Shown: positions 1 to 64,000 of the stretch, one piece after another | Numbering within the stretch: position 1 is the first letter of the stretch | How the letters are laid out: each line of letters opens with the position of its first letter | Virus record (IMG/VR): IMGVR_UViG_3300042317_001568 | Coordinates: 62,001 to 126,000 of that record | DNA length: 64,000 bases | Direction: 5' to 3' (one strand) | Notes under the pieces: model-generated | The model's database searches: none | What the model saw: the letters and a program-made list of their open reading frames with translations, nothing else | What the model was told of the DNA's origin: nothing | Made by a program: the position numbers and the translations under genes

Positions 1-613
1 GTGTGCAAACACGCTGCGCGAAGCCGACGAGATGGCCGACCTGCTCATTGGATTTTTAACAACCAAGCGTGCGAATGACGACGCGCTTGGTGATGCGTCT
101 GAAGGCGAAGATCACGACACCGCTGGTGACGAAGACTCCGGCGCTGGCGATGCCCCTATGATGGGCGGCGCTGACGAATCCGCTGCGCTTGCCGGAGCCG
201 AAGGTGACCCTGCCGCCGGTGGCGACATGGGCGGCATGATGGACGGCGGCATGGGCGGAGAACCGTCTGAAGACGAAGCTGTTCAAGAACTGGCGATGGC
301 TTTAGAAGAACTCGGCATTCCGCCGGAAGCACTTCTTGAAGCTGTTCAATCTGGCGCTCTCGGCGGAGACGCCGGCGGTGCTGGTGGAATGCCCCCAGCC
401 GGCGGCGAAATTCCTGCTGAAGCTGCTGCGCCCGGTATGGACGCTGCGCCGAAGATGGCTGCCGACCGCGCGCAAGCCCTAACTGAAGTTGGCTCTGCTG
501 TAATCAACTTCAAGCGCTCTGGCAAGTTTCAAATCAAAGAAGCTCGTACAAAGCGTTCCCGCCAGTTGCGTGATATAATGAAGCAGCATGTAATCGAACT
601 GGTAAACCGATAA
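1..613 (+). CDS. 5'-truncated acidic, Gly/Ala/Met-rich head-region protein (scaffold/internal head protein candidate)
   Basis: Frame stays open to the window edge; low-complexity acidic sequence; lies upstream of the capsid genes. Confidence 0.5.
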   Translation, partial: CANTLREADEMADLLIGFLTTKRANDDALGDASEGEDHDTAGDEDSGAGDAPMMGGADESAALAGAEGDPAAGGDMGGMMDGGMGGEPSEDEAVQELAMALEELGIPPEALLEAVQSGALGGDAGGAGGMPPAGGEIPAEAAAPGMDAAPKMAADRAQALTEVGSAVINFKRSGKFQIKEARTKRSRQLRDIMKQHVIELVNR

Positions 614-627
614 TTACGGAGGTTTTA

Positions 628-1059
628 ATGTCCGCTAACAACACAAATACACTTGTGCAAAAAATCATCGATTACATTGGTTATTCCGATGCCGCGATGA
701 CAAAGGCTGCCGCATCGCTGCAGGTCCAAGAAACACAGGCGACAAAGATTGCCTCGCTGATTCCGACCGCCGTGAAGGCGTGCGTTGAAAATGAACGGAT
801 CGAACCGCATCAAAAAGAAGCGCTTGAACAAGCCCTTCGCGACCCAGTAGCGACCATGGAGCTTGTTGTAAAACTTGCTTCGCATCGCAACTCCGCCGAA
901 CTCGGCCGCCTCGGCCAGCCGGTTGGTCAGCAAAAGTCTGCGTCGTACGATCCGAACACAAGTCTGACGAACGGGTACGTGGGTGCCCGTGACGGCCGCG
1001 TAAAGGCGTCCGACGTGAAGTTGTTCACGGGTCTCGGTCTGAATCCGCCCACCACCTGA
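628..1059 (+). CDS. Hypothetical head-module protein
   Basis: 143-aa ORF with GGAGG RBS; within the head gene cluster. Confidence 0.6.
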   Translation: MSANNTNTLVQKIIDYIGYSDAAMTKAAASLQVQETQATKIASLIPTAVKACVENERIEPHQKEALEQALRDPVATMELVVKLASHRNSAELGRLGQPVGQQKSASYDPNTSLTNGYVGARDGRVKASDVKLFTGLGLNPPTT

Positions 1060-1093
1060 TCCTTAAAAACTACTTAGACATGGAGGTCTAACA

Positions 1094-1687
1094 ATGGCTG
1101 TTCCTGAGCAAATGTTTGCGCACGGTTTAGACGTCAAAAAGGGCTGGTTCGACATGGCCTCGCTCGATTATTCGGCGAAGCTTGCGACTACCGTCACGTT
1201 TGACGTAAAGCGCGGTCGCGTTGTCCACGTTAACACTAACGGTGAGTTCGTGCCGGGTGCGCACAAGACGTGCCCCGCGGTCTTCCTGCTTAACGGTTCG
1301 GACGACGCCGACGTAAGTAACCCCGGTTACAACTCGCCGATGACATCGGCGAATTTCATGCACATCGCAGTTGCGCCGACCGGCAAGATGTCCGGCCTCG
1401 TAGCGACTGGCGGTTACGAAATCTCCTCGACGGAGTTCGTGACTGCTAACACCTACACGCCCGGCGATCTGCTTTCGGTAACTACGAAAACTGGCGCTGG
1501 CAGCACCGTAGCTGCTACCGACGGTCTTCTGACGAACTACAGCGTTACGCAGTATGCGCAGCCGGTAGTCGGCGTTGTATCCAGCGGTGCTGGCAAGAAT
1601 CACAACGGGATTCAAGCCCTTTCGTTCTGGTGCGTCTATCTCCCGGGCGCGGCCAACTGGAACGGCGTACAGGCGGCTAGCGCCTAA
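1094..1687 (+). CDS. Putative capsid decoration/cement protein
   Basis: Beta-rich, Gly/Thr-rich 197 aa immediately upstream of the major capsid gene; strong SD. Confidence 0.6.
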   Translation: MAVPEQMFAHGLDVKKGWFDMASLDYSAKLATTVTFDVKRGRVVHVNTNGEFVPGAHKTCPAVFLLNGSDDADVSNPGYNSPMTSANFMHIAVAPTGKMSGLVATGGYEISSTEFVTANTYTPGDLLSVTTKTGAGSTVAATDGLLTNYSVTQYAQPVVGVVSSGAGKNHNGIQALSFWCVYLPGAANWNGVQAASA

Positions 1688-1718
1688 CTCTAACTAATAG
1701 AACATGGAGGTTCTTAAG

Positions 1719-2645
1719 ATGCCCACTCAGCAAGAAATCCAACTGCTCAACGAGACTCTTTTTGAGCAGCTTGATACACCCGGCATGCAGAAGCAGGCCA
1801 TTGATGCGGTTAACGACTTCACGCGCACCAAGATGCGTGAAGACGGCTTCTACCGTCGTATTATCCCGCCGCTAACCATCACCAACGACGAACTCGATCG
1901 TCAGGTTGATACGGACAAGCCGGTGAAGGTAGTCGACAAGGAGCCCGATTCCCCGGCAGCCGTGTCGATTCCGTTCGCCACGCTCCCGAGCAACTTTTAC
2001 ATCCGTGGCCCGCGCTACCGCGTCATGTTTGACCGGATCGTGTCGCCCCGCGCTGTAAAGGACGTTGACGAGCTGCGTACGTACGTCATCGACATCCGTC
2101 AGGTCCTCAGCGACAACATGATCAAGGACATGCTCGCTGAAGAAGACTCGAAGTTCATCACGGCGTTTAACCTCGCCGTAGGCACAAAGGACGCCGTTAA
2201 CACGCTGTCCGATACCGTGCAGTACGAATCGATCAGCGGCGGGATCACCCGCGAAACGCTGGTTGACGCGCTCAAGGTAATGCCGAAGACCCCGAGTCAC
2301 TTTGAGGTTGAAACCTGCCTCGTGAATAACATCACGATCAAGGAACTCCTCAAGTTTGGCCGCGACGAGATGGGTGGTGATTTCTCGCAAGACATCATCA
2401 AGAACGGTTGGGCGGAGACGAACTTCCTCAACTGCCGCTGGATCGTCACGATCAAGCGGAACCTCGTTCAGGACAACGAAATGTACATGTTCGCCAGCCC
2501 CAAGTTCATCGGAAAGAACTACGAGCTTGAGCCCACCACGATGTATATCCGTCGTGAAGCTTACATGCTTGAGTACTTCTCGTACAACACGCAGGGTGGC
2601 TCGTTCGGTCACACGAACGGTCTGGCGAAGGTTGAATTTGTCTGA
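1719..2645 (+). CDS. Major capsid protein (HK97-fold, inferred)
   Basis: ~308 aa; GGAGG SD places the start at ATG 1719; strongly biased C-ending codons; position between decoration and neck genes. Confidence 0.75.
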   Translation: MPTQQEIQLLNETLFEQLDTPGMQKQAIDAVNDFTRTKMREDGFYRRIIPPLTITNDELDRQVDTDKPVKVVDKEPDSPAAVSIPFATLPSNFYIRGPRYRVMFDRIVSPRAVKDVDELRTYVIDIRQVLSDNMIKDMLAEEDSKFITAFNLAVGTKDAVNTLSDTVQYESISGGITRETLVDALKVMPKTPSHFEVETCLVNNITIKELLKFGRDEMGGDFSQDIIKNGWAETNFLNCRWIVTIKRNLVQDNEMYMFASPKFIGKNYELEPTTMYIRREAYMLEYFSYNTQGGSFGHTNGLAKVEFV

Positions 2646-2673
2646 GTCGTGTAAATAACCAAGGAGCACAATC

Positions 2674-3069
2674 ATGAGTCAGGTTAAAGAGGCTGCCGAA
2701 CAGGCGTACGCCACCGTCGTTAGTCAGTTAGCAGCCCCCTATTTCTTTGAGAAGCTTTCGGCTCACGGCATCGCGCCGCGGACCGAGGGAGAGGCCGCCG
2801 AAATGTGGGCGGCGGCGCATAAGCTTCACGTGCTCTACACGGCTGAGCAGGAAAAAACAGCCGCGGCGCAGGCCGGCGAACTACAAGCTGTCAATCAGCA
2901 GTTAGACGTCGCCCTCGCCGCGGCTGGTTTCGGTTCTGGTTCTAAGACCAATAGCAACGTTGATATTTTCAAGGAAGCAGCGGTCGTCGCTGCTGAACAG
3001 CCTGAAATCGCCGATGCTGTGTTAACGCTTCAAGCGGCAGCCGCTGCTGCGCTACAGAGCGCCGAGTAA
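2674..3069 (+). CDS. Hypothetical Ala-rich head protein
   Basis: 131-aa ORF with AAGGAG RBS. Confidence 0.6.
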   Translation: MSQVKEAAEQAYATVVSQLAAPYFFEKLSAHGIAPRTEGEAAEMWAAAHKLHVLYTAEQEKTAAAQAGELQAVNQQLDVALAAAGFGSGSKTNSNVDIFKEAAVVAAEQPEIADAVLTLQAAAAAALQSAE

Positions 3070-3080
3070 CGGAGTAAAAA

Positions 3081-3494
3081 ATGCCAAATACGACAACTGA
3101 TCTCTACACCATTGTTAAAAATACGTCCGGCGGGGAGCGCTTCTTTGGCTTCCTAGGCGTTCGTGGCACGCGTCTTGCAAACAACGCCACGTACACCGTA
3201 CCCGGCGACCTTGTGGCGCAGCTGGGTGGCCAGCGCAGCCAACGAAAGTTTCAAGCGTTTGAAGAAGCGCTGAACACCAACAAACTCGAAATCGTGAAGT
3301 CTCCTTCGGTTTACCTGCTCAGCGAAACTGGCGGCGTGACCAAGGAACTGGCCCTGAATTCGGGTGGCTCGCTCGGCACCACAACCCCGTCGTGGGACGG
3401 TGGCAGCGCCTTCGCTGCTACGGCTGGCGCAACCGGCCCGACCGGCGCTACCGGTGCTACAGGCCCTCGCGGCGCTACAGGCCCCGCTGCCTGA
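3081..3494 (+). CDS. Virion protein with short C-terminal collagen-like (G-X-T) tail
   Basis: C-terminus [20 protein letters not shown]. Confidence 0.6.
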   Translation: MPNTTTDLYTIVKNTSGGERFFGFLGVRGTRLANNATYTVPGDLVAQLGGQRSQRKFQAFEEALNTNKLEIVKSPSVYLLSETGGVTKELALNSGGSLGTTTPSWDGGSAFAATAGATGPTGATGATGPRGATGPAA

Positions 3495-3518
3495 TAGTCG
3501 TCTCTTATCTGGTTTACG

Positions 3519-3555
3519 CAAGGGCTGGCCGTTTAACGGTCAGCCCTTGTTGTTT
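3519..3555 (+). terminator. Intrinsic terminator ending the head operon
   Basis: caagggctggccgt-tta-acggtcagcccttg stem followed by ttgttt. Confidence 0.75.
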
Positions 3556-3581
3556 GTATACTTATAGCACGGAGCACACTT

Positions 3582-4568
3582 ATGGCTGTTATCGCTACGC
3601 CGGTCGCCCACCCCATTGTCCAGTGCTGCGATAACGCTGCGCAGCCTGTTTTGACGCCAGTCACTTGCGCGGGACAAAACGTGCTCAGCGCCGTTGTTTC
3701 AACTGTGAACGGCCAGCCGGTCACAGGACGCATGCAGTCAATCTCAATTACACAAGGCCAGTGCGCTACGATTGAGTGGCAGATGCGCGATCAGTCTGGC
3801 GTGCCGGTTAACTTATCTGCATGTTCCGCGACGCCGTTCGCCATCGTGTTACGGTTAAAAGAGCAACTGTCGTGGGGAAACGTCAATTCGCCGCTTGAGG
3901 TTGCCGGCACTATTGCCGCTGCCGCAACCGGAAAAGTAACCGCGCAGCTTACGGCTGGAATGGTAGCTACGCCGGGTATTTACTACGCCGAATTTGCGTT
4001 AATTAATGTGCCGGCGCAAGCGCAAAACCAGCCGTGCGTTGTGTTTTCGAACACCTTTCATTTAATCATTAACCGCAGCAATTTTAACGGCGGCGCGGAA
4101 ATGGGCGGGCCCCCAAGTATCGCTGAAGTTCGTTTACACCTGCGCGACTCCAATCCCGGCGAAAGTTTTCTGCTCGACCGACTGATGTTTGACGACGCCG
4201 AAATCGCCCTCGCTATTACGCGTCCGGTGCAGTATTGGAACGAGATTCCGCCGCCGTTGGACCGCATTTACAACACACAAAATTTCCCGTTCCGCTATCA
4301 CTGGTTAGAAGGCATCTGCGCTAATCTGTTTTTGATGGTGGCTGAGCAGTTTCGCCGTAACCAGTTTAATTACTCTGCCGGCGGTCTTTCCGTAGACGAT
4401 CAAAACAAAGAAGGCGCTTACGAGCGTGCCGGCCAAACACGGTGGCAGGCTTATCGGGAGTGGGTGCGGGCGACAAAAGCCAGCATTAACCTTGAAAGCT
4501 GCTACGGCGAAGTTACGTCAAACTATAAGTACAGCGCCTACACCGACGCGATCCGAATTCGCTATTAG
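3582..4568 (+). CDS. Putative neck/head-tail adaptor protein with N-terminal beta-sandwich domain
   Basis: Position after the capsid genes; helical C-terminal region (EVRLHLRD...FDDAEIALA) typical of adaptor proteins. Confidence 0.55.
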   Translation: MAVIATPVAHPIVQCCDNAAQPVLTPVTCAGQNVLSAVVSTVNGQPVTGRMQSISITQGQCATIEWQMRDQSGVPVNLSACSATPFAIVLRLKEQLSWGNVNSPLEVAGTIAAAATGKVTAQLTAGMVATPGIYYAEFALINVPAQAQNQPCVVFSNTFHLIINRSNFNGGAEMGGPPSIAEVRLHLRDSNPGESFLLDRLMFDDAEIALAITRPVQYWNEIPPPLDRIYNTQNFPFRYHWLEGICANLFLMVAEQFRRNQFNYSAGGLSVDDQNKEGAYERAGQTRWQAYREWVRATKASINLESCYGEVTSNYKYSAYTDAIRIRY

Positions 4569-4692
4569 CGCATTCTAGAATCTGGAAAATGCGTCGTAAG
4601 TGCTTTGTTCCCTAGCACTTTCGCAATTCGCGAATTTGGAATATGGCGCTTGTCCGCAGTTCGCGAACCGTGGACAGCTGCGCGGACACTGG

Positions 4693-4721
4693 CTAAATAT
4701 GTTGCAAATTTGTGGCATATT
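4693..4721 (+). promoter_or_regulatory. Promoter-like motif CTAAAT-N17-CATATT, copy 1
   Basis: Identical boxes and spacing recur at 5465-5493 and 49079-49107. Confidence 0.75.
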
Positions 4722-4766
4722 TAACGTGGTTCCGATTACCTATGCCCACTAAAAAAGGGAGTTTCT

Positions 4767-5399
4767 GTGCTGGCTGTAAATCCACCAACCCAGATGTTGC
4801 TGCAGTACTTGGAGCATTGTCGCGACAATAGCGACGGCGTGTTCACTGATCCCGCGCTGCATCCGTACTTTATGTCGCTCGCCGTCGCGAAAGCCGTCGG
4901 CATGGACCACACCACTGAAGAGTATAAAGAGCGTGCGTTGTCGACGCTCGCGAATTGGTCGCGGATGCTGTGCGGACAGCTGACCAGCGTATCTATGCGG
5001 GAAATCGCTGACTGCGGCAAGTTCGCGCAGGACAGCGGTGACCGCAAAGGCGAGAAAATGGCCAAAGACCTGCTCGACTCGATGCCGCTGATTCAGGCTG
5101 TTTTCAAGTCGTGGGACGCTGCGGTTGACCACGAGCACATCGCGGAGTGGATTTATGAAGACGGCGTACGTCGGGAGAAGGAAGGGACTGCGCCCCATAT
5201 TTCGAATGAGTTTGTTGCAAAAGAGAAGAAGAAGCTCGACGACCTCTTCGAATTAATTCAAAAGAAGCTCGGAGAGCTCGATGGCTCTGGCCCGCAGCCC
5301 GAGGAGGTCAAATCTCCCGAGCCGGCGCGTCCACCAGTGACGCCGGCCGACATCATGAAGATGCTGTTCGATAACGCCAAGAAGCCGTCTGCGAACTAA
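4767..5399 (+). CDS. Hypothetical protein (cassette A cargo)
   Basis: 210 aa, GTG start after an AAGGGAG RBS; has its own promoter motif and terminator. Confidence 0.7.
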   Translation: MLAVNPPTQMLLQYLEHCRDNSDGVFTDPALHPYFMSLAVAKAVGMDHTTEEYKERALSTLANWSRMLCGQLTSVSMREIADCGKFAQDSGDRKGEKMAKDLLDSMPLIQAVFKSWDAAVDHEHIAEWIYEDGVRREKEGTAPHISNEFVAKEKKKLDDLFELIQKKLGELDGSGPQPEEVKSPEPARPPVTPADIMKMLFDNAKKPSAN

Positions 5400-5412
5400 G
5401 TTCAACGCGGCG

Positions 5413-5457
5413 AGAAGGAGCGGGCACCAAAACCGGTGCTCGCTTTTTCTTAGCTAT
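5413..5457 (+). terminator. Intrinsic terminator followed by TTAGCTAT
   Basis: agaaggagcgggcacc-aaaacc-ggtgctcgctttttct. Confidence 0.75.
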
Positions 5458-5464
5458 CGGTGAC

Positions 5465-5493
5465 CTAAATTAGGCGCGATTTTGCGTCATATT
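5465..5493 (+). promoter_or_regulatory. Promoter-like motif CTAAAT-N17-CATATT, copy 2
   Basis: Repeated motif upstream of the AAA+ gene. Confidence 0.75.
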
Positions 5494-5529
5494 ATTTGTG
5501 TCCCCGTTTCCGCTATGAAGGAGCTTGCG

Positions 5530-6369
5530 ATGAGTATTGCAGACGGAGTGTGCGATCTTCTGCCCGGCTATTTCGCTCGACGAGGCGAGGCCCTGCTGGC
5601 CAGATGGATGCACGAGGCCCGCGGGAAGGAACCGCGCGGTGGTTTACTGGTCGGCCCGCCCGGCACCGGCAAGACGTTCTTTGCCGACGCGTTCGCCCGC
5701 GGCCGCAAGGCCGAGCAGGTGTTTATTCCGTGCCACCCGTGGCTCACGAATGAGGAGCTACATCAGGGTGTGGACATCGGCCGCGTGGCGGTCGGGGTCG
5801 AGCACGCCGACGAGGCGTACATCGACGGCCAGCTGCTGCGCGCTGTGCGCATGTCGCACGACTGCGACGTGGTTATCACGTTGGACGAGGTCGAAAAGGC
5901 TGGGTCGCGGTTTTACCCGCTTATCCTCGACTTCTTGCAGAATGGTCGGGTGCCTGATGCCCGCCACAAGCTGCACAGCGGCAACACGGCCCGGATGTTT
6001 ATCGTCCTGACCGCGAACGAAGAGGTTGACCTGCCCGAGGCCATTAAACGGCGCTGCTTTCGGGTAAACATGGGCTTTCTGCCCGAGCATGTCGAAACCG
6101 ATGTGCTGCGCAAGCAGACAGGCGCACCGGGAGGGGCCTGTCGCATCATTGTGCGCATGGCGAACGCAATCCGGCAGAACGGCGACTCCAAGCCGTCCCT
6201 GCAGGAGCTTCGTCACTTGCTTATGGCGCGAGACCTGTGCGTAAGCACGGACGACGTAGCCACTTTGATCGAAGCGTTTCTTGTAAAAGAAACCAAGGAC
6301 ACGGAGGCCCTTAAACAGGCATTCAGCAAACCCGAAGCTGTACTGTTCGGGGAGTTCAAAAGGAAGTAA
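5530..6369 (+). CDS. AAA+ ATPase, MoxR/AAA_5-like
   Basis: Walker A GPPGTGKT, Walker B ITLDEVEK, sensor I LTAN, Arg finger EAIKRRC; AAGGAG RBS favours ATG 5530. Confidence 0.85.
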   Translation: MSIADGVCDLLPGYFARRGEALLARWMHEARGKEPRGGLLVGPPGTGKTFFADAFARGRKAEQVFIPCHPWLTNEELHQGVDIGRVAVGVEHADEAYIDGQLLRAVRMSHDCDVVITLDEVEKAGSRFYPLILDFLQNGRVPDARHKLHSGNTARMFIVLTANEEVDLPEAIKRRCFRVNMGFLPEHVETDVLRKQTGAPGGACRIIVRMANAIRQNGDSKPSLQELRHLLMARDLCVSTDDVATLIEAFLVKETKDTEALKQAFSKPEAVLFGEFKRK

Positions 6370-6371
6370 CC

Positions 6372-7781
6372 ATGAGCCTGACACTGCGGAAGTTGCAGCG
6401 AATGCTGTCGAAGTCCGTGAAAACTACCCGCGATGTTAGGTTTACGGACCCGCGAGAGCGGGCAGAGTTCGCGGAGTTTATCAAGGGCGTATACGCCGAA
6501 GAATTTACGAGCCCGCTTCTTCGACAAGGGCACGTTCGCGAGAACTGCCCGTGCGGTAATTGCGGCCCCAAAACCGTGAACAACATCACGGCGCTTATTG
6601 ACCGGTTGACAAAGCGGCACGGCCATCGTGCCACACTCAGCCAGTTGCTGGAGCCCAGAAATAAGTCTGGGCGGGCTCAAGGCGGTAGCGGTAAATCAAA
6701 CGGAGCACCGCAGGAGGAGCCCCAGCAGGCACCTTCTGGCGGGTTTGATCCTCCGCCCGCCAAAGATACGGCCGCGGAACCACCGCAGCCCGAGAACTGG
6801 GAACCAACTCCCGCCGCCCAAGAAACTCCAAAACCAAAAACTGAGCGTGAAAGGCTTTCCGACGAGGAAAAAGATTTACGTGCGCGGTTAAAGGAATTGG
6901 AGAAGCAGAAAGCCGCCGCGAAAGCACGCGGCAGTCTGCAAGCTTCGGCGATAGATGTTGTGATAAAGAAAGCCAGAAAGCAGCTGAAGGACGCCCGGAA
7001 ACAGGCATCTAAAATCAGCGGCGTTGCTGGTATTGAGAGTGCTCCGTCGTTGGAGGCTCGACGACGCGCAGCCGGCACACATGGCCGCCTGCGGGTCGTT
7101 CCGCCTCAACTGCGGAACAAAACAGCGGAACTCATTAATAAGTTAGTGCATGAAAGCGGCGCAGCTGGTGACCGCCTCACGCCTATCCCAATTTTGAGTG
7201 CGCGAAAAGTTGTCAAGAGGATGCTTGTCCGGCGTCCACTTGGTAACGCGTTTAAGGAGGACAGCAACGCCGGTCGTCCCGTCACGCTGTTCTTGCCCGA
7301 CGTCTCGCCGTCTTGCGCCCGACAGGCTCAAGCGGCGTGTGACGTCGCTAATGCGGCAGGGTACGCTGGAGTCTCTGGCTCTGACGTACTGGTTTTCCCA
7401 CACTCTAACGGAGAGGTGGAGGAAGATTACGTGCCGTGGTTTAACGGTCGACCCAACTTGGCAAACTTGACGAAAACAGAAGCGCTGTTTTCCGAGATAA
7501 CAAGCGGTCGGTCGCGGTATAACATCCGGATAGTAGTCGCCATTGGCGACCACGACGCCGCGGAGTTGTATCGAGAAATCGCGGCGCTAAAAAAAGTGGT
7601 GCGATTAGTGTGGTTGCACAATATTCCAGTGAGTCGTCGTCGACCCACGGTTGTGCCGTCTGACGCCAATAACTTGTACGGCGAGAATTGGACAGCTGAA
7701 ACACGCAACAAGGTCACAATGATCTACGGTTGCGTTGATCAGGCGTCTATTCTCGGCGGGCTAGAACTGGCTCTTTCTTAA
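6372..7781 (+). CDS. vWA-domain partner of the MoxR-type ATPase
   Basis: MIDAS-like DVSPS and VVAIGD; Pro/Glu/Gly-rich linker; begins 2 nt after the ATPase stop. Confidence 0.65.
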   Translation: MSLTLRKLQRMLSKSVKTTRDVRFTDPRERAEFAEFIKGVYAEEFTSPLLRQGHVRENCPCGNCGPKTVNNITALIDRLTKRHGHRATLSQLLEPRNKSGRAQGGSGKSNGAPQEEPQQAPSGGFDPPPAKDTAAEPPQPENWEPTPAAQETPKPKTERERLSDEEKDLRARLKELEKQKAAAKARGSLQASAIDVVIKKARKQLKDARKQASKISGVAGIESAPSLEARRRAAGTHGRLRVVPPQLRNKTAELINKLVHESGAAGDRLTPIPILSARKVVKRMLVRRPLGNAFKEDSNAGRPVTLFLPDVSPSCARQAQAACDVANAAGYAGVSGSDVLVFPHSNGEVEEDYVPWFNGRPNLANLTKTEALFSEITSGRSRYNIRIVVAIGDHDAAELYREIAALKKVVRLVWLHNIPVSRRRPTVVPSDANNLYGENWTAETRNKVTMIYGCVDQASILGGLELALS

Positions 7782-7836
7782 GCGCGCACCATTAACAGCG
7801 GCACTCCGTTTTACGCCGCAGGAGGTAATTTATGCA

Positions 7837-8411
7837 CTGGCCTAGATAAAGCGATGCCCGGGGTAATCAGCCCGGAGCCTTCGTCTGCAGGGATTAATTG
7901 TTTTCCATGTAGCCGAAATAAAGGGACGACAAACAAACACGGGTTCTTGAAGGCTCGTGAGGACAAAAGTCGTAAACATAGCGGAGCTGTGTCCGACGCT
8001 TTGAGGGGACAATGGCAGGTTAGTCCCACAGGGGAGACACGAGACTTTATTGCGGAACGTCGCCTAATAGCGAAACGCCGCGACATCGTTTCGGTCAAAC
8101 CAGACCGGCCCCGGATTTTGTAACGCGGTTTGCTGCCTAGAAGCGGCCGCGCATATCCCCTGTCGAAAGCGCGCTCGATGGGGGGTCGCTCAATCTGGGA
8201 CTTTTCGTCTGTGCGAAGGTCACGCGGGCCGTCGTGCCCGCGGAATATCACAGAACTATACTAACACGCGCTATTCGTCTAGTCCGGGTAGCGTAGGCTT
8301 TCTCGGTGCGCCTGCTTTAAGCGGTTGCCGCCACGTTCGGCGAGCACTGAGCCACTTCCGCTGAGCAATTGGCGGAGGGGGGAATCGAAATGGCCCCTTT
8401 GGGGCCGTTTC
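7837..8411 (+). ncRNA. Large structured non-coding RNA candidate, family unassigned
   Basis: Long-range closing helix 7837-7853/8269-8287 and at least 10 nested helices; wobble pairs read as G-U on the + strand; no credible CDS. Confidence 0.7.
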
Positions 8412-8420
8412 TTTAGCTAT
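8387..8420 (+). terminator. Intrinsic terminator followed by TTAGCTAT
   Basis: gaaatggcccc-ttt-ggggccgtttc-ttt. Confidence 0.75.
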
Positions 8421-8443
8421 CAGCGCTCCAGTAGAATAATGGT

Positions 8444-9673
8444 ATGACGTACCAAAAAACTTTTCCGTTCCGCCGTGTTTCCGTGGATCACATGGTCCGC
8501 GGAACAACCCGGGTTTGGTGGCAACTTGAGCCGCTATTCCGCGATCCCGGGCCGCATGTCTACCAGCTGCAAGTCAGCAAATCTGGTTTAACAAACTCTT
8601 CAGACTGGGCCGATGTCGGGCCGCCGTTAACAAACGCTTATGTGGCGTATGACTCGGCGTGGCGACTATCCGGATATTCCCTGCTTACGCATTATCGCGT
8701 TAAATTAACAACGCCAACAACTGTCTATGTCTCGCAATCTGCAGGTTGCTTTGGCGAGTTAAACGAGCGCGACTGGGTGTTGTCGCAAGAAATTATCCGT
8801 AAAGAACAGCTACGGCATCAATTTGTGTCGACGCCCGGGTATCTTATTAAGGCTATGCGTTTCGGAAAGCCGTGCCCGCGCTGCCGAGAAAAGCTGACGC
8901 AGGAAGTACTCGACTCGTATTGCCCGGTCTGTAGCGGCACTGGTTTTGAGGTCGGCTATTTTCCGCCGCAGCCGTTGCAATGCTGGGATTTATCTTTACA
9001 GACAATTCAAGAAGAAGGCGATGCGCAGGCCCGCGGGCCCACACGCGACAACGCCGTTGTCCAAGCACGCGTAATTGGTTTTCCGGCTTTAAATAAATAT
9101 GACGTGTGGGTAAACGCCGCCAGCGACGAACGCTGGATAATTGACACAATTCAAGTTGTCGCGGCTATGAGGAATGTGCCGCTGGTGTATCAGGTGCAGT
9201 TAAACCTCGCGCCGTTTACAGACGGTATTTACACATTTGAAGTCGGCGGAGAGTCGCCCACGCGCGACCCGTCGACAGAAGGCCCTACTGTTGGGTGCGG
9301 CGATGTCATCTTAAACCATAACTACAACGGCAACGATCGGTACGCCTACCTGTCTCCGACGGGGTGCCCAATCAGCGGCGCTACGGTATACGTGTTTAAC
9401 AGAAACGTATATGACGTAAACGGCCCGCAAATTGCCCGGACTATGGCGCTCGCAAAAACGAGCACAACCGCAAACGGCCGCTGGGTGCAGGGCGTTAATG
9501 TAAATCCCGGCAACTACGCTATTCTTTATGAAAAGACTGGCGAGTTCGGCCCAGACGTAGATTTTGTAACTGTGGTTGCGCCACCGCCTACCGCATCTGT
9601 TAAAACAGCGACACCCGCAAAGAGCGCCCCGACATGGCCGACGAAAAAAGAAAACGACTTCTGGACCATATAA
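8444..9673 (+). CDS. Putative head-closure/neck protein with CxxC...CxxC insert and C-terminal beta-sandwich
   Basis: CPRC...CPVCSGTGF; lies between the adaptor and tail-completion genes. Confidence 0.55.
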   Translation: MTYQKTFPFRRVSVDHMVRGTTRVWWQLEPLFRDPGPHVYQLQVSKSGLTNSSDWADVGPPLTNAYVAYDSAWRLSGYSLLTHYRVKLTTPTTVYVSQSAGCFGELNERDWVLSQEIIRKEQLRHQFVSTPGYLIKAMRFGKPCPRCREKLTQEVLDSYCPVCSGTGFEVGYFPPQPLQCWDLSLQTIQEEGDAQARGPTRDNAVVQARVIGFPALNKYDVWVNAASDERWIIDTIQVVAAMRNVPLVYQVQLNLAPFTDGIYTFEVGGESPTRDPSTEGPTVGCGDVILNHNYNGNDRYAYLSPTGCPISGATVYVFNRNVYDVNGPQIARTMALAKTSTTANGRWVQGVNVNPGNYAILYEKTGEFGPDVDFVTVVAPPPTASVKTATPAKSAPTWPTKKENDFWTI

Positions 9674-9767
9674 AGCTAAGTCCGGGGAAAAAGCGGCTGC
9701 AGCCCGGCAGAATAAAAATAGCCCTGCCGAAAATCTCAATAAACAAATCGCGCCCAAAGGATACGCC

Positions 9768-10487
9768 ATGAGCGACTGCCCAACGCCGCCGAACCCGCCA
9801 GAGGTCGAGGCGCAGTTTCCGGAAGGTAGCCAGCCGGAAAACCGCGTAGACAAAGTTAGTGCGCTGTGCTCTTACGGCATGCGCCCCCACGTCATGACCG
9901 GCCTTTTACGTCAATTACTCATCGGGCACTTTACCGATCCGCAACATATTGAAGAGCCAAGAGTTAGGCGACAAATAGAGCTGCTTAACCAATGGCAGCC
10001 AGAACCAGACATTGGAGTGCCGCCGCAAAAGGGCATTCTTATTGAGAGCATTACTCGCTGGACACCCAATTCGGCCGACAAGCGACCGGCGGTACTAATT
10101 AAACGAAACTCGTGGACATGGTTGAAACAGACCATTGGTGACCGGTTGGAAACTAATCTTTACACCGGCAAAGAATCTTATTTTGGTTTTTGGCAAGGAA
10201 GTCATACAATTTACTGTATGTCCGGAACAGGCGCCGAGACTGAGTTCTTGGCCGCCGAAGTTTGCAAATTTTTGATACTTTTCTCGCCGTTAATACGGTC
10301 GCAACTGGAATTGCATAAATTCTTTGTCAGCGAAGTTGGCGGTGTTGGGGAAGTGCAAGAAGTGGTTCAGGGATACGCCGTCCCTGTCACTGTGACGTAT
10401 GTAGCAGAGGAGAATTGGTCGATTCAACCATACGTCCCGCGCCTCAAGCGGATTGTCTTCAAGGCTTCAGATTTGTTGTCGTATTAA
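9768..10487 (+). CDS. Putative tail completion/terminator protein
   Basis: Directly upstream of the sheath gene; RPAVLIKR motif; ATG 9768 follows AAAGGA. Confidence 0.5.
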   Translation: MSDCPTPPNPPEVEAQFPEGSQPENRVDKVSALCSYGMRPHVMTGLLRQLLIGHFTDPQHIEEPRVRRQIELLNQWQPEPDIGVPPQKGILIESITRWTPNSADKRPAVLIKRNSWTWLKQTIGDRLETNLYTGKESYFGFWQGSHTIYCMSGTGAETEFLAAEVCKFLILFSPLIRSQLELHKFFVSEVGGVGEVQEVVQGYAVPVTVTYVAEENWSIQPYVPRLKRIVFKASDLLSY

Positions 10488-10582
10488 AACGCGGTAGTTG
10501 TTTTGTTTAGAATAGTGGTTGTGTATACTACTGAGTACGCGATTACCGCACCGCACACAATTTAGGGCATGGAGGCCTTCGT

Positions 10583-13500
10583 ATGTCGAGCTACGTAAAA
10601 CCGCAAGTTCTTGTATTCCAAGAATTCTCAATCGTCCCCACCGAAATCACTGAGCCGCTGCGCGCGCACATCACCGGCCCGAACGGCGTGCTGCACCGGT
10701 ATAGCGACTCTGATGAAAAACAAACCATCCGCCTCGGCGCATATAACCAAACTGACGACGTTTGCTACCCGTGGCCGCAGCGTAAGCCCGGCTCGCTTGT
10801 CGACCTTGATTACGTCAAGCTGTACATCGACAACGCGCTGCTCAAGTATTACGAGCACAACCTGAGCGACGTCGAAACCACAATCACCGCTGTAGAAACA
10901 AACCAGCGAGTGCTTCCGAACTGGATCACGTCGGACGACCTCTCCTTTAAGTCGAACACCGCGGCGTACCCGCGATCGACAGAGTTTAATGACCGCGACG
11001 TTCAACTTGGTGACGTTGTTTATCTGCGCACGGTAAGCGCCGATAACAACTGCGAAGAGACCACACTGTGGACATCTGTCGCGGGCTTTGCTTCGGACAA
11101 CGTCCCGTCGCGCATTAAGCCGGCTGTGGTCGACGACAACAACTGCGCGGGCCATAGCGCTACAACTAGCTCAGCGCAAGTTCACGCTGACGGCGGGGCG
11201 CTCGACAACTCGGTTGTAATCAACGCCGTCGATGGTTCGCTCTACAACGGCCTGCCCAGCGGCGACGTAGAAGAGACTTATACCATTACAGTCGTAAAGA
11301 GCTCGATTAGCGGATGCAACGCTGCGCGACTTCGCGTTCGATCGGCTTCTCGCCGCGACGACGTCGCCGAAGTAACAGCGGCGGCTTTCGGCTCGCCGAC
11401 AACTATCGGTACGCGCGGCCTCAAAGTCACGTTTGCCGTGACTGCCGGCAGCGGCGACACTTTCCTCGTCGGCCAGCAGTGGACTGTAAGCGTAACTCAA
11501 AGCGTCACCGCCACGACTATCGCGTCGGCCGCCGACGGTAACTTCACTATGGACGGCGATGACATCCTCGGCGCCTATACCGGCGACAAGAACGACATTT
11601 ACGTCGTCGAAGTCACCAAGGGCGGTTACTGGGCTGCTCTCCCGGCGATCACTGTTCGCACGGTAAAAGGTCTTGATTTCTCCGGCCCAACCGAAGTAAC
11701 TGCCTCTGGTGTAGAGGTCGGTATCGGCACCAGCGGCGTAAAAATTGTGTTGACGTCGACACAGGGTCTCCGTAAGGGTGACAAGTTCTACGTCACTGTT
11801 GTTTCGGCCAAGGCCGGCGAAGTGCGCAAGCTCATTCTCCGTGACGACCTCCCGGTTGCTATGCGAGAAAAGTCGATGCTCGCCAAAAAGCTCCACACGG
11901 CCAAGCTCGCTTCGACAGCCAACGTCGTCAGCCTGAGCGGCACGCCAACTATTGACGGCGTCGCGCTCCAGTCGGGCGACAAGGTTCTCTTAAAGAATCA
12001 AACCAACGCTGCGCAGAACGGTCTGTATGTCGTTCCGGCCGCGTCGGGCGACCCGGCTACCGTGGGCAATTGGACACGGACCACTGGCAATGACGTACTC
12101 ATCGCCGGCTCGTTTGTCCGCGTTACGCACGGCTCGACACAGGCTACCAAGGGTTACCTGTTAACTAACACCGGGACGTTGAATTTAGGTACCACGACGT
12201 TGACGTTTGTAAACGACGACGACGCTGATGTGCTGAAGTTCCCGTCGCTCGACCTGAAGCTGTTCATCAAGGACAACATTCAGGTTTCGAAGAATCGTAT
12301 CGGTTACGCCCCGATGACCAACTACTGGTTTGAAGATACGCAGATTTGCGTACAAGAAGGCATTGTGGCGTATCACCCAGAGTGGACAGATGCCGGCGCA
12401 GAGCAGCCGCTGCCCGTTGAGGGCGGCACGCTGTACGCCGAATACCGCGAGTGGGTGTTCGACCTGAGCGACGAAGTTAACGCCATGAGCGACGTGGCCG
12501 ATCTTGATAACATTCCCGGCCAGCTTCACCCGGACAACCCGCTGAAGTGGGGCGTTTACAAGGCGCTTGCTAATTCGAACGGTACCGCTGTGAAGTACAC
12601 AGCCGTGCACGATCCGAAAGAGCTGGACAGCTGGGTGCAGGTCCTTGAGCGTCTCAAGGGTCGCGACGACTTCTATAACCTTGTCCCGATGACGTTTGAC
12701 CGTATGGTGCAGAACCTGTGGGCCGCCCACATCGGCGCCGAGTCGAACGAGTACGCTAACAACTGGAAAGCTGGTTACTTTGCGCTCCGCGCCGAGACTC
12801 ATCAGCTGGTTGTCGGCGAAGGCGCCCGAATTCGGGGCGTTCTTGCCGAGGTTATGCCCGAAGCCGTTCTGGCCACGCTTGCCGATGACCCGAACGCGAC
12901 GAACACGCAGTACACGCTGCTGCAAGTTCCGACCGGCAACAACAACGCCAGCGGTTACTTTATTACAAATGACGTACGCCCCGGCGACATCGTTCGGTAC
13001 AACTACACCACCGACGGTTTCGGCGACGTGCAGTACGAAGAGTACGTTGTAGACAAGGTTCTGTCGGAAAACTCGCTGCTCCTGTACACCGGCGGTGACG
13101 TCGCTGTAACAACGCCGCAGCAGTTTGAAATCTGGCACAACCGGAACCGCAACGAAGTTGCCGACCACATTGCCGAACAGGCTGGTTCGCTGTCGAACCG
13201 TCGGGTTTGCGCCGTGTGGCCGGATCAGGTCGGCGAGGCCGGCACAACACAGCCCGGCTATTACTTAGCCGCTGCGCTGGCCGGTCTGACGTCGGGCGTG
13301 GTCCCGCACCAGCCGCTTACCAACGTAGAGGTAGCCGGTTTCGACGACTTCACGCGGTCCTACAAGTACTTCAATGAAACGCAACTTAACCGTATGGCTG
13401 AAGCTGGCGTCTGGATTGTGACGGAAGACCGTGACGGCACGCCGCACACGCGGCACGCGCTGACGACGGACAACCTCGACCTGAATCGTCGGGAAGAGAT

Positions 13501-13792
13501 GATCCGCCGCAACGTCGACTCGATGTCGTACCTGTTCTACCGTCGTCTGCGTCCGTACATCGGCCGCACGAACGCGCAGCCCGGAATGGTTAAGGTGCTA
13601 GAGTTCGAAGTAACGCGCGTCATCGATTTCTTGAAGTCTAACGGCAACACTGCAGAACTCGGCTCGCAGTTAATCAACGGCTCGATCCGCAAGCTGCAGA
13701 TTCATCCGCTGCTGAAGGATCGGATCGAGATTGTTCTTGATCTGGTTGTTCCGGCTCCGCTCAACAACATCGAACTGCACTTAGTGGTCTAA
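10583..13792 (+). CDS. Tail sheath protein (1069 aa, with inserted domains)
   Basis: N-terminal YVKPQVLVFQE; sheath-like C-terminus (PHQPLTN...RRNVD...P.PLNNIEL); followed by a tube-sized gene. Confidence 0.85.
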   Translation: MSSYVKPQVLVFQEFSIVPTEITEPLRAHITGPNGVLHRYSDSDEKQTIRLGAYNQTDDVCYPWPQRKPGSLVDLDYVKLYIDNALLKYYEHNLSDVETTITAVETNQRVLPNWITSDDLSFKSNTAAYPRSTEFNDRDVQLGDVVYLRTVSADNNCEETTLWTSVAGFASDNVPSRIKPAVVDDNNCAGHSATTSSAQVHADGGALDNSVVINAVDGSLYNGLPSGDVEETYTITVVKSSISGCNAARLRVRSASRRDDVAEVTAAAFGSPTTIGTRGLKVTFAVTAGSGDTFLVGQQWTVSVTQSVTATTIASAADGNFTMDGDDILGAYTGDKNDIYVVEVTKGGYWAALPAITVRTVKGLDFSGPTEVTASGVEVGIGTSGVKIVLTSTQGLRKGDKFYVTVVSAKAGEVRKLILRDDLPVAMREKSMLAKKLHTAKLASTANVVSLSGTPTIDGVALQSGDKVLLKNQTNAAQNGLYVVPAASGDPATVGNWTRTTGNDVLIAGSFVRVTHGSTQATKGYLLTNTGTLNLGTTTLTFVNDDDADVLKFPSLDLKLFIKDNIQVSKNRIGYAPMTNYWFEDTQICVQEGIVAYHPEWTDAGAEQPLPVEGGTLYAEYREWVFDLSDEVNAMSDVADLDNIPGQLHPDNPLKWGVYKALANSNGTAVKYTAVHDPKELDSWVQVLERLKGRDDFYNLVPMTFDRMVQNLWAAHIGAESNEYANNWKAGYFALRAETHQLVVGEGARIRGVLAEVMPEAVLATLADDPNATNTQYTLLQVPTGNNNASGYFITNDVRPGDIVRYNYTTDGFGDVQYEEYVVDKVLSENSLLLYTGGDVAVTTPQQFEIWHNRNRNEVADHIAEQAGSLSNRRVCAVWPDQVGEAGTTQPGYYLAAALAGLTSGVVPHQPLTNVEVAGFDDFTRSYKYFNETQLNRMAEAGVWIVTEDRDGTPHTRHALTTDNLDLNRREEMIRRNVDSMSYLFYRRLRPYIGRTNAQPGMVKVLEFEVTRVIDFLKSNGNTAELGSQLINGSIRKLQIHPLLKDRIEIVLDLVVPAPLNNIELHLVV

Positions 13793-13813
13793 CTTACTGC
13801 AACGAGGTAAAAA

Positions 13814-14242
13814 ATGGCTATCCCTTTCGGCGTCGAACAGACGCACAATGGCGGCGTAAAAGTCGAGAATATTACGTTAAAGATTGCGGGGCAGGACGCT
13901 GCCGTGGCGCAACAGTTTCAATTTACGTTAACTCGTAACGTGAATCTGTTGTATGAAATCGGTACAAACAAGACCTATTACGTCGGTAATCGGCGCCAAG
14001 GGCAGGGTACGCTGCAACGCGTCGTTGCCGGTGCCGCAGGTTTTACTGGTATCGTAAAAGCGCTTGGCGACCTATGCTTGCCGCAAGATTGCCAACTACA
14101 GGGCTTTGGTTGCACCGGCGGTGCGGTCACTTACACCCTTAAGAAGGCGCTTGCGACGGCCCTCGGCGCTACCGTAACAGCTCAGGACGTTGTCATCACG
14201 GAGTCGATCAATCTGATCTTTATCGACATCGACTACGGTTGA
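13814..14242 (+). CDS. Tail tube protein
   Basis: 142 aa after the sheath; RNVNLLYEIG...GTLQRV pattern. Confidence 0.75.
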   Translation: MAIPFGVEQTHNGGVKVENITLKIAGQDAAVAQQFQFTLTRNVNLLYEIGTNKTYYVGNRRQGQGTLQRVVAGAAGFTGIVKALGDLCLPQDCQLQGFGCTGGAVTYTLKKALATALGATVTAQDVVITESINLIFIDIDYG

Positions 14243-14270
14243 TTCAAACGGTTGATTAAACTTAAACGAG

Positions 14271-14305
14271 TAAACCCCGGTTGCGCAAAACGCAGCCGGG
14301 GTTTA
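14271..14305 (+). terminator. Strong hairpin after the sheath-tube operon (terminator or RNA stabiliser)
   Basis: taaaccccggttgcg-caaaa-cgcagccggggttta. Confidence 0.65.
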
Positions 14306-14363
14306 TGGTATTGGGCGTAACTGCCCGGGGCTTCGGCCCGTAACCTCACCGCAAGGTGGTAAA

Positions 14364-17273
14364 ATGAGCGAAGGTAACCGGCCGGGGCCGTCAGCGTCCC
14401 CGTACAGCTCGGGGTCTCAATATTATCAAGACCCCACTATCGGAACACGCCGCCTGCAAAATGACACGCAGTACGGTAGCCGAAACTCGACGAGCGCTTA
14501 CGGCGCGCAGTTATCTCCCGCTGCTGACCCCAACAGTACAGCTCCGGCTTTTCATAACAGCTCGATCGACACGCCACGATTACACGTAGGCACGATCGCC
14601 GACGGCACCGCGATCGCAAACTGCTATCGCGTTAATTTGGGCGGTGAAGCTGACTGTCCGATTATTGCTTCGGCAGCTAGTCACAACAGCCAGTCGCCTT
14701 TTGGCGCTACGTCTATCAGTACGTATTCTCCGGGTACGCACGTAGTGGTCATGGTGCACAACCGAGACCAGAAAGGCGTTATTCTCGGTGCCGTGCCGCC
14801 GTACATTGACGTCGGCCGTGTGGCCTATCACGACTACATCTCAGCGGCATCGAGAACGCGCGTAGACGACTGCCACAAGCGTTACCTTAAAATGGAACAC
14901 GCCGGCTACATGTCTGACTACAGCAATTGGCGCCCTGTGGATGCCACGTTGGCCAGCGAGTGGGGCGCGATAACAACCACGGGCGCTGGAATCACATTAG
15001 ATGATTTCATGGTGCGCGTGGGAATTAACGAGTTCTGCGGTCTATACGCATTTTATCACGATCAGCTATTGCGCCTGTCTGGCTACAACTTGCAACTGTG
15101 GACTGCCGGCTCAGAGCGCGACGCCTACATGGATCAGGCGGAGTGCAACGACACGCAAGGTTACACGCCGTATCCGTGGGAGGGTGTAGGCAATCTTGAA
15201 CCCGGCATCCCGGTAATTCAAGAATACGAACCGAAAACCTATAACTGCTTTAGCGGTAAGCCGTATTACTCGCGGTGGGAAAACATTCACGAGTTTGCGC
15301 AGCCGTATCACCGCACGCAAACATTTTACGGTTATTTGGGTCAGGGTGGCCGATACGTTACTCATGCCCCGCCGCCCGGTTTACAGCGCTGGACATACAA
15401 AGGCGAGCCGGGTTCTCCGGGGGACACGCCCTACGATTCGCAAATAGAGGCTAAGAACGTCCCGCCAATTAATTGCTCGTCCGGGCCTGATAAGCAAAAA
15501 GACCATCAAGAAAAACCGGTATACGGCCTGCAAGAACACAACAGCGGCCTTGATGGGCGACTGTTTATTACGTCTGCAAAGGGCGTAGTTATCTCAAAAC
15601 GCATTCTGTTGCCGATCCCGCAGCGCATCAAACGGCCCGAAGACGTCGAGCAGGGTGATGAGGCCAGCAAGAATTACAAAGCTGCCAGTAAGTTCGGCAG
15701 CGGCCCAGACCACAAAATTACGGGTGACTTTGAAACAACGGACCAGCAGTACCCGAACATGCAGCGGGCCGCCGCGGTGCTCGACCTGCACGGGTATTTG
15801 TTTAACTATGCCGGTCTGCACCCATTTTATTGGCACGCGAAAGATTACAAGACGTGGGAAGAGCAAGACCTGCGCAGCGAGGGGTACGCGAACTACAACC
15901 AAAAAATACCGGACTTCGGCCAGCTTGCCGGCGCGAAGATGTACCTAAAAGAAGAGTCGCCGAAGAACTGGAAGATTGACCACAGGTACAACACACAAAA
16001 ATTTTGGGAAACAGAGTCGTTTATTTCGCTGCTGGAAGAAGGCACGGTCGTTATCGGCGACGGGTATGGCGCCGAAATTCGCATGTCCGGTGGTTGCGTG
16101 TTTATCTCTGCTCCCGGTGACGTGTGGTGCAAGAGCGGAAGAGACGTGCAACTGTGGGGCGGCAACGACGTTATTACGCGCGCCAATAAAAGCGTGGACA
16201 TCTCGTCGACCGAAAAGAATGTCCGCATTAAAGCCGAAGAGCACGTGCTGGTTTTTGCTGGTAATGAACAGTCTCAGCACGAAGGCGGGATTCTACTTGA
16301 GAGCCGCGGCAAGACTGTCGAATACGACTTTGAACAATGCGGCGACGAAATTCGCTTTGCCGGTATTGTGATGCGCGCGCCAGAATCTAATGTTGTCAGT
16401 CTGGCGCATCAGATTTACATGCGCACAGGTGGCGGCGAGATCAAGCCGGGGCAAATCGTATTAGATGCCGCAAAGGGCGACAGCGACATTGTGACCAAGT
16501 CGAAAAACATGTACAGCTATGTAAATGAGACAGGCGCTGTATATCAGTTTTTTGGGTCTCAAAACGGGTTCGTTGGCCGCGCTAATCTTTTTAGGGAAGA
16601 CATTACGCTCCTGTGCGGCCCGGTCGGTACTACGGGGAGCATCTTCGCAAACGGCGACGTGATGTGTAATGGTAGCGCGGGTTTCTTAGCTGCTGCCGGC
16701 CACATTATCACAAAGAAAGCGGCCACATCTGGCGCGATATTCGTAGCCCCCTGCGACGCCGAAAGTGGTTGCGAAAGAATCGTCAACGAGGCGATCGAAA
16801 CGTTCGCGACGCTTAGTACCGAAGACGTGCCGGACATCGGCATGCAGATTGACGAGCAGGTGCTAGAGGCTCTGTGGTATGGCGAAAAGCGCGCCGGCAA
16901 CGACGACACGATTAACAAGATTGAGTTCTCGTTCCGGCGCGACGAAGACTACAAGATACCCGACTTCGTGCTGTATGAAGATCGTTGGCAGCAGATGGCG
17001 CGGCTCGGAGGCCAAGAACCCGCTAAGTGGACAGAGCGGCCTGTTAAAAACAAGGCGTGTGACGAAACGTGGCCGTTCCCCGGTAAGAAGTGGCTGAAGG
17101 ACGAGCCGGCGTATGTCGAACAAGACTTCTCTATTGTGCAAATAGAGGGCGGGTACATCGACAAAGAACGCGGCGAATCACCCGGCCTCGCGGGCGAGTA
17201 CCAGCAACCCAAATTCAAAAACAACAACAAAAAAACACTTGACGGCAATTATCCCATTACACCAAGGACGTAA
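14364..17273 (+). CDS. Putative baseplate central spike/hub (gp5/VgrG-like)
   Basis: N-terminal OB-fold-like segment (YSPGTHVVV...GVILG); beta-repeat segment (ISAPGDVW..SGRDV); position in the tail cluster. Confidence 0.55.
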   Translation: MSEGNRPGPSASPYSSGSQYYQDPTIGTRRLQNDTQYGSRNSTSAYGAQLSPAADPNSTAPAFHNSSIDTPRLHVGTIADGTAIANCYRVNLGGEADCPIIASAASHNSQSPFGATSISTYSPGTHVVVMVHNRDQKGVILGAVPPYIDVGRVAYHDYISAASRTRVDDCHKRYLKMEHAGYMSDYSNWRPVDATLASEWGAITTTGAGITLDDFMVRVGINEFCGLYAFYHDQLLRLSGYNLQLWTAGSERDAYMDQAECNDTQGYTPYPWEGVGNLEPGIPVIQEYEPKTYNCFSGKPYYSRWENIHEFAQPYHRTQTFYGYLGQGGRYVTHAPPPGLQRWTYKGEPGSPGDTPYDSQIEAKNVPPINCSSGPDKQKDHQEKPVYGLQEHNSGLDGRLFITSAKGVVISKRILLPIPQRIKRPEDVEQGDEASKNYKAASKFGSGPDHKITGDFETTDQQYPNMQRAAAVLDLHGYLFNYAGLHPFYWHAKDYKTWEEQDLRSEGYANYNQKIPDFGQLAGAKMYLKEESPKNWKIDHRYNTQKFWETESFISLLEEGTVVIGDGYGAEIRMSGGCVFISAPGDVWCKSGRDVQLWGGNDVITRANKSVDISSTEKNVRIKAEEHVLVFAGNEQSQHEGGILLESRGKTVEYDFEQCGDEIRFAGIVMRAPESNVVSLAHQIYMRTGGGEIKPGQIVLDAAKGDSDIVTKSKNMYSYVNETGAVYQFFGSQNGFVGRANLFREDITLLCGPVGTTGSIFANGDVMCNGSAGFLAAAGHIITKKAATSGAIFVAPCDAESGCERIVNEAIETFATLSTEDVPDIGMQIDEQVLEALWYGEKRAGNDDTINKIEFSFRRDEDYKIPDFVLYEDRWQQMARLGGQEPAKWTERPVKNKACDETWPFPGKKWLKDEPAYVEQDFSIVQIEGGYIDKERGESPGLAGEYQQPKFKNNNKKTLDGNYPITPRT

Positions 17274-17274
17274 A

Positions 17275-18282
17275 ATGGAATTAGCAGACAACAGCGCGTT
17301 ATCTGATTTTACAAAAAAGACGCTAGAACAGTTTGGCTGGAAAGACAAAGAACCGATTCCGGCTGATCTGGGCTCGCTACTTATGTCTTTTCGCGAGACG
17401 TTGCCGCCGTCGAAAAATTTCAACGTGCTCGTAGACGCTACCATGTTGAACGAAGAGCAGACTAAACAAATTAAGGACATGCTCGCCGAAGCCAAGGTCG
17501 CGAAAAAAGAGTTAGACCAAAAAGAACAGAAAGACCAACAACAGGCAAAACTGTTCGATAAAATGCCGCCGTCTTTAGCCGAATCGTTTAAAAAAGTGCT
17601 TGCGGATAATCCGCAAATTATCGACGACCGCGACACGACTGAAGCCGCAACAGAGAAAACCGAAACAACGGCTACGGCTGCAGCGCCAGTAGAAGAAAAG
17701 GTTGCTGTGGCGCCAGCCCCGCCCGCCCCTAGCCCTACGCCAGTAAACGGGCCGCCTTTCTGCCCCCGGTGTGGCTGGGACATGAAGCAAAAGTTTGAAA
17801 TCACGCCAACCGATGCCGACAAAGAAGAGTTTTTGATTGCGCTTCTTGGCGGCCAGCGATTTAGGCGCACCTACGAGTTATTTGGCGGAAAGGTCCGTGT
17901 AACATTTCGCAGCATGCTCGCCGAAGAGAACAAAGCGATTTATCGGCAGCTCGTCATTGATCAGCAGGCTAAAAAGATCGCGACCGAGGCTGAGTGGTTT
18001 GTGCAGATGATGGATTATCGGCTGGCGTGCTCGCTCGACGAGATGACTACGCTTGACGGTAAACTTGTGGCCAGTGTCCCAGAAGTAGCGTTAGTCAGCC
18101 CGCTGCCGGAAAGCGACGAGAACAATCCGTTGGTGCAGCAGCTGAGCAAAATCAACAAGGATGTGCTGGCCCAAGAAGTTACTAGACGGCTCGTTGGGGC
18201 GCATTTAAGGCGATTTCAACGGTTGCTGGAGACGCTAGAAGCGCAGGCACTAGACCCAAGTTTTTGGAACGGGATCGCGTAG
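17275..18282 (+). CDS. Tail assembly chaperone (gpG-like) with CPRCG motif
   Basis: Upstream of the tape measure gene; overlaps a -1-frame ORF at a T5 run. Confidence 0.55.
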   Translation: MELADNSALSDFTKKTLEQFGWKDKEPIPADLGSLLMSFRETLPPSKNFNVLVDATMLNEEQTKQIKDMLAEAKVAKKELDQKEQKDQQQAKLFDKMPPSLAESFKKVLADNPQIIDDRDTTEAATEKTETTATAAAPVEEKVAVAPAPPAPSPTPVNGPPFCPRCGWDMKQKFEITPTDADKEEFLIALLGGQRFRRTYELFGGKVRVTFRSMLAEENKAIYRQLVIDQQAKKIATEAEWFVQMMDYRLACSLDEMTTLDGKLVASVPEVALVSPLPESDENNPLVQQLSKINKDVLAQEVTRRLVGAHLRRFQRLLETLEAQALDPSFWNGIA

Positions 18283-18653
18283 CGGCTTATATGGTGCGGG
18301 CCGCTACGACGGGAGCAATTGATTACTCCCGGGCCAATCCCTCTGAAAAATTCTGGCGCATCAAGCACCGGCTCGTTTTACACGAGCTAGAGCGGGCAGA
18401 CGACCAAAAACTGGTTGAATACACCCACCAACACTGGTGCGCGTATCTCAGCCACGGGTCGCTGAAAGAGGGCGGTTTCGAAATCGCGAAAAAGGCGGCT
18501 ATTACGTCGCTTCGTGGTTTAGAGCAGATTATTTTCCCGTGGCTGCCAGACCCGGAAACGGAAACAAAAAATAGTACAATGGATAGCGCTACAGACAATC
18601 TTGTTAAATATTATCGCCAACACGTGGCGCCAAAAAATGAACAACCCAGCTGA
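18264..18653 (+). CDS. Tail chaperone frameshift extension (gpT-like)
   Basis: -1 frame relative to the preceding gene; no SD; immediately before the tape measure gene. Confidence 0.55.
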   Translation: MERDRVAAYMVRAATTGAIDYSRANPSEKFWRIKHRLVLHELERADDQKLVEYTHQHWCAYLSHGSLKEGGFEIAKKAAITSLRGLEQIIFPWLPDPETETKNSTMDSATDNLVKYYRQHVAPKNEQPS

Positions 18654-21600
18654 CCAATTTAACAATGCGCTCCAAATGGCTGGCACGGGTCAGGGGCAGT
18701 ACCCATTTCTGTACCCGACGCCGTATGCCCCGGCGCAATTCGGGCTTGGAAATTCAGATATGGGCTCACTGGTGGCTATGTTCGCCGGCCCGCTTTTGGA
18801 GGCCGCCGCTGGCCCGGAAAACTTTATCCCGCAATTAATGCCAACGCAGAATCTCATGGACAGTCACGCCATGAGAAACTATCAGCGCGAAATGTTAACG
18901 TCTTCTTTGTCGGTGGCCGGCGGTGCTCGTGGCCCGGTTGCGCAAGGTCTGCTGGGTATGCGGAGCGCTTTCACCGACGACCCGATTACGCAGTTAAACC
19001 GCGAGCAAGCCGACACGGCCGCGGGCGTTTTAACGCACCCGATTGTCAAAGCCATTGCCAGCTCTGTCATGGGCCCAGAGACGCTTGAAGCGGCGATGTA
19101 CGGGAGCAAAGGCGACATCACGTCACTGAATTCGGCAATCGCCAAGACTGGGTTTTTCCGGTCTGACCCCATGGGTGGTCAGCGGATGACAGCCGACTCA
19201 TTGACATCTTTTACAGAGGGCGTGTACTCGCACTTATACGAGCAAGAAGGGAACCTCGACAGCATTGAGGCCGATGCGCGAAAAAAGCGTGGCATTAACC
19301 CAATGCGCAACAACCGAATCGACGAGGCGCGGCAAAAGCTTAAAGACGCTGCCGGCAAACCAGAGGCAGACATTATTAATGACGAAGAAGTCGTCACCCG
19401 CATGGTCGACATGGACAACGCGGACGCCGAAGTCTCGCGCATGTATAAAAAATACGTCAAAAACGGCACGGCAGTCACAACCGAAGAGCGCGCTAAAGAA
19501 CTGTCCAAATTTGACCGGGCTGTTGACGAAGCCGGCGTACTTGACAGGGGTGAAGCAACAATCGGGCAGCTGCGCAAAGCGGCTGAACAAGCGCCGGTCA
19601 ATCGCATGCACGGTTTTATGGCTGGGCAGGTCGGGCAGATGCAGCAGGAGCTGTTCGAACGCGGCCTAATGCCTGAAGCGGTTGGGCACATGTCGGCTGA
19701 CGACCGGATGCGCACAGTTGGAGAAACGCAACGCGATGACGAGACCGTTGAGCGACTAGCGCGAAAAATGGTCCGCGCCGACTTTGAAAAAACAGACCCG
19801 GCGTTCAAGAGCTTGTCCTCAGAGCAGCAAGATCGCCTGATAGATACAAAAACACCAGAAGCCGTTAAAGAACTGCGGAAGACGGAAAAAGAAGCGACTA
19901 AATACGCGCGCGGTGACGCAGACGCGATGTCGATCGAAGACCTTGAAAAACAAGGCGGTATGGATTTACTTACGGTTGACGCTGACGCTAGCCGCGCTGC
20001 GGGAACGCTGGAGAAGTATTCAGGAGCGCTTGGCGCCATCCGAGACCTGTTCGGCGACAACGGTAATCCAAATGCGCCTGTACCAGCGTTGCTCAAAATG
20101 CTAGACGCGTTAACCAACGGCACGGCTGGGCAGTTCGAGCCCGGCCGCGTAGAGGCGGAATTACGCAAAATGCAGTCGCTCGCCAAAGAAACTGGCGTAG
20201 GTATGAATCAGTTGGCGCAGCTGTCTACAAACGTAACGATGCAGGGGCGCATGTTTGGCCTTAATGACGCTAGCGCAGTGCAGGGTACAAACGCCACGCT
20301 GGCGGCAATTAAAGTCATGCAGGAGAGCGGCGCGTTCTCCACCGGCCGATTTGGCGCAATGAATAAAGAACAGGCCATGGAGTCTGTCGGTCGTTCGGTG
20401 CAGGCGGGCGCCGCGTCGAATAACGCCAAGGCCGCGGCAACGCTTGCGCGACTTTATGACGCCGACCCGCAAAAATACGCGGGCACAGAATTAGAAGCTG
20501 CTGTCGAAGCGTATCGCGACCCAAATAGCGAAGGCGTGTATACCGACCCAAATACGGGCGAGCAAAAGAACTTAGTCGAGATGATTGGTCGCTATGGTCC
20601 CGGGGCGGCGCGAGAAATTTTTGTAAACTCAAACAACGGTAAGGGCGGCGGATTTGATAGTGCTTTTTACGATCCGCTTACCGAAGAAAAAACGCTGGAT
20701 AACAAACTCTTTGGTTATCAAACGCAAGCCGTTGAGGGCCGGCAGTACGCCTACAATGCGACGCGGTCGGTTACCGCTGCCGAGCTAGAAAGCGACGACA
20801 AACTATTTTCGGGCGCTGATCCGCAAGAGCGCAGCAGACGATTTGATCTTGCGTCAGCGGTCGTTAATCAGATGGTGCTTGACACCGGAGACAAGTCGCC
20901 GGCAGAGCGTAAAAAATACTTTGATACACAACTGGAAGTCGAGGTTGCGCAAAAGCTTAAAGATTCTGGCGTGGCAGACGCAGAAGCTGAAGCGCAAGCT
21001 AAAGAGTTTGCGGGGCGATTTAAAAACGACCCCGCGCTCATCGACCAATACGCCTCCACGGCTGGCATGGCGCTCGCGGCAATCCCGGGCGCTGATCTGA
21101 ATCTCGTGACATACACGCAGAAGTATGGCCGAGGCGCGGCACACGAGTTTGCGCAAGAAAGTGCCCGCGCCGGCGCGAGAGCTGAGCAGAAAAAAAATGC
21201 CGCCATGGGGCATGAGTCCGGCCCGCTGCAACGACTGTCAGACTACTTCCGCGAGATCGGCGAAAGCGGCGAAAAATTTACTCTCAGCGGTTTTATGGAT
21301 GCCGCAGCGCCACAGATCAAAAACAGCGAAGTGGCGCAGAAGTATATGTCGAAAATGGAACCGGGATTTGAGGCCCTTGGCGACCGTATGAAAGACGTGT
21401 TCGTCACGGACTCGTATATCGACACGCTCGCCGAAAACAAGAATTACGATGAGCTGATGAAGCTTGCCGATCCGACCGGCAACCTTAAAAAAGCGAAGAC
21501 TAGAGTAATTTCTGGAAAAGAGCTCGACACCGCGCGAAACAAAACGATTACGAAGCGATACGACAAAGAAGGCGCGATCGACGAGGACGCCGTAGCTCGC

Positions 21601-23451
21601 GATTATAAGCAGCTCGTAGGTGGCGCCGGCGAGGGTATGAGTACAGAAGAGAAACTGCAAGAACTTCGTCTAAACGACGAATTTATGGAATCCGTTGACC
21701 GAGAAGTTCGCCACGACCAGAACGCCATCTCGGAGGCGCAGCTCATTAAAGAGGCCCGCGGGGCAAAGGGTCAGGCGCGAGAAGGACAAGAAGCGCGAGC
21801 CGAACGGCTGCAGCGTATCGAAGCGTCTTATTTTTACGGCAAAGACGCGGAGAAAACAAAAGAAGGCGTCAGTTCTGCGCTGCGCGAGTTCGACGTAAAA
21901 ATGACCGACGAAGAAATTCGTGAGTATCAAGACCTCGTGCTCGACAGCTCTGAAGAAGGTAAACGTAAGTTAAACGAAAAAATCGACGAAGATATTTCTG
22001 GCTGGCAATTAAACAAAGAAGACACGGAAGACTTGCGTTCAGTTTTAAATGCACAGCAAGAAGCGCGTAACATCGATCCTGCGTCTCTCGGCCTGACAGA
22101 CAAGCAGTCGGGGATGATGAAGCAAACAGACGAAGGCGTTGTAGACCAGACGAGCATCGACGCTCAAACTGTTGTGCTCCACGGCGTGCGCTTCGTCGAC
22201 GACAACGGCAAAGAAATTTCTTTAGGCGGTTCTCGCGAAGAGGCGGCAGTGGCGTCAATGGCTATTCGTGACCGCGCCAACGCCATGGTCAACGAGCATT
22301 ATTCGCGCGTGGACTCTACCGGTAACAGCTCCGCGTTTTCTGACGCTGAGGTGAAAGATGCCGCTATGCGTTTATCCGACGAACTCGGCATCAGCCGCGA
22401 AAGCGCTACCGAAATGATGCAGGGTATTCAAGAAGAACGCGCAAAAAACTCTAGCGGTCTCGGACTAGGTTACTTTGTTGGCGATAACTTGGAGTACTCC
22501 AAAGACAAGCAGCAAAAACACAGTCAGCAGGCAAAAGAGATTGTTGGCGCAGCTGTAGGCGACAAAAAATCGATGTCGTCTGCCGAAGTAAATGACGCCG
22601 TAAAGAAAATGTCGGCGGCGTCGAAAATCTCTGAAGAAGAAGCGCGTGCTTTCATAACGGGCGAAATAAGCGCGCGAAAAATTGACACGCCAGACAGCAA
22701 ATCTAGCAAAGCCAGCAAGCCGACAGACACGTCTTCTGCGGACAAACCGAAACCAGACCAAATAGCAGAAAAGCCAAAACCGGCAGGGGTGGACGCGACG
22801 AGAACGGCCGCTGCAGCAGTAAAAGCTGTTTATGAAAAAGAAGGCGTGAAGGCTGCGACCGGCGTCGCGTACGAACAACCCAGTAAAGAAGACGCAACTC
22901 GATTTGCGGAGGGCGTTTCACACTCACGCGCCGCAAGCATAAGTGCCGGCCGCGACGGGGCCGATCCGACAATTGCATATACACGTCCGGCGGTGAGCGA
23001 CGGGGTCGACCCGGCCGCCCGAGCGGCGGGCCGCGCCAATGTCGCTTCGACAACTGAATATACACGTCCAATGCTCGATGGTCCCAGTGTGGCACTTGCG
23101 GAAGAAATACGGTCCTCGTCAAGAATAGGCTCCGGGCGAGAATCAACACCAACCAGCGGACGCGCCACAGAAGATGTCGCCCGGATTGGTGGTGGTTTGC
23201 AGGGCAGCCCGGCGGGCTTAGGCGGCATTGAACAAATAGTCCGCCAGCTGACCGTACAACCGGCTGCAACCGGCGGCGCTGCTGGCGGCAATCAAGAAGT
23301 GCGGCTAACCGGTACGCTGTCGTTAAACGGGCTGCAAGAAGCAATGCTGGCCGCAACAAGCAGCCGCAGCGTGCATATAGACGGCGGCGCGCCTATTGTG
23401 AAAGACCCCGCGCCGATGATGTCTGCTCCGGGCGGCTCCAAAAACGCATAG
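18637..23451 (+). CDS. Tape measure protein
   Basis: ~1600 aa, helical and Ala/Glu/Lys-rich; follows the chaperone pair. Confidence 0.75.
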   Translation: MNNPADQFNNALQMAGTGQGQYPFLYPTPYAPAQFGLGNSDMGSLVAMFAGPLLEAAAGPENFIPQLMPTQNLMDSHAMRNYQREMLTSSLSVAGGARGPVAQGLLGMRSAFTDDPITQLNREQADTAAGVLTHPIVKAIASSVMGPETLEAAMYGSKGDITSLNSAIAKTGFFRSDPMGGQRMTADSLTSFTEGVYSHLYEQEGNLDSIEADARKKRGINPMRNNRIDEARQKLKDAAGKPEADIINDEEVVTRMVDMDNADAEVSRMYKKYVKNGTAVTTEERAKELSKFDRAVDEAGVLDRGEATIGQLRKAAEQAPVNRMHGFMAGQVGQMQQELFERGLMPEAVGHMSADDRMRTVGETQRDDETVERLARKMVRADFEKTDPAFKSLSSEQQDRLIDTKTPEAVKELRKTEKEATKYARGDADAMSIEDLEKQGGMDLLTVDADASRAAGTLEKYSGALGAIRDLFGDNGNPNAPVPALLKMLDALTNGTAGQFEPGRVEAELRKMQSLAKETGVGMNQLAQLSTNVTMQGRMFGLNDASAVQGTNATLAAIKVMQESGAFSTGRFGAMNKEQAMESVGRSVQAGAASNNAKAAATLARLYDADPQKYAGTELEAAVEAYRDPNSEGVYTDPNTGEQKNLVEMIGRYGPGAAREIFVNSNNGKGGGFDSAFYDPLTEEKTLDNKLFGYQTQAVEGRQYAYNATRSVTAAELESDDKLFSGADPQERSRRFDLASAVVNQMVLDTGDKSPAERKKYFDTQLEVEVAQKLKDSGVADAEAEAQAKEFAGRFKNDPALIDQYASTAGMALAAIPGADLNLVTYTQKYGRGAAHEFAQESARAGARAEQKKNAAMGHESGPLQRLSDYFREIGESGEKFTLSGFMDAAAPQIKNSEVAQKYMSKMEPGFEALGDRMKDVFVTDSYIDTLAENKNYDELMKLADPTGNLKKAKTRVISGKELDTARNKTITKRYDKEGAIDEDAVARDYKQLVGGAGEGMSTEEKLQELRLNDEFMESVDREVRHDQNAISEAQLIKEARGAKGQAREGQEARAERLQRIEASYFYGKDAEKTKEGVSSALREFDVKMTDEEIREYQDLVLDSSEEGKRKLNEKIDEDISGWQLNKEDTEDLRSVLNAQQEARNIDPASLGLTDKQSGMMKQTDEGVVDQTSIDAQTVVLHGVRFVDDNGKEISLGGSREEAAVASMAIRDRANAMVNEHYSRVDSTGNSSAFSDAEVKDAAMRLSDELGISRESATEMMQGIQEERAKNSSGLGLGYFVGDNLEYSKDKQQKHSQQAKEIVGAAVGDKKSMSSAEVNDAVKKMSAASKISEEEARAFITGEISARKIDTPDSKSSKASKPTDTSSADKPKPDQIAEKPKPAGVDATRTAAAAVKAVYEKEGVKAATGVAYEQPSKEDATRFAEGVSHSRAASISAGRDGADPTIAYTRPAVSDGVDPAARAAGRANVASTTEYTRPMLDGPSVALAEEIRSSSRIGSGRESTPTSGRATEDVARIGGGLQGSPAGLGGIEQIVRQLTVQPAATGGAAGGNQEVRLTGTLSLNGLQEAMLAATSSRSVHIDGGAPIVKDPAPMMSAPGGSKNA

Positions 23452-23458
23452 GTGAATT

Positions 23459-23935
23459 ATGGCCTCAGTATTTACTCCCTGCTCCGGTGTTGTCGGCGTG
23501 GTCCGCGAGGGCTGCAGCGAGACAGACAATTTTTTCATCTCTGTATCCGGGGGAAGCGGGGACTTAGTCGACAGCGCTATTGTGACAAACATGTCGCTAG
23601 AGCTGAGCGGCAACTATCAGTTTCTGCATACGCTTAATGATTTTATTTACGCCTACTCGTTCGGCGACCGAATCGGCACGTTGCAAATAGGCGGCGTTGG
23701 TTTCGCCAAACCGTGCTCTGGCGGCAAAGGCGGGTTGGTAAAAGCCTATGAGTGGTACAAATCGAACCGAATTAGCCGGGCAACAAGCATTTTGACAATA
23801 GTGTTGCGCGACAGCGAGTCTACCGGAACGTTTTTAGGGTTTTTGACAGGCATGAAGTTAGACGTCACGAACGAGAGCGAAACCGGCGCTATGGGTCACT
23901 GGTCGATGCGCTTTGAAATACTCCCGGAGAACTGA
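23459..23935 (+). CDS. Putative tail tube initiator/baseplate protein
   Basis: 158-aa beta-rich protein right after the tape measure gene. Confidence 0.5.
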   Translation: MASVFTPCSGVVGVVREGCSETDNFFISVSGGSGDLVDSAIVTNMSLELSGNYQFLHTLNDFIYAYSFGDRIGTLQIGGVGFAKPCSGGKGGLVKAYEWYKSNRISRATSILTIVLRDSESTGTFLGFLTGMKLDVTNESETGAMGHWSMRFEILPEN

Positions 23936-23936
23936 G

Positions 23937-24875
23937 ATGATTAATCACGCGAGAACATTGCTGCTTAATCAGCATCCAGATTCTGTGGGTGTAGATGACG
24001 TAGGCTACGAATACATACCGCCGGGGTTTAAGCCGCAAAAACTTCCAACCGCGCTAGACACTGTCCACAAGATTTTGTTCGGCAGCAGACCTGACAATTA
24101 CTTTTTGAATTTTCGCGCGTATGAGCTGCTAAGTTACATCCACCAGACCGAGCTCGATACGTTCTTACGCGCGCTCGATCCGCGAATTACGTATTGGCGA
24201 AAAACAGCTACTGATTTCTACGGTCCGGCTAAAAAAGTATTTGTCGAGCAAATCGTCGGCGCCCCCGCCCGGCTGAGCATTGCCGGTACTGCGTTTGCCA
24301 GCGACGCGATTGGCAGGAGCGAGTACACATACACAGCAGTATTCGGGAAAAAAGCTGTCGGGTCGCCGAATGAAAAAACAATACTCGTCGCAAAGCCGGA
24401 TACGAGCGAGCTATCGTCGAAGGACGTGTCTGGTATTACGCCGGTTTTAACGCTTCCGAACACGCAGCTAAACGCCCGCGTAGACTCGGCGACCGTGTAC
24501 GAGCGGCTAATTACCGAGATCGGCGATATTTTTGTAGTAGAGAATTACTCGGCAGCCACCAACGGCGAACTTCTTTTAGAGCGTCCCGCCGGCATGAACA
24601 TCTTGTCCATGCTCTCGGCTGATGACTTAATAGATACGGTTACCGCAGCGTGGCGTGTCAATGTTTTAACGAATCCGACTTCAGCGCTTATAACCACACT
24701 CCCCAACTTAGAGTTTTTGGGCGAGCCGCTTTACTTGGAGTTATTTGGCGTCAAACCAGCAGAACCGTACGCGACGTTTTTGAATCTGTGGGAGACACAT
24801 CCACTGCCGGCCTATAAACTAAGCGGAATCGTTTTAGCGCTGATTTATCGCTTAAATGAACTGTCGAGGAAATAA
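23937..24875 (+). CDS. Hypothetical baseplate-region protein
   Basis: ATG 1 nt after the previous stop; operon context. Confidence 0.5.
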   Translation: MINHARTLLLNQHPDSVGVDDVGYEYIPPGFKPQKLPTALDTVHKILFGSRPDNYFLNFRAYELLSYIHQTELDTFLRALDPRITYWRKTATDFYGPAKKVFVEQIVGAPARLSIAGTAFASDAIGRSEYTYTAVFGKKAVGSPNEKTILVAKPDTSELSSKDVSGITPVLTLPNTQLNARVDSATVYERLITEIGDIFVVENYSAATNGELLLERPAGMNILSMLSADDLIDTVTAAWRVNVLTNPTSALITTLPNLEFLGEPLYLELFGVKPAEPYATFLNLWETHPLPAYKLSGIVLALIYRLNELSRK

Positions 24876-26545
24876 TGTCAGCCGACAACTTCGTATACTC
24901 CAAGTTTAAAGTTAAAGTAGATATTGAAGGCACCGTCTTTGAAGACGAGGTTGTCGCGGTTTCGGCTACCTATGGATTAAACGACATTCCAACGGCTACG
25001 GCTGTAATTGCTTGCGGCATAAATATGCGCACGATGCAGCCCTCAAAAATCCACGGCGCGCTCAACACGTTACTGCCGCGCATGAAGGCGACCATCGACG
25101 TCACAATCGAGACACCGTTTGGAAGAACTTGGAAATCACCCTCGGGCACGCACCGAGTTTTTGAAGGTTACTATGTCGGTATAGGAATTCAACGTTCAGA
25201 CACAAACGCAAATTACATTCTGCATTTCGTGCACTGGCTTGATGACTTGAACTGCGGCTCTATCCTAAACGGCAACTGGTATCCGGGCACACCGGCTGAT
25301 ATGGCGCAAACAGCACTGTATGGCTCGCTCGCGAGTATGCCCGGTTCAAACTTGGGGGCGCCTGTTCCTTTTGCGGACCCGTATCTGAATTTGATAACCA
25401 AACCAAACATGGAGAACGACTTATGGGGCAGCGTTTTAAAACCAGTGCTGCTGGGCCTCTCCAACCGAAAGAACCCCATAACGCAAGGAACGTGCCTCGG
25501 TAGTGATAACAACAATAAAATTGTGGAGGACGGTTTAAATAAAATACCAGACGGCGCGCCGACAGCGCTTCCGCTTTCAATGGACCTGCCCAACGTCGAC
25601 GGGCCGCTGCTCAGTGTAAATGCGCAAACTGGCATCTCAAAAATGCTGACAAATGGGTTAGCGTATAACACTATTTGGAGCAAACTGGTCGGCGAACTGG
25701 CGGCGAGCTTCTTGTTTGCGATATCACCCGGAACAACATTTGCAACAGTCATACCGTTTTTTGGCGGATTGCGCATTTCAGCTGACGGCACAGCTTGGCG
25801 CACGATCAGACTAAACGATTACAATTACGCAAATTTTAATTCAAGTCAGCGGCAGCTACTTGAGTCAATCAGCGTGTTTTATCCATTTGTCAGTAACTCC
25901 AATCTCGGCGGCGGGCGAGAAGCCGCGGCGCCGTCGATATCCCAGTGCCCGCCAGTAGCAAAATATCCCACAATCCCGACTAGCCGTAAGGGCGTGATAA
26001 TGGTTCGTGAGCTGCCGACATGGCTACACAATTGCACGTCGGTTGGCGGTTATGCGCACGAAGCCTTGTACCCAGAAGTTGATACACATTCGCCCGGTCA
26101 GGGGTCGTCAACGCCAACCGGCAGTGTGACAATCCGTCCGCCGCTTACAATTGAACGTGAAAAAGGCGTCGCTTCACGTTATTGCGAGCATTGGTATAAA
26201 ACAGAAATTCTAAACCAGCGATACGGCGAATTGTCGGGCAAGTTACGATTTGATATCGCGCCCGGCAGCATGGTTGCCATAGAGGTGCCCCCGCCGCCAC
26301 CGCCAGTAAATCCTTTGTCAAACGGCGGCGAGCCGAATCACATGTACGCAAGCGTCACAAAGGTGTCTTTTGTAATAAACGCGGAACAACATTCTGCCGG
26401 AACTTCGCTCGTGCTAACCAACTTACGCAGCGAGGCAGAGAACAATGACGCGCAGCTAACTAACGAAAAACCGCCGCTGTACCAAACACCGTGGTATGGC
26501 GGCCCACTAACAAAAGAAGCGACCGGAGATAATATCTTGCGATGA
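24875..26545 (+). CDS. Putative baseplate hub protein (gp27/gpD-like)
   Basis: VFEGY near the N-terminus; LRFDIAPG...YASVTKVSF near the C-terminus; position. Confidence 0.55.
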   Translation: MSADNFVYSKFKVKVDIEGTVFEDEVVAVSATYGLNDIPTATAVIACGINMRTMQPSKIHGALNTLLPRMKATIDVTIETPFGRTWKSPSGTHRVFEGYYVGIGIQRSDTNANYILHFVHWLDDLNCGSILNGNWYPGTPADMAQTALYGSLASMPGSNLGAPVPFADPYLNLITKPNMENDLWGSVLKPVLLGLSNRKNPITQGTCLGSDNNNKIVEDGLNKIPDGAPTALPLSMDLPNVDGPLLSVNAQTGISKMLTNGLAYNTIWSKLVGELAASFLFAISPGTTFATVIPFFGGLRISADGTAWRTIRLNDYNYANFNSSQRQLLESISVFYPFVSNSNLGGGREAAAPSISQCPPVAKYPTIPTSRKGVIMVRELPTWLHNCTSVGGYAHEALYPEVDTHSPGQGSSTPTGSVTIRPPLTIEREKGVASRYCEHWYKTEILNQRYGELSGKLRFDIAPGSMVAIEVPPPPPPVNPLSNGGEPNHMYASVTKVSFVINAEQHSAGTSLVLTNLRSEAENNDAQLTNEKPPLYQTPWYGGPLTKEATGDNILR

Positions 26546-27345
26546 GCGCAAACCAAAACTACAAACCGTCTGGGTCTATACTTGGCGATGTTGCGCCGCC
26601 TTTTTCAAAAAACGAAGCGGCTGAAAACGATTTCAACACGCAGTTTAGTTCGTGGTTGGCTAATCCTACGCCAGAAAGCAATGATCAAATACTTACCTCC
26701 GTGCAACCTACAATCGACACTGCGTTGTCGAGTTATGTCGGGCGCACAACGAGCCCAACCATGCGCTCGAAGGCGCGCCTGATGGCGCTGAACGCGCTAA
26801 AAACCTACGATCCGCAACGCGGCAACGTACGCACACACTTGCTGTCGCAAATGCAGGGTCTTCGTCGGCTAAACGCAAAAGAACAAAACATTATCAGTAT
26901 CCCAGAGCAAGTTGGACTTGATTTCCAAAAGCTTGATTCTGCGGAAAACGAGTTACGCGACAAGTTTAATCGGGACCCGTCTGACGACGAGGTCGCAGAT
27001 TACACGGGCTTGTCTGTTAAACGCATTCGTAAAATTAGGGGTTTCCATCAGCCGCTTTCAGAGGGCATGACAGCCGCAGTAGCCGATAGCGAGAATTCAC
27101 CCGCAGAAGTAGCCAGCACCTTACCGGGCGCGACCTCGTCAGCAGATGCTTGGTTAGGTTTTGTGTACGACGACCTAAGCCCGACCGACAAGCTAATCAT
27201 GGACATGACATTGGGTCGCAACGGCCGACGTCGGGCGTCTACGCAAGATATCGCTAAACGCTTGAACATTACTCCCGGGGCGGTCAGTCAGCGGGCGGCA
27301 AAAATTCAAGTGATGCTCGACAAACGATACGATCACAACTTTTAA
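26542..27345 (+). CDS. RNA polymerase sigma factor, sigma-70 family (group 3-like)
   Basis: Region 2 ALKTYDPQRG; region 3 FNRDPSDDEVADYTGLS; region 4 HTH STQDIAKRLNITPGAVSQ. Confidence 0.85.
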   Translation: MSANQNYKPSGSILGDVAPPFSKNEAAENDFNTQFSSWLANPTPESNDQILTSVQPTIDTALSSYVGRTTSPTMRSKARLMALNALKTYDPQRGNVRTHLLSQMQGLRRLNAKEQNIISIPEQVGLDFQKLDSAENELRDKFNRDPSDDEVADYTGLSVKRIRKIRGFHQPLSEGMTAAVADSENSPAEVASTLPGATSSADAWLGFVYDDLSPTDKLIMDMTLGRNGRRRASTQDIAKRLNITPGAVSQRAAKIQVMLDKRYDHNF

Positions 27346-27354
27346 AGGTGCAGT

Positions 27355-27813
27355 ATGGGTCACGGGACAAAAAAGGGCGTGGTTGACGGGCAGTTTATAA
27401 AGCGCGTCAGCGACCTAGAAAAAAAAGCCGACAAAGCGAAAACACATTTTCGTGACCACGGCGGTTATCGCGAGTGGTGGACTCCCGACGGAGTTGTTGA
27501 CCCGCTAGACGTGCCTTCGTTGCACGAACCGAACTGGCAGCGCAACAACATCAATCAAATATACTCTGACAGCATACTAACTAACAGCGATCAAGCCGCG
27601 GGCACCACCGGCGACCTTTTCGCGATGAAGTGGCAGGCCGACTTTATGGCCGTCGAGGAGCGGGCTTTCAGAACACGCCACGCCAGTTTTGTCCGCTGCG
27701 CGTCACTTGCGCACGGAAGATTAGACGGGCACAGCATTCCGGTAAAAGGCGTTTTTGGCCATTTGAAATCGACTATCGACAAGGCGCTGGAAGAAGGCGC
27801 AAAAACAGGGTAA
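27355..27813 (+). CDS. Hypothetical protein
   Basis: 152-aa ORF in the operon with an AAGGTG RBS. Confidence 0.6.
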   Translation: MGHGTKKGVVDGQFIKRVSDLEKKADKAKTHFRDHGGYREWWTPDGVVDPLDVPSLHEPNWQRNNINQIYSDSILTNSDQAAGTTGDLFAMKWQADFMAVEERAFRTRHASFVRCASLAHGRLDGHSIPVKGVFGHLKSTIDKALEEGAKTG

Positions 27814-27819
27814 TACGTT

Positions 27820-28329
27820 ATGGCACTAAGCGACTATGCAAATCGTAAATACGACTACTTGGCGTTACGAAACGTTAACACCAAGAAAAAAACGCGTCTC
27901 GGTTTGGAGCTATTCAACGAGACCGACAACGGCGCTATTTGCGTTGGCCCGCAAAAGCTAGCCCAGCGGTGGCTGCTGGAATTTATGACTGAAGTAGGGT
28001 CTATGCCCGGCAAGCCCAAACGCGGCTGCAATTTTATGCGGGCGGCGCGAACCGGCAAATTCTTAACCAAGCTAAACGTTGAGACAGAGTTTTCTTTTTC
28101 AGCCGTTGTTGTACGCCGAAACCTGATAAACGAAGAATACGCCGATATGCCCGACGACGAGCGCTTTCTTTCGGCGGAGCTGCTTTCGTCGACTATTGTC
28201 CCGGATAACACTGTTGGCCAGAAGACGGCAACCAGCGCGACGTATCTTCAACTACGTGTTAAAATTAACAGCCGCGCCGGGTCTTCGCGACAGGTAGTCG
28301 TCCCAATCGAAATTATTCCGCAGGCTTAA
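27820..28329 (+). CDS. Baseplate wedge/sheath initiator (gp25/gpW-like)
   Basis: GPQKLAQR...GSMP...RG motif; directly upstream of the baseplate J-like gene. Confidence 0.6.
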   Translation: MALSDYANRKYDYLALRNVNTKKKTRLGLELFNETDNGAICVGPQKLAQRWLLEFMTEVGSMPGKPKRGCNFMRAARTGKFLTKLNVETEFSFSAVVVRRNLINEEYADMPDDERFLSAELLSSTIVPDNTVGQKTATSATYLQLRVKINSRAGSSRQVVVPIEIIPQA

Positions 28330-28331
28330 CC

Positions 28332-29987
28332 ATGCCACTAGAAATCACGAAACTAGACGAGTTAGCGCCCGAAAAGGTCGAGGCGATTTTTGCGACGTTC
28401 ACGCAACTAATGCAGGAGCGCCACCCAGAAGTCGAGCTCACCCGCGGAGCGTTTCACGACCTTGTGCTGTATTTCAATAGCGTGCTGGCCGCAGCCGTTC
28501 GAGAAAACATCGATCTCGTACTGCAGAGCAATAGTCTTTGGCAGATCATAAAAAACCCGGCGCTGGCAGAAGTAGAACTCGTTGACCGCGTTTTGTCGAA
28601 CTACAACGTTGTGCGAGACAGTGGCACAGAAGCAACCGGGCTTGTGACAGTTGTGGTTAATCTGCCGGTGCTGACAAACATTGCGGCCGGGGTAATACTC
28701 TCTGCCGACGATATTGAATTTGTGACTACGAACGACTTTGTGCTTATACCGCCAACTGCGCAACCGCGGGACGACAACGACAAAAAGCTCGTTGTTGTTG
28801 GTGACGGCACGTACGCGGCGAACATTACAGTGCAGGCCGTGGAGGTAGGCGCCAGCGGTAACATACCCCGCGGCACGAAACTGATTCCAAATTTCGCTCA
28901 GAACAACGTATTAGAACTTTTTGCTGCGAGCGACTTTATTGCCGGCCGTGACGCGAGCACCAACGAAGAATACTTACAAAAGCTAGCCACTGGTTTGGCC
29001 GCTAAGACAATCGGCGGGCGCAAGAGCTACGAGGCTTTAATACGGGCGCAAAGCAAGTTTGAAAATATGCTGCACTGCTCTGTGCTTGGGTGCGGCGACC
29101 CAGAACAGCAAAGAGACCAGCACGGCCTGTTTCCTATTTCTGGCGGCGGCAAAGTAGACGTATACGTGCAGACAAATTTTACAGGGCAAGAGGTAACAAA
29201 CTTTCTGCCGGCGAAGTACATAGGCCCCGGCGACGTAGGCAGCGTGTGGCAAGTCAACCTTGACCGCGAGATCACACCCGGTTTTTACGACATTGTTCGC
29301 GTTACGACTCCCAGCAAGGACGATGAAGCGCACAAAATCTTAATGGAAGACCGCGGCGCTAATTTAACAGACATCGCATACGTTCCTGACATCAAGTACT
29401 TACATGAGAGCGCATACACGCGCTATCAGTACGCGATCATTCAGTTTGAAGACGAAACCGTGCTGCCAACCACGGAGAATAACCTTATCCCGAACGTGAC
29501 GACGGCGCAGTACGCAGTCACTACACGCAGCATGCCGCTTGTCGCCGAGATTCATGACTTTTTAACGTCTCGTGACACGCGGGCGCGGGGCACAGACATT
29601 CTGGTAAAAGCGGCTGTACCGTGTTTCACCAGAATATCGTTTACGATTCAAACGGAAGCCAGCGAGCCCGTCTTAGATTCGACAATCGCTGAAATCAAAC
29701 TAGCTATTGTAAAAGCTATCGGCAATATTGGTTTTGGCGGACAACTGCATTCGTCGATTATTAGCGGCGCCGCGCACAAGTATCTCAGCGGCCGACAAGC
29801 GATTCGCGAGATTGATATGTTTGGAAAAATTCACCGCCCTGACGGCACGATTGCTTACCTGCGAGACAATACGCTGCTCACAATACCTAACGACCCGCAA
29901 CGCTTGGTCACCGGGAGAACTACCGCGTTTCTCGTCGGCGTAGCGGATATCGCCATAACAACAGCCACCGCCGGCTTTACCGACTAA
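28332..29987 (+). CDS. Baseplate J-like wedge protein
   Basis: R..G..ATG.V; V.A...G..GNI..G; G.DA.TNEE patterns. Confidence 0.8.
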   Translation: MPLEITKLDELAPEKVEAIFATFTQLMQERHPEVELTRGAFHDLVLYFNSVLAAAVRENIDLVLQSNSLWQIIKNPALAEVELVDRVLSNYNVVRDSGTEATGLVTVVVNLPVLTNIAAGVILSADDIEFVTTNDFVLIPPTAQPRDDNDKKLVVVGDGTYAANITVQAVEVGASGNIPRGTKLIPNFAQNNVLELFAASDFIAGRDASTNEEYLQKLATGLAAKTIGGRKSYEALIRAQSKFENMLHCSVLGCGDPEQQRDQHGLFPISGGGKVDVYVQTNFTGQEVTNFLPAKYIGPGDVGSVWQVNLDREITPGFYDIVRVTTPSKDDEAHKILMEDRGANLTDIAYVPDIKYLHESAYTRYQYAIIQFEDETVLPTTENNLIPNVTTAQYAVTTRSMPLVAEIHDFLTSRDTRARGTDILVKAAVPCFTRISFTIQTEASEPVLDSTIAEIKLAIVKAIGNIGFGGQLHSSIISGAAHKYLSGRQAIREIDMFGKIHRPDGTIAYLRDNTLLTIPNDPQRLVTGRTTAFLVGVADIAITTATAGFTD

Positions 29988-29995
29988 GTGCAACT

Positions 29996-31699
29996 ATGGC
30001 AAAACCAGAATACGTCTACCCCGGTTCAGATTTTGACCGGGCCCGTAATTTGTTAACTGTACTCGGCACCTTCTGGGCAAAGACCTACACCGGATCGGAC
30101 CAGTTGCTGTCTTACGTGACAGCGCTCGGCCTTGGTTCAGCGCAGGCGCATCGTAATCTGCTAGAAGTCGTTGCGGCCACGAGCCGCTACGAAGTCCCAA
30201 TTTTTCACGAAGAGTTGCTGGTACCAATCGTCATTCGCAAGAGTGAACTAAACAGCAATCAAATCAACGCCGCCGCGTTCGATCAACCCGACATTTATTT
30301 TAATGGCAAGCTGCAATTTGATGTGCCACCTGAAAGCGCGTTGTTTTCTTTTCCAGTGCCGCCAACTCTAAAAAATGTGCAGCAGATTTTCAACAAAATT
30401 GTGTTTCCCACCTCAGTGCTGCTTGGCGGAGTAGACTTTATTGTTGACCCAGTTGCCGGAGCTATACGGTTTACGGCAGACCCGTTCAACAATGAAAGCT
30501 TTCTGCGGGCGCCAGTGCAAGAAGCTGCGGACGATGAAGAAATCACGCTGTGGGGGTTTTGCGGCGACTTTGACTACCAGTACGTGTTTACGCAATTTGC
30601 TTATGCGCTTGGTTTACAACTGAGTAGCAGTGAAAACTCAAAGCTACTGATGAACGCCATTACCAACGGGCTCGTGAATGGCGGCGCAACGGCTAAAGAC
30701 ATCGACTTGGCGTTTTCGGCTCTGTGCGGCATACCGCTGACGGCGGAAAATAAAGAAACCATCGAAGCTGTTTTTTACGACAGCCGTGGGTTGGTTATTG
30801 CCTCAGATTCGGCCGTGTATCGGTTTCAAGAACCCGCCGAACCGCTCGTCAGCGTTGGCGCCGTTCTTGCCGCGGGGTCGCAGCTTGTCCGCTGTTTCGA
30901 GGTGCTGGAGTTTTTCAATCTTCACTCTTACAAAATGCCGGGTGACGAAAACATCTTACCCGCCACAAAAAGCGACGAGTTGGCCACTCAGATATTCGAG
31001 CCGATCGTCACCGAAAACGACAGCGGGATAGTCATAACCACGATCGCCAATCCCCGCAAAGAGCTGCTGGCTCTCGCCGTGGACAACGGGTTTTTACCGT
31101 CGTGCTTTTTGGGTGACCTTGTTTTTGAGAACAAAGTTATTCCGCTAGAGATAACGACGGAGCACCCAACCGGCTACACGTACGTAAAGTTTAAATTAGG
31201 CGGTTTCCCGGCTGACGCGACGCAGTTCTTTGACATGCTGCACGCGCGCGGAATAGCGTTGGCGGAAGCCGCAGCCGACCCGTGCGTTGTGAAAAACAAG
31301 CGGACCGGGACGCTCGCGCACATTCTAGACCGCCGCGAGCAGGCCACCGACGAGCCCACAATAGACGATTTACCGCAGAATATTAACCCTATGCGGTTTC
31401 TAATTGAAAACGTGCTCAGAAACAACGTTTTTGTTGTTAGAATAGTGGTGGCTGCGCTTGGCGTAGACGCGCTCAATTTACATAATATCCGGCACCTGCG
31501 GCGCTTAATTCCGCCGCAGACGGCCATGATTGTTGTGTTTGAGCTGTCAGGAAAAACAGAGGAAATTGACGGCGACAAAATGCTCGACGACGTGCCGGCT
31601 ACGTTCACGGGCGCCGAACCAGCCAGCGACAATATTGACGATACGTACGTAATCGATGAAGGCGCTTTTGCCCGACTTTTATCCGGCACCTGCCAATAG
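29996..31699 (+). CDS. Putative baseplate wedge protein (gpI/gp7-like)
   Basis: Follows baseplate J; LRRLIPPQT resembles the wedge 'P.H' motif. Confidence 0.5.
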   Translation: MAKPEYVYPGSDFDRARNLLTVLGTFWAKTYTGSDQLLSYVTALGLGSAQAHRNLLEVVAATSRYEVPIFHEELLVPIVIRKSELNSNQINAAAFDQPDIYFNGKLQFDVPPESALFSFPVPPTLKNVQQIFNKIVFPTSVLLGGVDFIVDPVAGAIRFTADPFNNESFLRAPVQEAADDEEITLWGFCGDFDYQYVFTQFAYALGLQLSSSENSKLLMNAITNGLVNGGATAKDIDLAFSALCGIPLTAENKETIEAVFYDSRGLVIASDSAVYRFQEPAEPLVSVGAVLAAGSQLVRCFEVLEFFNLHSYKMPGDENILPATKSDELATQIFEPIVTENDSGIVITTIANPRKELLALAVDNGFLPSCFLGDLVFENKVIPLEITTEHPTGYTYVKFKLGGFPADATQFFDMLHARGIALAEAAADPCVVKNKRTGTLAHILDRREQATDEPTIDDLPQNINPMRFLIENVLRNNVFVVRIVVAALGVDALNLHNIRHLRRLIPPQTAMIVVFELSGKTEEIDGDKMLDDVPATFTGAEPASDNIDDTYVIDEGAFARLLSGTCQ

Positions 31700-31706
31700 G
31701 CGAACA

Positions 31707-32348
31707 ATGGACGAAAATAGCGTAATTCCGGCGTCTTTCGTAAACGGCCACGTAACGATTTGGGATTGCCCGGTCGGCGGCGAGAAATCTCTCGTCGGCG
31801 ATCAGCCTAACCAGATTCAGTATTCGTGGGGTTTTATCGCATCGAGGCAGCTTGGTTACCGGTTTCAGCCGAACAGGGACAGTTACCACATCTCGGCGAT
31901 GTACATTGAGTTTGAGAATCAATCTTCGGCAGCTGCGCTTGCGGGGACGGCTGTGTCTGTTTCTTCCAGCTTTCCGCGCTCCGACAGCATTGGTTACTAC
32001 AACAGCCTGTCCGGCAACCGCGACTTTTTACGTATCCCGTTAATCATCGAGCCGACCAGCAGCGTCGCAAGCGGCACCGAAGCAAACCTCGACGATTTGC
32101 CGCTAGAGCAGCAGTTCAACAAATTAACGTTTTTTGCGCAGACAGCCGGAAGCACAGGTGTTCACGGAAAAGCATTCTCGCCGGCACACAACAGCAAGGT
32201 TTACGCCGTAGCGCTCGTCGCTGCGCCGGTGTTCAGCGACCGCACAAAAGACGCCGTGTTTGCTCGGACGGTTCTAGCGTCAGGCAATCAAGTTGCCAAA
32301 ACAGCTTCGTCTCAGATTGGCATAACATGGGATATCTCTTTCAAGTAA
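31707..32348 (+). CDS. Baseplate/tail fibre attachment protein
   Basis: C-terminal VFART...KTASSQIGITWDISF pattern. Confidence 0.5.
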   Translation: MDENSVIPASFVNGHVTIWDCPVGGEKSLVGDQPNQIQYSWGFIASRQLGYRFQPNRDSYHISAMYIEFENQSSAAALAGTAVSVSSSFPRSDSIGYYNSLSGNRDFLRIPLIIEPTSSVASGTEANLDDLPLEQQFNKLTFFAQTAGSTGVHGKAFSPAHNSKVYAVALVAAPVFSDRTKDAVFARTVLASGNQVAKTASSQIGITWDISFK

Positions 32349-32366
32349 ACATGTCGGAGGACAAGG

Positions 32367-34277
32367 ATGTCCGGAAATTGGCTTCACAACATTCGACACG
32401 TTACGCCGGGAGAGCCCGTCGATGCCGGGGTAGTTAACCGCCCCGACCGGACGCTAGAGGACCGCACCGATTACCTCAAGGACAGGCTCGACGCTTCAGA
32501 CGCCGGCCGTGCGCTATTTGACGTTGATGCGACGATTGCGTCAGACGTATTACCGGGACAACCTGTCTTTTGGAATCACGTCGCGCAGCGATACGAACGT
32601 GCTCTCGTAGCTACAGAAGTCGATACAGCAACACAAGCTATTGTGGTACTGCCGTCGGCTGAGTGCGTCGGCATGTGTTTGCGCAAAAAAGCAGCTGACC
32701 GGGGAGACATCGTTCTCCGCGGTTTGGTGACATTTGAAAATTTGAATGCGTCTGTCGGACAAACAGTCGCCCCGGGTCGGTATTTTCTGTCTGCCAGTGA
32801 GCCGGGAAAGTTAACAAAACAACAACCGCCTGTTACGGTAAGCGTGTGCTACGTGCAGGGCCCGCGGGATAACTGCTCTGACGCGTTACGCGTAATCGTA
32901 ATGCCGCAGCTGCGCGATTACACGAACGACCACACGCACTACAGGTTTGATCTTATTGCCGCCCCTGCCGGCACAGGACAAGCGGTCTCAAACAACAAGG
33001 TAGCCATTGTATCGCCGTCGTCGGCTCTTCCGGGTTGGCTGCCGGCAAATCACACTGTGTTTAACGGCAAAGCTCCGGCTGGCGCAGTGTTCGGTTACAA
33101 CATCTCGAAACACCCGGCGCTTTCTCGGGTGTGGCCGCCCGTGCCAATTCAATCAGTGTCCATGCTTTGGGACAAAGGAACGTCGCTTGTCGGCGGCACG
33201 GAAATACCGCTCGGTCCTGCGGGTTTAGCCGTCTGCGACGTAAATGGCATTTGGTGGATGAGCGACTGCCAGACAGACGTACCGTGGCCGGCCTCTCCGG
33301 CTGTGGCAGGAGCTGGAATAAATAACATTACAGAGGTGCTCGCCAATCGTGCCGAGTGCCCGCGTTCAGAGGCTATGCGTGTCACGGTTATTTTCCTTCG
33401 CATGCTGCTCGGAAACGACCGCACAGTGGTAACAAGTCTGGCTCCTGCGCCAGAAAGCCCGATCGAAGTTTTAAATTGCGATGGCGAGCCCGGAAACACT
33501 GGCGACCTCGAACTAGACCTGAATCTGCAGGTCGTCGATTGCGCGCCGCTTGGCGTAGACGCAAACGGCAAAGTTCTTGGTGACGTAATCGAAAAAAATA
33601 AGCTGCAAAAAATATGGGTTGCTGAGGGTGTCGTCGCCCACAACCTGACCCAGCTTAGCCTGACCAGCACGCGTACGCGGCCGCTTACAAATGCAGAAAA
33701 AACAGCGTTCGATTTCTCGGCCGGTGAAAATGTATTAGCGCATCAGGGTTTAGTCCGGATAAATTTCAACAACCAGTTCGCTGAACGCGAAGTGGCTCCG
33801 CAGATTGTGCGCTTAAACGACGCCGTCGAGCGGTTGTACAAAGATATTCCTTATCTTGGTCTTCCGGGCGCCCAAGAGTCGTCGCTGCGGCTGCGGTTCA
33901 ACATCCCGTACGTAAGCTTAAGCGCGCCGGCGTCGCTACAGATGAAAATACGTGTGCAGCTGTTTGGTCGCGGCGGCGCATTGACGGGCAACACAACAGC
34001 ACTACCCGCGCTTACTCTTACGTACCGCAAAATAAACGTTCCCGGAACGGGCGCAACCCCGCTGCCCGCAAGCGACACTGCGCTTGCGTTCCCGAGCAAC
34101 GGGCAGAGTATTTTAGTGCTGCGCGATCAAGTCGTTCAGCGCGATAGCGGTTTATTTACTGTTGCTCCCGGCGACACGGTACTTGTAACAATTCAACGCG
34201 CTTACAGCGTATCAGACACGTATCCAGAAGTCGGCATTTTACGCGTATCAGGCATCATCATTGACGCAGGCAGCTAA
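32367..34277 (+). CDS. Tail fibre-associated structural protein
   Basis: N-terminal GEPV..GV.NRP...L..RT.YLK motif seen in fibre N-termini. Confidence 0.55.
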   Translation: MSGNWLHNIRHVTPGEPVDAGVVNRPDRTLEDRTDYLKDRLDASDAGRALFDVDATIASDVLPGQPVFWNHVAQRYERALVATEVDTATQAIVVLPSAECVGMCLRKKAADRGDIVLRGLVTFENLNASVGQTVAPGRYFLSASEPGKLTKQQPPVTVSVCYVQGPRDNCSDALRVIVMPQLRDYTNDHTHYRFDLIAAPAGTGQAVSNNKVAIVSPSSALPGWLPANHTVFNGKAPAGAVFGYNISKHPALSRVWPPVPIQSVSMLWDKGTSLVGGTEIPLGPAGLAVCDVNGIWWMSDCQTDVPWPASPAVAGAGINNITEVLANRAECPRSEAMRVTVIFLRMLLGNDRTVVTSLAPAPESPIEVLNCDGEPGNTGDLELDLNLQVVDCAPLGVDANGKVLGDVIEKNKLQKIWVAEGVVAHNLTQLSLTSTRTRPLTNAEKTAFDFSAGENVLAHQGLVRINFNNQFAEREVAPQIVRLNDAVERLYKDIPYLGLPGAQESSLRLRFNIPYVSLSAPASLQMKIRVQLFGRGGALTGNTTALPALTLTYRKINVPGTGATPLPASDTALAFPSNGQSILVLRDQVVQRDSGLFTVAPGDTVLVTIQRAYSVSDTYPEVGILRVSGIIIDAGS

Positions 34278-34280
34278 GCC

Positions 34281-35228
34281 ATGCCTATTGGAAATTGGAA
34301 TCTACAGTGGCTAAATCATAACTCGCAGCGGGCTTACCCACTGACTGAGCGCGCTTCCAAAGTAGACACCAGTAGCGTAATCACGATCCCCGACAGTTTC
34401 ATCGTAGAGCTCTACCTGCCAATCCACTCTGGTACGACTTTTACGCCGGCTGGTTTCTTCATCAAGTCGCTGTTGATCTCGCCGACCGGGTTTAACATCG
34501 TTGTCGGCTACTCTGACGGCACAAACACTGTAGACGTAGCCGCCACAAACATTGCGCGTAGCTCGTTCATCGCTAACCGGGCGTACGCACTGATCGGTAT
34601 TGATAACTTTTACGATTCAGTGGGCTACATCGTAATTGGCAACCTCGACGAGATCGATCTGCTGCCGTCGGGGCTGTACACGTTTACCAGCGCGTCTGCT
34701 GAACTAGAGCCGGGCGCAATCCGCCCGATGCTGCGCGCTGTGTCACGCCTGCAGGTTATCAACAATACCGAAACAAGCGCGCCTATTTACGGCGACGTAA
34801 CGCTTGTGGCTGGGCCTAACGTACGGCTAAACGTAATAACTTCCGGCGCAGAAACTCAAATCGTGTTTCAGGCGATCTCGGGTGAAAACCTCAATCAAAA
34901 CTGTCTCTGCCAGATTCCGGACACGGCTGACTGCATTACCAGCATAAACGGACAGACGGGCATAAACGGCAACTTCGAGATTGCGCCAAATGACTGCATT
35001 GAAATAGAAACGATCGCGGGTGGTATTAAAATCAGCGACATCTGCGCGCAACCGTGCTGCGGCTGCTCAGAGCTAAACGCGGTGTTGTCGCAAATCGATC
35101 GCTTCGGCGACGGTATTACTACGCTGCAAAACTTCGTGACACGGCTTGGTTCCGAAGTAACTCAGATGAGTCTAGTTGTGCTCGGCAGTCGCCTGAGCAG
35201 CTCTGGATGCGACACAACTACGGGGTGA
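34281..35228 (+). CDS. Cys-rich tail protein, paralog family member 1
   Basis: N..RAYPL, ING..GN and CxxPCCxC followed by a coiled coil. Confidence 0.55.
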   Translation: MPIGNWNLQWLNHNSQRAYPLTERASKVDTSSVITIPDSFIVELYLPIHSGTTFTPAGFFIKSLLISPTGFNIVVGYSDGTNTVDVAATNIARSSFIANRAYALIGIDNFYDSVGYIVIGNLDEIDLLPSGLYTFTSASAELEPGAIRPMLRAVSRLQVINNTETSAPIYGDVTLVAGPNVRLNVITSGAETQIVFQAISGENLNQNCLCQIPDTADCITSINGQTGINGNFEIAPNDCIEIETIAGGIKISDICAQPCCGCSELNAVLSQIDRFGDGITTLQNFVTRLGSEVTQMSLVVLGSRLSSSGCDTTTG

Positions 35229-35232
35229 CGCG

Positions 35233-37683
35233 ATGGCATGCGGAAACAGCGTCACATCCGACTACATTAAAAATTTGCTGGTCGGCAAAAATTTTAAATC
35301 GCGCTATTTCGACGGCGTGCAGGCGAACGGTCTTTATGGCTTAGACCTGTTTCTCAACTTTTATGAAAACAACGTCAACCGCGCCGGCGGCGAAACCGAT
35401 TTAAACGCGACCGCTAATTTTGTACGCAATCCAAATTGCTGGGCGTACGACATCGATTTAACGTGCTGTTCGCCGTGGAACATGCATCCGACGCTGCGCC
35501 TTGCCGGCGGCATTCTGCCGTCGAGCAGCCACCATATGGCGGGCACGCTCATCAGTCCGCGACACGTAATTTTTTGCCAACACGACGATTTTTATCCGCC
35601 AGCTGGGAGTCTTATTCGGTTTGTCACAAGAGACAACCAAACTGTGACAAAAACAATAACAGCCGTGCAGGAATCAGCCGCCGGCGACTTTACGGTAGGC
35701 GTGTTAGACAGCGATGTCCCGCCGACAATAACGTTCGCGCGAATTCTCCCAGACAACTGGAGAGAAAAGTTTGCGATGAATTACAACGACAGCGATTTTG
35801 CTGAAGAGTTACTGGGAATATCGCTGAACCAAGACAAGAGCGTATTGTTACGCCGTGTACAAATACCGCCACAAGTACCAAACGAGATAGTGGTTGATGT
35901 TCTTGGTTCGGGTCTTGGGCCGGCTGACGCTATGCGCGGTATTAGAAAGTACGATTCCGGCAGCCCCACTTTTTTGATCGTAGACAACACGCCAATCATT
36001 GTAACTACCTTTTTTACCGCGAATAGTGGCGAGTCAATTTACGCATGTCGGCACGCCATAAACGACGCTATGTTGTCGCTCGGTGGCGGTTACACGCTGA
36101 CGCCGGCTAACTTAAACGCTTACAGCACTTTCTTGTCGTCAGAACGCGGCAGAGCTGGCGTGGGCGTAGTGCAACCGCAAAGCGGCCTCGATTATCCGCT
36201 CGTAGCGCCGACAGACGAGGTGCGTTACCTCATCGCTGACTTTGAATTAAGTTTCGATGACCTCGGCGAATACGGGGCGGGCCCCAAAGTAGTGCCGCCG
36301 CTTAAAATAAAACATCTGTACAACGTTGGCTGCGTGGATTACGGACGGCCCGACGGATTTCCAACGCCACGAGACGCCGCTAAAGCAGATATTCAAATCG
36401 TAGATTCTGCTGGCACGGTAGTGTTCGACACTTTTGCCGGCGGGACCGCTGACAGCATCAAAGAATGGGGCGCTGATTATACGCTGTATAGCTGGAAAAA
36501 GAGCAATCAGGTTTGTTCTCTTTTGGCTTACAAAACATGGCAACCAGACGCCTTCAAAAACGGCGAAGGGCCGAGACGTCGAAATTACGACAAATATCTG
36601 ACACCAGTAAACGCGCAGATTGACTCTCGCGCTGTTTACAAAATGCCAAAAAGACTGCGCAGTCTGTCTGTAAAGAGTAGCCCAAACTGCGCCGCGGTCT
36701 GCGGGCCGTACACCGGGCGAATCAGCTTTAAAAACGGATTCAATACGACAATTGCAGCGGGTGATTCAACAATCAACAATTTTCGTGTAAACACGGCTAT
36801 TACATTTAGCGCTATTGCCGGAAGTGGCGCCGGGAAGTATTCAAGCTGCCCGGACACGTCAATCGTCGCACAATCGATTACTAAGATTAATGGCGCTGCT
36901 GCTCCCGGCGGCGACTTTGTTATTGCTGCCACTGACTGCCTTTGGGCAAAAAAACCGACGACTCGTCCAGCAGGTGCTGCGTACGTTATTCCATCACCCA
37001 CCGTGCCGCAGCAGCTTGGCGGAAACTGCGGGCCGTGCTGCGAGTGCAACGACTACGCTGCGGTGGCAGAAGAGATAAACCGTGTTCAGGCGTTCTACGT
37101 GCAGATTGGCGACCGAGTTAACAATGTAAAATTCCAGCACGAAGCAAATATTGAACGCTGGCTCGCGCAACAATCATGCAGCATCAATCCGCTGAAACTT
37201 CTTTTGGTCCCGCAGCGATGCCCGTACATGGACGTTGTGGCGATGATCTGCAATCCGTGTCAAGAATGCATAAACAACAGCTTAATCACTGTCTCACTTA
37301 CACCGCGAGAGGTAGTAGCGTCAGCGGAAGTTGTCGCCGGTAAGACGGCCATGTACGCAAAAGGTGTAAACGGCCGGCCGGTTGCAATTACAAAAACAAC
37401 AACTGTCAATCAGCAGACCGGCCGAATTACAACACAATTTTCTGCGCCGTTTAATCAAATCACTGCTGGCGCAAATGCATACCTGCAGTTCCGCGTAAAA
37501 TTCTCTGTAAAAAGTCCGTACACGATCGACGGCGCGTTAACAGCAGTCGAAATTGCGACGGGGCAGCGTATCCGCACCGGTTGCGCAGACAGCCCGGCAA
37601 CCGTCACCCGTGTTGACGCCACGGCAATAAAATCAGAGGCGCTATTCTGCACAACCGACGGCAAAACAGTATTCCCGGTATAA
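35233..37683 (+). CDS. Tail protein with N-terminal trypsin-like serine protease domain
   Basis: GTLISPRHVIFCQH (His), GDFTVG (Asp), YDSGSP (Ser); the remainder resembles the paralog family. Confidence 0.65.
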   Translation: MACGNSVTSDYIKNLLVGKNFKSRYFDGVQANGLYGLDLFLNFYENNVNRAGGETDLNATANFVRNPNCWAYDIDLTCCSPWNMHPTLRLAGGILPSSSHHMAGTLISPRHVIFCQHDDFYPPAGSLIRFVTRDNQTVTKTITAVQESAAGDFTVGVLDSDVPPTITFARILPDNWREKFAMNYNDSDFAEELLGISLNQDKSVLLRRVQIPPQVPNEIVVDVLGSGLGPADAMRGIRKYDSGSPTFLIVDNTPIIVTTFFTANSGESIYACRHAINDAMLSLGGGYTLTPANLNAYSTFLSSERGRAGVGVVQPQSGLDYPLVAPTDEVRYLIADFELSFDDLGEYGAGPKVVPPLKIKHLYNVGCVDYGRPDGFPTPRDAAKADIQIVDSAGTVVFDTFAGGTADSIKEWGADYTLYSWKKSNQVCSLLAYKTWQPDAFKNGEGPRRRNYDKYLTPVNAQIDSRAVYKMPKRLRSLSVKSSPNCAAVCGPYTGRISFKNGFNTTIAAGDSTINNFRVNTAITFSAIAGSGAGKYSSCPDTSIVAQSITKINGAAAPGGDFVIAATDCLWAKKPTTRPAGAAYVIPSPTVPQQLGGNCGPCCECNDYAAVAEEINRVQAFYVQIGDRVNNVKFQHEANIERWLAQQSCSINPLKLLLVPQRCPYMDVVAMICNPCQECINNSLITVSLTPREVVASAEVVAGKTAMYAKGVNGRPVAITKTTTVNQQTGRITTQFSAPFNQITAGANAYLQFRVKFSVKSPYTIDGALTAVEIATGQRIRTGCADSPATVTRVDATAIKSEALFCTTDGKTVFPV

Positions 37684-37686
37684 GTC

Positions 37687-39447
37687 ATGAGCGTAAGAAA
37701 TCTTAACTGGTACAACCTGCAGTCGACTCGGGAATACCCGCTCGACGACTTGGCGACGTCAGAAACAGACGAGCATGTTGCTATGCCTAGCAACCTGTTA
37801 GTAGACGCACATATACGTTTTCCAGAAACACTCGGAAAATACGCGTACGTGCAGGGAGCCACATCTGCCCCGGGAATTGTGACGATTCTAATAGGCGTGT
37901 CTGAAAACCCAACCACAGAAGGCATGACCGTCGCGGCCGTGCGAGCCCCGCGCCCAGTCAGCCCATATGTGAACTACGACATCACAGCTATTGTTCCCGG
38001 AGTAGCCGGCTGGATCACTTTTGGTCCGGGCATAGAAGAAATGTTTGCAGGGCGTTTTTCGTCGCCAAGACAAACGTTGATTAATGCGCGGTGTGCGCGT
38101 GCGTACAAACCACTGCCGATCCCCAGTATCAGTAAAACTGGTTTAAATACCACGCTGTCCGGCATTGTAAAAATAATTGGTGAGCCGCCGATAGAAGCGG
38201 TGTTTCATTCTTCGTTAGCGGTGGCCGGTAAAACAGCGCAAGCAATCGTCTTGCGATTAAGCAAAGATGACGCGTCACTTAGTTACAACCCGTTTACGTA
38301 TTTTACTGGTTCTTGCGGGCAACGACCCGAGAGCGGAACGTGCCCTAAAACACCAATTGAAACTATTAACGGCGTATCGCCCGACTGTCACGGAAACATC
38401 AATATTGTTTTTGGCGGACCGTTGACAGCGTTACCATTTCAAAATTGCGGCGGTATTGACGTTTTGACACCAACCACGTTAGCGCAAGTGTGCACGAGTA
38501 CCAACACACGGCGCGCGTCATTTAAAGACCTCTGCTGCCCAGACGTCGTGGAGACGCTGAGCGCGCTTTACGCTATCACTGAATTTGTACAAGGAAAAGT
38601 AGTGCAGGTTCAAAGCGACCCAGTGACTTATTACAAAGCAGTTAGTCAAACTAGCGGCACAATTAACTGGGAGCCGACAACAGCCGTAGACGCTATTTGC
38701 GGCTGGCCAGACCCAACAGACGCTATACCTGCAACCACGTTTACCCTCACCGCCATGCAAGACTATCCGTGCTTAAATCTGCCGGCCTGCATTGATTTTT
38801 GTTCTTGCGGCGACGAACCGCCACTATTTGAAACGCGGCGCGGGTCGTTCAAAAAACTCAACACGCAAGCGCCGTTTGGCTGCGTCCCGTGTGGCACTGG
38901 GCAAGAAGCCGCGCCGAGCGAAGATCAAACGATTAAAACAGCGCGGAACACGTACGCGGCGGTAAACAGCAGTTCGACAAGCATCGCAACGCTTAAAAAT
39001 TGCGCGACAGACTGGGCCTATAACAAAACAATTAGCGCGCAGTTTAAAATTGGCAGCGAAGGATTAGACCGCAACGGCGGCATAGTCATTAATTATGTGC
39101 ACGACACTGGAAGCGTTCCTCCGCAAGTGAAATACCTTGCGGCAGTGTTGGATGTTAGCCGTGGCGAGCTGCGCCTGTTGCGGTACGTTAACGATAGCTT
39201 TATCGCCGAGGGCTACGCCACGTTTCCGGTGATTACTGGCAACTGGTATGAGATGTCTGTAACGCCTATTTTTACAGGCACTGGCGTAACAATAAAAGTT
39301 GTCGTAAAAGAGCTCGAAACAGCGGCCCGTACGGTAGAATTAATGGTGCCGCTTACATTTGAAAAATACGGTAATCCCACCGGTTTATACGGCTTATTTG
39401 CCAGCAGATCATGGACCTACTTCAATCGTTTTACCGTCAGCGAGTGA
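37687..39447 (+). CDS. Cys-rich tail protein, paralog family; C-terminal lectin/beta-sandwich-like domain
   Basis: NWYN...REYPL; INGVSPDCHGNI; beta-rich C-terminus. Confidence 0.55.
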   Translation: MSVRNLNWYNLQSTREYPLDDLATSETDEHVAMPSNLLVDAHIRFPETLGKYAYVQGATSAPGIVTILIGVSENPTTEGMTVAAVRAPRPVSPYVNYDITAIVPGVAGWITFGPGIEEMFAGRFSSPRQTLINARCARAYKPLPIPSISKTGLNTTLSGIVKIIGEPPIEAVFHSSLAVAGKTAQAIVLRLSKDDASLSYNPFTYFTGSCGQRPESGTCPKTPIETINGVSPDCHGNINIVFGGPLTALPFQNCGGIDVLTPTTLAQVCTSTNTRRASFKDLCCPDVVETLSALYAITEFVQGKVVQVQSDPVTYYKAVSQTSGTINWEPTTAVDAICGWPDPTDAIPATTFTLTAMQDYPCLNLPACIDFCSCGDEPPLFETRRGSFKKLNTQAPFGCVPCGTGQEAAPSEDQTIKTARNTYAAVNSSSTSIATLKNCATDWAYNKTISAQFKIGSEGLDRNGGIVINYVHDTGSVPPQVKYLAAVLDVSRGELRLLRYVNDSFIAEGYATFPVITGNWYEMSVTPIFTGTGVTIKVVVKELETAARTVELMVPLTFEKYGNPTGLYGLFASRSWTYFNRFTVSE

Positions 39448-39450
39448 TCC

Positions 39451-40233
39451 ATGTCAGAGCGCATTTTATTCCCACAGTTCCGCGACGAGCAAAGCGACTC
39501 GCGGTACCCCTTTACGGACGGGTCTAGCCTAAAGCCGGCAGAAATTAGTTTAACGATAGACCCCGCGTGTTTTATCGACGCCACGTTTCATCCAATAGGC
39601 GGCGGGGAGGCGATATTTTTGAGCCGGTTGATTGTGTCAGCGCTGAATTTTGAATTTGTCGTAGAAACCGCGAACCCGAGCGTAATAGTTCGTGGTGTGT
39701 ACGATTGGCGCGAGCCACCAAGCAACGGGATTATGCCGTTTTTTGATCAGTACGACAGGCCCGCCGGTTTAGTGCTTGTAGACAACGAAAAAATGTCACA
39801 GTTTTTGAGTTGGGGTATTGGCACATACACTTTCGGGCAGCGGTCGGCGCAATTTGTAACGACAACTTTTATTCCAGCAAAAGAGCCCGGCGTACGCGCA
39901 ATCCAGTCTGACCGCGAAGATAGTTTTTTAACAGGCGATGTTTGGATAATCGGAGATGCCGGCGTGGTAGTGCGCGCAGAGGGAGACCGCACCATTCGCG
40001 TCGATGTCGTCGGGGTGCCGCTGTACAGGCGCGTAGCTTGTGATGACGCCGCTGCGGCAGCGCCGCCCAAACCGTATTTGAAGACAATCAACGGGTGCGG
40101 TCCCGACGAGTTTGGAAATTTCACAATTACAGCCACAGACAAAAATTTGCCGGCGGGCCGGGACGACACGGTAGTCCGAATTTATCCGACGAACGGCGGA
40201 CTTGTCTTTGAGGCGCTTGGCGGGAGTGTCTAA
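39451..40233 (+). CDS. Tail protein, paralog family
   Basis: SRYPF; INGCGPDEFGNF. Confidence 0.55.
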   Translation: MSERILFPQFRDEQSDSRYPFTDGSSLKPAEISLTIDPACFIDATFHPIGGGEAIFLSRLIVSALNFEFVVETANPSVIVRGVYDWREPPSNGIMPFFDQYDRPAGLVLVDNEKMSQFLSWGIGTYTFGQRSAQFVTTTFIPAKEPGVRAIQSDREDSFLTGDVWIIGDAGVVVRAEGDRTIRVDVVGVPLYRRVACDDAAAAAPPKPYLKTINGCGPDEFGNFTITATDKNLPAGRDDTVVRIYPTNGGLVFEALGGSV

Positions 40234-40235
40234 AC

Positions 40236-41252
40236 ATGTCGCGTCCCGGCTTTTACAACGACAACGAGTACCGCGCCTATCCGTTTATTTACAACTCGGC
40301 TGCGGACGCGTTGCCGACTAACGTTATTGTTGACGCCGGTTTCATTATGGGGTTGGACGCAGATTACGATGAGACGACAGATTACATTTGGTTAGAGCGC
40401 GTGCAGCGTATATGCGTTACCGGGCGCACAGACTTCAAATTTGTGTTTCGGGTCACGGGCGTTTCGCAACCGATTATTTTTGCGCGGGCCGCGCCAAATG
40501 TTGGCACGCCGCCAACTATTGAGTGGGTGACCGAGTACGCCGAATCAGCCGACGACGCCGCGAGCTGCGGAACAGACCCTGTCTGGTCTGGGTTTATGGT
40601 CACCGGCCGCCTAACCGAATTGGCGGCGAGCATGGTGGAACAGTTCGGGGCGCCAAACACAGACAGTGGCGCGGTAACACACGAGTTAGTGTTTGCGAAT
40701 AACGCGTACAGGATTGAACCGGCACGCGTGCAGAATTTACGCAAAGCCTATCTTCGCAGTGTCAGCGTAGGCAATTATCGCCGCGTAACTGTGCCGGTGT
40801 GCAACAACAGCGGCGCAAGCGTTTTGCCGAATAAAACAGTTATCGTAAACAAAGAATGCATGCACGGCAATTTGCTGTTTCGCGAAGGATACAACTGCCA
40901 GATTATTCAAAAGACGCGCAACAACAGTATTAACATCGGCGCAGTAAAGGGCGGCGGCACAGCAGAAGACAGCGCCCTGTGCGAGAACTCGGGCGAAATC
41001 CCCTTTACGCCGAACGAGGAAAAACCGCTAGAGGTCGCGGCGGCAAACGGCAAACCCGAAGTGCGCAGCAAATTTTTGAGCGGCGGGCCTGCGTGCAAAG
41101 ACTTGATATTCACGATTAACGGAATCGGGGGCGGTAATGTAAACTTAATAGGCGGCGTTAACTTCAGCATGCGCGGGCCAGACGAAGGCGAAACAGCCAC
41201 GCTCCACTTGAACATGAATCAGAATATTCAAGGTGGCTGCGATGGTAATTGA
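40236..41252 (+). CDS. Tail protein, paralog family
   Basis: FYNDN.YRAYPF; [10 protein letters not shown]. Confidence 0.55.
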
Positions 41253-44200
41253 CAATTTATTCGCCGGTTCATCGTGCAATATTCGCGAGGTAGAGCGCGT
41301 TAATTTCAGCTTCGTTGCCGACGCTGATTGCCAGATAGCGCCCTTACCGCTGCCAATCTTTGAGTGCGAGTTGCCGCCCGTGCCGCCTGAACCGGACACG
41401 GAAGTCGGCGTAATTTGTCCTGTTTTCGGGCCGGTAGTTGGCGAAATCCGCGTGGGATATCAGCCGCCCACCAACAATTGCTTTATTAAACGCCTTCCCG
41501 AAGCAAAGCTCAGCATAACTAAAACAGCGACAGACCCGTGTAACTACGAACTGGCGCTGGACATCAACGTACCAATCCCGCCGCCGCCGTGCCCGACAAT
41601 TCGCTCTGGGCCTTCGCAGATTGAGGTCGGCTACGATTCTTGCGTATCGCCGCGGGCCGAGCTAATTGTAGACAAAACGATTATTCCGGCGACGTGCACC
41701 ACACCGGAGCGCTGCGAGTTCGATATCGGTTTTGATATAGCCATACCAATTCCGCGCCCGCCATGCCCCGTAATCAGGCGCGGCACATTCACTGTCGATA
41801 CTGGGTTTACAGGTTCGAGCTGTCTGGCCGGCAAAAAAAATTCTTTTAAGGTCACACAGTCAACGATTCCGGGCGACTGTGACACGCCAGAGACGTGCCA
41901 ATACGTCTTCGACCTAGAAATTGTGGTGCCGGTTCCAAAGCAACCGTGTCCAATCTTAAACAGAAAGCAATTCACGGTTTCTTCCGCGTACACATCAGCT
42001 GCGAGCCCGTGCGCGCCCAGTACGTTTTCTATTACCTCTATACCAATTCCGGGAGACAATTGCCGGACAGCAGACACATGCCGCTATGACTTTGAATTAG
42101 CGATTAATGTACCGATACCCCCGCCGCCGTGCCCAGTCATTCGCCGGCGTGTATTTGACGTATCGGTCGGCTACGAAGGCGAAGACTGCGTAGCCGGCGA
42201 CAACTCATTTGAAGTAGTCGCGGACCCGATACCGAGCACGGGCTGTGGCGATCCGGGGCGCTGCGAGTTTGACGTTGATTTAGTTCTAAAGATTCCTATC
42301 CCGAAACCACCGTGTCCAATTCTTAGACAGGTAAGCGACCCGAACGATTTCGTATCTGTTGGATACGACGGCTGTCCGGATGTTGTCGGCAAATCATCGT
42401 ATTTTGCAATTACTCCGGTTACAACAACTACGACCGATGGTTGCAGAACGGTAAAAACGTGCGGCTGGGAAGTCGACCTGCGAATTGTCGTGCCCATCCC
42501 TAAGCCGCCGTGTGTCGTGCTGAGCAAAAGCCCAGACCGCTCGACGTTTGTGTATGTGGGCTACGAAGACTCGCCGTGCGTCAAGGATAAGCAAAGCCAG
42601 TTCAGTATTCGAAAGACCGAGTACAACGACACCGACGGCTGCACCACCGTCAAGCGCTGCGAATGGGAGTTCGACATTGAGATTGTCGTGCCTATCCCCA
42701 AGCCGCCTTGCGTAAATCTTAAGCGCAAGAAAACCGGCAACTTTGTCTACGTTGGCTACGAGGGCTGCACGAATGTCGCGGGCAAGACGTCCTACTTCGC
42801 TATTACGCCCGTAGTGTCGGCACCCACTGCCGGCTGCAATACAGTACCAAAATGCGAATGGGAATTTGACATTGAGATTGTCGTACCGATCCCGAAGCCG
42901 CCGTGTGTCAGTCTTAAACGTAAAACGTCCGGCGACTTTGTTTCCGTCGGCTACGCGGGCTGTGAAAAGGTCGCTGGCAAGACATCGAAATTTGCGATCA
43001 CGCCTGTCATTAGCACTGAGACAGATGGCTGCACTACAGTAAAGAAATGCGAATGGGAATTCGACATCGAGATTGTCGTACCAATCCCCAAACCGCCGTG
43101 CGTAAGCCTAAAGCGCAAAACATCGGGCGATTTCGTTTCCGTCGGCTACGAAGGCTGCGAAAAAGTTGTCGGCAAAACATCCAAGTTTGCGATTACGCCC
43201 GTCATCAGTACTGAGACAGACGGTTGCACTACGGTAAAAAAATGCGAATGGGAGTTCGACATCGAAGTTGTCGTTCCTATTCCTAAACCCCCGTGTGTCA
43301 GCCTTAAGCGCAAAACATCCGGCACGTTTGTGTACGTCGGCTATCAGGGTCAGACGCCAGTCGCGGGGCGCAGTTCGCGCTTTGCAATAACGCCGGTCAC
43401 CACTACAGAAACAGACGGCTGCACGACGGTAAAAAAATGCGAATGGGAATTCGACATTGAGATTGTCGTACCGATCCCTGAGCCGCCATGCGTTACGCTG
43501 AAACGTAAAACCACGGACAACTTTGTCTCCGTCGGCTACGAGGGCTGTGAAAAAGTTGTTGGCAAAACATCGCGCTTCACCATTACGCCTATCACCGGCA
43601 CTACGACGGTCAATGGCGTGACGCTGAAAAAGTGCGAATGGGAATTCGACATTGAGATTGTCGTTCCGATCCCGAAACCGCCATGCGTTAGCCTCAAGCG
43701 CAAGACGTCTGGAGACTTTGTTTCCGTCGGCTACGAAGGTTGTTCGACGGTTGCGGGTAAGTCGTCCAAATTTGCGATTACACAAGTCACGACCACAACG
43801 CAAGATACCTGCAACACGGTAAAGAAGTGCGAATGGGAATTTGACATTGAGATTGTCGTCCCGATCCCGAAGCCGCCGTGCGTAACGCTGACGAACAAAA
43901 AATCTGGCGGGTTCGTGACGGTCGGTTACGAGGGTTCGTCTTGCGTAACCGGCAAATCGAGCAAATTCACTATCACAAAAGTCGCGGCAACTCCGTCTAC
44001 GTCGTGCACCAAGCCAGATGATTGTGAGTGGGAATTCGATATCGACGTCATCGTACCGATACCGAAACCAAAATGCCCGAAGCTGCAGACCAAAGCTACA
44101 AACAAAATCAAGTCGACTTACGAGGACTCACAAACCCCGTTCCCCGGCACAGCTAAGTTTCAGATCATTCCGACCACAAACACGTCGGCGGCATGCAAAA

Positions 44201-47200
44201 CGCCTGACGAGTGCCAGTTTGATTTCGACATTGACATTGATTTTAAGCTTCCTCGCCCACCGTGCCCGCAGATTACTATTCGGCGCCAAACGGTGCGAGC
44301 CGACTACGAAGTGCCGAGCACGCAGCTTTATTTTAATTCGATTACGCAGCATCAGCTGAACACCGGCACCAACCGCCCGCCGCAGTGTATCTTCAATGTT
44401 GACTTTGATCTGCAAATCAAAATACCGAAACCACCGTGCATAAAAATTCAGGTGGGCACAATCGATTTGAGGAAAGTCGATATCGACCGAGAACCGGTGT
44501 TTCGGTTAACGCCGCGCCAGAACTGCAACGCCGGGTACTTCGACAACACGTTCTTAGACTTCACTATTGAGTGGCCGTGGTGCAAGCCGTATTTCGTATA
44601 CGACATATCCGGCAGTTACTCCGGTGGCCCTCCCGAATCGCAGTCTTTAAGCGCAAAATACTACGACCCCGTCGACGGCGATGGCTGTGGCGGCGACGAC
44701 AAAACCAAGCTGTACGTCAAACAAGACCAAAGCGATAAGTGCAAGTTTTGGATATCCGCGGAGACAAAGCTCAACATCGCGTCGAGTGTGTACAAAGTAA
44801 AAGAGGTTGAAATCACTGGGTGTGACACCGACAACTTCGGCTACGGTGGCTACGCAAACGACACCTATTGCGCGATCAGAGAAGTACAGATTGAAGAAGA
44901 GATAAAATCAGGCGGCGCGGGCTGCAATACCTCACCCAAGGTTGTCGAGCAAAAAGTAAAAATTGTAACCAACCCGTTGAAGGCCGGTAAAGTCACGGTT
45001 ACGCCAGACAGTGTCGCCAGCGGTGAATTGTCAATTGTCGACAAAGACACGTACTCTGAGTTAACGCTTACGCTTGATTTCAACACGGTTGAATGCAGCA
45101 GCGGGGCGAGTGCTGGCGGTGGCGGTGGTGGTGGTGGCGGCTACGGCGGCAGCAGCGGAAGCGGCGGAAGTTCTGGCACGGTCTTTTGTTACACCGGCCC
45201 TAGCGGCGCCACGGGTCCCCGCGGTCCGACGGGTCCGTGCGGCCCAACCGGCGCGACAGGACCAACTGGCCCGCGCGGATTCACGGGCGTTACTGGTCCG
45301 CCGGGTCTGACTGGCCCGTCTGGTCCTTCAGGCCCGGCCGGCCCGCTACCGCTCATCAGCGCATTTGTTATGCAGCCGCTTGTAACCCCGCCGGCGCAAC
45401 CATACTTAAACGTCTCGGGTACACCAGAAGCACCAATATTAGAGTTTTATCTGCAGCGCGCACCGTACGTAACCAAAGGAAACGTACAGATTGTCGCGCC
45501 GGACATCGACCCTGATATTACCGCGCAGGGCGGCGGCGCGCAGGGCGACCTAACGCTCGACTTCAAACTACCGCGCGCGGCAAAAATAAATGTAAAACCA
45601 GTCACGGTATTAACGCCAGATACTGTGCCTACAGCTGTCGGGCAACCCAACGCCGGCGACGTAGATTTAACGTTCTCATTACCGCGCGCAGCAACTGTTA
45701 CAAAAGGAGATTTCGAGGTCCTTGATCCCGATCAAGACCCAGAAGTCGATTTCCAGATTCAAGCCGGCGACGTCACCGTTGACTTCAAGCTTCCCAGAGC
45801 AGCCGAGATCAACGTTCAACCAACCACGGTTGTAGCGCCTAACGTCGATCCATCGGTATCACAAACAACCACAGCCGGTGACGTAGATTTGACGTTTAGT
45901 CTGCCGCGGGCGCCAGAGTTTACAGTTGCCGCCACCAATATCGGGGGTGCGGGCGATGACCCTGCTGTAGAGTTAGCGCAAACCGGCGGCGGCGATTACG
46001 AATTTACTTTCACCCTGCCGGGCGCTAAGTCTCTTGCGATTGGTACTACGACGACACTAGACCCCGTAAACGACCCGACTGTTGCGCTTATCGCAAACGG
46101 CGACGACAGCGGCTACGACATTAACTTCTCGTTGCCGCGAGCAATAGCGTTCACGTCAAACTCGTTTGCCATAGACCCGATAGATGACCCGATTGTGATG
46201 GTGAGTACGGACCCGTTCAGCGGCGATAAGCATCTCGGGTTTAATTTACCGCGAGCTCGCCGCGTGGATGTTGGCAACGTGATTTCAATCGGCCTCACCG
46301 GGCCGACAGGTCCAAATAATGCGTACATTTGCTCCGAGCTGGATATCACATGCGCGGCGAAGGTTACCGCCCGAGAAGATACGGCCGGCGACGTATTGCT
46401 CGACTTTGAAATTCCTTTAGGCCCAACCGGCCCGGCGGGACCGTCTGGTCCGACAGGGCCGACAGGACCTACCGGCGCCACAGGCCCGGATGGCCCGCAA
46501 GGTATAGAAGGCCCGCTTGGGCCGACGGGACCGTCTGGTCCGACAGGGCCTACAGGGCCAACTGGAGCTACCGGGGTCGCTGGGCCGCAAGGCGTAGAAG
46601 GGCCTCTCGGGCCGTCTGGTCCGACAGGGCCGACAGGGCCTACAGGGCCTTCAGGGCCACGCGGCTTTCAGGGTGTAACGGGCCTGTCAGGCCCAAGCGG
46701 TCCGAAGGGGCCCACGGGCCCAACGGGCGCTACAGGGCCAGCAGGGCCCTCTGGACCGCGTGGTTTAGGCGAAACAGGGCCGACAGGGCCGACGGGCGCT
46801 ACAGGGCCGAGCGGGCCGCAAGGGCCTATTGGGCCGCAGGGTCCTGAAGGTGTTCAAGGTCCGCAGGGTCCAGAAGGACCGCAAGGTCAAATAGGTAACG
46901 CCGGGCCGCAGGGGGCGCAGGGTCCTCCGGGTGTTCAAGGCGCCGACGGTCCAGAAGGCCCACAAGGACCGCTTGGGCCGTCTGGACCAGCAGGCCCTTC
47001 CGGACCAACTGGCCCGAGCGGCCCATTAGGCCCGACAGGTCCGATAGGTCCTTGCGGACCGCCGGGCTCGCCGGGGCCGCAGGGCGCGACAGGCCCCACA
47101 GGGCCAGCAGGGCCGAGCACATTAACTGAAGCGTTATTGCAACAAATTATTGCGGCTGTAAACACCAACCCCGCACTGCGGCTTGCAATAAAAAACGCAG

Positions 47201-47211
47201 CGCTAGCGTGA
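41233..47211 (+). CDS. Giant fibre protein: ~16 Cys-rich repeats, nine LPRA repeats, two collagen-like G-P-T/S tracts
   Basis: Repeats are directly visible in the translation. Confidence 0.8.
42658..44075 (+). repeat. Coding tandem repeat with a 195-nt (65-aa) period
   Basis: CEWEFDI codons start at 42658, 42853, 43048, 43243, 43438, 43633, 43828 and 44023. Confidence 0.9.
46420..47117 (+). repeat. Collagen-like Gly-X-Y coding repeat (~75 triplets)
   Basis: Uninterrupted or near-uninterrupted [12 protein letters not shown] run. Confidence 0.9.
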
Positions 47212-47212
47212 T

Positions 47213-47241
47213 TTGACAAAAACGATATAAGTTTCGACAAT
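47213..47241 (+). promoter_or_regulatory. Sigma70-like promoter TTGACA-N17-GACAAT
   Basis: Perfect -35 box and 17-nt spacer in an intergenic position. Confidence 0.5.
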
Positions 47242-47265
47242 CGAAACAACCAAGGAGCGGTACCT

Positions 47266-47649
47266 ATGCAACGCACGCGCAGTGTTTCATTCAGCCGAGA
47301 CAATCTAATTCATCTTGTGATGCGACCTGATTTTTTCGAAAAGAACCCGTCGCTCGTTACGCAGCAGCAAGAAATAACAGATTGTGTGGCGCGGTACAAA
47401 GAATCCATTGCCGCGGCTGGGTGCGGCTGCCGTGCCAACACTAGCCTTGTGATGGACTGCCTAGAAAATTTGCTGACAAAACTTGAAGCACTGCAAGCTG
47501 CGGGCGACGAATTATCTAAGCAAGCCGTGGCAGAATTTATTAAGTACTCTACCAACGTTGTGCCGCGAGAAAATGAAACCATCACTTTAAACGTTTATTT
47601 CCGTAAAACCGGCGTGGACGATGCGCACAAATACGAGTTTGTATTATGA
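47266..47649 (+). CDS. Hypothetical protein with CGC motif
   Basis: AAGGAG RBS; 127 aa. Confidence 0.6.
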
Positions 47650-47924
47650 GCCTTAAAGCCAGCCCCAACACATCAAAATTGCTTTACGGAACTAAACCGC
47701 AGGTCCGCGCCGACGGGGATGACGCCGGCGTTGTGACTGTACGCCTCCGCGACGATTGTCACCGCCCCGTCGCTGGTCGAACAGTGGTGCTCACGGCCGA
47801 TCGCGGAGACGTCACAATTCAACAACCCGGGCCGACGAACGCAGAAGGGCTCGCGCTCGGCTACGTGCGTTCAAGTGTTCCGGGACCCGTAAACATTACC
47901 GGCGTTATACAACCACTGACGTAA
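47646..47924 (+). CDS. Stand-alone bacterial Ig-like (Big_1/invasin-type) domain protein
   Basis: ADG.D...VTV.LRD....PV.G..V...TNAEG.A...V.S..PG...IT. Confidence 0.75.
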   Translation: MSLKASPNTSKLLYGTKPQVRADGDDAGVVTVRLRDDCHRPVAGRTVVLTADRGDVTIQQPGPTNAEGLALGYVRSSVPGPVNITGVIQPLT

Positions 47925-47929
47925 TAAAC

Positions 47930-48757
47930 ATGACTACAGAAAACTGCTGCAACAATCAAGATTACCCCGGCGCAATTCAGCTCGATGGCGCGCTGACCTT
48001 GAACTTTTATTCGCCGGAGTTGCCACCGCCGCCGCCAGCTCCGGACAGCGGACGCAATATCCATTTAGTGTGGGAGGTCAGCCGCTACAACTACCACTCG
48101 ACAGACGGTATTCGCGTGCGCATTACAGCCGACAGCGCAACGTTAATGTCGCCCAAAGTGTTCGCGTACCAGTTGCTGCCGCTGAAACCCGGCGATGAAG
48201 AACGCGTAGGAAGCTTTGATCATGTGTGCTCGCCGGTCGACCTAGAGGAGTACCCTGAAGACGAACCCATTGCGAACTCCCGGCCGGCTTGGTTCCGGTT
48301 GAACTATGTAGACGTTCTGCTGCGGTCGCGTGCGGAGGTAAAGGGGTTTGTCCAAGACGTGACAGAAGATGTCCAGCGGCTTAAGCAGACACTGGACACG
48401 ATGGACGATTTACTGCCGGGTGGCGCCATGTGGTTTGGCACACCGCCGGTTGCTCCAGCCGCCCCGACAGGTCTCGTGACCACCGTCGGGAACGCGCGAG
48501 TGACTTTAGGCTGGGCAGCGCCGACAAACAACGGCGGCGCACCGATAACAAATTATCTTGTGCAAAGAACGCTGGCGACCGGCACTCCCAACTGGATAAC
48601 CGTGTCGTCCGCGGCTTCGGTTGCAACAAACCGCATTGTTACCGGTTTGACAAACGGCGTTGGTTACAAATTTCGTGTTGCTGCTGTAAACATCATTGGC
48701 CCCGGGCCGTTTGTAACAACAAGCAACGCTGTCACCCCAGTTCAACCGGCACCATAA
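47930..48757 (+). CDS. Virion protein with C-terminal fibronectin type III domain
   Basis: PAAPTGL...VTLGWAAP..NGGAPITNY...VTGLTNG..YKFRVAAVN. Confidence 0.8.
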   Translation: MTTENCCNNQDYPGAIQLDGALTLNFYSPELPPPPPAPDSGRNIHLVWEVSRYNYHSTDGIRVRITADSATLMSPKVFAYQLLPLKPGDEERVGSFDHVCSPVDLEEYPEDEPIANSRPAWFRLNYVDVLLRSRAEVKGFVQDVTEDVQRLKQTLDTMDDLLPGGAMWFGTPPVAPAAPTGLVTTVGNARVTLGWAAPTNNGGAPITNYLVQRTLATGTPNWITVSSAASVATNRIVTGLTNGVGYKFRVAAVNIIGPGPFVTTSNAVTPVQPAP

Positions 48758-48759
48758 CC

Positions 48760-49065
48760 ATGCGCGACCTTGTTGTTATTGAAGACAGCCTAATCTTTTC
48801 AATGCTGAACGACACGGCGTTTACAAACACTATTCCGTGCTTGTTCGGCAAAAAAGACATTTTTTTAACAAACGCTACTGGCGGTTGCAGCAGCTGCTCA
48901 CAAAAACGGCAAGAACGACGACGCGCCGAGATCGCGCGAATAAAGGCGTGTCTCGCGGGGCTGAGCACAGAAAAGCGCGCTGAGCTTAAAAAACTCTTCA
49001 ACACGCAAAAAATTCGGATCGTGTACACGACCGCCGGCAATCAGACCGCGCAAGTCACATTTTAG
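48760..49065 (+). CDS. Hypothetical protein with CxxC motif
   Basis: ATG 2 nt after the FN3 gene stop; CSSC. Confidence 0.55.
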   Translation: MRDLVVIEDSLIFSMLNDTAFTNTIPCLFGKKDIFLTNATGGCSSCSQKRQERRRAEIARIKACLAGLSTEKRAELKKLFNTQKIRIVYTTAGNQTAQVTF

Positions 49066-49078
49066 GGGAAAAGACGCG

Positions 49079-49107
49079 CTAAATTTTTCGCAATTTCGCG
49101 GCATATT
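49079..49107 (+). promoter_or_regulatory. Promoter-like motif CTAAAT-N17-CATATT, copy 3
   Basis: Repeated motif. Confidence 0.75.
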
Positions 49108-49154
49108 AGATGCCCCGCTATCTCATTATCAGCGGGTCACTCTGGAGACGCGAA

Positions 49155-49601
49155 ATGGCTGCAACTGCGACTATAAGGGATTTTGTCGTATCTGAAGACG
49201 TGGTAGAACACGTCAAGGCGCGTATCAAACACCATCTGCGACATCGGCAGAAGCGGGGTGTACCGAAGACGAGTCAGACGCTGGTGGACCGCGTCATGGC
49301 TAAATACGACGCGGCGTTTCCAGACAAGTTCTGGCATCGCGTCGGATTGTGGTACACCAAGATCATGGAACGGACGCTTCCAAAAATGCGCGGGTTTGCC
49401 GCCACTGATTTCTTTGAGATTGTTGCGGCGCACCTCCGCAACAACGAAGACTACGATGGTTTTCAGGACCCACCTGACGACATCGAACAGCGCGTCCAAC
49501 GTGACGCATATGTCGCCTGCACTGCGGGCATTAGGGACTACACTTATGACGATGACATCGACACGTTCGATGATGACGGACCTAGCCACGATTCGTGGTA
49601 A
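49155..49601 (+). CDS. Hypothetical protein (cassette C cargo)
   Basis: GGAG RBS before ATG 49155; acidic C-terminal tail. Confidence 0.65.
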   Translation: MAATATIRDFVVSEDVVEHVKARIKHHLRHRQKRGVPKTSQTLVDRVMAKYDAAFPDKFWHRVGLWYTKIMERTLPKMRGFAATDFFEIVAAHLRNNEDYDGFQDPPDDIEQRVQRDAYVACTAGIRDYTYDDDIDTFDDDGPSHDSW

Positions 49602-49702
49602 AACATGCACGGCTATGCAGTCGTAACAATCTACGCAGATTGTTTCGACTCGTAGTCGTGCTAAATTTTGCTATTGCCACTTTCCCTTAGCTATTACAAC
49701 TT

Positions 49703-50188
49703 ATGGCCAAAAAAATTGACAAAACGTTGCAGGTACAACCGACCCCGAAAACCGCGTATTCGATGCCGGAACCAAATGATGACATGGCCGCCTTCGGTTG
49801 GGACTTGTCAAAAATTCGGTTTCCGGCGCCCGGCTTAAAACGCGGCGACGTCTGGTCCGGCCCGCCGATCTGGAGCGTGCCAATTAACATCGAGCTCGTA
49901 AATAAGTACGGCCCCGATATTCAGTTCCTCAACCCCCGATTTCTGCAACTCATCCTCGACGCATCGCCCGAAGTGCAAGAAGCAGTAGCTAAAGCAAAAG
50001 CGGCGCGATATACAGCCACGGCTATCGCGGAACTGCAGAAAACTATTATGACTGTCTTCAAAACGATGATTATCCCAAACATCGTCGAGCGCTTTGAAAA
50101 CATATCGGACGGCGTAGCGCAATTCTACGCCGCCCGATTAGCGTGGACGACAAAGTACGGAGAAGACCAATCAGAAGACGTCAAGTAA
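49703..50188 (+). CDS. Hypothetical protein
   Basis: 161-aa ORF. Confidence 0.55.
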   Translation: MAKKIDKTLQVQPTPKTAYSMPEPNDDMAAFGWDLSKIRFPAPGLKRGDVWSGPPIWSVPINIELVNKYGPDIQFLNPRFLQLILDASPEVQEAVAKAKAARYTATAIAELQKTIMTVFKTMIIPNIVERFENISDGVAQFYAARLAWTTKYGEDQSEDVK

Positions 50189-50459
50189 TCGACGCTAAGA
50201 CTGTGAAGTCTCGTCGATAACCCGCGACCGGGCCGCGCTTGCCCATCAGCAGCTCGTCGTCGGTCTTTCCGTCGGCGTCAACCGGGTACGGACCGCCGGC
50301 GTTAGAAACACCCGGCCGGTGCAGTCCTTTTGACGCGGCTTCTTTCAGGACTAGATTGGCAGTGTCGGGCGACAGAAGTTCCTCTATACTGCGACCTTCG
50401 GCAACAAACTCGCCGCGGGTATTTGATAACACCGATAAGGAATCAACAATGGAAGCCAT
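50181..50459 (-). CDS. Hypothetical protein (92 aa)
   Basis: GGAG upstream of ATG 50459 on the - strand; protein-like composition. Confidence 0.5.
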   Translation of the reverse strand: MASIVDSLSVLSNTRGEFVAEGRSIEELLSPDTANLVLKEAASKGLHRPGVSNAGGPYPVDADGKTDDELLMGKRGPVAGYRRDFTVLASIT

Positions 50460-50577
50460 GGAAACGGTCTCCGAAAAAAAGGAAAAACAACCACTTGCGC
50501 TTGGTATGGTAACACCGGCGTTATGTTTGAGCAAGCTACAAACACGGGCTCTTTTCACCGGCGTACTCGGTAAAAAC

Positions 50578-50958
50578 ATGCCAAGCGACGCCGACGAATT
50601 AAACAGCACCGACTTCATGTTTCTGCTGCTTGCCGACCTTTTAGAGAAGCTGCCGTTTCTGCAAGCCGCGCAACGCACCCTCATCCTGACCGAGATGTAT
50701 CGCGGCCCGTTCGGCGCCGGTTGCGACAGTTGTTTAAACCAGCTAGTTTTTGCCGACGAACGCTATTGCACGTGGACTAAGAATTTCGGGTTTCTCGACC
50801 TCGAAACAGGCGACATGGGCGTCTCGCCAAAGGGCGTACCAATGGAAACAATCGGGTACAATTTAAACGAGCTCACCAAGCGCGCCCGGTTGAACATCGA
50901 AAAAAGGAACGGTTTGCATGTCGAAAAACCCGATGCAGGAAATGTGGCGGAGTCCTGA
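50578..50958 (+). CDS. Hypothetical protein
   Basis: 3' part of ORF 50239-50958 that does not overlap the - strand gene. Confidence 0.45.
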   Translation: MPSDADELNSTDFMFLLLADLLEKLPFLQAAQRTLILTEMYRGPFGAGCDSCLNQLVFADERYCTWTKNFGFLDLETGDMGVSPKGVPMETIGYNLNELTKRARLNIEKRNGLHVEKPDAGNVAES

Positions 50959-51595
50959 AACCTTTGCTTCTGTGCTGCTAGCGGCCTATTTGGACGCCTT
51001 TGGCACTGAGGCGCTTGACTGGGACCCGACTACTGCTACCCTTGAAATAGAGCAGGAGTTTGACGTCGACTTGCCACAGGGGTCGCTGGACAAGCTCATG
51101 GTCGCGGTGCAGATGCTCACCACCGACAAATTTTATCGCAGCTTGCCGGACTTTATTACGTTCTGCAATGTGCTGTCGGGGGATGACTACCGCCCCGACA
51201 TGTGGGACCCAGCCGACGCCGAAGAGGTAGCGTGGGGTATCACAGAGGCGATGATTATCTACCCGCCCGAAGACAACGAACTGGAACCTTTTAACGACGA
51301 GATTCGGGCGTACATTGGCGCGGTGCTAGATTCTGAAGGGCTGATGAATCCGCCAGATATTTTACGTATTGCGCTTCGCATGGGGCGCGTTTCCCCAAAC
51401 ATGGAGGATTTTTCGGACGACCCCGCAATGTTTAACGCGGTGTACGATCTCGAAGAGGGCAAGAAAGAAGACATCAATCAAACAATCATTAACCGGACAA
51501 AGCGACTGGCCGATCAGTTTGCCGCGCTAAAACTGCAAAACGGCAAAACAGAAGAAATGGTCACGCTTCTCCGGCAAATGACCACAAGAAAATAG
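50918..51595 (+). CDS. Hypothetical acidic helical protein
   Basis: 225-aa ORF with an AAGGA RBS. Confidence 0.6.
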   Translation: MSKNPMQEMWRSPETFASVLLAAYLDAFGTEALDWDPTTATLEIEQEFDVDLPQGSLDKLMVAVQMLTTDKFYRSLPDFITFCNVLSGDDYRPDMWDPADAEEVAWGITEAMIIYPPEDNELEPFNDEIRAYIGAVLDSEGLMNPPDILRIALRMGRVSPNMEDFSDDPAMFNAVYDLEEGKKEDINQTIINRTKRLADQFAALKLQNGKTEEMVTLLRQMTTRK

Positions 51596-51603
51596 GCTCA
51601 TTT

Positions 51604-51822
51604 ATGTTGGTGCTGGCGCGCAAAAAGAATGAAGAAATCATCATCGGAAGCGGCCCCGACGCCATCGTGTTAAAGGTGATGGAGCTAACGCAAGATCGCG
51701 TGCGGCTCGGCATCACGGCGCCGGCTACCGTCAACATACTGCGAAAAGAACTCATTAAACTTGGAGAAAAAGAAAATGGGCTGGAACGATCGGATGATCG
51801 ACAATCCATACCCGCCGTATGA
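51604..51822 (+). CDS. csrA: Carbon storage regulator CsrA (RNA-binding translational regulator)
   Basis: MLVLARKKNEEIIIG...VRLGITAP..V.ILRKE matches the CsrA signature. Confidence 0.9.
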   Translation: MLVLARKKNEEIIIGSGPDAIVLKVMELTQDRVRLGITAPATVNILRKELIKLGEKENGLERSDDRQSIPAV

Positions 51823-52066
51823 GAGTTACACAGAGCAAGACCACTACGCAGCGTATTTAGAGTATCTAGAGCAGTGCCGGCAAGAGAGCGGAATCAGCTC
51901 ACAAAACGTAAACCCGGCAGAACTAGCTACACACTTACAGGAGCAACCACAGCCGCCAACCTTGTTGTCGCGGTTATGGTTGAGAATTTTTGGCGAAGAA
52001 GTTTCCAAAAACCAACAAGAAAATCACAGACGCCGCGAACAAGAAGACGCGGACGTACCTTTTTGA
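51775..52066 (+). CDS. Hypothetical protein
   Basis: ORF with a GGAG RBS; ends DVPF. Confidence 0.45.
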
Positions 52067-52067
52067 G

Positions 52068-52247
52068 ATGGTGTGGGCGGCGATAGAAAAACTCGACAGG
52101 GACTTGACGTCAGCAGAAGCTGATCGGCTGACGAACGAAGAGTTAAAAATTCTCTGTCAAATTCTCGCGCCGCTGTCGAGTGTCGTCGAAAGAATACACG
52201 ACAAACCTAAAAAAACGCCCCGCCCGAAGGCGAGGCGCAAGGGATGA
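52068..52247 (+). CDS. Small hypothetical protein
   Basis: ATG 1 nt after the previous stop; basic C-terminus. Confidence 0.4.
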   Translation: MVWAAIEKLDRDLTSAEADRLTNEELKILCQILAPLSSVVERIHDKPKKTPRPKARRKG

Positions 52248-52268
52248 CCCGGCTGGGACATCAGTGCG

Positions 52269-53453
52269 TCAGGCGTTGTCAGCCTGCGCGAGCTCGTAAA
52301 GTTTTTCCAGCGGAAGCATGTCGCTGGCGGCTTTGGTCTGCACAACCGCGGCGATCTTCTTTTCCTGCATGAGGCGATCCAGCATGCCGGCCATACCGCG
52401 GTCAAGCGTCGGCACAATGGCCGCAATCTTATCGCGGTCCATGTAAACACCGCCGGACGAGACAGCGTCGGCGAAGTCGTCACCGAGCCAGTTGCGCACT
52501 TCTTCAACAGCAAGCTTTTCGAGGTCGTCGATGGCGTACACATTGCCCGTTGTCGTTTCGACGTTATTTGACATAAAGTCGCGGGCGGCTTTTTCCGTCA
52601 CGGCAAAAAGAATTTCTTCCGGACGCTCAAGCCCGCCGGAGCCGTAGAGGCGCTCAAGCTTGTTCTCGCGGTCGAACGCGTCAACCGCTGCCGCAATCTT
52701 GAGCCGCATATCCTGAGTTCTCGCGGCGTCCGGATTGGCGTCAACAGCGCTCGCCAGCTTGGACAGTTCTTGCCCGGCAGCGGCGTTGCTCCGACGGACA
52801 AGCGCCGCCCGCTCACGCAGCATCTCGCCGGCTACCTTGGCGGCACAGGCGCCGTAACCAGCCGACAGAGACAGCATATGCACCTGCTCGTTAATGTCGG
52901 CATTATACGCCGCGGCCTTTTCGAGAATCTTGTTGGCGATCACATGTCGGTCTGTGAATACAAACTCGTCGCGGAACTTCTCAAAGTGCGCGGCAGCAAA
53001 CTTCACTTCCGGTGCATTCCGAAGGGGCCAGTGCCGGTCTTTGCTGCCGTTTTCGGCAACCCAGACAATGGCGAAATCAGCGTCGTTCAGCTCGTCCACG
53101 CCCCGTGTTTGGTCCGCAGCTGCCTTCTTCTCTACGGCGTAGACCTGCCCAAGAATGCCGAAATATTGCGCGGAATCGTGTATCCTAGTCCTGATAGCCG
53201 ATGCGTCAGCCGGTTTAAACTCGGCGGCTTTGTCGGCAAAGTACACGGCAGACAGCCACGTCGCTGCGGCTGTATGGCACGGATATAGTTTGTTAAGAGG
53301 GTCGGCGTACAGGTGTCGCGGCATTTCGCTGTTCGGGGCCCGCTGCGCTTCCGAGGCGTTCTTTACAAAATCGGGCGGCGCGAATAGAGTCGTTAAACGA
53401 TGTGTCTCCCGACCACTTACGTCGTGAACATGATCCAGCGGAATTGTGCTCAT
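52269..53453 (-). CDS. Hypothetical Ala-rich protein, possibly an internal head protein
   Basis: 394 aa; two similar segments (LYPCHT...SAVYF / HWPLRN...AAAHF); many K-x-A motifs. Confidence 0.6.
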   Translation of the reverse strand: MSTIPLDHVHDVSGRETHRLTTLFAPPDFVKNASEAQRAPNSEMPRHLYADPLNKLYPCHTAAATWLSAVYFADKAAEFKPADASAIRTRIHDSAQYFGILGQVYAVEKKAAADQTRGVDELNDADFAIVWVAENGSKDRHWPLRNAPEVKFAAAHFEKFRDEFVFTDRHVIANKILEKAAAYNADINEQVHMLSLSAGYGACAAKVAGEMLRERAALVRRSNAAAGQELSKLASAVDANPDAARTQDMRLKIAAAVDAFDRENKLERLYGSGGLERPEEILFAVTEKAARDFMSNNVETTTGNVYAIDDLEKLAVEEVRNWLGDDFADAVSSGGVYMDRDKIAAIVPTLDRGMAGMLDRLMQEKKIAAVVQTKAASDMLPLEKLYELAQADNA

Positions 53454-56094
53454 GGGTTTTCCTGCCTGTGTTATTCGCCCGAATAGTCATTTAACCGCGC
53501 TGACGGCTCTGGCCGTGTCGCCGGAACACCCGGCGTTCCCGGCCGTGGTCAATTGTCCTATCTGTCGGCAAAATGGACTACACCTGTTTGAAGACGCCGC
53601 CACAAACGGCGTTTGGCTAAATTGTACCAACTGCCGAGCGCACGGCGATTTTATCACCTTTGGCGCAGCAGTGTGGAATTTAAGTTTACCAGAAACCATC
53701 GTAAAATTCAGCGAGCAAGGTTGCCTATCTGAAGACAAAATCGACCAGACTGTAACAGAATACGAGAAATTTTACCCCCGGCTTACCGCGCTAGAAACGT
53801 TCATTTCTGACTCGTTTGCGCAAACGTGGTCCCACGCGGACGACATTGTAGCCACCCGCCTTCGGGACTGGGGTGTGCACCGTGAAGCCGGAGACAACTT
53901 TAACACGATTGTAGGAGTAGCTGATTATGCGCAGATTACAAAGATTTGTTCGACGCTGGGAAGATCAAAACCAGCTCGATTACGCGAAGATGGGTCCGGT
54001 ATTGTATTTCCTTTTCATGACTTGCCCGGACGCCTAACTGGATTTTTACTGCTCCAATACAACGAGCGACTTGAATCAAAACAGACATTCATACCACTTG
54101 CGCATTACAAAAAAATAAAGCCCGAAGCGGGCTACTTCTTTCTGCAGGCTAGCGTCCTGCCACCAAACCAAAAATTTCGCGACAACCAATTCATTTCAGA
54201 CGACATCCTCTGGGTGCTTCGTGCGCAATGCGCACATCTAAAAAACAAGTTTGAACTGCTTCCACTGTTAGGCAGTTACACCGGCCCCGAAGCAAATAGC
54301 TACGGAAATAGCTGGCAGGGCATGCCGCCCGCCAAAAGAATTTTTTACACACCTACCTACACCCCAGAAAACATTGGGCGCGCATGTAACGCCCGCGGCT
54401 ATGTAGCCGTAAGCAGCACTCACTTCAGGCAGCGCGACCAGTACAACTTTCACGAAAAAGCGATCGGGCGGCTTCGCGACCTACTATTAGGCGCAGAGAC
54501 ATGGCCGAGCGCCTTAGCAAATGCGTTGCGCAACCAGACCGAAGTGGCGGCAAAATCGTTCTGCCAGCGGCTCGTAATCTCGCCTGACAAACTCAGCGGG
54601 TTTTTGACGTCTTTTGATCACGCGTTTTCGGATGGCTTTGTAGATGCTGTGCTAGCCGCCAAAAAGAGCAGCCCGCCGCAGCAGATCAGTGTCCGACAGC
54701 GCTGGGTCCCAATCGCCCGTGAAACCGGGTGGTGGACAGGCAACGGGTTTCAGATTTCAAACGCCAGCCCGCGGATAAAAAAAGTTCTGCAGGCGGATGA
54801 CGGCAGCCGGGTTTACGTCGGCAGCGTTTCTGGAGCAGGCTTTTCATTCGATTTTACGGTTGCGGCAGAACTAGTAGACCGGCAGGGACTGTTTAAGTAC
54901 GCCTCCACCGTTCTAGCCAACAACGGCAAGTTGCTGGTCTACGACACGCGCTGGAACCGAAAAAGCCTGCTTATAGCCATGCAAATGCATCCGCCGGAAA
55001 TAGCGTCTGTTCGCGCCAAGCTTGGCTGGGACGAGCTTACGAACTCGTTCCGGTTTGCGCGCTACGAGATCACAGCCGCCGGTGACATCCAGCGGCACGA
55101 GCTTCTACCCGGACAAACGTATGCAGACAATTTCCCGGAGCCCCATATTCTCGCCCCCGGGATACAACCGCTACTTACCGCGTCAAACTCAAACGCGTTT
55201 GTCTGGGCAACTGCTGCGCATGTAATAGGTAATCTGGTCGCGCCGATCCTGAAGCGAAGCCCGATTGCTTTAGCCCTGACGCCAGAAAATTTCAGCGCCG
55301 GAGCCAAGGTAGCGGCCGCCCTTAACTGCCGACTCACCCAGACAACTAATATCAAAAAGAACTCGATGGGCAATACTGTCGAACGCATTTTGGCCCAGCA
55401 CGACTGGCCGGCCTGCGTTTTAAACGTATTCCACGATAGCGTGTTTAGCCGGATTATTCCGCACTATCATCTGCAGCCCGTTATTATCCGCACCACAAAA
55501 CAATGCGCAATTTCAGCCACAAGCTACGGCTGGCAAACCATCGCGCCCGGCGTGGCCGAAACAGCCCCCGACTGTTCGGCGCTAGCGTACGTACTACCGA
55601 ATTATTTACAAGACAGGCTTCGGCATCGGTGGGCTAACGTTTATCGCCAAAATGACTACGTAGCCGCTATACTCGGCGACCTAAGCGACTGGCTACAAAA
55701 AACGTACGGCGAGACATTCAATCTAGAATTTGCGCGCCGAATTATTTACAATTCGATAAACACACACGAATTGTTGAAACAAGAACTGCGGCACGCAATA
55801 AACCAAAATCGAATCAAGGTCGTGCCGCAGCCGCTCAAAAGACAACAACCCAGCAATTACTTCATAAAACAACATAACGCATGGTGGATTAACAGGCGGG
55901 CAGTCGACAATTACTTTTTCAGCTTACGCAGTACGCCGATCAACTGGGTCGGATTTATTGAGGCGCTCCAAGAAAACGACTTGCTCATCAAGGAAGAAAT
56001 TATTAACAATACTGTCGGTGTATGGATTCCTTCGTCGTGGTGTGACACGCTGCTAACAGCACCGGCGCTGCACTCGGCTAAACACACGGGTTAA
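53446..56094 (+). CDS. Large primase-like protein with N-terminal Zn-binding domain
   Basis: CPIC...WLNCTNC..GDFI resembles a primase zinc-binding domain; IVFPFHD..GRLTG; LGWD; no intact Walker A seen; start uncertain. Confidence 0.45.
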   Translation: MLMGFPACVIRPNSHLTALTALAVSPEHPAFPAVVNCPICRQNGLHLFEDAATNGVWLNCTNCRAHGDFITFGAAVWNLSLPETIVKFSEQGCLSEDKIDQTVTEYEKFYPRLTALETFISDSFAQTWSHADDIVATRLRDWGVHREAGDNFNTIVGVADYAQITKICSTLGRSKPARLREDGSGIVFPFHDLPGRLTGFLLLQYNERLESKQTFIPLAHYKKIKPEAGYFFLQASVLPPNQKFRDNQFISDDILWVLRAQCAHLKNKFELLPLLGSYTGPEANSYGNSWQGMPPAKRIFYTPTYTPENIGRACNARGYVAVSSTHFRQRDQYNFHEKAIGRLRDLLLGAETWPSALANALRNQTEVAAKSFCQRLVISPDKLSGFLTSFDHAFSDGFVDAVLAAKKSSPPQQISVRQRWVPIARETGWWTGNGFQISNASPRIKKVLQADDGSRVYVGSVSGAGFSFDFTVAAELVDRQGLFKYASTVLANNGKLLVYDTRWNRKSLLIAMQMHPPEIASVRAKLGWDELTNSFRFARYEITAAGDIQRHELLPGQTYADNFPEPHILAPGIQPLLTASNSNAFVWATAAHVIGNLVAPILKRSPIALALTPENFSAGAKVAAALNCRLTQTTNIKKNSMGNTVERILAQHDWPACVLNVFHDSVFSRIIPHYHLQPVIIRTTKQCAISATSYGWQTIAPGVAETAPDCSALAYVLPNYLQDRLRHRWANVYRQNDYVAAILGDLSDWLQKTYGETFNLEFARRIIYNSINTHELLKQELRHAINQNRIKVVPQPLKRQQPSNYFIKQHNAWWINRRAVDNYFFSLRSTPINWVGFIEALQENDLLIKEEIINNTVGVWIPSSWCDTLLTAPALHSAKHTG

Positions 56095-56096
56095 TT

Positions 56097-56426
56097 ATGA
56101 CACGTAACAATCGTTTCGACCTCTCCCGCGGCGACGGCCTTGATGATGATTTCATCGAGGAGGAGTGGCAGTTTGTTAGCGACGACGATGACGAGGACGA
56201 CGACGATTTGTTAGAACAACCCCCGGCCCGCGTCAATTGGTACGTTGACGAAGACGAAGATGAAGAAGACGACGACTGGGAAGACGACGAAGACGACGAG
56301 GAAGAAGAGGACGACGAAGAAGACGAAAATGGCTGGGAAGACGACGAAGAAGAAGACGAAGATTTTGTAGACGATGACCCGGCTTACAAAGAAGATTTTG
56401 AGGACGACGACTACTTCGACGAATAA
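56097..56426 (+). CDS. Extremely acidic protein
   Basis: More than half of the residues are Asp/Glu. Confidence 0.65.
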   Translation: MTRNNRFDLSRGDGLDDDFIEEEWQFVSDDDDEDDDDLLEQPPARVNWYVDEDEDEEDDDWEDDEDDEEEEDDEEDENGWEDDEEEDEDFVDDDPAYKEDFEDDDYFDE

Positions 56427-56428
56427 CT

Positions 56429-56899
56429 ATGCAAACTTTCCTGCCCCTGCCGAGTTTTCGGCGGTCGGCGCAGTGCCTTGACAACAAACGTCTGGGCAAA
56501 CAACGGGTAGAGTGTAAACAAATACTTCTCTGCCTCGGGGTGCCGATTGGCGCCCACATACCCGGAAAAAGAGGCTGGCAGTCTCACCCGGCTGTTCTTA
56601 TGTGGTCGGGATACGAAACTGCGTTGCTGACATATAGCATCGTAGTCTGCCGAGAATGGCGGTCGCGCGGGTTTAAGGACCGACTGCGCGACGAGTTTCT
56701 AGCGGCGTATTCTCAGCTCAGACCTACCGTTGCAATAAACCGCTACCCGCCATGGTTCGGCGCGGCGGAATTGCACGCGTCTCACCGCAGTTCGTTGCTG
56801 CGCAAAGACTCAAGGCATTACTCACAGTTCGGCTGGAGTGAGCCCGACGATTTACCATATTTTTGGCCAACACAAAACGCAGCGTTAGTTTCTGCGTAA
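56429..56899 (+). CDS. Pyrimidine dimer DNA glycosylase/endonuclease V-like protein (MSMEG_6728 family)
   Basis: MQTFLP...LD.KRLGKQRVE..QIL...HPAV.MW.GYE...EW..RG...H.SHRS.LLRKD. Confidence 0.8.
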   Translation: MQTFLPLPSFRRSAQCLDNKRLGKQRVECKQILLCLGVPIGAHIPGKRGWQSHPAVLMWSGYETALLTYSIVVCREWRSRGFKDRLRDEFLAAYSQLRPTVAINRYPPWFGAAELHASHRSSLLRKDSRHYSQFGWSEPDDLPYFWPTQNAALVSA

Positions 56900-56929
56900 C
56901 ACGTGTAGTTTTCAAAAAGGAACACACAC

Positions 56930-57949
56930 ATGGCTCGTAAAGAGCACCCTCAAACCCGCGGAATGGCGTCGAGATCAGCTAAGAAAGCCGCCGTTGCCCA
57001 GCCGCCGACCCGAAAAAGAAACGACAATAGCGTCAGACGAATGCCGCTAAAGCAGTGGCTGGCTATTCCCGACGCCCCCGTTCAGCGCAATACTGAGCGA
57101 CACTGGCGCGAGAAGGCCAAGTTTTATCTCAGCACACTGCGCAAAGCTCACTGTACAGTGCATATGGCCGTAACAGAGACGGGGGCAAAATATAAACTTG
57201 ACTCGCATACTCGTTGTTACGGTTGGGTTAACGGCCTAACTGACGCCGTGCCGGACTATGTCGACGTGGTCGTATATCACGTAAAGGACGAAGAAGCCGT
57301 TATCGACGAGTACTATACGTTAGACGGCACCGGGCAGGGTAAAGACGCGGCTGATCAATTGTTTAGCGCGTTCAAACAGTTCGGTATTAAATATGACTCG
57401 GCGTTTTTCCGCGGGTGCAAAGGCATCGTCTCTTCTTTGAAAGAAGCGCTGTGGGAAATAAGTCGGCTGTACGAGATCGACGGGGCGCCTGCCAATTTAC
57501 GCAAAACGTCCGTGCTGACTTGCGTAAAGTTTTTTCAAGAGCAACTCCGCGCCCTCGACGCGATCGCCCCGACGTACGGGCGTTTTGCGGGACCGCCAAC
57601 GGCAGCGTTCTTGTTGGCGCATTTTAAGTACACTGAGCTTGGAAAAAACGTAGCCGACGTCGTCGAGTTTTTCCGGCTGCATCAGAATGACGCCGGCGTG
57701 AAAAACGGCAAACGCCACGACGCGGTTTACGCCATGACAAAAATTATGGCAAAGAAAGGCGGCGGCGGTGCTGGTCATCGACGCGAGCGCTTGAGCCGTA
57801 TTTTGGCTTGCGTTGAGCGCTTTGTCGGCCCCGGAGGCAGGCAAGCCGATTTCCAAAACGGCGGACTCGTTGATATGGAGAATTACCTCATCGAGGAACA
57901 CGCCATACTCGCGAAACGGGGCAAGAAGACCGGCGCGCTTACGCGCTGA
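56930..57949 (+). CDS. Hypothetical protein, possible ParB/Srx-like N-terminal domain
   Basis: QRN...KYKLDSHTR resembles the ParB-like DG.HR motif; basic N-terminus. Confidence 0.4.
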   Translation: MARKEHPQTRGMASRSAKKAAVAQPPTRKRNDNSVRRMPLKQWLAIPDAPVQRNTERHWREKAKFYLSTLRKAHCTVHMAVTETGAKYKLDSHTRCYGWVNGLTDAVPDYVDVVVYHVKDEEAVIDEYYTLDGTGQGKDAADQLFSAFKQFGIKYDSAFFRGCKGIVSSLKEALWEISRLYEIDGAPANLRKTSVLTCVKFFQEQLRALDAIAPTYGRFAGPPTAAFLLAHFKYTELGKNVADVVEFFRLHQNDAGVKNGKRHDAVYAMTKIMAKKGGGGAGHRRERLSRILACVERFVGPGGRQADFQNGGLVDMENYLIEEHAILAKRGKKTGALTR

Positions 57950-57998
57950 TCGCAGCGCAGTTTGCCTATGTAGGTAAATTGTGCATAATTACGCAAAT

Positions 57999-58071
57999 GC
58001 CGGTGTAGCTCAGTTGGTAGAGCCGCTGATTTGTAATCAGCAGGTCGTCGGTTCGAGTCCGACCGCCGGCT
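57999..58071 (+). tRNA. trnT: tRNA-Thr(UGU), CCA not encoded
   Basis: GCCGGTG/CGCCGGC acceptor stem; D arm GCTC-AGTTGGTA-GAGC; anticodon arm GCTGA-TTTGTAA-TCAGC; T arm GTCGG-TTCGAGT-CCGAC. Confidence 0.95.
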
Positions 58072-58113
58072 TTTGCGTTAATTTTGTATACTGTCGTTGC
58101 AAGGAGGCGCGAC

Positions 58114-58554
58114 ATGATATTCAAAATTTGCTGCAAAGACATCAACAACCTGACCACGACAGAAGTCACGACGATTATGTCGCGACTGTCTTGGCCAGAC
58201 TCCGGTAGCGATAGCTCCATTCAAAAAGAGCTCATTAAACGCTACGTAACTGTCACGCCGGGATTAAAACCGGCTATGACGCTAGCGCTGATTTGGATCA
58301 ACGACGAACTGGTTGGGTGGGTCGGAACACGACCATGGCCTGAGAAGTTCAAAGGCAATCCAATTATGGCGCAAACAGTCGAGTGCTTTGTGGACGAAAA
58401 TCATCGCCGCAAAGGTATTGGGCGTATTGGCCTGCAGGCCTTGATAGCTGCGGGTTTTGTGAACAGGTTGCGCCCTGTTTCGGTGTATGCGCCAGAGGTC
58501 ATAAAACTGGCGGAGCAATGTGGCTGCGCCATAGTCATCTACTGCGACTCATAA
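58114..58554 (+). CDS. GNAT-family acetyltransferase
   Basis: FVDENHRRKGIG acetyl-CoA-binding motif A; AAGGAGG RBS. Confidence 0.75.
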   Translation: MIFKICCKDINNLTTTEVTTIMSRLSWPDSGSDSSIQKELIKRYVTVTPGLKPAMTLALIWINDELVGWVGTRPWPEKFKGNPIMAQTVECFVDENHRRKGIGRIGLQALIAAGFVNRLRPVSVYAPEVIKLAEQCGCAIVIYCDS

Positions 58555-58564
58555 GGTAAAATAA

Positions 58565-58942
58565 ATGCCGGAAACAAAACCAAACCCAGACGATACCGTA
58601 ATCTGGCTTCGTCTGACGTTTGAGCAGTTGAAAGACATCAAACCGGGAAGCGAACTGGCAAAAACAATTTTAAGGGATTCGCTTGTGTACGGCTCGGCAT
58701 GGCGGCCGGCCTACATCAACGCCGTCGAGCGGTTGATAATTAATCCGGCGCTTATGCTTGACGAGGACGCGCCAATAAGCGACCGAGAAACGCTAGACGG
58801 CGAAGACGGGGCGTACGTTATGTGCTGGCAGTTTATCCCGCACAGCGCCGTGATTCCACCCACTAACGCGCAAATAGCCGGCCCACCAGCAGCGGCCGAG
58901 TTAAATCGGTTAAAGGCGATCGCAGAAAACCTAGACGTGTGA
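58565..58942 (+). CDS. Hypothetical protein
   Basis: 125-aa ORF with an AAGGT RBS. Confidence 0.55.
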   Translation: MPETKPNPDDTVIWLRLTFEQLKDIKPGSELAKTILRDSLVYGSAWRPAYINAVERLIINPALMLDEDAPISDRETLDGEDGAYVMCWQFIPHSAVIPPTNAQIAGPPAAAELNRLKAIAENLDV

Positions 58943-58951
58943 GGTGACTCC

Positions 58952-59170
58952 ATGCAGCGGTACCATCAAGAAAAACACATCATTGAGCGGCGACGCGAAG
59001 AGGCACGCAATCGCTACGGCTACGACCACGGCAAAACAGGGCGGTACAGAAAAACGCACAACGGTTGTAACGCATCTTCGTGCCAACTGTGCCACCCAGA
59101 GAAATACCCAAAAAGAATTCCCACTAGGAAGGAACAACAGGCTAAATATGACGAACGATCCGGAGGCTGA
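58952..59170 (+). CDS. Small basic protein with C-x4-C-x2-C-H motif
   Basis: GAGGTG RBS; CNASSCQLCH. Confidence 0.55.
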   Translation: MQRYHQEKHIIERRREEARNRYGYDHGKTGRYRKTHNGCNASSCQLCHPEKYPKRIPTRKEQQAKYDERSGG

Positions 59171-59375
59171 CATCCTCAACCTGCCAGTCAGTTACTTCAA
59201 TTTTTCCGTCCGCGCCCGCAAGTGCTTTAGAAAGCTGAACGTCGAGACAATTGGCGACCTTGTTGCCAAGAGCGCTGAAGACTTGATCGAATGCAAGAAC
59301 TTTGGCGTGACGAGTCTTAATGAGGTTCGGGAAAAACTCAGAGATCGCGGGCTATCGCTGAGGGACGACACGTGA
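59148..59375 (+). CDS. Stand-alone RNA polymerase alpha subunit C-terminal domain
   Basis: FSVRARKC...ETIGDLV..S.EDL..CKNFG.TSL.EV..KL...GL.L is the alpha-CTD signature. Confidence 0.85.
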   Translation: MTNDPEADILNLPVSYFNFSVRARKCFRKLNVETIGDLVAKSAEDLIECKNFGVTSLNEVREKLRDRGLSLRDDT

Positions 59376-59722
59376 ACATACTGGAGCAAACAATGGTCGA
59401 TTTTGTACGAAGCATTGAAGAGAAGGCTGAGCATCTCGCCGCTGCCGTAGTGGCCGAGCAAGCGCTGGAAGACGCGCGTATCAATATCAAGCTCGCAGCT
59501 ATCGAGCGCATCATGTCCCGTGGCGACAACACGTTGACGGGAAAGCCGCATTCGTTCTCGTCTGCGGAATCAGTTGTGAATACTGACGACGAGTATCAGA
59601 GTTATCTGGAACGACAGCGCGAAGCTGTCCGCACGCGAATCTTGGCGCGGGGGGCTTACGACGCAGCAGTAGCCGCCGCCCGACTCGCGGCGAATGCCAG
59701 CGAACCACATGCCAACGTTTGA
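59372..59722 (+). CDS. Hypothetical coiled-coil protein
   Basis: GTGA overlap with the previous stop; helical. Confidence 0.55.
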   Translation: MNILEQTMVDFVRSIEEKAEHLAAAVVAEQALEDARINIKLAAIERIMSRGDNTLTGKPHSFSSAESVVNTDDEYQSYLERQREAVRTRILARGAYDAAVAAARLAANASEPHANV

Positions 59723-60149
59723 TGGCGACTACGATGACACGGACGCCAAATATCAGTTAAGCTCTATGGACGCTGTGCGCGACGCTGCCCTTATTATGTA
59801 CGGGCGTTTCGTGGCTGCCATAAGCGGACTAGAGCGCAATGATGACCGCGCTAGCAAGCAGCACTGTCATCTTTCGTTGGAAGAAACTGAAAATATCGTC
59901 AAGAAACACGCTGTCGTAGACGACGCTGTTTACGCTGTCGGGGGCGACACCGAGCAGGAAGCGCGTAAAAAAATTGACGATATGATGACAGAATTGTGCG
60001 ACGCTGTTATGGGCAACGTCGTATCCGAGGGCGTAAAACAAGAGCTCTTTGAGCAGGAGTTTGACTCGGATAAAAACAATTTTGTGTTTACCATCACCGC
60101 TAAAGGAGACGAGCTTAAAACAAGACTCGTTGAGGCTGGAGACGACTAA
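59709..60149 (+). CDS. Hypothetical acidic protein
   Basis: ORF in the operon. Confidence 0.55.
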   Translation: MPTFDGDYDDTDAKYQLSSMDAVRDAALIMYGRFVAAISGLERNDDRASKQHCHLSLEETENIVKKHAVVDDAVYAVGGDTEQEARKKIDDMMTELCDAVMGNVVSEGVKQELFEQEFDSDKNNFVFTITAKGDELKTRLVEAGDD

Positions 60150-60367
60150 TGGCCTTTCAAGGAAAGAAAGGCGACCGTGTTCGCCTTGTGTTTATGCCCG
60201 ATGATCCCGACCCAATTCCTGAGGGAACCGAAGGTACGGTCGAGGGTGTTGTTGACATAGATTGGGGGCAAGACAAAAAGAAACAAGTATACGTGCGGTG
60301 GGACAACGGGCGCACATTGTCGTGCGTTTGCCCACCGGACTTTCTTGAAATTTTGCCGCTCGTCTAA
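60149..60367 (+). CDS. DUF4314-like protein
   Basis: GDRVRLVFM.DDP.PIP.GT.GTV..V....V.VRWDNG.TL. Confidence 0.7.
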   Translation: MAFQGKKGDRVRLVFMPDDPDPIPEGTEGTVEGVVDIDWGQDKKKQVYVRWDNGRTLSCVCPPDFLEILPLV

Positions 60368-62383
60368 TCACGGCATGTTAAAAAAGCGATCGTCCATATC
60401 GGCTGAATCCCAATCCGCCTGCTGACCCTCCACCGACCGCTGCGCCATTCGGGTCAAACCCGCTAATTGCGCAAAGTTCGGCCACGAATCGGTTATGTGC
60501 CATGCCGCGGCAGCGCCAATATTTACAGCCTGCGCAAAGTCGTCGGTAAGTAACGTATTGCGCGTAATCGTGTAGATGTCACTCCCGAGGCGCGAATCGG
60601 TCTTATTTTCAACGAGCGCCAGAAAGTCAGAGACAAGACCCGGCGAATCCTGAGACGACCAGTCATATTGGAAGAAGCGTATTTGCTTCAGTTTGATCGC
60701 TTGGCACGTGTACAGCAATGAACGTGTTTTATCTAGACTGTAGTGAGCGCGGTGATTGATTGGCGTAGGCGGTTTGTACACAAGTAGGTCTTGAGCAGCA
60801 GACCTAACAAGCCGCACGGCCAATACGCGATCGAGGTTGAAACCGGCTTGCACCATAACGGTTTCGCGCACGGTTCCGGCACCCGTGTAGTCGTGAGCAA
60901 CAAAATCGCAGTTGAAGTGACTCGACCACCTCATGCACTCAACAGCCTCAGCAAGATGATCGCCACCGATAAGCAATCTTTTCGCCCACAACACGTCGAT
61001 AGTGCCGTCATGTCTGAACCCGAGAACGGCAAGTACGGTGAAGCTAATGCCTTCTTCACCGCCACCGCCCCAGTCGATTGCCAGTATTCTATGTCGGTAA
61101 TGCTCAAGATTTGCCGTACATTCTGGCAAGGGTTCTTTTTTGTTTTCCCACGGTAACAAGCACGCGGCTTTTAGCTCTGTCTCGCTGATAAGCTTTTGCC
61201 CTGTGTCGACGCTCTCGCCCATGACTTCGTTGTAGAACTGGGCCTGCGTCATGTTGCCATAACCTTCACGCTTCAAAAGCAGTGTAGCCCATTTCTCTGC
61301 GTCGGAAAAATGAAGCGGCAGGATCATCTGCGGAACATGATATCCAGCAAAGCGCCATCGGCGTTCTGGAAATCTGTGCACCCAACGACCATGCCGTGGA
61401 GTAATAGCTTTCCGACATTTCGCACACACTGTGCCCGGCTGCTTTTCGCTAATGTGAATGTTATATTCGCCTATCATCGCGTCGAGATCGTATTCCAACG
61501 ACGGGATGTTCCACTTACCGCAAGAGAGGCATGGAATAAACCATTCGGCCTGCGACGAACGCTTATACAGGCCATAAATTAAATTGTCGAGCGTCTTCGG
61601 GGTCCCGGTGTAGTACATAGTCCCCCATTTGGAGTACGACATAGTTTCCTGAATAATAGGAATATGGTCGGGGTCCATGTCCTGCACTTCGTCGATGCAC
61701 ACCCGGTCCGCGGAGACACCACGAACACGATCTGAGTCCATCAGCGCGAAACTGAACAACATCATCGAATTGTTCTTGAACGAACGCTGAAGCACTGAGT
61801 TCTCTGTGCTCGTGCCTGACCACAGCGCCTTCACAGGCGACTGGTCAATAAAAGGTCGAACATAGTTGTTGCTGAACCGCCGTATCTGTTCGTACAGCGG
61901 AGTGACAAATAACGTTTTGAAAAACGGCACCGAGTTGGCAAACACAACTCCGTGTGCTGCAAGCGATGTGGATTTCGATACCTGCCTCCCCGTGCACCAG
62001 ACCTGATTTTTCGGCATAAGGCAACGAAAAAGTGGGCTGAACGGGTAATGATTAGTTAAACCATACGGTTTGCCGTTAAGGTTTAGAACTAATGGGAGTA
62101 TCGGTTCCAACGACGGAAACGCGCGATTCTTTGCCAGAGCCTGTAGAACAGCAGATCGCTCCAGCACTGATTTGCGGTCAGTGAGGTCGATTGACAGCAA
62201 GTCTTGTAGCAGCGTCTGAACTCCAGCGTTTGGAATTTCAGCGGCTGCGTATTCCTGCGGGGATTGATCCCGCTTAATTTCTGGTGACATATGCGCAATA
62301 ATACTCGAAAAAGTTCGCCACGTCGCCGTTATCCAGCCAGCAGTCCCAAACCAGAACTGCAATGGCTTGAAGACGGAGTCCAC
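60368..62383 (-). CDS. terL: Terminase large subunit (gpA-like)
   Basis: Walker A GRQVSKST; Walker B VCIDEVQD; GTPK; Zn ribbon CLSC...CAKC; nuclease LAIDWG...DD; start may be ATG 62290. Confidence 0.85.
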   Translation of the reverse strand: MDSVFKPLQFWFGTAGWITATWRTFSSIIAHMSPEIKRDQSPQEYAAAEIPNAGVQTLLQDLLSIDLTDRKSVLERSAVLQALAKNRAFPSLEPILPLVLNLNGKPYGLTNHYPFSPLFRCLMPKNQVWCTGRQVSKSTSLAAHGVVFANSVPFFKTLFVTPLYEQIRRFSNNYVRPFIDQSPVKALWSGTSTENSVLQRSFKNNSMMLFSFALMDSDRVRGVSADRVCIDEVQDMDPDHIPIIQETMSYSKWGTMYYTGTPKTLDNLIYGLYKRSSQAEWFIPCLSCGKWNIPSLEYDLDAMIGEYNIHISEKQPGTVCAKCRKAITPRHGRWVHRFPERRWRFAGYHVPQMILPLHFSDAEKWATLLLKREGYGNMTQAQFYNEVMGESVDTGQKLISETELKAACLLPWENKKEPLPECTANLEHYRHRILAIDWGGGGEEGISFTVLAVLGFRHDGTIDVLWAKRLLIGGDHLAEAVECMRWSSHFNCDFVAHDYTGAGTVRETVMVQAGFNLDRVLAVRLVRSAAQDLLVYKPPTPINHRAHYSLDKTRSLLYTCQAIKLKQIRFFQYDWSSQDSPGLVSDFLALVENKTDSRLGSDIYTITRNTLLTDDFAQAVNIGAAAAWHITDSWPNFAQLAGLTRMAQRSVEGQQADWDSADMDDRFFNMP

Positions 62384-62538
62384 ACGTTCATGAAAACTGT
62401 CGCCAACTGCTTGTACAACACAGGCATGGCGGCAGCGGACGCAGTGGATCGCTTTTCAAAGCAACGCCCGACGCGGCGATAGGTATTATTCTTGCAAACA
62501 AGTATACTGAGCAGTAGCTTGTTTACAAGGAGCGAGAT

Positions 62539-62772
62539 ATGCCACAAATCGGCAAAAGCGGAAAATTGTATCAAGAGCGCCGCCAACCGCAGTTTCAATC
62601 TACGCTGCGCGGTCCCGGCCCGCAAATTTACTTGGCAGACAACGCCGTGCACGATTTGCCGCTTGAGCCGCCGTATCCCTTTCCACAATACCAACGCCAG
62701 CAAAACGGCGACCCAGTGCCTGACGCTGGTCGTACGCAAGCGTGGCCGCACGGAGATCAATACGCCCCCTGA
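62539..62772 (+). CDS. Hypothetical Pro/Gln-rich protein
   Basis: AAGGAG RBS; upstream GTATACT motif. Confidence 0.5.
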   Translation: MPQIGKSGKLYQERRQPQFQSTLRGPGPQIYLADNAVHDLPLEPPYPFPQYQRQQNGDPVPDAGRTQAWPHGDQYAP

Positions 62773-62942
62773 TGGACAACGACGTCAACAAAACGTTCAC
62801 CTTACTTGCCGGAGGTTTAATTGCGGCAAATTTGCTCTTGCCGGCTAGCGCCGGATTTGGCATCATAACCACAGGCTTTGCGCTTTATTTCATGCTGCGC
62901 GCAACAAATGCAATTAGGCGCAGCGAACTGCGACGAGAATAA
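62772..62942 (+). CDS. Small membrane protein (2 predicted TM segments, basic tail; holin-like)
   Basis: Two hydrophobic segments; TGATG coupling with the previous gene. Confidence 0.45.
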   Translation: MDNDVNKTFTLLAGGLIAANLLLPASAGFGIITTGFALYFMLRATNAIRRSELRRE

Positions 62943-62944
62943 GC

Positions 62945-63292
62945 ATGTGGTCTTGGCTCGACTTTCTCGCGGTAATCTTTGCCGCCGGCGCCATCATTGA
63001 AGTGTGGCACAAGGGCACCATCTTTGCCACTGCGCGTGCCTACGTGCAGGCTTGGCAAGATAGCGTCGACTCCGAAAGCTTTCGGGGAAGACTTTTCGAA
63101 CTACTGACGTGCCCGTTCTGCCAGAGCTATCACGTACCGTTTTACCTGTTTTTGCTGCTCTGGCTGAGCACAGGAGTCGGGTCGCTTGCGGAGAACTTGA
63201 TGCGAGCTATAGTGTACGGACTAGCGGCTACCAGAATTGGTAACGTGTTGAATAGCGTACTTCCACCCACAGCAAAGTATAAGGACATATGA
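62945..63292 (+). CDS. DUF1360-like membrane protein
   Basis: ELLTCPFCQSYHV flanked by hydrophobic segments. Confidence 0.65.
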   Translation: MWSWLDFLAVIFAAGAIIEVWHKGTIFATARAYVQAWQDSVDSESFRGRLFELLTCPFCQSYHVPFYLFLLLWLSTGVGSLAENLMRAIVYGLAATRIGNVLNSVLPPTAKYKDI

Positions 63293-63678
63293 CCACAGAA
63301 CCAGAAGAAAATCAGGCCGTTGCTGAACCAACACGCCTGCCATACGACGCAGAATTTGTTAAACACACTGAAGAGTTTATCGCAAAATCTATGCAGTCTA
63401 TTCCAGAGCTGCAAGGCGTTGCGATCGTTCCGCTATGGGCGCGACAGCCAGAAAATTTCCCGCCCGGATTTCTCAAGCTTCGGTCGCAGAACAGCCTGTA
63501 TGTCCAAGAACTATTAAAACTGATTAGTTTGTTCACCGCCTTCAGTGTCGAGGCGCACAAAGATTTTATGGGTCAAGTGCAGATACTTGACAACTATGTC
63601 CGAGAACGGCAGAACAAACTGAACGAAATACAGGGCGCCATCAATGCTGCAGGAAACACCGCCAGTTCACCGGAATAA
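63289..63678 (+). CDS. Hypothetical protein
   Basis: AAGGA RBS; ATGA overlap. Confidence 0.55.
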   Translation: MTTEPEENQAVAEPTRLPYDAEFVKHTEEFIAKSMQSIPELQGVAIVPLWARQPENFPPGFLKLRSQNSLYVQELLKLISLFTAFSVEAHKDFMGQVQILDNYVRERQNKLNEIQGAINAAGNTASSPE

Positions 63679-63964
63679 TTTTGTAGACGTCAAGCTCGAT
63701 TCAGGAGCTGACGCAAATGACGTACTTGTAAAAATACTAGAAGCGCAGTACGCCGAAAAAGAGCCTAACGACTTGCGTACGGCGCTCGAACGTTTCGGTA
63801 AGACGTGGGACAACGCCGAATTACTCGCCGATTTTGAGGTAGAGTTTTTTGACCCGCCGTACGTACGAGTAATTCAAACCAACACTGGTGTACGCGGCAC
63901 AGTGCTGTTCGTCAGTAATCCGCGCGTATATTTCTATTTTTGCGCAAATACTTCGGCGGCGTAA
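63644..63964 (+). CDS. Hypothetical protein
   Basis: 106-aa ORF. Confidence 0.5.
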   Translation: MLQETPPVHRNNFVDVKLDSGADANDVLVKILEAQYAEKEPNDLRTALERFGKTWDNAELLADFEVEFFDPPYVRVIQTNTGVRGTVLFVSNPRVYFYFCANTSAA

Positions 63965-64000
63965 GCATGGACAACAAAAAACACTACGACACTGGCGCCG

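What the first reader, a model, noticed from the sequence alone, without database searches (positions are those of the whole stretch)
7798..8420. Large, multi-branched structured RNA downstream of an AAA+/vWA pair
Seen: a ~660-nt gap in an otherwise tightly packed genome, filled with nested helices. These are a closing helix 7837-7853/8269-8287, ccggg/cccgg (~7858-7875), gagccttcg/tgaaggctc (7875-7883/7948-7956), aaagtc/gacttt (7966-7971/8043-8048), gggac/gtccc (8006-8010/8023-8027), cggtc/gaccg, and cccggatt/aatctggg (8110-8117/8192-8199) enclosing two further hairpins. Then come gacttttcg/cgaaggtc, cgcgggc/gcccgcg (8223-8229/8236-8242), three 3' hairpins and a terminator. Wobbles read as G-U on the + strand, which implies an RNA of that polarity. 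Known: phages carry large ncRNAs of unknown function (GOLLD, ROOL), and MoxR-type AAA+/vWA pairs are chaperone-like remodellers. Inference: this is an unassigned large RNA, probably co-transcribed with the ATPase-vWA pair, possibly a new ATPase-vWA-RNA ribonucleoprotein system.
Basis: partly seen in the sequence, partly recalled or inferred. Interest (0 to 1): 0.88.

Follow-up and report, generated by a model that had tools for sequence, protein, structure and literature searches.

The report
New large structured RNA in jumbo phages
A 620-base stretch between two genes of an uncultured 205-kb phage encodes a large, intricately folded RNA that matches no known RNA family, is kept in all 19 related phage sequences whose DNA could be read, and is a new example of the rare "ornate" large RNAs whose jobs are still unknown.

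Summary
The core observation holds. Window 7782-8443 is the largest non-coding gap in a 96% coding window. It encodes a + strand RNA of about 620 nt (about 7798-8414) ending in an intrinsic terminator.

- It folds better than shuffles only on the + strand.
- It has no conserved ORF.
- It is more conserved than the flanking proteins.
- It sits at the same position in all 19 distinct related metagenomic phage loci whose DNA could be read.

Covariation is strong: 37 of 42 pairs in the 3' domain and 37 of 50 in the central domain change on both sides, with 92-96% of cells paired against 32-48% for slid controls. I also found two pseudoknots, a loop-loop contact that covaries in every clade, and a hairpin loop that switches between the palindromes GCGCGC and GUGCAC. 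A Shine-Dalgarno site plus a 3-5 codon mini-ORF at the 5' edge is nearly universal.

No Rfam 15 family matches, in the window or in relatives. Matching terminator/promoter-like modules bracket AAA+, the vWA-like gene and the RNA, so co-transcription is likely. A physical ATPase-vWA-RNA complex is untested. It is a new class of ornate phage RNA; its function is inferred only.

The parts
5420..5471 (+). Upstream boundary of the transcription unit. Terminator hairpin 5420-5428/5435-5443 plus T-run, then the promoter-like motif TAGCTATCGGTG (5451-5462) and TAAATT (5466-5471).
   Evidence: Read directly from the sequence. The motif matches the one after the RNA. It is conserved upstream of the AAA+ gene in L021, L023, L024, L026, L030, L013 and L015. 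Function as a promoter is inferred.
5482..6369 (+). MoxR-type AAA+ ATPase gene. The ORF as listed starts at TTG 5482. Relatives of 275-284 aa suggest the true start is an ATG about 16 codons later.
   Evidence: Pfam AAA_5 at 4.3e-13, 49.9 bits against a cut-off of 22. The best solved relative is NorQ, 9qhd_A, E 4e-7 over residues 54-281. NCBIfam gives MadB and GvpN below their cut-offs.
6372..7781 (+). 469-aa protein with a divergent vWA-like C-terminal domain (residues about 300-469), an invariant D310-x-S312-x-S314, a helical middle and an acidic disordered linker (residues 97-139).
   Evidence: Invariant columns. AF2 models. For the C-terminal domain, many of the best-ranked Foldseek hits are vWA folds, all weak (best E 0.013, probability 0.89). 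The whole-chain top hit is a chain of the NorQD complex, E 0.12. No Pfam VWA model hits any of 46 family members.
7798..7819 (+). 5' hairpin (stem 7798-7802/7815-7819) directly after the stop codon of the vWA-like gene. It has no U-tract.
   Evidence: A hairpin of differing sequence sits at this place in most relatives (alignment; 5' regions). A role as a 5' protective or processing structure is inferred.
7820..7849 (+). Shine-Dalgarno AGGAGG (7820-7825), ATG 7832, and a mini-ORF of 5 codons (MHWPR, stop at 7847-7849).
   Evidence: A strong SD, a 4-7 nt spacer, ATG or GTG, 2-4 further codons and a stop are present in 18 of the 19 related loci that were read. The peptide is not conserved: MDWP, MSWIR, MIWH, MHDP, MNEH, MNGT, MPFP, MFT, MTWP, MGTQ, MPFT.
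7852..8010 (+). 5' domain. P1 is 7852-7861/7872-7883 (invariant). P2 is 7885-7893/7903-7912. Pseudoknot PK1 pairs the P2 loop 7898-7903 with 7931-7936. P3 is 7938-7943/7954-7959. Pseudoknot PK2 pairs the P3 loop 7946-7952 with 7999-8005.
   Evidence: P2 folds as a hairpin on its own in all 10 sequences and P3 in 9 of 10 (L029's lowest-energy fold differs, though the P3 pairing remains possible), despite different sequences. Compensatory changes are listed. For PK1, UUGUUU/AAACAA becomes UUGUGU/ACACAA. For PK2, CUUGAAG/CUUCAAG, GUCAGAA/UUUUGAC and GUCGCAG/UUGCGAC are seen. This comes from inspecting a MAFFT alignment, not from a statistical test.
8006..8198 (+). Central domain. P5 is 8006-8010/8023-8027. 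The long-range helix is 8014-8020/8104-8110. Hairpin 8048-8055/8078-8085 plus 8060-8063/8070-8073 carries the near-invariant motif GGRACGUC...GAAACGCC. Helix 8111-8117/8192-8198 encloses hairpins H8 (8124-8129/8146-8151) and H9 (8156-8166/8175-8185).
   Evidence: Model R2 (50 pairs) hits distant clades at E 6e-14 to 2e-6. 91.9% of cells are paired against 32-42% for slid partners. 37 of 50 pairs change on both sides, and 0 of 500 shuffles reach the observed values.
8137..8141 (+). 5' partner (CUAGA, in the H8 loop) of the loop-loop contact KL1. The 3' partner is UCUAG at 8278-8282, in the loop of the first 3'-domain hairpin.
   Evidence: The two loops stay complementary while changing: CUAGA/UCUAG, GAUAG/CUAUC, GGUAG/CUACC, AUUAG/CUAAU, GAUCAG/CUGAUC, AAUAGG/CCUAUU, GGUUGG/CCAACC, UUUAGG/CCUAAA, GGAUUG/CAAUCC. 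Own-partner duplex energy is -5.6 against -3.4 kcal/mol when partners are permuted (1 of 5000). Whether the contact is within one molecule or between molecules cannot be told.
8167..8174 (+). H9 loop AAGCGCGC, containing the self-complementary hexamer 8169-8174.
   Evidence: The hexamer is GCGCGC in the window, L021, L023, L024 and L026, and GUGCAC in L027-L031. Two mirrored changes keep the palindrome. This is the signature used to support symmetric intermolecular kissing loops in OLE and GOLLD (PMC12286853). It reflects one evolutionary event only, and H9 is absent from distant clades.
8199..8262 (+). Variable linker. The window has two hairpins here, 8199-8207/8214-8221 and 8223-8229/8236-8242. 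Relatives have a shorter, different sequence.
   Evidence: Alignment A3. The second hairpin exists only in the window, L021 and L023.
8263..8414 (+). 3' domain, the part best conserved across clades. Hairpin H1 is 8268-8277/8285-8294. The long-range helix is 8302-8312/8339-8351. A further hairpin is 8352-8364/8369-8381. The intrinsic terminator is 8387-8396/8401-8411 (core GGCCCC/GGGGCC, tail GUUUCUUU).
   Evidence: Model R1 (42 pairs) hits every clade at E <= 1.6e-12. 95.5% of cells are paired against 40-48% for slid partners. 37 of 42 pairs change on both sides.
8414..8446 (+). Promoter-like element TAGCTATCAGCG (8414-8425) plus TAGAAT (8432-8437), then the ATG (8444) of the 409-aa gene 7 nt after the -10-like hexamer, with no Shine-Dalgarno site.
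   Evidence: This exact form occurs once in the window and is present at this place in most of the related loci. Promoter function and leaderless translation are inferred.

Best explanation
The gap encodes a discrete, trans-acting, highly structured non-coding RNA of about 620 nt. It is a new class of "ornate" large phage RNA.

Shown:
- The RNA is read from the + strand.
- It has three domains held together by at least two pseudoknots and one long-range loop-loop contact.
- It ends at an intrinsic terminator.
- It is kept at one genomic position in all 19 related loci whose DNA could be read, from every clade of the 469-aa protein tree from which DNA was obtained.

Inferred:
- It is made as the 3' end of a three-part transcription unit: MoxR-type AAA+ gene, vWA-like gene, RNA. 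This unit lies inside the late virion-gene block.
- A 5' hairpin plus a strong ribosome-binding site with a 3-5 codon mini-ORF marks its 5' edge. This most likely loads a ribosome, which stabilises the RNA or times its folding.
- The folded RNA self-associates, at least into dimers, through the palindromic H9 loop. KL1 may also act between molecules. It would then act as an RNA or RNA-protein assembly in the way ROOL, GOLLD and OLE form homo-oligomers.

My probabilities: genuine functional structured RNA 0.95; trans-acting rather than a cis regulator 0.6; self-association 0.4; direct partnership with the AAA+/vWA-like pair 0.2. The confidence given for this explanation (0.6) is for the core claim: a discrete trans-acting structured RNA of a new class.
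For: - Strand-specific folding: z = -2.99 on + against -0.26 on -. G.U cells outnumber A.C cells by 129 to 17.
- No conserved ORF.
- Nucleotide identity of the gap is 78% among five phages whose flanking protein is 56-89% identical.
- A gene-free gap of 500-1100 nt follows the vWA-like gene in every locus looked at.
- Covariation: 62 of 110 RNAalifold pairs show double changes. For the 3' domain, 95.5% of cells are paired and 37 of 42 pairs have double changes. For the central domain the figures are 91.9% and 37 of 50. Both are far above the slid and shuffled controls.
- Pseudoknots and KL1.
- Palindrome switch in the H9 loop, with the published precedent.
- The mini-ORF with SD in 18 of 19 related loci.
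- The operon bracket of matching terminator/promoter-like modules.
- No Rfam family.
- Protein-independent motif scans of IMG/VR find the RNA only in this phage group, always beside the vWA-like gene.
Against: - No transcript data exist, so the ends, abundance and stability of the RNA are inferred.
- The pair counts were made on alignments fitted to the models, with only 16-22 related sequences, which inflates them.
- The 5' domain, the pseudoknots and KL1 rest on inspection and one permutation test.
- The palindrome switch is a single evolutionary event, and H9 is missing from distant clades.
- The G-run before the terminator could pair with the terminator's 5' arm. A regulated terminator is therefore not excluded.
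- Linkage to AAA+/vWA cannot be separated from synteny of the whole module within one lineage.
- No cultured phage carries the module, so nothing is known from experiments.
Confidence: 0.6

Rival explanations
1. The RNA is the nucleic-acid subunit or substrate of a ribonucleoprotein built with the neighbouring MoxR-type ATPase and vWA-like protein. The vWA-like protein would bind the RNA or a protein on it, and the ATPase would remodel or assemble the particle. This would resemble the way AAA_5/MIDAS machines act on pre-ribosomes, or the way Ro60, which has a vWA domain, binds Y RNA. Both comparisons are from my own knowledge.
For: The three parts are adjacent in all 19 read loci and are bracketed by matching terminator/promoter-like modules. 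RNA-motif scans never find the RNA away from the vWA-like gene. The ATPase is of the MoxR class, which normally works with a vWA partner.
Against: The whole module from capsid to sheath is syntenic in one lineage, so adjacency carries little weight. The vWA assignment is weak: no Pfam hit in 46 members, and Foldseek E >= 0.013. No RNA-binding domain was detected in either protein. There are no interaction data.
Confidence: 0.2
2. The element is a giant cis-acting leader or attenuator. Its fold, perhaps sensed through translation of the mini-ORF, decides whether the 3' hairpin terminates transcription or lets it run into the 409-aa gene and the tail genes.
For: The RNA ends in a terminator directly upstream of the tail-gene block. 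A short translated leader ORF is a classical feature of attenuators. The conserved G-run at 8374-8381 can pair either with 8352-8359 or with the C-run of the terminator's 5' arm (read from the sequence; R1 structure).
Against: About 600 nt with three domains, pseudoknots and a long-range loop contact is far beyond any known attenuator. The mini-ORF lies about 540 nt from the terminator, and its peptide and codons are not conserved. A conserved promoter-like element lies between the terminator and the next gene, so that gene need not depend on read-through. No Rfam leader or riboswitch matches.
Confidence: 0.12
3. The region is only a structured 3' untranslated tail that protects the AAA+/vWA mRNA from 3' exonucleases, or it is a DNA-level signal such as a packaging or replication site.
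For: It sits at the 3' end of the unit and ends in a stable hairpin.
Against: A protective tail needs one hairpin, not 140 or more conserved pairs plus tertiary contacts. Sequence conservation exceeds that of the coding flanks. The strand asymmetry of wobble pairs and of folding energy argues for RNA, not DNA.
Confidence: 0.05

Closest known systems
ROOL and GOLLD RNAs (large ornate RNAs of phages and prophages)
   Same: - Phage-encoded, 600-800 nt, multi-domain, with pseudoknots and covarying loop-loop contacts.
- The 3' part is well conserved, the 5' part less so, and a hypervariable linker lies between conserved parts.
- Loop contacts first seen as covariation turned out to be bridges between molecules (PMC12286853).
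- No protein partner or function is known.
   Different: - No sequence or structure match to either Rfam model.
- It is not near tRNA genes; the only tRNA is 50 kb away. It is fixed inside a virion-gene operon behind an AAA+/vWA-like pair.
- It carries a ribosome-binding site and a mini-ORF at its 5' edge.
- Multimerisation here is only inferred.
OLE RNA (about 600 nt ornate RNA of Bacillota, dimeric)
   Same: Similar size. A hairpin loop switches between palindromes, the signature of the symmetric kissing loop in the OLE dimer. OLE works in a ribonucleoprotein and has links to a ribosomal protein (PMC12054373, title and abstract only).
   Different: OLE is cellular rather than viral and has different partner proteins. 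There is no Rfam match.
phi29 packaging RNA (pRNA)
   Same: Here KL1 covaries in every clade, and the gene lies in the virion module beside an ATPase.
   Different: pRNA is about 170 nt, lies at the genome end and works with a packaging ATPase of another class. No Rfam match to pRNA was found. Whether KL1 acts between molecules is unknown.
Retroviral dimerisation-initiation kissing loop
   Same: The hairpin loop has two leading adenines followed by a GC-rich six-base palindrome, and the same two variants occur, GCGCGC and GUGCAC (my own knowledge for the comparison; for the loop).
   Different: This is a resemblance of motif only, with no relation by descent and no dimer shown here.
MoxR AAA+ / vWA pairs (NorQ-NorD, CbbQ-CbbO, RavA-ViaA)
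   Same: The ATPase matches AAA_5, and NorQ is its best solved relative. The next gene has a DxSxS motif and a vWA-like fold. The genes are adjacent, as in those systems.
   Different: Known pairs remodel metalloenzymes or Rubisco, and none is known to have an RNA partner (my own knowledge). The vWA-like protein hits no Pfam VWA model.

Membership tests
Any Rfam 15 family (including GOLLD, ROOL, OLE, HEARO, raiA, pRNA, tmRNA, RNase P, 6S, group I and II introns, riboswitches, leaders) | A covariance-model match at or near the family's gathering score | tested here: not met
   Only the tRNA at 57999 passes gathering in the window. At E <= 10 on 7700-8500, the only matches are a terminator look-alike (STnc540, 17.6 bits against 38) and SNORA57 (15 against 40). 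Nothing consistent appears in eight relatives at E <= 5.
tmRNA | A tRNA-like domain plus a tag-peptide reading frame without a start codon | tested here: not met
   ARAGORN finds no tmRNA in the window. The mini-ORF has its own SD and ATG.
Conserved structured non-coding RNA (generic) | Base pairs maintained by compensatory changes above controls | tested here: met
   37 of 42 and 37 of 50 pairs change on both sides. 92-96% of cells are paired against 32-48% for slid partners. 0 of 500 shuffles reach the observed values. Caveat: the alignments were fitted to the model and the sequences are related.
Conserved structured non-coding RNA (generic) | No protein-coding signal | tested here: met
   No open frame is shared among 17 homologous gaps, and substitutions are not concentrated at third codon positions.
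Homo-oligomeric ornate RNAs (ROOL/GOLLD/OLE type) | The RNA assembles into defined multimers | not testable with these tools
   Indirect evidence only: the palindrome switch GCGCGC/GUGCAC in the H9 loop and the covarying loop-loop contact KL1. This needs native gels, mass photometry or cryo-EM.
Homo-oligomeric ornate RNAs (ROOL/GOLLD/OLE type) | Location near tRNA islands in phages or prophages (typical of ROOL and GOLLD) | tested here: not met
   The one tRNA in the window lies 50 kb away. The RNA lies between virion-module genes in every locus.
Intrinsic terminator | A GC-rich hairpin followed by a U-tract on the RNA strand | tested here: met
   Stem 8387-8396/8401-8411 with tail GUUUCUUU. 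All 10 stem pairs covary, and relatives have 7-8 U.
MoxR-class AAA+ ATPase (gene 5482-6369) | Pfam AAA_5 above its cut-off, and closest solved relatives of the MoxR class | tested here: met
   AAA_5 scores 49.9 bits against a cut-off of 22. NorQ is the best PDB sequence match. The NCBIfam equivalogs MadB and GvpN fall far below their cut-offs, so there is no finer assignment.
von Willebrand A (vWA) domain (gene 6372-7781) | A match to a VWA profile | tested here: not met
   No Pfam VWA-type family hits any of 46 members at E <= 0.1. No PDB sequence-profile hit was found. PHROGs and NCBIfam give none.
von Willebrand A (vWA) domain (gene 6372-7781) | The MIDAS motif DxSxS and an alpha/beta vWA fold | tested here: inconclusive
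   D310, S312 and S314 are invariant in 46 sequences. The C-terminal model has pLDDT 86. Its top Foldseek hits are vWA folds (TFIIH p44, integrin I and beta-I domains, vWF A1), but with E 0.013-0.3 and TM 0.3-0.48. The whole-chain top hit is a NorQD-complex chain at E 0.12.

The most novel reading that the evidence does not exclude
The RNA is a self-assembling ring or cage. The operon's own MoxR-type ATPase and MIDAS-bearing partner build or remodel it. It is used late in infection, either as an assembly device for the virion (a much larger counterpart of phi29 pRNA) or to capture ribosomes through its conserved ribosome-binding site. This would be the first ATP-driven RNA-protein machine of this kind in a phage, and the first ornate large RNA with identified protein partners and a testable role.
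Probability: 0.15. Interest if true: 0.92.

Novelty: new variant of a known kind. Interest (0 to 1): 0.76.

Why it matters
Large RNAs with complex folds of unknown function are rare. OLE, GOLLD, ROOL, HEARO and raiA are the usual list, and each new class has led to new structural biology.

This one comes with features the others lack:
- A fixed place in an operon with two candidate protein partners.
- A conserved ribosome-binding site and mini-ORF.
- A loop-loop contact that covaries through at least nine sequence variants.
- A palindromic loop that predicts dimerisation.

These give direct, cheap experiments: transcribe it, test its oligomeric state, co-express it with the two proteins. They could say what such an RNA is for. 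The finding also shows that uncultured jumbo phages of environmental metagenomes hold unassigned RNA classes that protein-centred annotation passes over as an empty gap.

Tried and rejected
- **Rfam.** Gathering and permissive scans of the window and eight relatives gave no family.
- **tmRNA or tRNA-like element.** ARAGORN finds none.
- **Hidden protein gene.** The window's 89-aa + ORF and 146-aa - ORF hit no Pfam family and are not kept in relatives.
- **Cultured phages.** blastn of the RNA and tblastn of the 469-aa protein against 50,697 phage records found nothing. The sheath protein finds only distant jumbo phages.
- **Bacterial and archaeal genomes.** The 30-nt RNA motif gave more than 120 hits, mostly in high-GC Actinobacteria. 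All match only the motif itself under nhmmer, so they are chance. My estimate of the chance rate was too low for GC-rich genomes.
- **Metagenome scan with the protein alignment.** Only 3 loci were returned. Look-ups by exact protein were far more productive.
- **Generic promoter idea.** I first took TAGCTATCAGCG as a general phage promoter. It is not frequent: 6 loose matches against 3.9 expected. However, three copies lie in this module, at 4561, 5451 and 8414.
- **A further tertiary helix.** The candidate 7860-7864/8108-8112 was rejected because both arms already sit in covarying helices.
- **GCGCGC in distant clades.** There it lies in a stem, not a loop, so the palindromic-loop argument is limited to the window's clade and its sister clade.
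- **5' domain model.** RNAalifold misses P2 and P3 because of the pseudoknots and alignment shifts. I therefore built no third covariance model.
- **Whole-chain Foldseek of the 469-aa protein.** It was uninformative until the C-terminal domain was modelled alone.
- **Literature.** Three full-text searches found no description of this RNA.
Full report
**Where we are**

The window is part of an uncultured phage. Identical sequence lies on three IMG/VR contigs, the longest 205,010 bp. Almost all genes are on the + strand and belong to the virion module:
- an HK97-fold capsid protein at 1704-2645 (weak);
- a 1069-aa tail sheath at 10583-13792.

The finding lies between ORF 6372-7781 (469 aa) and ORF 8444-9673 (409 aa). 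This 662-nt stretch is the largest non-coding region in a window that is 96% coding, once the spurious minus-strand ORF 7811-8251 is discounted.

- The + strand folds to -263 kcal/mol, z = -2.99 against dinucleotide shuffles. The - strand gives z = -0.26.
- Neither the 89-aa + ORF nor the 146-aa - ORF inside the gap hits any family.
- Among 17 homologous gaps, the longest open frames differ in position, strand and frame. Substitutions show no codon periodicity.
- In predicted pairs, G.U cells outnumber A.C cells by 129 to 17 in the 10-sequence alignment, 70 to 5 in the 3' domain and 72 to 15 in the central domain. The transcript is therefore the + strand.

**Relatives**

The 469-aa protein has 106 homologs in metagenomes, none with a Pfam domain. 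I read DNA around 19 distinct relatives from every clade of the protein tree from which DNA was obtained, at 36-89% protein identity.

All show the same gene order: about 330 aa, about 200 aa, AAA+, the 469-aa homolog, a gene-free gap of 500-1100 nt, a roughly 410-aa gene, a 239-aa gene, then the sheath. Two further loci without DNA show gene-free gaps of 608 and 684 nt at the same place.

Among five phages whose flanking protein is 56-89% identical, the gap is 78% identical in nucleotides, with invariant runs of tens of bases. This is the opposite of what neutral spacer DNA would show.

**Structure**

RNAalifold on ten sequences predicts 110 pairs, 62 of them with compensatory double changes. 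I built two covariance models.

| Model | Region | Pairs | Hits in distant clades | Cells paired | Slid partners | Pairs changed on both sides |
|---|---|---|---|---|---|---|
| R1 (3' domain) | 8263-8416 | 42 | every clade, E <= 1.6e-12 | 95.5% | 40-48% | 37 of 42 |
| R2 (central domain) | 8004-8201 | 50 | E 6e-14 to 2e-6 | 91.9% | 32-42% | 37 of 50 |

For both models, no shuffle out of 500 reached the observed values. These counts lean towards the model, because the alignments were fitted to it and the sequences are related. Even so, the margin is large.

The 5' domain is less conserved and contains pseudoknots, so I analysed it by hand.
- P2 (7885-7893/7903-7912) folds as a hairpin on its own in all ten sequences, and P3 (7938-7943/7954-7959) in nine of ten, despite unrelated sequences. 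L029's lowest-energy fold differs, though the P3 pairing remains possible.
- The P2 loop UUGUUU pairs with AAACAA at 7931-7936. One relative has UUGUGU/ACACAA.
- The P3 loop pairs with 7999-8005. Variants include CUUGAAG/CUUCAAG, GUCAGAA/UUUUGAC and GUCGCAG/UUGCGAC.

**Tertiary contacts**

The loop of central hairpin H8 (CUAGA, 8137-8141) is complementary to the loop of the first 3'-domain hairpin (UCUAG, 8278-8282). The pair stays complementary through at least nine variants across all clades, including a matched one-base insertion, GAUCAG/CUGAUC. Own-partner duplexes are more stable than permuted ones, -5.6 against -3.4 kcal/mol, 1 of 5000 permutations.

The loop of hairpin H9 reads AAGCGCGC in five sequences and AAGUGCAC in five. 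Two mirrored substitutions keep a six-base palindrome. The cryo-EM study of OLE, ROOL and GOLLD used exactly this kind of palindrome switching to support symmetric kissing loops between molecules. It also found that loop contacts first detected by covariation were bridges between molecules (PMC12286853). Here it is a single evolutionary event, and H9 is missing from distant clades, where GCGCGC sits in a stem. I treat self-association as a lead with a probability of about 0.4.

- Supported: gggac/gtccc; cccggatt/aatctggg with its two inner hairpins; the 3' hairpins; the terminator.
- Invariant, so untestable: ccggg/cccgg.
- Lineage-specific linker hairpins: gacttttcg/cgaaggtc and cgcgggc/gcccgcg.
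- Not supported: the closing helix 7837-7853/8269-8287; gagccttcg/tgaaggctc; aaagtc/gacttt; cggtc/gaccg. Each conflicts with a covarying alternative or fails in relatives.

**Edges of the RNA**

Directly after the stop codon of the 469-aa gene comes a hairpin without a U-tract (7798-7819). Next is AGGAGG (7820-7825), then ATG at 7832, a five-codon ORF and a stop. A strong SD, a 4-7 nt spacer, a start codon, 2-4 further codons and a stop occur in 18 of the 19 related loci, as in the window, but the peptide varies. The conserved feature is therefore ribosome loading and very early termination, only a few bases before P1.

The 3' end is a covarying hairpin with a U-tract (8387-8414).

**Transcription unit**

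After the terminator comes TAGCTATCAGCG (8414-8425) and TAGAAT (8432-8437). The ATG of the next gene follows 7 nt later with no SD. This exact form occurs once in the window and is kept in most of the related loci.

The same arrangement lies just upstream of the AAA+ gene: terminator 5420-5443, T-run, TAGCTATCGGTG, TAAATT. It is conserved there in seven relatives from three clades. No copy of the module lies between the two; the generic scan flags only a weak terminator-like stem at 7758-7773, inside the conserved 3' end of the 469-aa gene. From sequence alone, then, AAA+, the 469-aa gene and the RNA form one unit.

**The two proteins**

The ATPase is a clear AAA_5 (MoxR-class) protein, with NorQ as its best solved relative.

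The 469-aa protein is harder to place.
- No VWA profile hits any of 46 members, and a PDB profile search finds nothing.
- D310-x-S312-x-S314 is invariant.
- The C-terminal 175 residues model confidently (pLDDT 86) as an alpha/beta domain.
- Many of that domain's best-ranked Foldseek matches are vWA folds, all weak, the best at E 0.013.
- The whole chain's top match is a chain of the NorQD complex at E 0.12.

"MoxR plus vWA-like partner" is therefore plausible but not established.

**What it is**

No Rfam 15 family matches the region or its relatives. ARAGORN finds no tmRNA. No cultured phage has the RNA or the 469-aa protein. Three literature searches found no description.

Two protein-independent motif scans of IMG/VR recover the RNA only in nine contigs of this phage group, always beside the vWA-like gene. 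The other matches to the second motif, in eleven further contigs, cover only the short hairpin motif. Hits of one motif in bacterial genomes are chance.

My conclusion is that this is a new class of large ornate phage RNA. It most resembles ROOL and GOLLD:
- phage-borne, about 600 nt, with pseudoknots and covarying loop contacts;
- a conserved 3' domain, a less conserved 5' domain and a variable linker.

It differs in lying in a virion-gene operon behind an AAA+/vWA-like pair rather than near tRNAs, and in carrying a ribosome-binding site with a mini-ORF.

**How it most likely works**

Shown: a conserved, strand-specific, multi-domain fold with tertiary contacts and a terminator.

Inferred:
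- It is transcribed late as the tail of the AAA+/vWA unit.
- The 5' hairpin and the ribosome on the mini-ORF protect the 5' edge or time the folding of P1.
- The folded RNA acts in trans as an assembly, at least a dimer.

Partnership with the two proteins is possible (0.2) but rests only on adjacency within one syntenic lineage. A giant attenuator remains a minority alternative (0.12). The G-run before the terminator has two possible partners, but the size of the fold, the distance of the mini-ORF from the terminator and the promoter-like element after the terminator argue against it.

**Limits**

- There are no transcript, structure-probing or interaction data.
- At most 22 related sequences were available.
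- Covariance-model E-values are rough.
- The pseudoknots and the loop contact come from inspection plus one permutation test.
- The host is unknown.

Noticed in passing
window 4561-4582, 5451-5471, 8414-8437: A composite motif, (T-run) TAGCTATYRGYG, 5-6 nt, then TAGAAT or TAAATT, occurs three times in this module. Two copies lie directly after terminator hairpins. It does not fit sigma-70 spacing, so it may be a promoter for a phage-directed polymerase or sigma factor, or a regulator site next to a -10 box.
   Followed up: partly
window 8432-8446; L160 5929-5943: The 409-aa gene starts 6-7 nt after the -10-like hexamer with no Shine-Dalgarno sequence, in the window and in a distant relative. 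Its mRNA may be leaderless.
   Followed up: no
window 10583-13792: The tail sheath protein is unusually long at 1069 aa. Only its C-terminal part matches sheath families. Residues about 438-544 match a domain found in phage decoration and fibre proteins. Its nearest cultured relatives are Vibrio phage D69-like phages of about 187 kb and Salmonella phage Arash, at 28% identity.
   Followed up: partly
window 6372-7781 (residues 97-139): The 469-aa protein has an acidic, low-complexity linker of about 40 residues (pLDDT below 50) between a small N-terminal domain and a long helical region.
   Followed up: no
window 57999-58071: A single tRNA-Thr (anticodon TGT), the only Rfam and ARAGORN hit in the window.
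   Followed up: no
window 5482 versus about 5530: The AAA+ ORF as listed starts at TTG 5482. Relatives of 275-284 aa have a GAAGGAG site before an ATG about 16 codons further on, which suggests the later start is the real one.
   Followed up: partly
L160 5387-6471: In this relative the gene caller left a 1085-nt gap. About 525 nt is the RNA. The rest is the start of the 409-aa homolog, which begins at 5941 but was called only from 6472, so it is either miscalled or disrupted there.
   Followed up: partly
window 8060-8078 and all relatives: The motif GGRACGUC, a short stem-loop, then GAAACGCC forms a near-invariant symmetric internal loop. It is the most conserved local feature of the central domain (16 of 16 at several positions). 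It fits no motif I could name and is a candidate protein or tertiary docking site.
   Followed up: no

What the first reader, a model, noticed from the sequence alone, without database searches (positions are those of the whole stretch)
43339..44390. Paired cysteine loss points to inter-repeat disulfides in the giant fibre
Seen: each 65-aa unit normally has four Cys (PPC, GYEGC, DGC, KKC). One unit loses the GYEGC Cys (GYQGQ, ~43339-43353) and the next unit loses the DGC Cys (TTVNGV, ~43600-43620). The pattern recurs later: STYEDSQTP lacks the Cys and the next unit's NTGTNRPP lacks it too. Inference: GYEGC of unit n bonds to DGC of unit n+1, stapling the repeats into a disulfide-linked rod.
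Basis: partly seen in the sequence, partly recalled or inferred. Interest (0 to 1): 0.62.

Follow-up and report, generated by a model that had tools for sequence, protein, structure and literature searches.

The report
Disulfide-stapled repeats in giant phage fibre
A 1,992-residue tail-fibre protein of an uncultured freshwater jumbo phage carries about 17 cysteine-rich repeats, and in 67 related proteins the second cysteine of each repeat is lost, gained or kept together with the third cysteine of the next repeat, as expected if cross-links staple the repeats into a rigid three-chain rod.

Summary
In ORF 41233-47211 (+), unit u11 lacks the GYEGC Cys (C2, 43339-43353) and u12 lacks the DGC Cys (C3, 43600-43617). 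The second case (u15/u16) is the conserved end of the array.

- C2(n) and C3(n+1) are present or absent together: phi 0.83, against 0.25 and 0.14 for the other registers.
- First units lack C3 and last units lack C2.
- Units with two C2-loop Cys are followed by units with two C3-tip Cys.
- When C3(n+1) is lost alone, an extra Cys appears in unit n.
- Units split by an inserted domain obey the predicted Cys parity, 21 of 21.
- Coupling analysis puts the GY loop of unit n next to the hairpin tip of unit n+1 through non-Cys residues too, and pairs C1 with C4 within a unit.

A three-copy model scored 0.72 (best control 0.00). It is a parallel, in-register trimer in which C1 and the C2 loop lie on one face and the C3 tip and C4 on the opposite face. 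The staples are therefore probably between chains.

No coordinates were available, so SG-SG distances were not measured, and the bond chemistry is inferred. The repeat has no Pfam, PHROG or PDB relative. I rate it a new variant of disulfide-reinforced phage fibres, of moderate interest.

The parts
41233..47211 (+). Giant fibre gene, 1,992 aa from the GTG at 41233; the likely true start is the ATG at 41242.
   Evidence: Open frame. The Atlas record starts at residue 4. It lies downstream of the tail sheath, a DUF2345-like spike and baseplate J genes.
41233..41376 (+). N-terminal cap of about 48 aa with three Cys (C15, C33, C45). The same count of three Cys before the array is seen in nearly all homologues.
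41377..44418 (+). Array of 16 full Cys-rich beta units (aa 49-1062), 58-66 aa each and 5.7% Cys. Each unit has strands b1 and b2, a GY loop carrying C2, and a b3-b4 hairpin with C3 at its tip.
   Evidence: Repeat HMM hits, AF2 secondary structure, couplings, Cys content.
43276..43470 (+). Unit u11 (aa 682-746), pattern 1011. C2 is replaced in GYQGQ at 43339-43353.
   Evidence: Identical in independent metagenome contigs.
43471..43665 (+). Unit u12 (aa 747-811), pattern 1101. C3 is replaced in TTVNGV at 43600-43617. The u11|u12 junction has no staple and lies 4 units before the terminal 1011 unit.
44056..44418 (+). Units u15 (1011) and u16 (1001). This is the conserved C-terminal boundary pattern of the array.
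   Evidence: the last unit is 1001 in 32 of 67 proteins.
44419..45102 (+). Partial 17th unit plus a conserved post-array beta domain (aa 1063-1290) with about 10 Cys and no recognised fold.
45121..45348 (+). First collagen-like G-X-Y segment (aa 1297-1372, 24 triplets with one break).
   Evidence: Pfam PF01391; triplet count.
45349..46419 (+). Region between the two collagen segments, with seven F-x-L-P-R/G-A repeats spaced about 37-39 aa apart (aa 1444-1675).
46420..47118 (+). Second collagen-like G-X-Y segment (aa 1730-1962, 77 triplets with one break), followed by about 30 C-terminal residues that I expect, untested, to be helical.

Best explanation
The gene encodes a giant tail fibre of an uncultured freshwater jumbo phage with a contractile tail. 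Its N-terminal 1,060 residues are about 17 tandem beta units of about 62 aa that assemble as a parallel, in-register homotrimeric rod. Alternate hydrophobic residues of the long b4 strand line the three-fold axis.

Each unit contributes two cysteine pairs.
- C1 (PPC) pairs with C4 (KKC) of the same repeat layer.
- C2 (the GY loop after b2) of unit n pairs with C3 (the tip of the b3-b4 hairpin) of unit n+1.

The C2-C3 bond spans more than one repeat period, so successive staples overlap and lock every repeat junction. In the trimer model, C1 and C2 sit on one face of a chain, while C3 and C4 sit on the face that meets the next chain. Both bonds are therefore most likely inter-chain. Once oxidised outside the cell, the rod would be a covalently cross-linked three-chain rod.

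Where one partner is lost, so is the other (u11/u12, u15/u16), or a new Cys appears to take its place.

What is shown: the co-variation, the register, the boundary behaviour, the parity rule, and the confidence of the trimer model.
What is inferred: that the partners form S-S bonds in the virion (about 0.75), that the bonds are inter-chain (about 0.55), and that oxidation happens after lysis in oxic lake water.
For: Co-occurrence:
- C2(n) vs C3(n+1) co-occur with phi 0.83 and odds ratio 263 over 747 unit pairs. Other registers give phi 0.14-0.25.
- Internal units only: 13 co-losses at shift +1 and 1-3 at other shifts; 0 of 5,000 permutations reach 13.
- 43 of 67 first units lack a C3-zone Cys (35 read 1101) and 32 of 67 last units are 1001.

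Gains, compensation and parity:
- Eleven junctions have two Cys in the C2 loop followed by two at the C3 tip ('IPCTC').
- All 14 cases with C2 kept and C3(n+1) lost have an extra Cys in unit n, most often at HMM column 61.
- In insert-bearing units, the Cys count between C1 and C3 is odd exactly when the next unit has C3: 21 of 21.
- The general parity rule holds for 161 of 197 atypical pairs, against 91 of 267 and 100 of 302 for the other registers.

Coupling analysis (mean-field DCA):
- C7-C52 (C1-C4) ranks 3rd.
- The top inter-unit pairs are D23(n)-R4(n+1) at rank 1, Y21(n)-P5(n+1) and Y21(n)-P49(n+1).
- C26/C24/column 28 (n) with C46(n+1) rank 76, 160 and 151 of 7,140. Same-unit C2-C3 shows no signal.

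Models:
- AF2 of four units gives pLDDT 87, all beta.
- Three copies give ipSAE 0.72 in all three runs, best control 0.00, about 380 contacts, pLDDT 80-82, and at least 91% contact agreement between runs. That mark was reached by 20 of 30 solved homo-pairs and 1 of 23 single chains, and these counts hold only roughly because my own alignment and three copies were used.
- In its interface lists, the C2 loops of u10-u12 are present but not that of u13, and the C3 tips of u11-u13 are present but not that of u10. C1 and C4 lie on opposite faces.

Context:
- Collagen segments in the same chain imply a trimer.
- The phage comes from lake water.
- Solved phages Milano and Pam3 show that virion tail and fibre disulfides exist.
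Against: - No coordinates were available, so no SG-SG distance was measured, and no experiment shows an S-S bond.
- Phage proteins fold in a reducing cytoplasm. No Erv1-type oxidase or DsbA was found in the genome, although the Erv1 control rang nowhere, so that result is uninformative.
- Many homologues share ancestry. The internal co-loss sits at a conserved place, mostly 4 units before the terminal 1011 unit, so the number of independent events is much smaller than the raw counts.
- 36 of 197 atypical junctions break the simple parity rule.
- Whole-protein Cys counts are not preferentially even: 39 even, 28 odd.
- The monomer AF2 model is also confident, so an intra-chain version of the same pairing is not excluded.
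- The trimer score is a model's own confidence, obtained with my own alignment of sliding repeat windows.
Confidence: 0.7

Rival explanations
1. The C2(n)-C3(n+1) and C1-C4 pairing is right, but both bonds lie within one chain. Each chain would form its own stapled rod, and the three rods would be held together only by the collagen segments or by non-covalent packing.
For: The monomer AF2 model of four units is confident (pLDDT 87) with a continuous b4 strand across unit borders. DCA contacts cannot tell intra-chain from inter-chain.
Against: Alternate hydrophobic b4 residues (59, 61, 63, 65, 67 and so on) meet their own copies on the axis of the trimer model and would be exposed in a monomer. 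The interface lists put b1, b2, C1 and the C2 loop on one face and b3, the C3 tip and C4 on the face that meets another chain.
Confidence: 0.25
2. The cysteines are metal ligands (structural Zn or Fe sites between repeats), not disulfide partners.
For: Four Cys per unit resembles a Cys4 site. From my own knowledge, some phage fibres bind metals on their axis, for example the T4 gp37 tip and gp12.
Against: The Cys are lost and gained strictly in twos, while C1 and C4 stay. P0056 has about 20 consecutive units with only C1 and C4. Single losses are compensated by one new Cys at another position. The Cys are not among the axis residues of the trimer model.
Confidence: 0.04
3. The cysteines are conserved neighbours but stay reduced in the virion. 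The co-variation would reflect packing of two thiols, not a covalent bond.
For: Assembly takes place in a reducing cytoplasm, and no dedicated oxidase was found.
Against: Parity conservation, compensation by a Cys at a different position, and doubled staples are typical of disulfides and are not explained by packing. The virions live in oxic lake water. Disulfide networks have been solved in the freshwater phage Pam3 and in Milano.
Confidence: 0.1
4. The paired loss is an accident of shared ancestry or of one recombination tract, with no structural meaning.
For: The internal co-loss sits at a conserved position in related proteins, so it could stem from a few ancestral events.
Against: Independent kinds of evidence agree: the array boundaries, the paired gains, the compensating Cys, the parity of insert-bearing units in other positions and lineages, and non-Cys couplings between the same two loops. 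In the P0001 lineage the 1011 unit is 97% identical, outside the Cys zones, to a 1111 unit of the same protein and is unlike the 1011 units of other clades.
Confidence: 0.03

Closest known systems
Disulfide network of Agrobacterium phage Milano, including its trimeric short tail fibre gp31 (PMC10811340)
   Same: It is a contractile-tail phage whose tail, baseplate and fibre proteins are covalently cross-linked by disulfides seen in cryo-EM. The fibre gp31 has several Cys-Cys pairs along its shaft.
   Different: In Milano the Cys pairs are individual sites in non-repetitive domains. Here one 62-aa unit of unknown fold repeats 16-26 times with a fixed two-pair pattern, one pair reaching into the next repeat. 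There is no sequence or fold similarity.
Freshwater cyanophage Pam3 tail fibres, attached to the baseplate wedge by disulfides (PMC9942802)
   Same: It is a freshwater myophage with trimeric fibres. Its Cys-mediated covalent links were verified by mass spectrometry and DTT treatment. The three conserved N-terminal Cys here could play a similar anchoring role, but that is speculation.
   Different: The Pam3 disulfides join fibre to wedge and do not form a ladder along the shaft. The Pam3 fibre is short and built on helices and glycine-rich motifs.
Trimeric beta-structured fibre shafts (triple beta-helix or beta-spiral of T4 gp5C/gp12, adenovirus and reovirus fibres)
   Same: Parallel in-register homotrimer, repeating short beta units, and hydrophobic residues on the three-fold axis (for this protein; my own knowledge for the known shafts).
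   Different: No structural match was found to any solved chain: Foldseek gave no hit at E <= 0.001 and the best VIA Z was 2.5. The unit is much longer (62 aa) and carries two conserved cystines. The known shafts are held together without disulfides.
Collagen-like phage tail fibres (Pfam PF01391; PHROGs 5073, 6320, 819)
   Same: The C-terminal third of the protein has two G-X-Y segments (24 and 77 triplets) that hit these families strongly.
   Different: Those hits cover only the collagen parts. The Cys-repeat array, which is the subject of the finding, matches none of them.
Staphylococcal SasG/Aap G5-E repeat rods
   Same: Long, thin rods built from tandem flat beta units with continuous strands across unit borders. 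This was the best, though weak, structural hit.
   Different: Z is only 2.5 (rmsd 5.7 A over 92 residues), which is not evidence of a shared fold. Those rods are monomeric, free of disulfides and bacterial.

Membership tests
Collagen triple helix repeat (PF01391) | Uninterrupted G-X-Y triplets rich in Pro/Thr | tested here: met
   E = 5.4e-33 and 113 bits against a cut-off of 27.2. Runs of 7+17 and 39+38 triplets. This applies only to aa 1297-1372 and 1730-1962, not to the Cys repeats.
Any curated family for the 62-aa Cys unit (Pfam-A, PHROGs, PDB sequences) | A significant profile match over the repeat region, aa 49-1062 | tested here: not met
   Pfam and PHROGs hit only the collagen parts. 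A profile of 146 four-unit windows found no PDB chain at E <= 1. tblastn against 50,697 phage records found nothing.
Disulfide-cross-linked phage tail or fibre assemblies (Milano/Pam3 type) | Cys pairs positioned across subunit interfaces | tested here: inconclusive
   In the trimer model, C1 and the C2 loop lie on one interface face and the C3 tip and C4 on the other. Pair-level distances were not available.
Disulfide-cross-linked phage tail or fibre assemblies (Milano/Pam3 type) | S-S bonds present in the virion and sensitive to reduction | not testable with these tools
   This needs virions or recombinant protein, as was done for Milano and Pam3.
Trimeric beta fibre shafts (triple beta-helix or beta-spiral) | Parallel in-register homotrimer with an axial hydrophobic core | tested here: met
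   Model only. ipSAE 0.72 against a best control of 0.00. The same residues of different chains touch (63-63, 65-65, 128-128, 193-193 and others).
Trimeric beta fibre shafts (triple beta-helix or beta-spiral) | Fold similarity to a solved shaft | tested here: not met
   Foldseek against PDB gave no hit at E <= 0.001. VIA wide gave a best Z of 2.5. BFVD and Atlas gave only weak rows. The caveat is that a monomer model of an intertwined trimer is a poor query.
Structural Cys4 metal site | Three or four ligands conserved and lost as a set | tested here: not met
   C2/C3 are lost in twos while C1/C4 stay, and there are about 20 units with only C1/C4 in P0056.

The most novel reading that the evidence does not exclude
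The array is a previously undescribed fibre fold: an intertwined homotrimeric beta rod in which every repeat layer is cross-linked sideways (C1-C4 between chains) and every junction lengthways (C2 of one chain to C3 of the next repeat of another chain). That would give about 90 inter-chain disulfides per fibre.

One junction is deliberately left without a staple, 4 units before the end of the array in 11 of 38 proteins. It would serve as a hinge or a redox-sensitive weak point.
Probability: 0.3. Interest if true: 0.72.

Novelty: new variant of a known kind. Interest (0 to 1): 0.56.

Why it matters
Phage fibres are normally held together without covalent links. A repeat that staples itself to the next repeat, probably across chains, would be a simple modular way to build very long, stiff and protease- or heat-resistant rods.

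- It would explain how a fibre that is roughly 100 nm or longer (a rough estimate of mine) stays straight.
- It defines an unannotated repeat family found in many roughly 200-kb freshwater phages.
- It offers a designable building block for protein nanomaterials.
- The array-end pattern, the parity rule and the conserved staple-free junction give concrete predictions for cryo-EM and mass spectrometry.

Tried and rejected
Structure prediction and complex prediction return scores, secondary structure and interface lists but no coordinates, and no model file reaches the script box.
- Whole-protein Cys parity is uninformative: 39 even, 28 odd.
- Fold searches with the four-unit model gave nothing usable. 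PDB Foldseek returned BamA and POTRA rows with TM about 0.1. VIA wide reached Z <= 2.5. ESM Atlas shape search gave TM <= 0.35. BFVD gave one weak uncharacterised phage protein.
- ESM Atlas feature searches of aa 552-811 and 1104-1285 gave no usable hit.
- The post-array domain (aa 1063-1290) folded with a 14-row alignment to pLDDT 75 and found no fold at Z > 3.4.
- Searches for a phage-encoded oxidase found no Erv1/ALR and no DsbA. The Erv1 control rang in no control genome, so that absence says nothing. A thioredoxin-fold ORF exists, but such genes are common in phages and it is no evidence.
- Laying contigs of four lake runs on 42691-44430 showed no sequence variants at the Cys sites, so natural polymorphism gave no extra test.
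- The large representative-protein search was not used. 66 homologues were enough, and no claim here rests on absence of relatives beyond the Pfam, PHROG and PDB scans.
- A unit-level phylogeny to count independent co-loss events was not built. I only compared nearest-neighbour identities.


Full report
**What is there.** The window is bases 62001-126000 of a 205,010-bp IMG/VR virus record rated 100% complete. The genes around the finding form the tail module of a contractile-tail phage:
- a sheath-like protein at 10583-13792;
- a DUF2345/VgrG-like spike at 14364-17273;
- a baseplate-J protein at 28332-29987;
- a large terminase at 60368-62383 on the minus strand.

The terminase is at most 31% identical to that of any isolated phage. 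Near-identical DNA occurs in runs of 24 lake-water and freshwater studies, 13 of them marked as possible sources of this DNA. This is therefore an uncultured freshwater jumbo phage.

The finding lies in ORF 41233-47211 (+), 1,992 aa. The likely start is the ATG at 41242. Pfam and PHROGs recognise only its collagen-like parts.

**Architecture of the protein.**
- A 48-aa N-terminal cap with three Cys.
- 16 full units and one partial unit of 58-66 aa, rich in Cys (aa 49-1103).
- A conserved beta domain (to about aa 1290).
- A Gly-rich linker.
- Collagen segment 1 (aa 1297-1372).
- Seven F-x-L-P-R-A repeats (aa 1444-1675).
- Collagen segment 2 (aa 1730-1962).
- A short tail of about 30 residues.

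**Checking the observation.** I name the four cysteines of a unit C1 (PPC), C2 (GYEGC), C3 (DGC) and C4 (KKC), and write presence or absence in that order. The units then read:
- u01: 1101
- u02-u10: 1111
- u11: 1011
- u12: 1101
- u13-u14: 1111
- u15: 1011
- u16: 1001

Contigs from four other lake runs cover these sites with no differences. The units are about 80% identical at the DNA level with many synonymous changes, so the protein-level conservation reflects selection.

**Testing the pairing in homologues.** A word search over aa 100-1130 returned 66 homologues of 1,117-3,281 aa, many on contigs of about 200 kb. A repeat HMM (62 match columns; C1 = column 7, C2 = columns 24/26/28, C3 = column 46, C4 = column 52) found 1,065 units.

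Co-occurrence of C2 and C3 in the 747 adjacent full unit pairs:

| Comparison | phi |
|---|---|
| C2(n) vs C3(n+1) | 0.83 |
| C2(n) vs C3(n), first unit of each pair | 0.25 |
| C2(n+1) vs C3(n+1), second unit of each pair | 0.51 |
| C2(n+1) vs C3(n) | 0.14 |

For C2(n) vs C3(n+1), 74 pairs lack both, 646 have both and 27 are discordant (odds ratio 263). The 0.51 for the second units comes largely from the terminal 1001 units.

I then removed the first unit and the last two units of every array, the identical fragment P0002, and P0056. Co-loss still occurs 13 times at shift +1 and only 1-3 times at shifts -2 to +3. No within-array permutation out of 5,000 reaches 13.

Several independent kinds of evidence point the same way.
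1. **Boundary behaviour.** A first unit has no upstream partner, and 43 of 67 first units lack a C3-zone Cys (35 read 1101). A last unit has no downstream partner, and 32 of 67 are 1001, usually preceded by 1011.
2. **Paired gains.** In the P0035/45/54/58/59 clade, a long C2 loop with two Cys is followed by an 'IPCTC' hairpin tip with two Cys.
3. **Compensation.** In the 14 junctions where C2 is kept but C3(n+1) is missing, unit n carries a fifth Cys, most often at column 61 ('I-C-V'). In four junctions of the opposite kind, unit n+1 has a C-C doublet at C4. Four more discordant first-unit junctions are mis-zoned first units.
4. **Insert-bearing units.** In units whose C2 loop is replaced by an inserted domain of 13-223 aa, the number of Cys between C1 and C3 is odd exactly when the next unit has C3: 21 of 21 in the clean set.
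5. **General parity rule.** The rule 'other Cys of unit n = C3 count of unit n+1, modulo 2' holds for 161 of 197 atypical junctions. The other two registers give 91 of 267 and 100 of 302.

**Contacts from co-variation.** I ran mean-field direct-coupling analysis on the two-unit alignment (747 rows, effective number 647). It recovers a coherent topology: b1 parallel to b4, b2 antiparallel to b3, and a b3-b4 hairpin with C3 at its tip. C7-C52 (C1-C4 of the same unit) ranks third.

The strongest inter-unit couplings are not cysteines:
- D23(n)-R4(n+1), rank 1
- Y21(n)-P5(n+1), rank 9
- Y21(n)-P49(n+1), rank 39
- A22(n)-T48(n+1), rank 84

So the GY loop of unit n touches the start of unit n+1 and its hairpin tip. 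The C2 columns 26, 28 and 24 of unit n, paired with C46 of unit n+1, rank 76, 151 and 160 of 7,140. Same-unit and reverse-register pairs show no signal.

**Structure models.** AF2 on aa 617-876 (u10-u13) with 146 four-unit windows gave mean pLDDT 87 and pTM 0.42. The model is all beta, with b4 running on across unit borders.

The same alignment as three copies gave ipSAE 0.72 in each of three runs, against a best control of 0.00. There were about 380 contacts, pLDDT was 80-82, and at least 91% of contacts agreed between runs. That mark was reached by 20 of 30 solved homo-pairs and 1 of 23 single chains. The tool notes that these counts hold only roughly here, because my own alignment and three copies were used.

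The lowest-error contacts are between the same residues of different chains (63-63, 65-65, 128-128, 193-193, 195-195). This means a parallel in-register trimer whose axis is lined by alternate b4 residues.

The interface lists are informative.
- One neighbour touches the scored chain with b1 including C1 (7, 72, 137, 202), b2, and the C2 loops of u10, u11 and u12 (25-28, 91-92, 155-159), but not the C2 loop of u13, which has no next unit in the construct.
- The other neighbour touches it with b3, C4 (55, 120, 185, 250), and the hairpin tips of u11, u12 and u13 (113-115, 180-183, 242-248), but not the tip of u10, which has no previous unit.

In the model, therefore, the C2 loop of unit n of one chain meets the C3 tip of unit n+1 of the next chain, and C1 and C4 also face each other across chains. 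I could not obtain coordinates, so no SG-SG distance is reported.

**Is it a disulfide?** The sequence evidence is of the kind that marks cystines: strict pairwise loss and gain, compensation by a Cys at another position, and parity. A Cys4 metal site does not fit, because C2/C3 vanish while C1/C4 persist. P0056 has about 20 successive 1001 units.

Virions of this phage sit in oxic lake water. Disulfide networks in tails and fibres have been solved for Milano and for the freshwater cyanophage Pam3, where DTT detaches the fibres. No Erv1 or DsbA gene was found, and the thioredoxin-fold ORF is not specific. Oxidation after lysis is my inference.

**A conserved junction without a staple.** In 16 of 38 arrays with the canonical end pattern there is exactly one internal junction that lacks the inter-repeat staple. 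In 11 of these it lies 4 units before the terminal 1011 unit, as u11|u12 does here. Ten arrays lost both Cys. Six kept C2 but re-paired it with a new Cys inside the same unit.

The P0001-lineage 1011 unit is 97% identical, outside the Cys zones, to a 1111 unit of the same protein, and is unlike the 1011 units of other clades. The feature is therefore either maintained by selection or recurrent. A hinge or a docking site is a reasonable guess, but it is untested.

**Comparison with known systems.** The repeat unit has no curated family and no solved or predicted structural relative. The best structural row was SasG E-G5, at Z 2.5. Functionally it belongs with trimeric beta fibre shafts and with disulfide-reinforced phage tails. 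It differs in that the cystines are a periodic, overlapping ladder built into a repeat.

**Verdict.**
- Covalent bonding is likely (about 0.75).
- The inter-chain geometry is a model-based refinement (about 0.55).
- I rate it a new variant of a known kind, of moderate interest.

Noticed in passing
window 43276-43665 (u11|u12) and the homologous junctions in P0003, P0005-P0007, P0009, P0010, P0012, P0016, P0020, P0022, P0035, P0039, P0045, P0055, P0059: Exactly one internal junction lacks the inter-repeat staple in 16 of 38 arrays. In 11 of them it lies 4 units before the terminal 1011 unit. This may be a conserved hinge or docking point in the rod.
   Followed up: partly
homologues P0014, P0015, P0020, P0026, P0027, P0029, P0031, P0050, P0061-P0067: Extra domains of about 13-300 aa are inserted into the C2 loop, between b2 and b3. 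In the P0050/P0061-67 clade nearly every unit carries one. The repeat therefore acts as a scaffold that displays inserted domains while keeping the staple parity.
   Followed up: partly
window 41233-41376: The N-terminal cap has three Cys before the array in almost all homologues, an odd number per chain. By analogy with the Pam3 fibre Cys28 it could make links between fibre chains or from fibre to baseplate.
   Followed up: no
window 44419-45102: A conserved, Cys-rich beta domain follows the array (aa 1063-1290) and is shared by about 12 homologues. AF2 gave pLDDT 75 and no PDB fold above Z 3.4.
   Followed up: yes
window 45349-46419: Seven F-x-L-P-R/G-A repeats, spaced about 37-39 aa apart, sit between the two collagen segments. 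They match no Pfam family.
   Followed up: no
window 45187-45240, 46330-46353 and 47053-47055: There are single Cys inside or beside the collagen helices: C1319, C1336, C1700, C1707 and C1941. They could form inter-chain knots like those at the ends of animal collagens.
   Followed up: no
window 42853-43827 (run X18): One metagenome contig joins 43827 back to 42853, a step of 975 bases, which is exactly five repeat units. This is either repeat-number variation in the population or an assembly artefact of the repeats.
   Followed up: no
window 34281-41252: Four of the five ORFs just upstream of the fibre are unusually Cys-rich (2.4-2.9%; the fifth, 39451-40233, has 1.2%). Only the last four were scanned, and they have no Pfam or PHROG match. 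The disulfide theme may extend to the fibre's neighbours.
   Followed up: no
window 47756-48757: The ORF downstream of the fibre has a C-terminal fibronectin type III domain (E = 1.1e-10) and weak hits to minor-tail PHROGs.
   Followed up: no
L005 (G000:C1:19181-19423, outside the window): The phage genome has a 127-aa thioredoxin-fold ORF (PF00085, 25.3 bits). No Erv1 or DsbA was found.
   Followed up: no

What the first reader, a model, noticed from the sequence alone, without database searches (positions are those of the whole stretch)
49078..49694. Third copy of the same cassette architecture, 41 kb away
Seen: gCTAAAT-N17-CATATT (49079-49107), a leader hairpin (tgccccgct/agcgggtca), a single 148-aa orphan gene, a 55-nt imperfect hairpin (49607-49661, with G-U pairs, one bulged C and one mismatch), then TTAGCTAT (49687-49694). 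This independent recurrence of both boundary motifs supports the cassette model. Inference: the promoter is read by the phage sigma factor or a host-specific sigma.
Basis: partly seen in the sequence, partly recalled or inferred. Interest (0 to 1): 0.65.

Follow-up and report, generated by a model that had tools for sequence, protein, structure and literature searches.

The report
Conserved phage promoter–gene–hairpin transcription unit
This is a real, self-contained transcription unit (a phage-specific promoter, a 5' hairpin, one small conserved gene of unknown function and a very large hairpin) in an uncultured 205-kb lake phage; its signals are the phage's general transcription punctuation, not the borders of a mobile cassette.

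Summary
CTAAAT-N17-CATATT occurs 3 times in the window (0.01 expected) and 11-12 times in the 205-kb genome, always on the + strand. It also sits upstream of the homologous gene in all 25 related loci examined.

The "cassette" reading is only partly right.
- The 148-aa gene is not an orphan insert. It holds the same slot, between the tail-fibre genes and a 161-aa gene, in 25 of 26 related loci, down to about 22% identity.
- The promoter motif is one generic promoter class of this phage clade.
- TTAGCTAT belongs to the next gene. It lies 2-12 nt before that gene's ATG, which has no Shine-Dalgarno sequence in any relative.
- By contrast, the segment holding the first two copies (window 4569-8443) is absent from one relative.

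Outside the window the phage encodes its own multisubunit RNA polymerase (a fused beta/beta'-N protein plus beta'-C). It has one sigma factor, whose DNA-binding helices do not vary across the clade. In the distant relative Arash, these proteins are found in virions.

Best reading: an early-type promoter read through the phage sigma. No RNA data exist to test this. The protein is a helical bundle with no known relative.

The parts
49079..49084 (+). -35-like hexamer CTAAAT of promoter class P1
   Evidence: Invariant in 23/23 aligned related loci. Part of a motif with 3 window copies against 0.01 expected.
49085..49101 (+). 17-nt spacer with an A/T-rich centre and a GG just before the -10 hexamer
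   Evidence: Spacer length is fixed at 17 in all exact genome copies and all relatives. Its sequence varies except for the central A-rich stretch and GCGG.
49102..49107 (+). -10-like hexamer CATATT (A at position 2, T at position 6)
   Evidence: CATAT is invariant in 23/23 relatives; the last base is T or A.
49111..49112 (+). Conserved TG; predicted transcription start at about 49112 (inferred, not measured)
   Evidence: N3-T(G/A) follows the -10 hexamer in most genome copies (9 of 11) and in all relatives aligned. No RNA data exist.
49111..49139 (+). 5' leader stem-loop (core stem 49114-49119 with 49131-49136)
   Evidence: Folds. One compensatory C-G to U-A change among near relatives. All 23 related leaders fold here with different stems, mean z -2.7.
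49144..49147 (+). Shine-Dalgarno GGAG, 7 nt before the ATG
   Evidence: Read directly. Conserved in near relatives.
49155..49601 (+). Gene for a 148-aa helical protein with an acidic C-terminal tail; clade-specific family of unknown function
   Evidence: Third-codon-position substitutions dominate (for example 16/15/56 against L001). Homologues are found only in this phage clade. No Pfam, PHROG, NCBIfam, PDB or fold match. AF2 model has pLDDT 77 and five helices.
49607..49661 (+). 24-bp imperfect hairpin: transcript 3' end, terminator or processing element
   Evidence: -34.4 kcal/mol, z -7.9. Relatives give -35 to -63 kcal/mol for their single hairpins (one locus, L051, folds as two stacked hairpins, -107 kcal/mol), with many compensatory changes. 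The consensus terminator scan did not call it, because the T-run is short and offset.
49666..49695 (+). 30-nt block, near-invariant in close relatives, holding a T-run and two GCTAT repeats 20 nt apart
   Evidence: Identical or with 1-2 changes in L001, L002, L005 and L006, although third codon positions of the flanking genes are up to 55% changed.
49687..49694 (+). TTAGCTAT = core of motif class P2; the start signal of the next gene, not the end of this unit
   Evidence: TTTTCCTTAG(C/A/G)TAT lies 2-12 nt before the next gene's ATG in all 23 loci, never with an SD. About 12-14 genome copies, each after a hairpin plus T-run.
49703..50188 (+). Next gene (161 aa, starts MAKK), no SD; probably leaderless or with a very short leader
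   Evidence: N-terminus and ATG are conserved. The distance from P2 is 2-12 nt.
4693..4721 (+). P1 copy heading a 210-aa gene (first 'cassette')
   Evidence: Present in L029 and L030. The whole segment is absent from L031.
5450..5493 (+). Terminator T-run + P2 (5450-5457) + P1 (5465-5493) heading an AAA+ ATPase operon (second 'cassette')
8413..8443 (+). P2 copy at the head of the tail-gene module; TAGAAT lies 11 nt downstream and the ATG 6 nt after that
   Evidence: Conserved in L029 and L030.
26542..27345 (+). The only sigma-70-family gene of the phage (267 aa, regions 3 and 4)
   Evidence: It is 62-86% identical over the best 120 of more than 369 matching clusters, with an invariant region 4.2 helix-turn-helix.

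Best explanation
The locus is an autonomous transcription unit of a 205-kb uncultured freshwater phage.

Transcription starts at a bipartite, sigma-70-family-type promoter: -35 CTAAAT, a 17-bp spacer, -10 CATATT, and a predicted start near G49112. This promoter belongs to a class of about a dozen copies that mostly head small genes of unknown function, which suggests early or host-takeover genes.

The most likely reader is the phage's own sigma factor (window 26542-27345). It would work with the phage-encoded multisubunit RNA polymerase or with the host core. By analogy with phage Arash, the enzyme may be delivered in the virion.

The transcript begins with a stem-loop placed 0-4 nt from its 5' end. 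The likely role is a 5'-end stabiliser or a protein-binding site. An SD and the 148-aa helical protein follow.

A 24-bp hairpin ends or protects the 3' end of this RNA, and of any read-through from the tail-fibre operon upstream.

The T-rich TTAGCTAT element that follows is a separate start signal. It restarts expression at the next gene, which has no SD, probably as a leaderless or near-leaderless mRNA.

Shown: the motifs, their genome-wide recurrence, strand bias, deep conservation, hairpin covariation, synteny, and the presence of phage RNAP and sigma genes.

Inferred: the transcription start, which polymerase and sigma act, early timing, the roles of the hairpins, and the protein's function.
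For: Motif statistics:
- P1 occurs 3 times in the window against 0.01 expected.
- The genome holds 11-12 sites, all on the + strand, scoring 30-47 bits against at most 14.5 in shuffles.
- In 218 kb of related DNA there are 27 exact copies, all on the sense strand, one per locus (none in L031), against 0.05 expected.

Conservation:
- The hexamers are invariant in 23/23 aligned relatives, although the encoded protein falls to 21-34% identity.
- Third codon positions of the gene are up to 55% changed.

Hairpins:
- The leader hairpin is present in 23/23 relatives with different stems, and in most of the 11 genome copies.
- The 3' hairpin scores z -7 to -9 in five lineages, with compensatory changes.

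P2:
- It sits next to the ATG of a gene without an SD in all loci.
- It also heads the tail module.

Polymerase and sigma:
- The phage encodes a 1467-aa beta + beta'-N fusion and a 636-aa beta'-C.
- It has a single sigma gene, whose region 4.2 and region-2-like segment are invariant across the clade.
- In Arash, which shares the fused RNAP at 32% identity over 97% of its length, beta, beta' and sigma are abundant in virion mass spectrometry (PMC10585845).

The first 20 kb of the genome shows no excess of TTGACA/TATAAT-type promoters (11 found, 11.5 expected).
Against: - There is no transcript evidence. All 24 public runs that hold this DNA are DNA metagenomes.
- The host is unknown, so CTAAAT/CATATT could be the consensus of its housekeeping sigma.
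- The sigma gene lies inside the tail-gene module. The early-promoter idea therefore requires the sigma to be packaged, which is shown only for a very distant relative.
- Arash does not carry this motif, so no cross-host test was possible.
- The 3' hairpin is followed by only four T's, and these begin 5 nt after the stem. The simple terminator scan does not call it.
- Pfam does not detect a sigma region 2.
Confidence: 0.55

Rival explanations
1. P1 is an ordinary early promoter read by the unknown host's own RNA polymerase with its housekeeping or another host sigma. The phage sigma and RNAP serve other genes, for instance those behind TTAGCTAT.
For: - The architecture is classical: two hexamers, a 17-bp spacer, and A2 and T6 in the -10 hexamer.
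- P1 heads small early-type genes, tRNAs and the tmRNA region.
- The sigma gene lies among late structural genes.
- Some near-200-kb relatives were binned with Alphaproteobacteria (names). From memory, the promoter consensus of that group is not identical to that of E. coli.
Against: - The -35 hexamer matches TTGACA at only 2 of 6 positions.
- The hexamers are invariant across a clade whose proteins fall to about 22-30% identity. That fits a phage-borne recognition factor at least as well.
- Relatives package RNAP and sigma in the virion.
Confidence: 0.27
2. This is sigma appropriation. The -10 CATATT is read by the host primary sigma, while the CTAAAT box is bound by a phage-coded activator that replaces -35 recognition. 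This is T4 MotA/AsiA-type middle-promoter logic.
For: - The -10 hexamer resembles a host element, whereas the -35 does not.
- At window 8414 the other motif (P2) lies 11 nt upstream of a TAGAAT hexamer, which is a MotA-box-like spacing.
Against: - The spacing of CTAAAT to the -10 hexamer is exactly the canonical 17 bp expected for sigma region 4, not the 11-13 bp of MotA boxes.
- No MotA or AsiA homologue turned up among the proteins scanned, but only part of the genome was scanned.
Confidence: 0.08
3. This is a mobile or moron-type gene cassette. The gene with its own promoter and terminator was inserted between structural genes, and the two motifs are its borders.
For: - The unit is self-contained and sits between tail-fibre genes and other genes.
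- The segment carrying the first two P1 units (window 4569-8443) really is absent from relative L031. There, the orthologues of the flanking genes (70% and 63% identical) abut each other.
Against: - For this copy, a homologue is present in the same slot in 25 of 26 loci, including very distant ones.
- GC content is not deviant.
- P1 and P2 occur independently elsewhere.
- TTAGCTAT tracks the next gene's ATG.
- No repeats of a recombination-site type flank the unit.
Confidence: 0.06
4. The hairpins act at the RNA-processing level rather than in stability or termination. The 24-bp hairpin would be an RNase III site that separates upstream and downstream messages. The leader hairpin, with its conserved TATCAGC arm, would be the binding site of a phage regulator.
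For: - The stem spans more than two helical turns and has small irregularities, as in T7 RNase III sites (from memory).
- The T-run is short and offset.
- TATCAGC recurs in the 3' arm of many leaders and next to P2.
Against: - TATCAGC is only mildly over-represented: 18 on the + strand against 11.4 expected.
- Several clade members have quite different leader arms.
- In relatives the T-run after the big hairpin is 5-6 nt long.
Confidence: 0.2

Closest known systems
Phage-sigma-dependent promoter classes (B. subtilis phage SPO1 gp28 and gp33/34; T4 gp55 late promoters), recalled from general knowledge
   Same: A phage-coded sigma-70-family protein is associated with a set of conserved, non-host-like promoter hexamers repeated through the genome. 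The SPO1 late -10 (GATATT) even resembles CATATT.
   Different: - Those sigmas use the host core enzyme, whereas this phage also encodes beta and beta' homologues.
- T4 gp55 needs only a -10 element, whereas this promoter has both hexamers at 17 bp.
- The assignment of P1 to the sigma is untested.
Multisubunit RNA polymerases of phiKZ-like and AR9-like jumbo phages and their promoters (PMC7598289, PMC7824862, PMC13282480)
   Same: This is a jumbo-size phage carrying beta/beta'-like polymerase genes. In the relative Arash the polymerase is found in virions, as with the phiKZ virion RNAP.
   Different: - The reviews state that RNAP-encoding jumbo phages have no sigma homologue, and that sigma-encoding ones lack an RNAP.
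- Here both are present, in one copy each.
- Beta is fused to beta'-N rather than split.
- The promoter is a classical bipartite one rather than a short AT-rich motif at the start site.
Morons of lambdoid phages (a gene with its own promoter and terminator between conserved genes)
   Same: One small gene has its own promoter-like and terminator-like signals and is embedded next to structural genes.
   Different: - It is conserved in position in 25 of 26 related loci.
- Its composition is not deviant.
- Its signals are the phage's general ones.
5'-terminal stabilising stem-loops (E. coli ompA leader type) and intergenic hairpins of T7-like early regions
   Same: A stem-loop starts within a few nt of the predicted 5' end. 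A long irregular hairpin lies between transcription units.
   Different: The position relative to the true 5' end is inferred only. No family membership is possible, and Rfam finds nothing.

Membership tests
Sigma-70-family bipartite promoter | Two conserved hexamers separated by 17 +/- 1 bp, upstream of a gene and on its strand | tested here: met
   Fixed 17-bp spacing, all copies on the + strand, all upstream of genes.
Sigma-70-family bipartite promoter | -10 hexamer with A at position 2 and T at position 6 | tested here: met
   CATATT; CATAT is invariant in 23/23 relatives.
Sigma-70-family bipartite promoter | Transcription start 5-9 nt downstream of the -10 hexamer | not testable with these tools
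   No RNA run holds this DNA. A conserved TG 4-5 nt downstream is the only hint.
Housekeeping (E. coli-type) sigma-70 consensus promoter | -35 close to TTGACA | tested here: not met
   CTAAAT matches 2 of 6 positions. The consensus scan does not call this site.
Sigma-28 / FliA / SigD class promoter (TAAA-N15-GCCGATAA, from memory) | -10 element GCCGATAA with a CGA core | tested here: not met
   The -35 shares TAAA, but GGCATATT lacks the CGA core in either register (read).
Intrinsic (Rho-independent) terminator | Stable G+C-containing stem-loop | tested here: met
   -34.4 kcal/mol, z -7.9; -35 to -40 kcal/mol in four near relatives.
Intrinsic (Rho-independent) terminator | A run of at least 5 U directly (0-2 nt) after the stem | tested here: inconclusive
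   The window has 4 T's starting 5 nt after the stem, and the scan did not call it. Relatives have 4-6 T's starting 3-6 nt after the stem.
Moron / mobile gene cassette | Presence or absence differs among otherwise syntenic relatives | tested here: not met
   A homologue is present in the same slot in 25 of 26 loci. The feature is met for window 4569-8443 instead, which is absent from L031.
Moron / mobile gene cassette | Own promoter and terminator | tested here: inconclusive
   Sequence signals are present and conserved. Their activity was not measured.
N4-type hairpin promoter | Short DNA hairpin (5-7 bp stem, 3-nt loop) upstream of the start site, recognised by a single-subunit virion RNAP | tested here: not met
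   The hairpin lies downstream of the -10 hexamer and has 8-11-nt loops. No T7/N4-type RNAP domain was found (although that search's control did not ring).
T4 MotA-type middle promoter (considered for the TTAGCTAT element) | Activator box about 12 bp upstream of a sigma-70 -10 hexamer | tested here: inconclusive
   TAGAAT/TAAAAT lies 11 nt after the box at window 8414 and in L029 and L030. No -10-like hexamer follows the box at 49688, where the ATG comes after 8 nt.

The most novel reading that the evidence does not exclude
CTAAAT-N17-CATATT is the cognate promoter of a phage-encoded holoenzyme that combines a cellular-type multisubunit RNA polymerase (a fused beta/beta'-N protein plus beta'-C) with a genuine sigma-70-family factor. 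The enzyme is delivered in the virion to transcribe about a dozen immediate-early units, of which this 148-aa gene is one. Recent reviews say this combination does not occur in jumbo phages. If correct, the element would be the first promoter consensus for it.
Probability: 0.33. Interest if true: 0.75.

Novelty: new member of a known kind. Interest (0 to 1): 0.5.

Why it matters
The unit itself (promoter, leader hairpin, gene, hairpin) is ordinary phage gene organisation.

Its value is as a defined, deeply conserved promoter element for a large and abundant clade of uncultured ~200-kb freshwater phages. More than 260 related structural-protein clusters and more than 369 sigma clusters were found.

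These phages carry both a multisubunit RNA polymerase and a sigma factor. One short template (window about 49040-49200) plus one 267-aa protein is enough for a direct test of what the phage sigma recognises, and whether it works with the phage polymerase or the host one.

The analysis also corrects the cassette idea. The same signals flank conserved core units and truly accessory ones alike, so they cannot be used to call insertions.

Tried and rejected
- **Transcript evidence.** The look-up of sequencing runs found 24 holders, all lake or freshwater DNA metagenomes kept as contigs, and no RNA.
- **Known RNA families.** Nothing was found for 48900-49800 even at E <= 1.
- **Protein function.**
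  - No Pfam, PHROGs or NCBIfam hit.
  - No PDB sequence match.
  - The first AF2 model was unusable (pLDDT 51). The second was good in the core (pLDDT 77).
  - Foldseek PDB and BFVD gave nothing at E <= 0.001.
  - VIA wide gave a best Z of 5.1, below the noise level stated for helical bundles.
  - The ESM Atlas gave nothing usable.
- **Cross-host test of the motif.** Phage Arash (Salmonella) has no CTAAAT-N17-CATATT beyond chance and no comparable dyad. It has its own long 5-copy repeat, so the test was uninformative.
- **Nucleotide similarity.** There was none to any deposited phage.
- **Records behind L001 and L002.** These could not be searched.
- **Models rejected.** The sigma-28, N4-hairpin-promoter and integron/moron models were considered and rejected (see the membership tests).
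- **Minus-strand ORF 49137-49610.** It is open only in this phage and broken in relatives, so it is spurious.

Full report
**What is there**

The window is bases 62001-126000 of a single 205,010-bp virus contig. IMG/VR classes it as linear and CheckV as 100% complete. Its DNA is found only in lake and freshwater metagenomes.

- gCTAAAT at 49078-49084, a 17-nt spacer, and CATATT at 49102-49107.
- A small hairpin with core stem 49114-49119 and 49131-49136.
- GGAG at 49144-49147.
- An ORF from ATG 49155 to the stop at 49601, giving 148 aa.
- A 24-bp imperfect hairpin at exactly 49607-49661 (-34.4 kcal/mol, z -7.9, no shuffle as stable).
- Four T's, then TTAGCTAT at 49687-49694, then the ATG of the next gene at 49703.

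**More than chance**

- CTAAAT-N15-19-CATATT has 3 matches in the window against 0.01 expected.
- In the whole genome there are 7 exact and about 4 one-mismatch copies. All are on the + strand.
- A weight matrix built from them gives 11-12 sites scoring 30-47 bits. Shuffled genomes reach at most 14.5 bits.
- The full consensus is CTAAAT, a spacer with an A-rich centre, GG, CATAT(T/C), three variable bases, then TG.
- TTAGCTAT alone is only borderline (3 matches against 0.96 expected).
- Every good copy follows a hairpin and a T-run. A matrix finds about 12-14 such sites with the form T-run + TA(G)CTAT + (C/T)AGCGC.
- In four places this element lies 7-10 nt upstream of a CTAAAT promoter. In others it stands directly before a gene.

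I call the two motif classes P1 and P2.

**The gene**

It has no Pfam, PHROGs or NCBIfam match. The word search finds six proteins at 59-100% identity. An exhaustive profile search of 1.84 billion representatives finds seven.

It is a real gene on the + strand. Against four relatives, substitutions pile up at third codon positions, for example 16/15/56. The 157-aa ORF on the opposite strand is broken in the relatives.

A model built with 25 homologues is confident in its core (pLDDT 77) and shows five helices followed by a disordered acidic tail. No significant match was found by PDB sequence search, Foldseek against PDB or BFVD, VIA-align against 48,161 chains (best Z 5.1, below the stated noise for helical bundles), or the ESM Atlas. 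Its function is unknown.

Its own strong promoter, small size, acidic tail and restriction to this phage clade fit a host-interaction protein. That is a guess.

**Synteny and conservation: the key test**

All contigs carrying close homologues show the same gene order. The order is: giant collagen-repeat fibre, a 127-aa gene, a Big_1 protein, an fn3 protein, a 100-aa gene, this gene, a 161-aa gene, and further on a CsrA homologue. Distant homologues (E about 1e-11) sit in the same slot.

Using the downstream 161-aa gene as an anchor, I fetched 20 IMG/VR loci.
- A profile of the target family finds a homologue immediately upstream of the anchor in 25 of 26 loci in total (E 4e-5 to 7e-87). Identity to the window protein falls to 21-34%.
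- Upstream of every one lies CTAAAT-N17-CATAT(T/A), with at most one mismatch.
- In 218 kb of related DNA the exact pattern occurs 27 times. All copies are on the sense strand, one per locus (none in L031), against 0.05 expected.
- In an alignment of 23 such regions, both hexamers, the GG before the -10 hexamer and the T after it are invariant. The flanks and most of the spacer vary.

The mobile-cassette reading fails for this copy. The functional-signal reading is strongly supported.

**The hairpins**

The leader hairpin is weak in isolation (-9.4 kcal/mol). Near relatives keep it through a C-G to U-A exchange. All 23 related leaders fold into a hairpin starting 0-4 nt after the conserved TG. 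These hairpins have quite different stem sequences between sub-clades (-8 to -18 kcal/mol, mean z -2.7). Most other P1 copies in the genome have a hairpin here too, and some are followed by T-runs.

The 3' hairpin is maintained at -35 to -63 kcal/mol in almost every locus (L051 has two stacked hairpins, -107 kcal/mol), with many compensatory changes. Its T-run is short and offset in the window, with four T's starting 5 nt after the stem, and it was not called by the simple scan. In relatives the T-run is 4-6 T's. It is therefore a terminator-like element, or a 3'-end or processing element. Which of these it is cannot be settled here. Rfam has nothing for either hairpin.

**TTAGCTAT belongs to the next gene**

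In close relatives a 30-nt block (window 49666-49695) is nearly invariant. Across all 23 loci the core TTTTCCTTAG(C/A/G)TAT is kept and lies 2-12 nt, mostly 7-9 nt, before the ATG of the anchor gene. That gene never has an SD, and its N-terminus (MAKK) is conserved. This points to a start signal giving a leaderless or very short-leader mRNA.

The P2 copy at window 8414 stands at the head of the tail module: a sheath-like protein, a DUF2345 hub-like protein, baseplate wedge, the sigma gene and the fibre. There, a TAGAAT hexamer lies 11 nt downstream and the ATG 6 nt after that. This arrangement is conserved in L029 and L030.

No single model fits all P2 sites. I leave P2 as a second, unexplained promoter-like class.

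**A real accessory segment**

In relative L031, the orthologue of window gene 3582-4568 (70% identical) is directly followed by the orthologue of gene 8444-9673. The segment carrying the first two P1 units is therefore missing there. Those units are a 210-aa gene, and an AAA+ ATPase followed by a 469-aa gene. The segment is present in L029 and L030. The same signals thus flank both accessory and conserved units.

**Who reads P1?**

Outside the window the phage encodes two polymerase proteins:
- A 1467-aa protein joining the beta domains (Rpb2_2, _3, _6) to the N-terminal beta' domains (Rpb1_1, _2).
- A 636-aa beta' C-terminal protein (Rpb1_5).

No alpha homologue was found, and there is only one sigma-like gene, the one in the window. 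That sigma is 62-86% identical over the best 120 of more than 369 matching clusters. Its region 4.2 helix-turn-helix and a region-2-like segment are invariant in 15 diverse members, which matches the invariance of the two hexamers.

The nearest cultured phages share the fused polymerase at 31-32% identity over 97% of its length. They are Salmonella phage Arash and Vibrio phages D69, D148 and D181. In Arash virions, beta was the most abundant protein by spectrum count, and beta' and sigma were also detected (PMC10585845).

Two reviews state that RNAP-encoding jumbo phages lack sigma homologues and that sigma-encoding ones lack an RNAP (PMC7824862; PMC13282480). This clade does not fit that division.

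The first 20 kb of the genome, where seven P1 sites cluster among small genes, tRNAs and a tmRNA, shows no excess of TTGACA/TATAAT-type promoters.

Together this makes the phage sigma the most likely reader of P1. The enzyme may act early if it is delivered in the virion. It remains an inference for these reasons:
- No RNA data exist.
- The host is unknown.
- Arash lacks the motif, so the cross-host test failed.
- The -35 TAAA resemblance to sigma-28 promoters does not extend to the -10 element.

**Verdict**

The cassette interpretation is partly supported: it is a transcription unit, not a mobile cassette, and the right-hand 'border' belongs to the neighbouring gene. The sigma idea is plausible and now better grounded, but untested.

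Confidence by claim:
- About 0.85 that P1 is a functional promoter-type signal.
- About 0.5 that the phage sigma reads it.
- About 0.33 for the full virion-holoenzyme scenario.

The element is a new member of a known kind, namely phage-specific sigma-type promoters and promoter/terminator-bounded units. It has added value as a handle on an undescribed phage transcription system.

Noticed in passing
outside the window: L017:7108-11511 and L017:12474-14384 (genome 47108-51511 and 52474-54384): The phage encodes a multisubunit RNA polymerase. One protein of 1467 aa fuses beta to the N-terminal half of beta', and a second of 636 aa is the beta' C-terminal part. This sits alongside a true sigma-70-family gene (window 26542-27345). 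Two reviews say RNAP-encoding jumbo phages lack sigma homologues.
   Followed up: partly
window 4569-8443: The segment with the first two CTAAAT-type units is absent from relative L031, where the flanking orthologues abut. The units are a 210-aa gene, and an AAA+ ATPase plus a 469-aa gene. The segment is present in L029 and L030.
   Followed up: yes
window 49687-49705 and 8413-8446: The genes at 49703 and 8444 have no Shine-Dalgarno sequence. Each starts a few nt after the TTAGCTAT element. At 8444 a TAGAAT hexamer ends 6 nt before the ATG. Both are probably leaderless or near-leaderless mRNAs, and the arrangement is conserved in relatives.
   Followed up: partly
L007:9922-10271, L007:5273-5343, L007:5531-9461; window 57999-58071: The phage carries a tmRNA (tag GAHAPALAA), a Pistol ribozyme match (58 bits against a gathering score of 34.5), six tRNAs in the left arm, and tRNA-Thr in the window.
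   Followed up: no
L007:16307-17100 (genome coordinates): Two tandem CTAAAT-type promoters (16307 and 16360) are followed by about 700 nt without a convincing + strand ORF. This is a candidate non-coding RNA. No Rfam match was found even at E <= 1.
   Followed up: partly
window 51604-51822: A 72-aa CsrA homologue (PF02599, E 1e-17) lies four genes downstream. It is conserved in that position in every relative whose fetched stretch reaches that position.
   Followed up: no
window 49126-49133 and P2 sites such as 8417-8426: The heptamer TATCAGC occurs both in the 3' arm of many leader hairpins and directly after TAGC in the TTAGCTAT element. Genome-wide it is only mildly enriched (18 on the + strand against 11.4 expected).
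   Followed up: partly
window 41233-47211: A 1992-aa protein with collagen triple-helix repeats (Pfam E 5e-33), presumably the tail fibre. It lies just upstream of small Big_1 and fn3 proteins.
   Followed up: no
OQ632216.1 (phage Arash), minus strand at about 26724, 66471, 100227, 138574 and 173348: Arash has five near-identical copies of an AT-rich element of about 100 nt. It lacks the CTAAAT-N17-CATATT motif. This may be its own promoter class.
   Followed up: no
window 49137-49610, minus strand: A 157-aa ORF antisense to the gene is open only in this phage and is interrupted in all four close relatives. It is spurious.
   Followed up: yes
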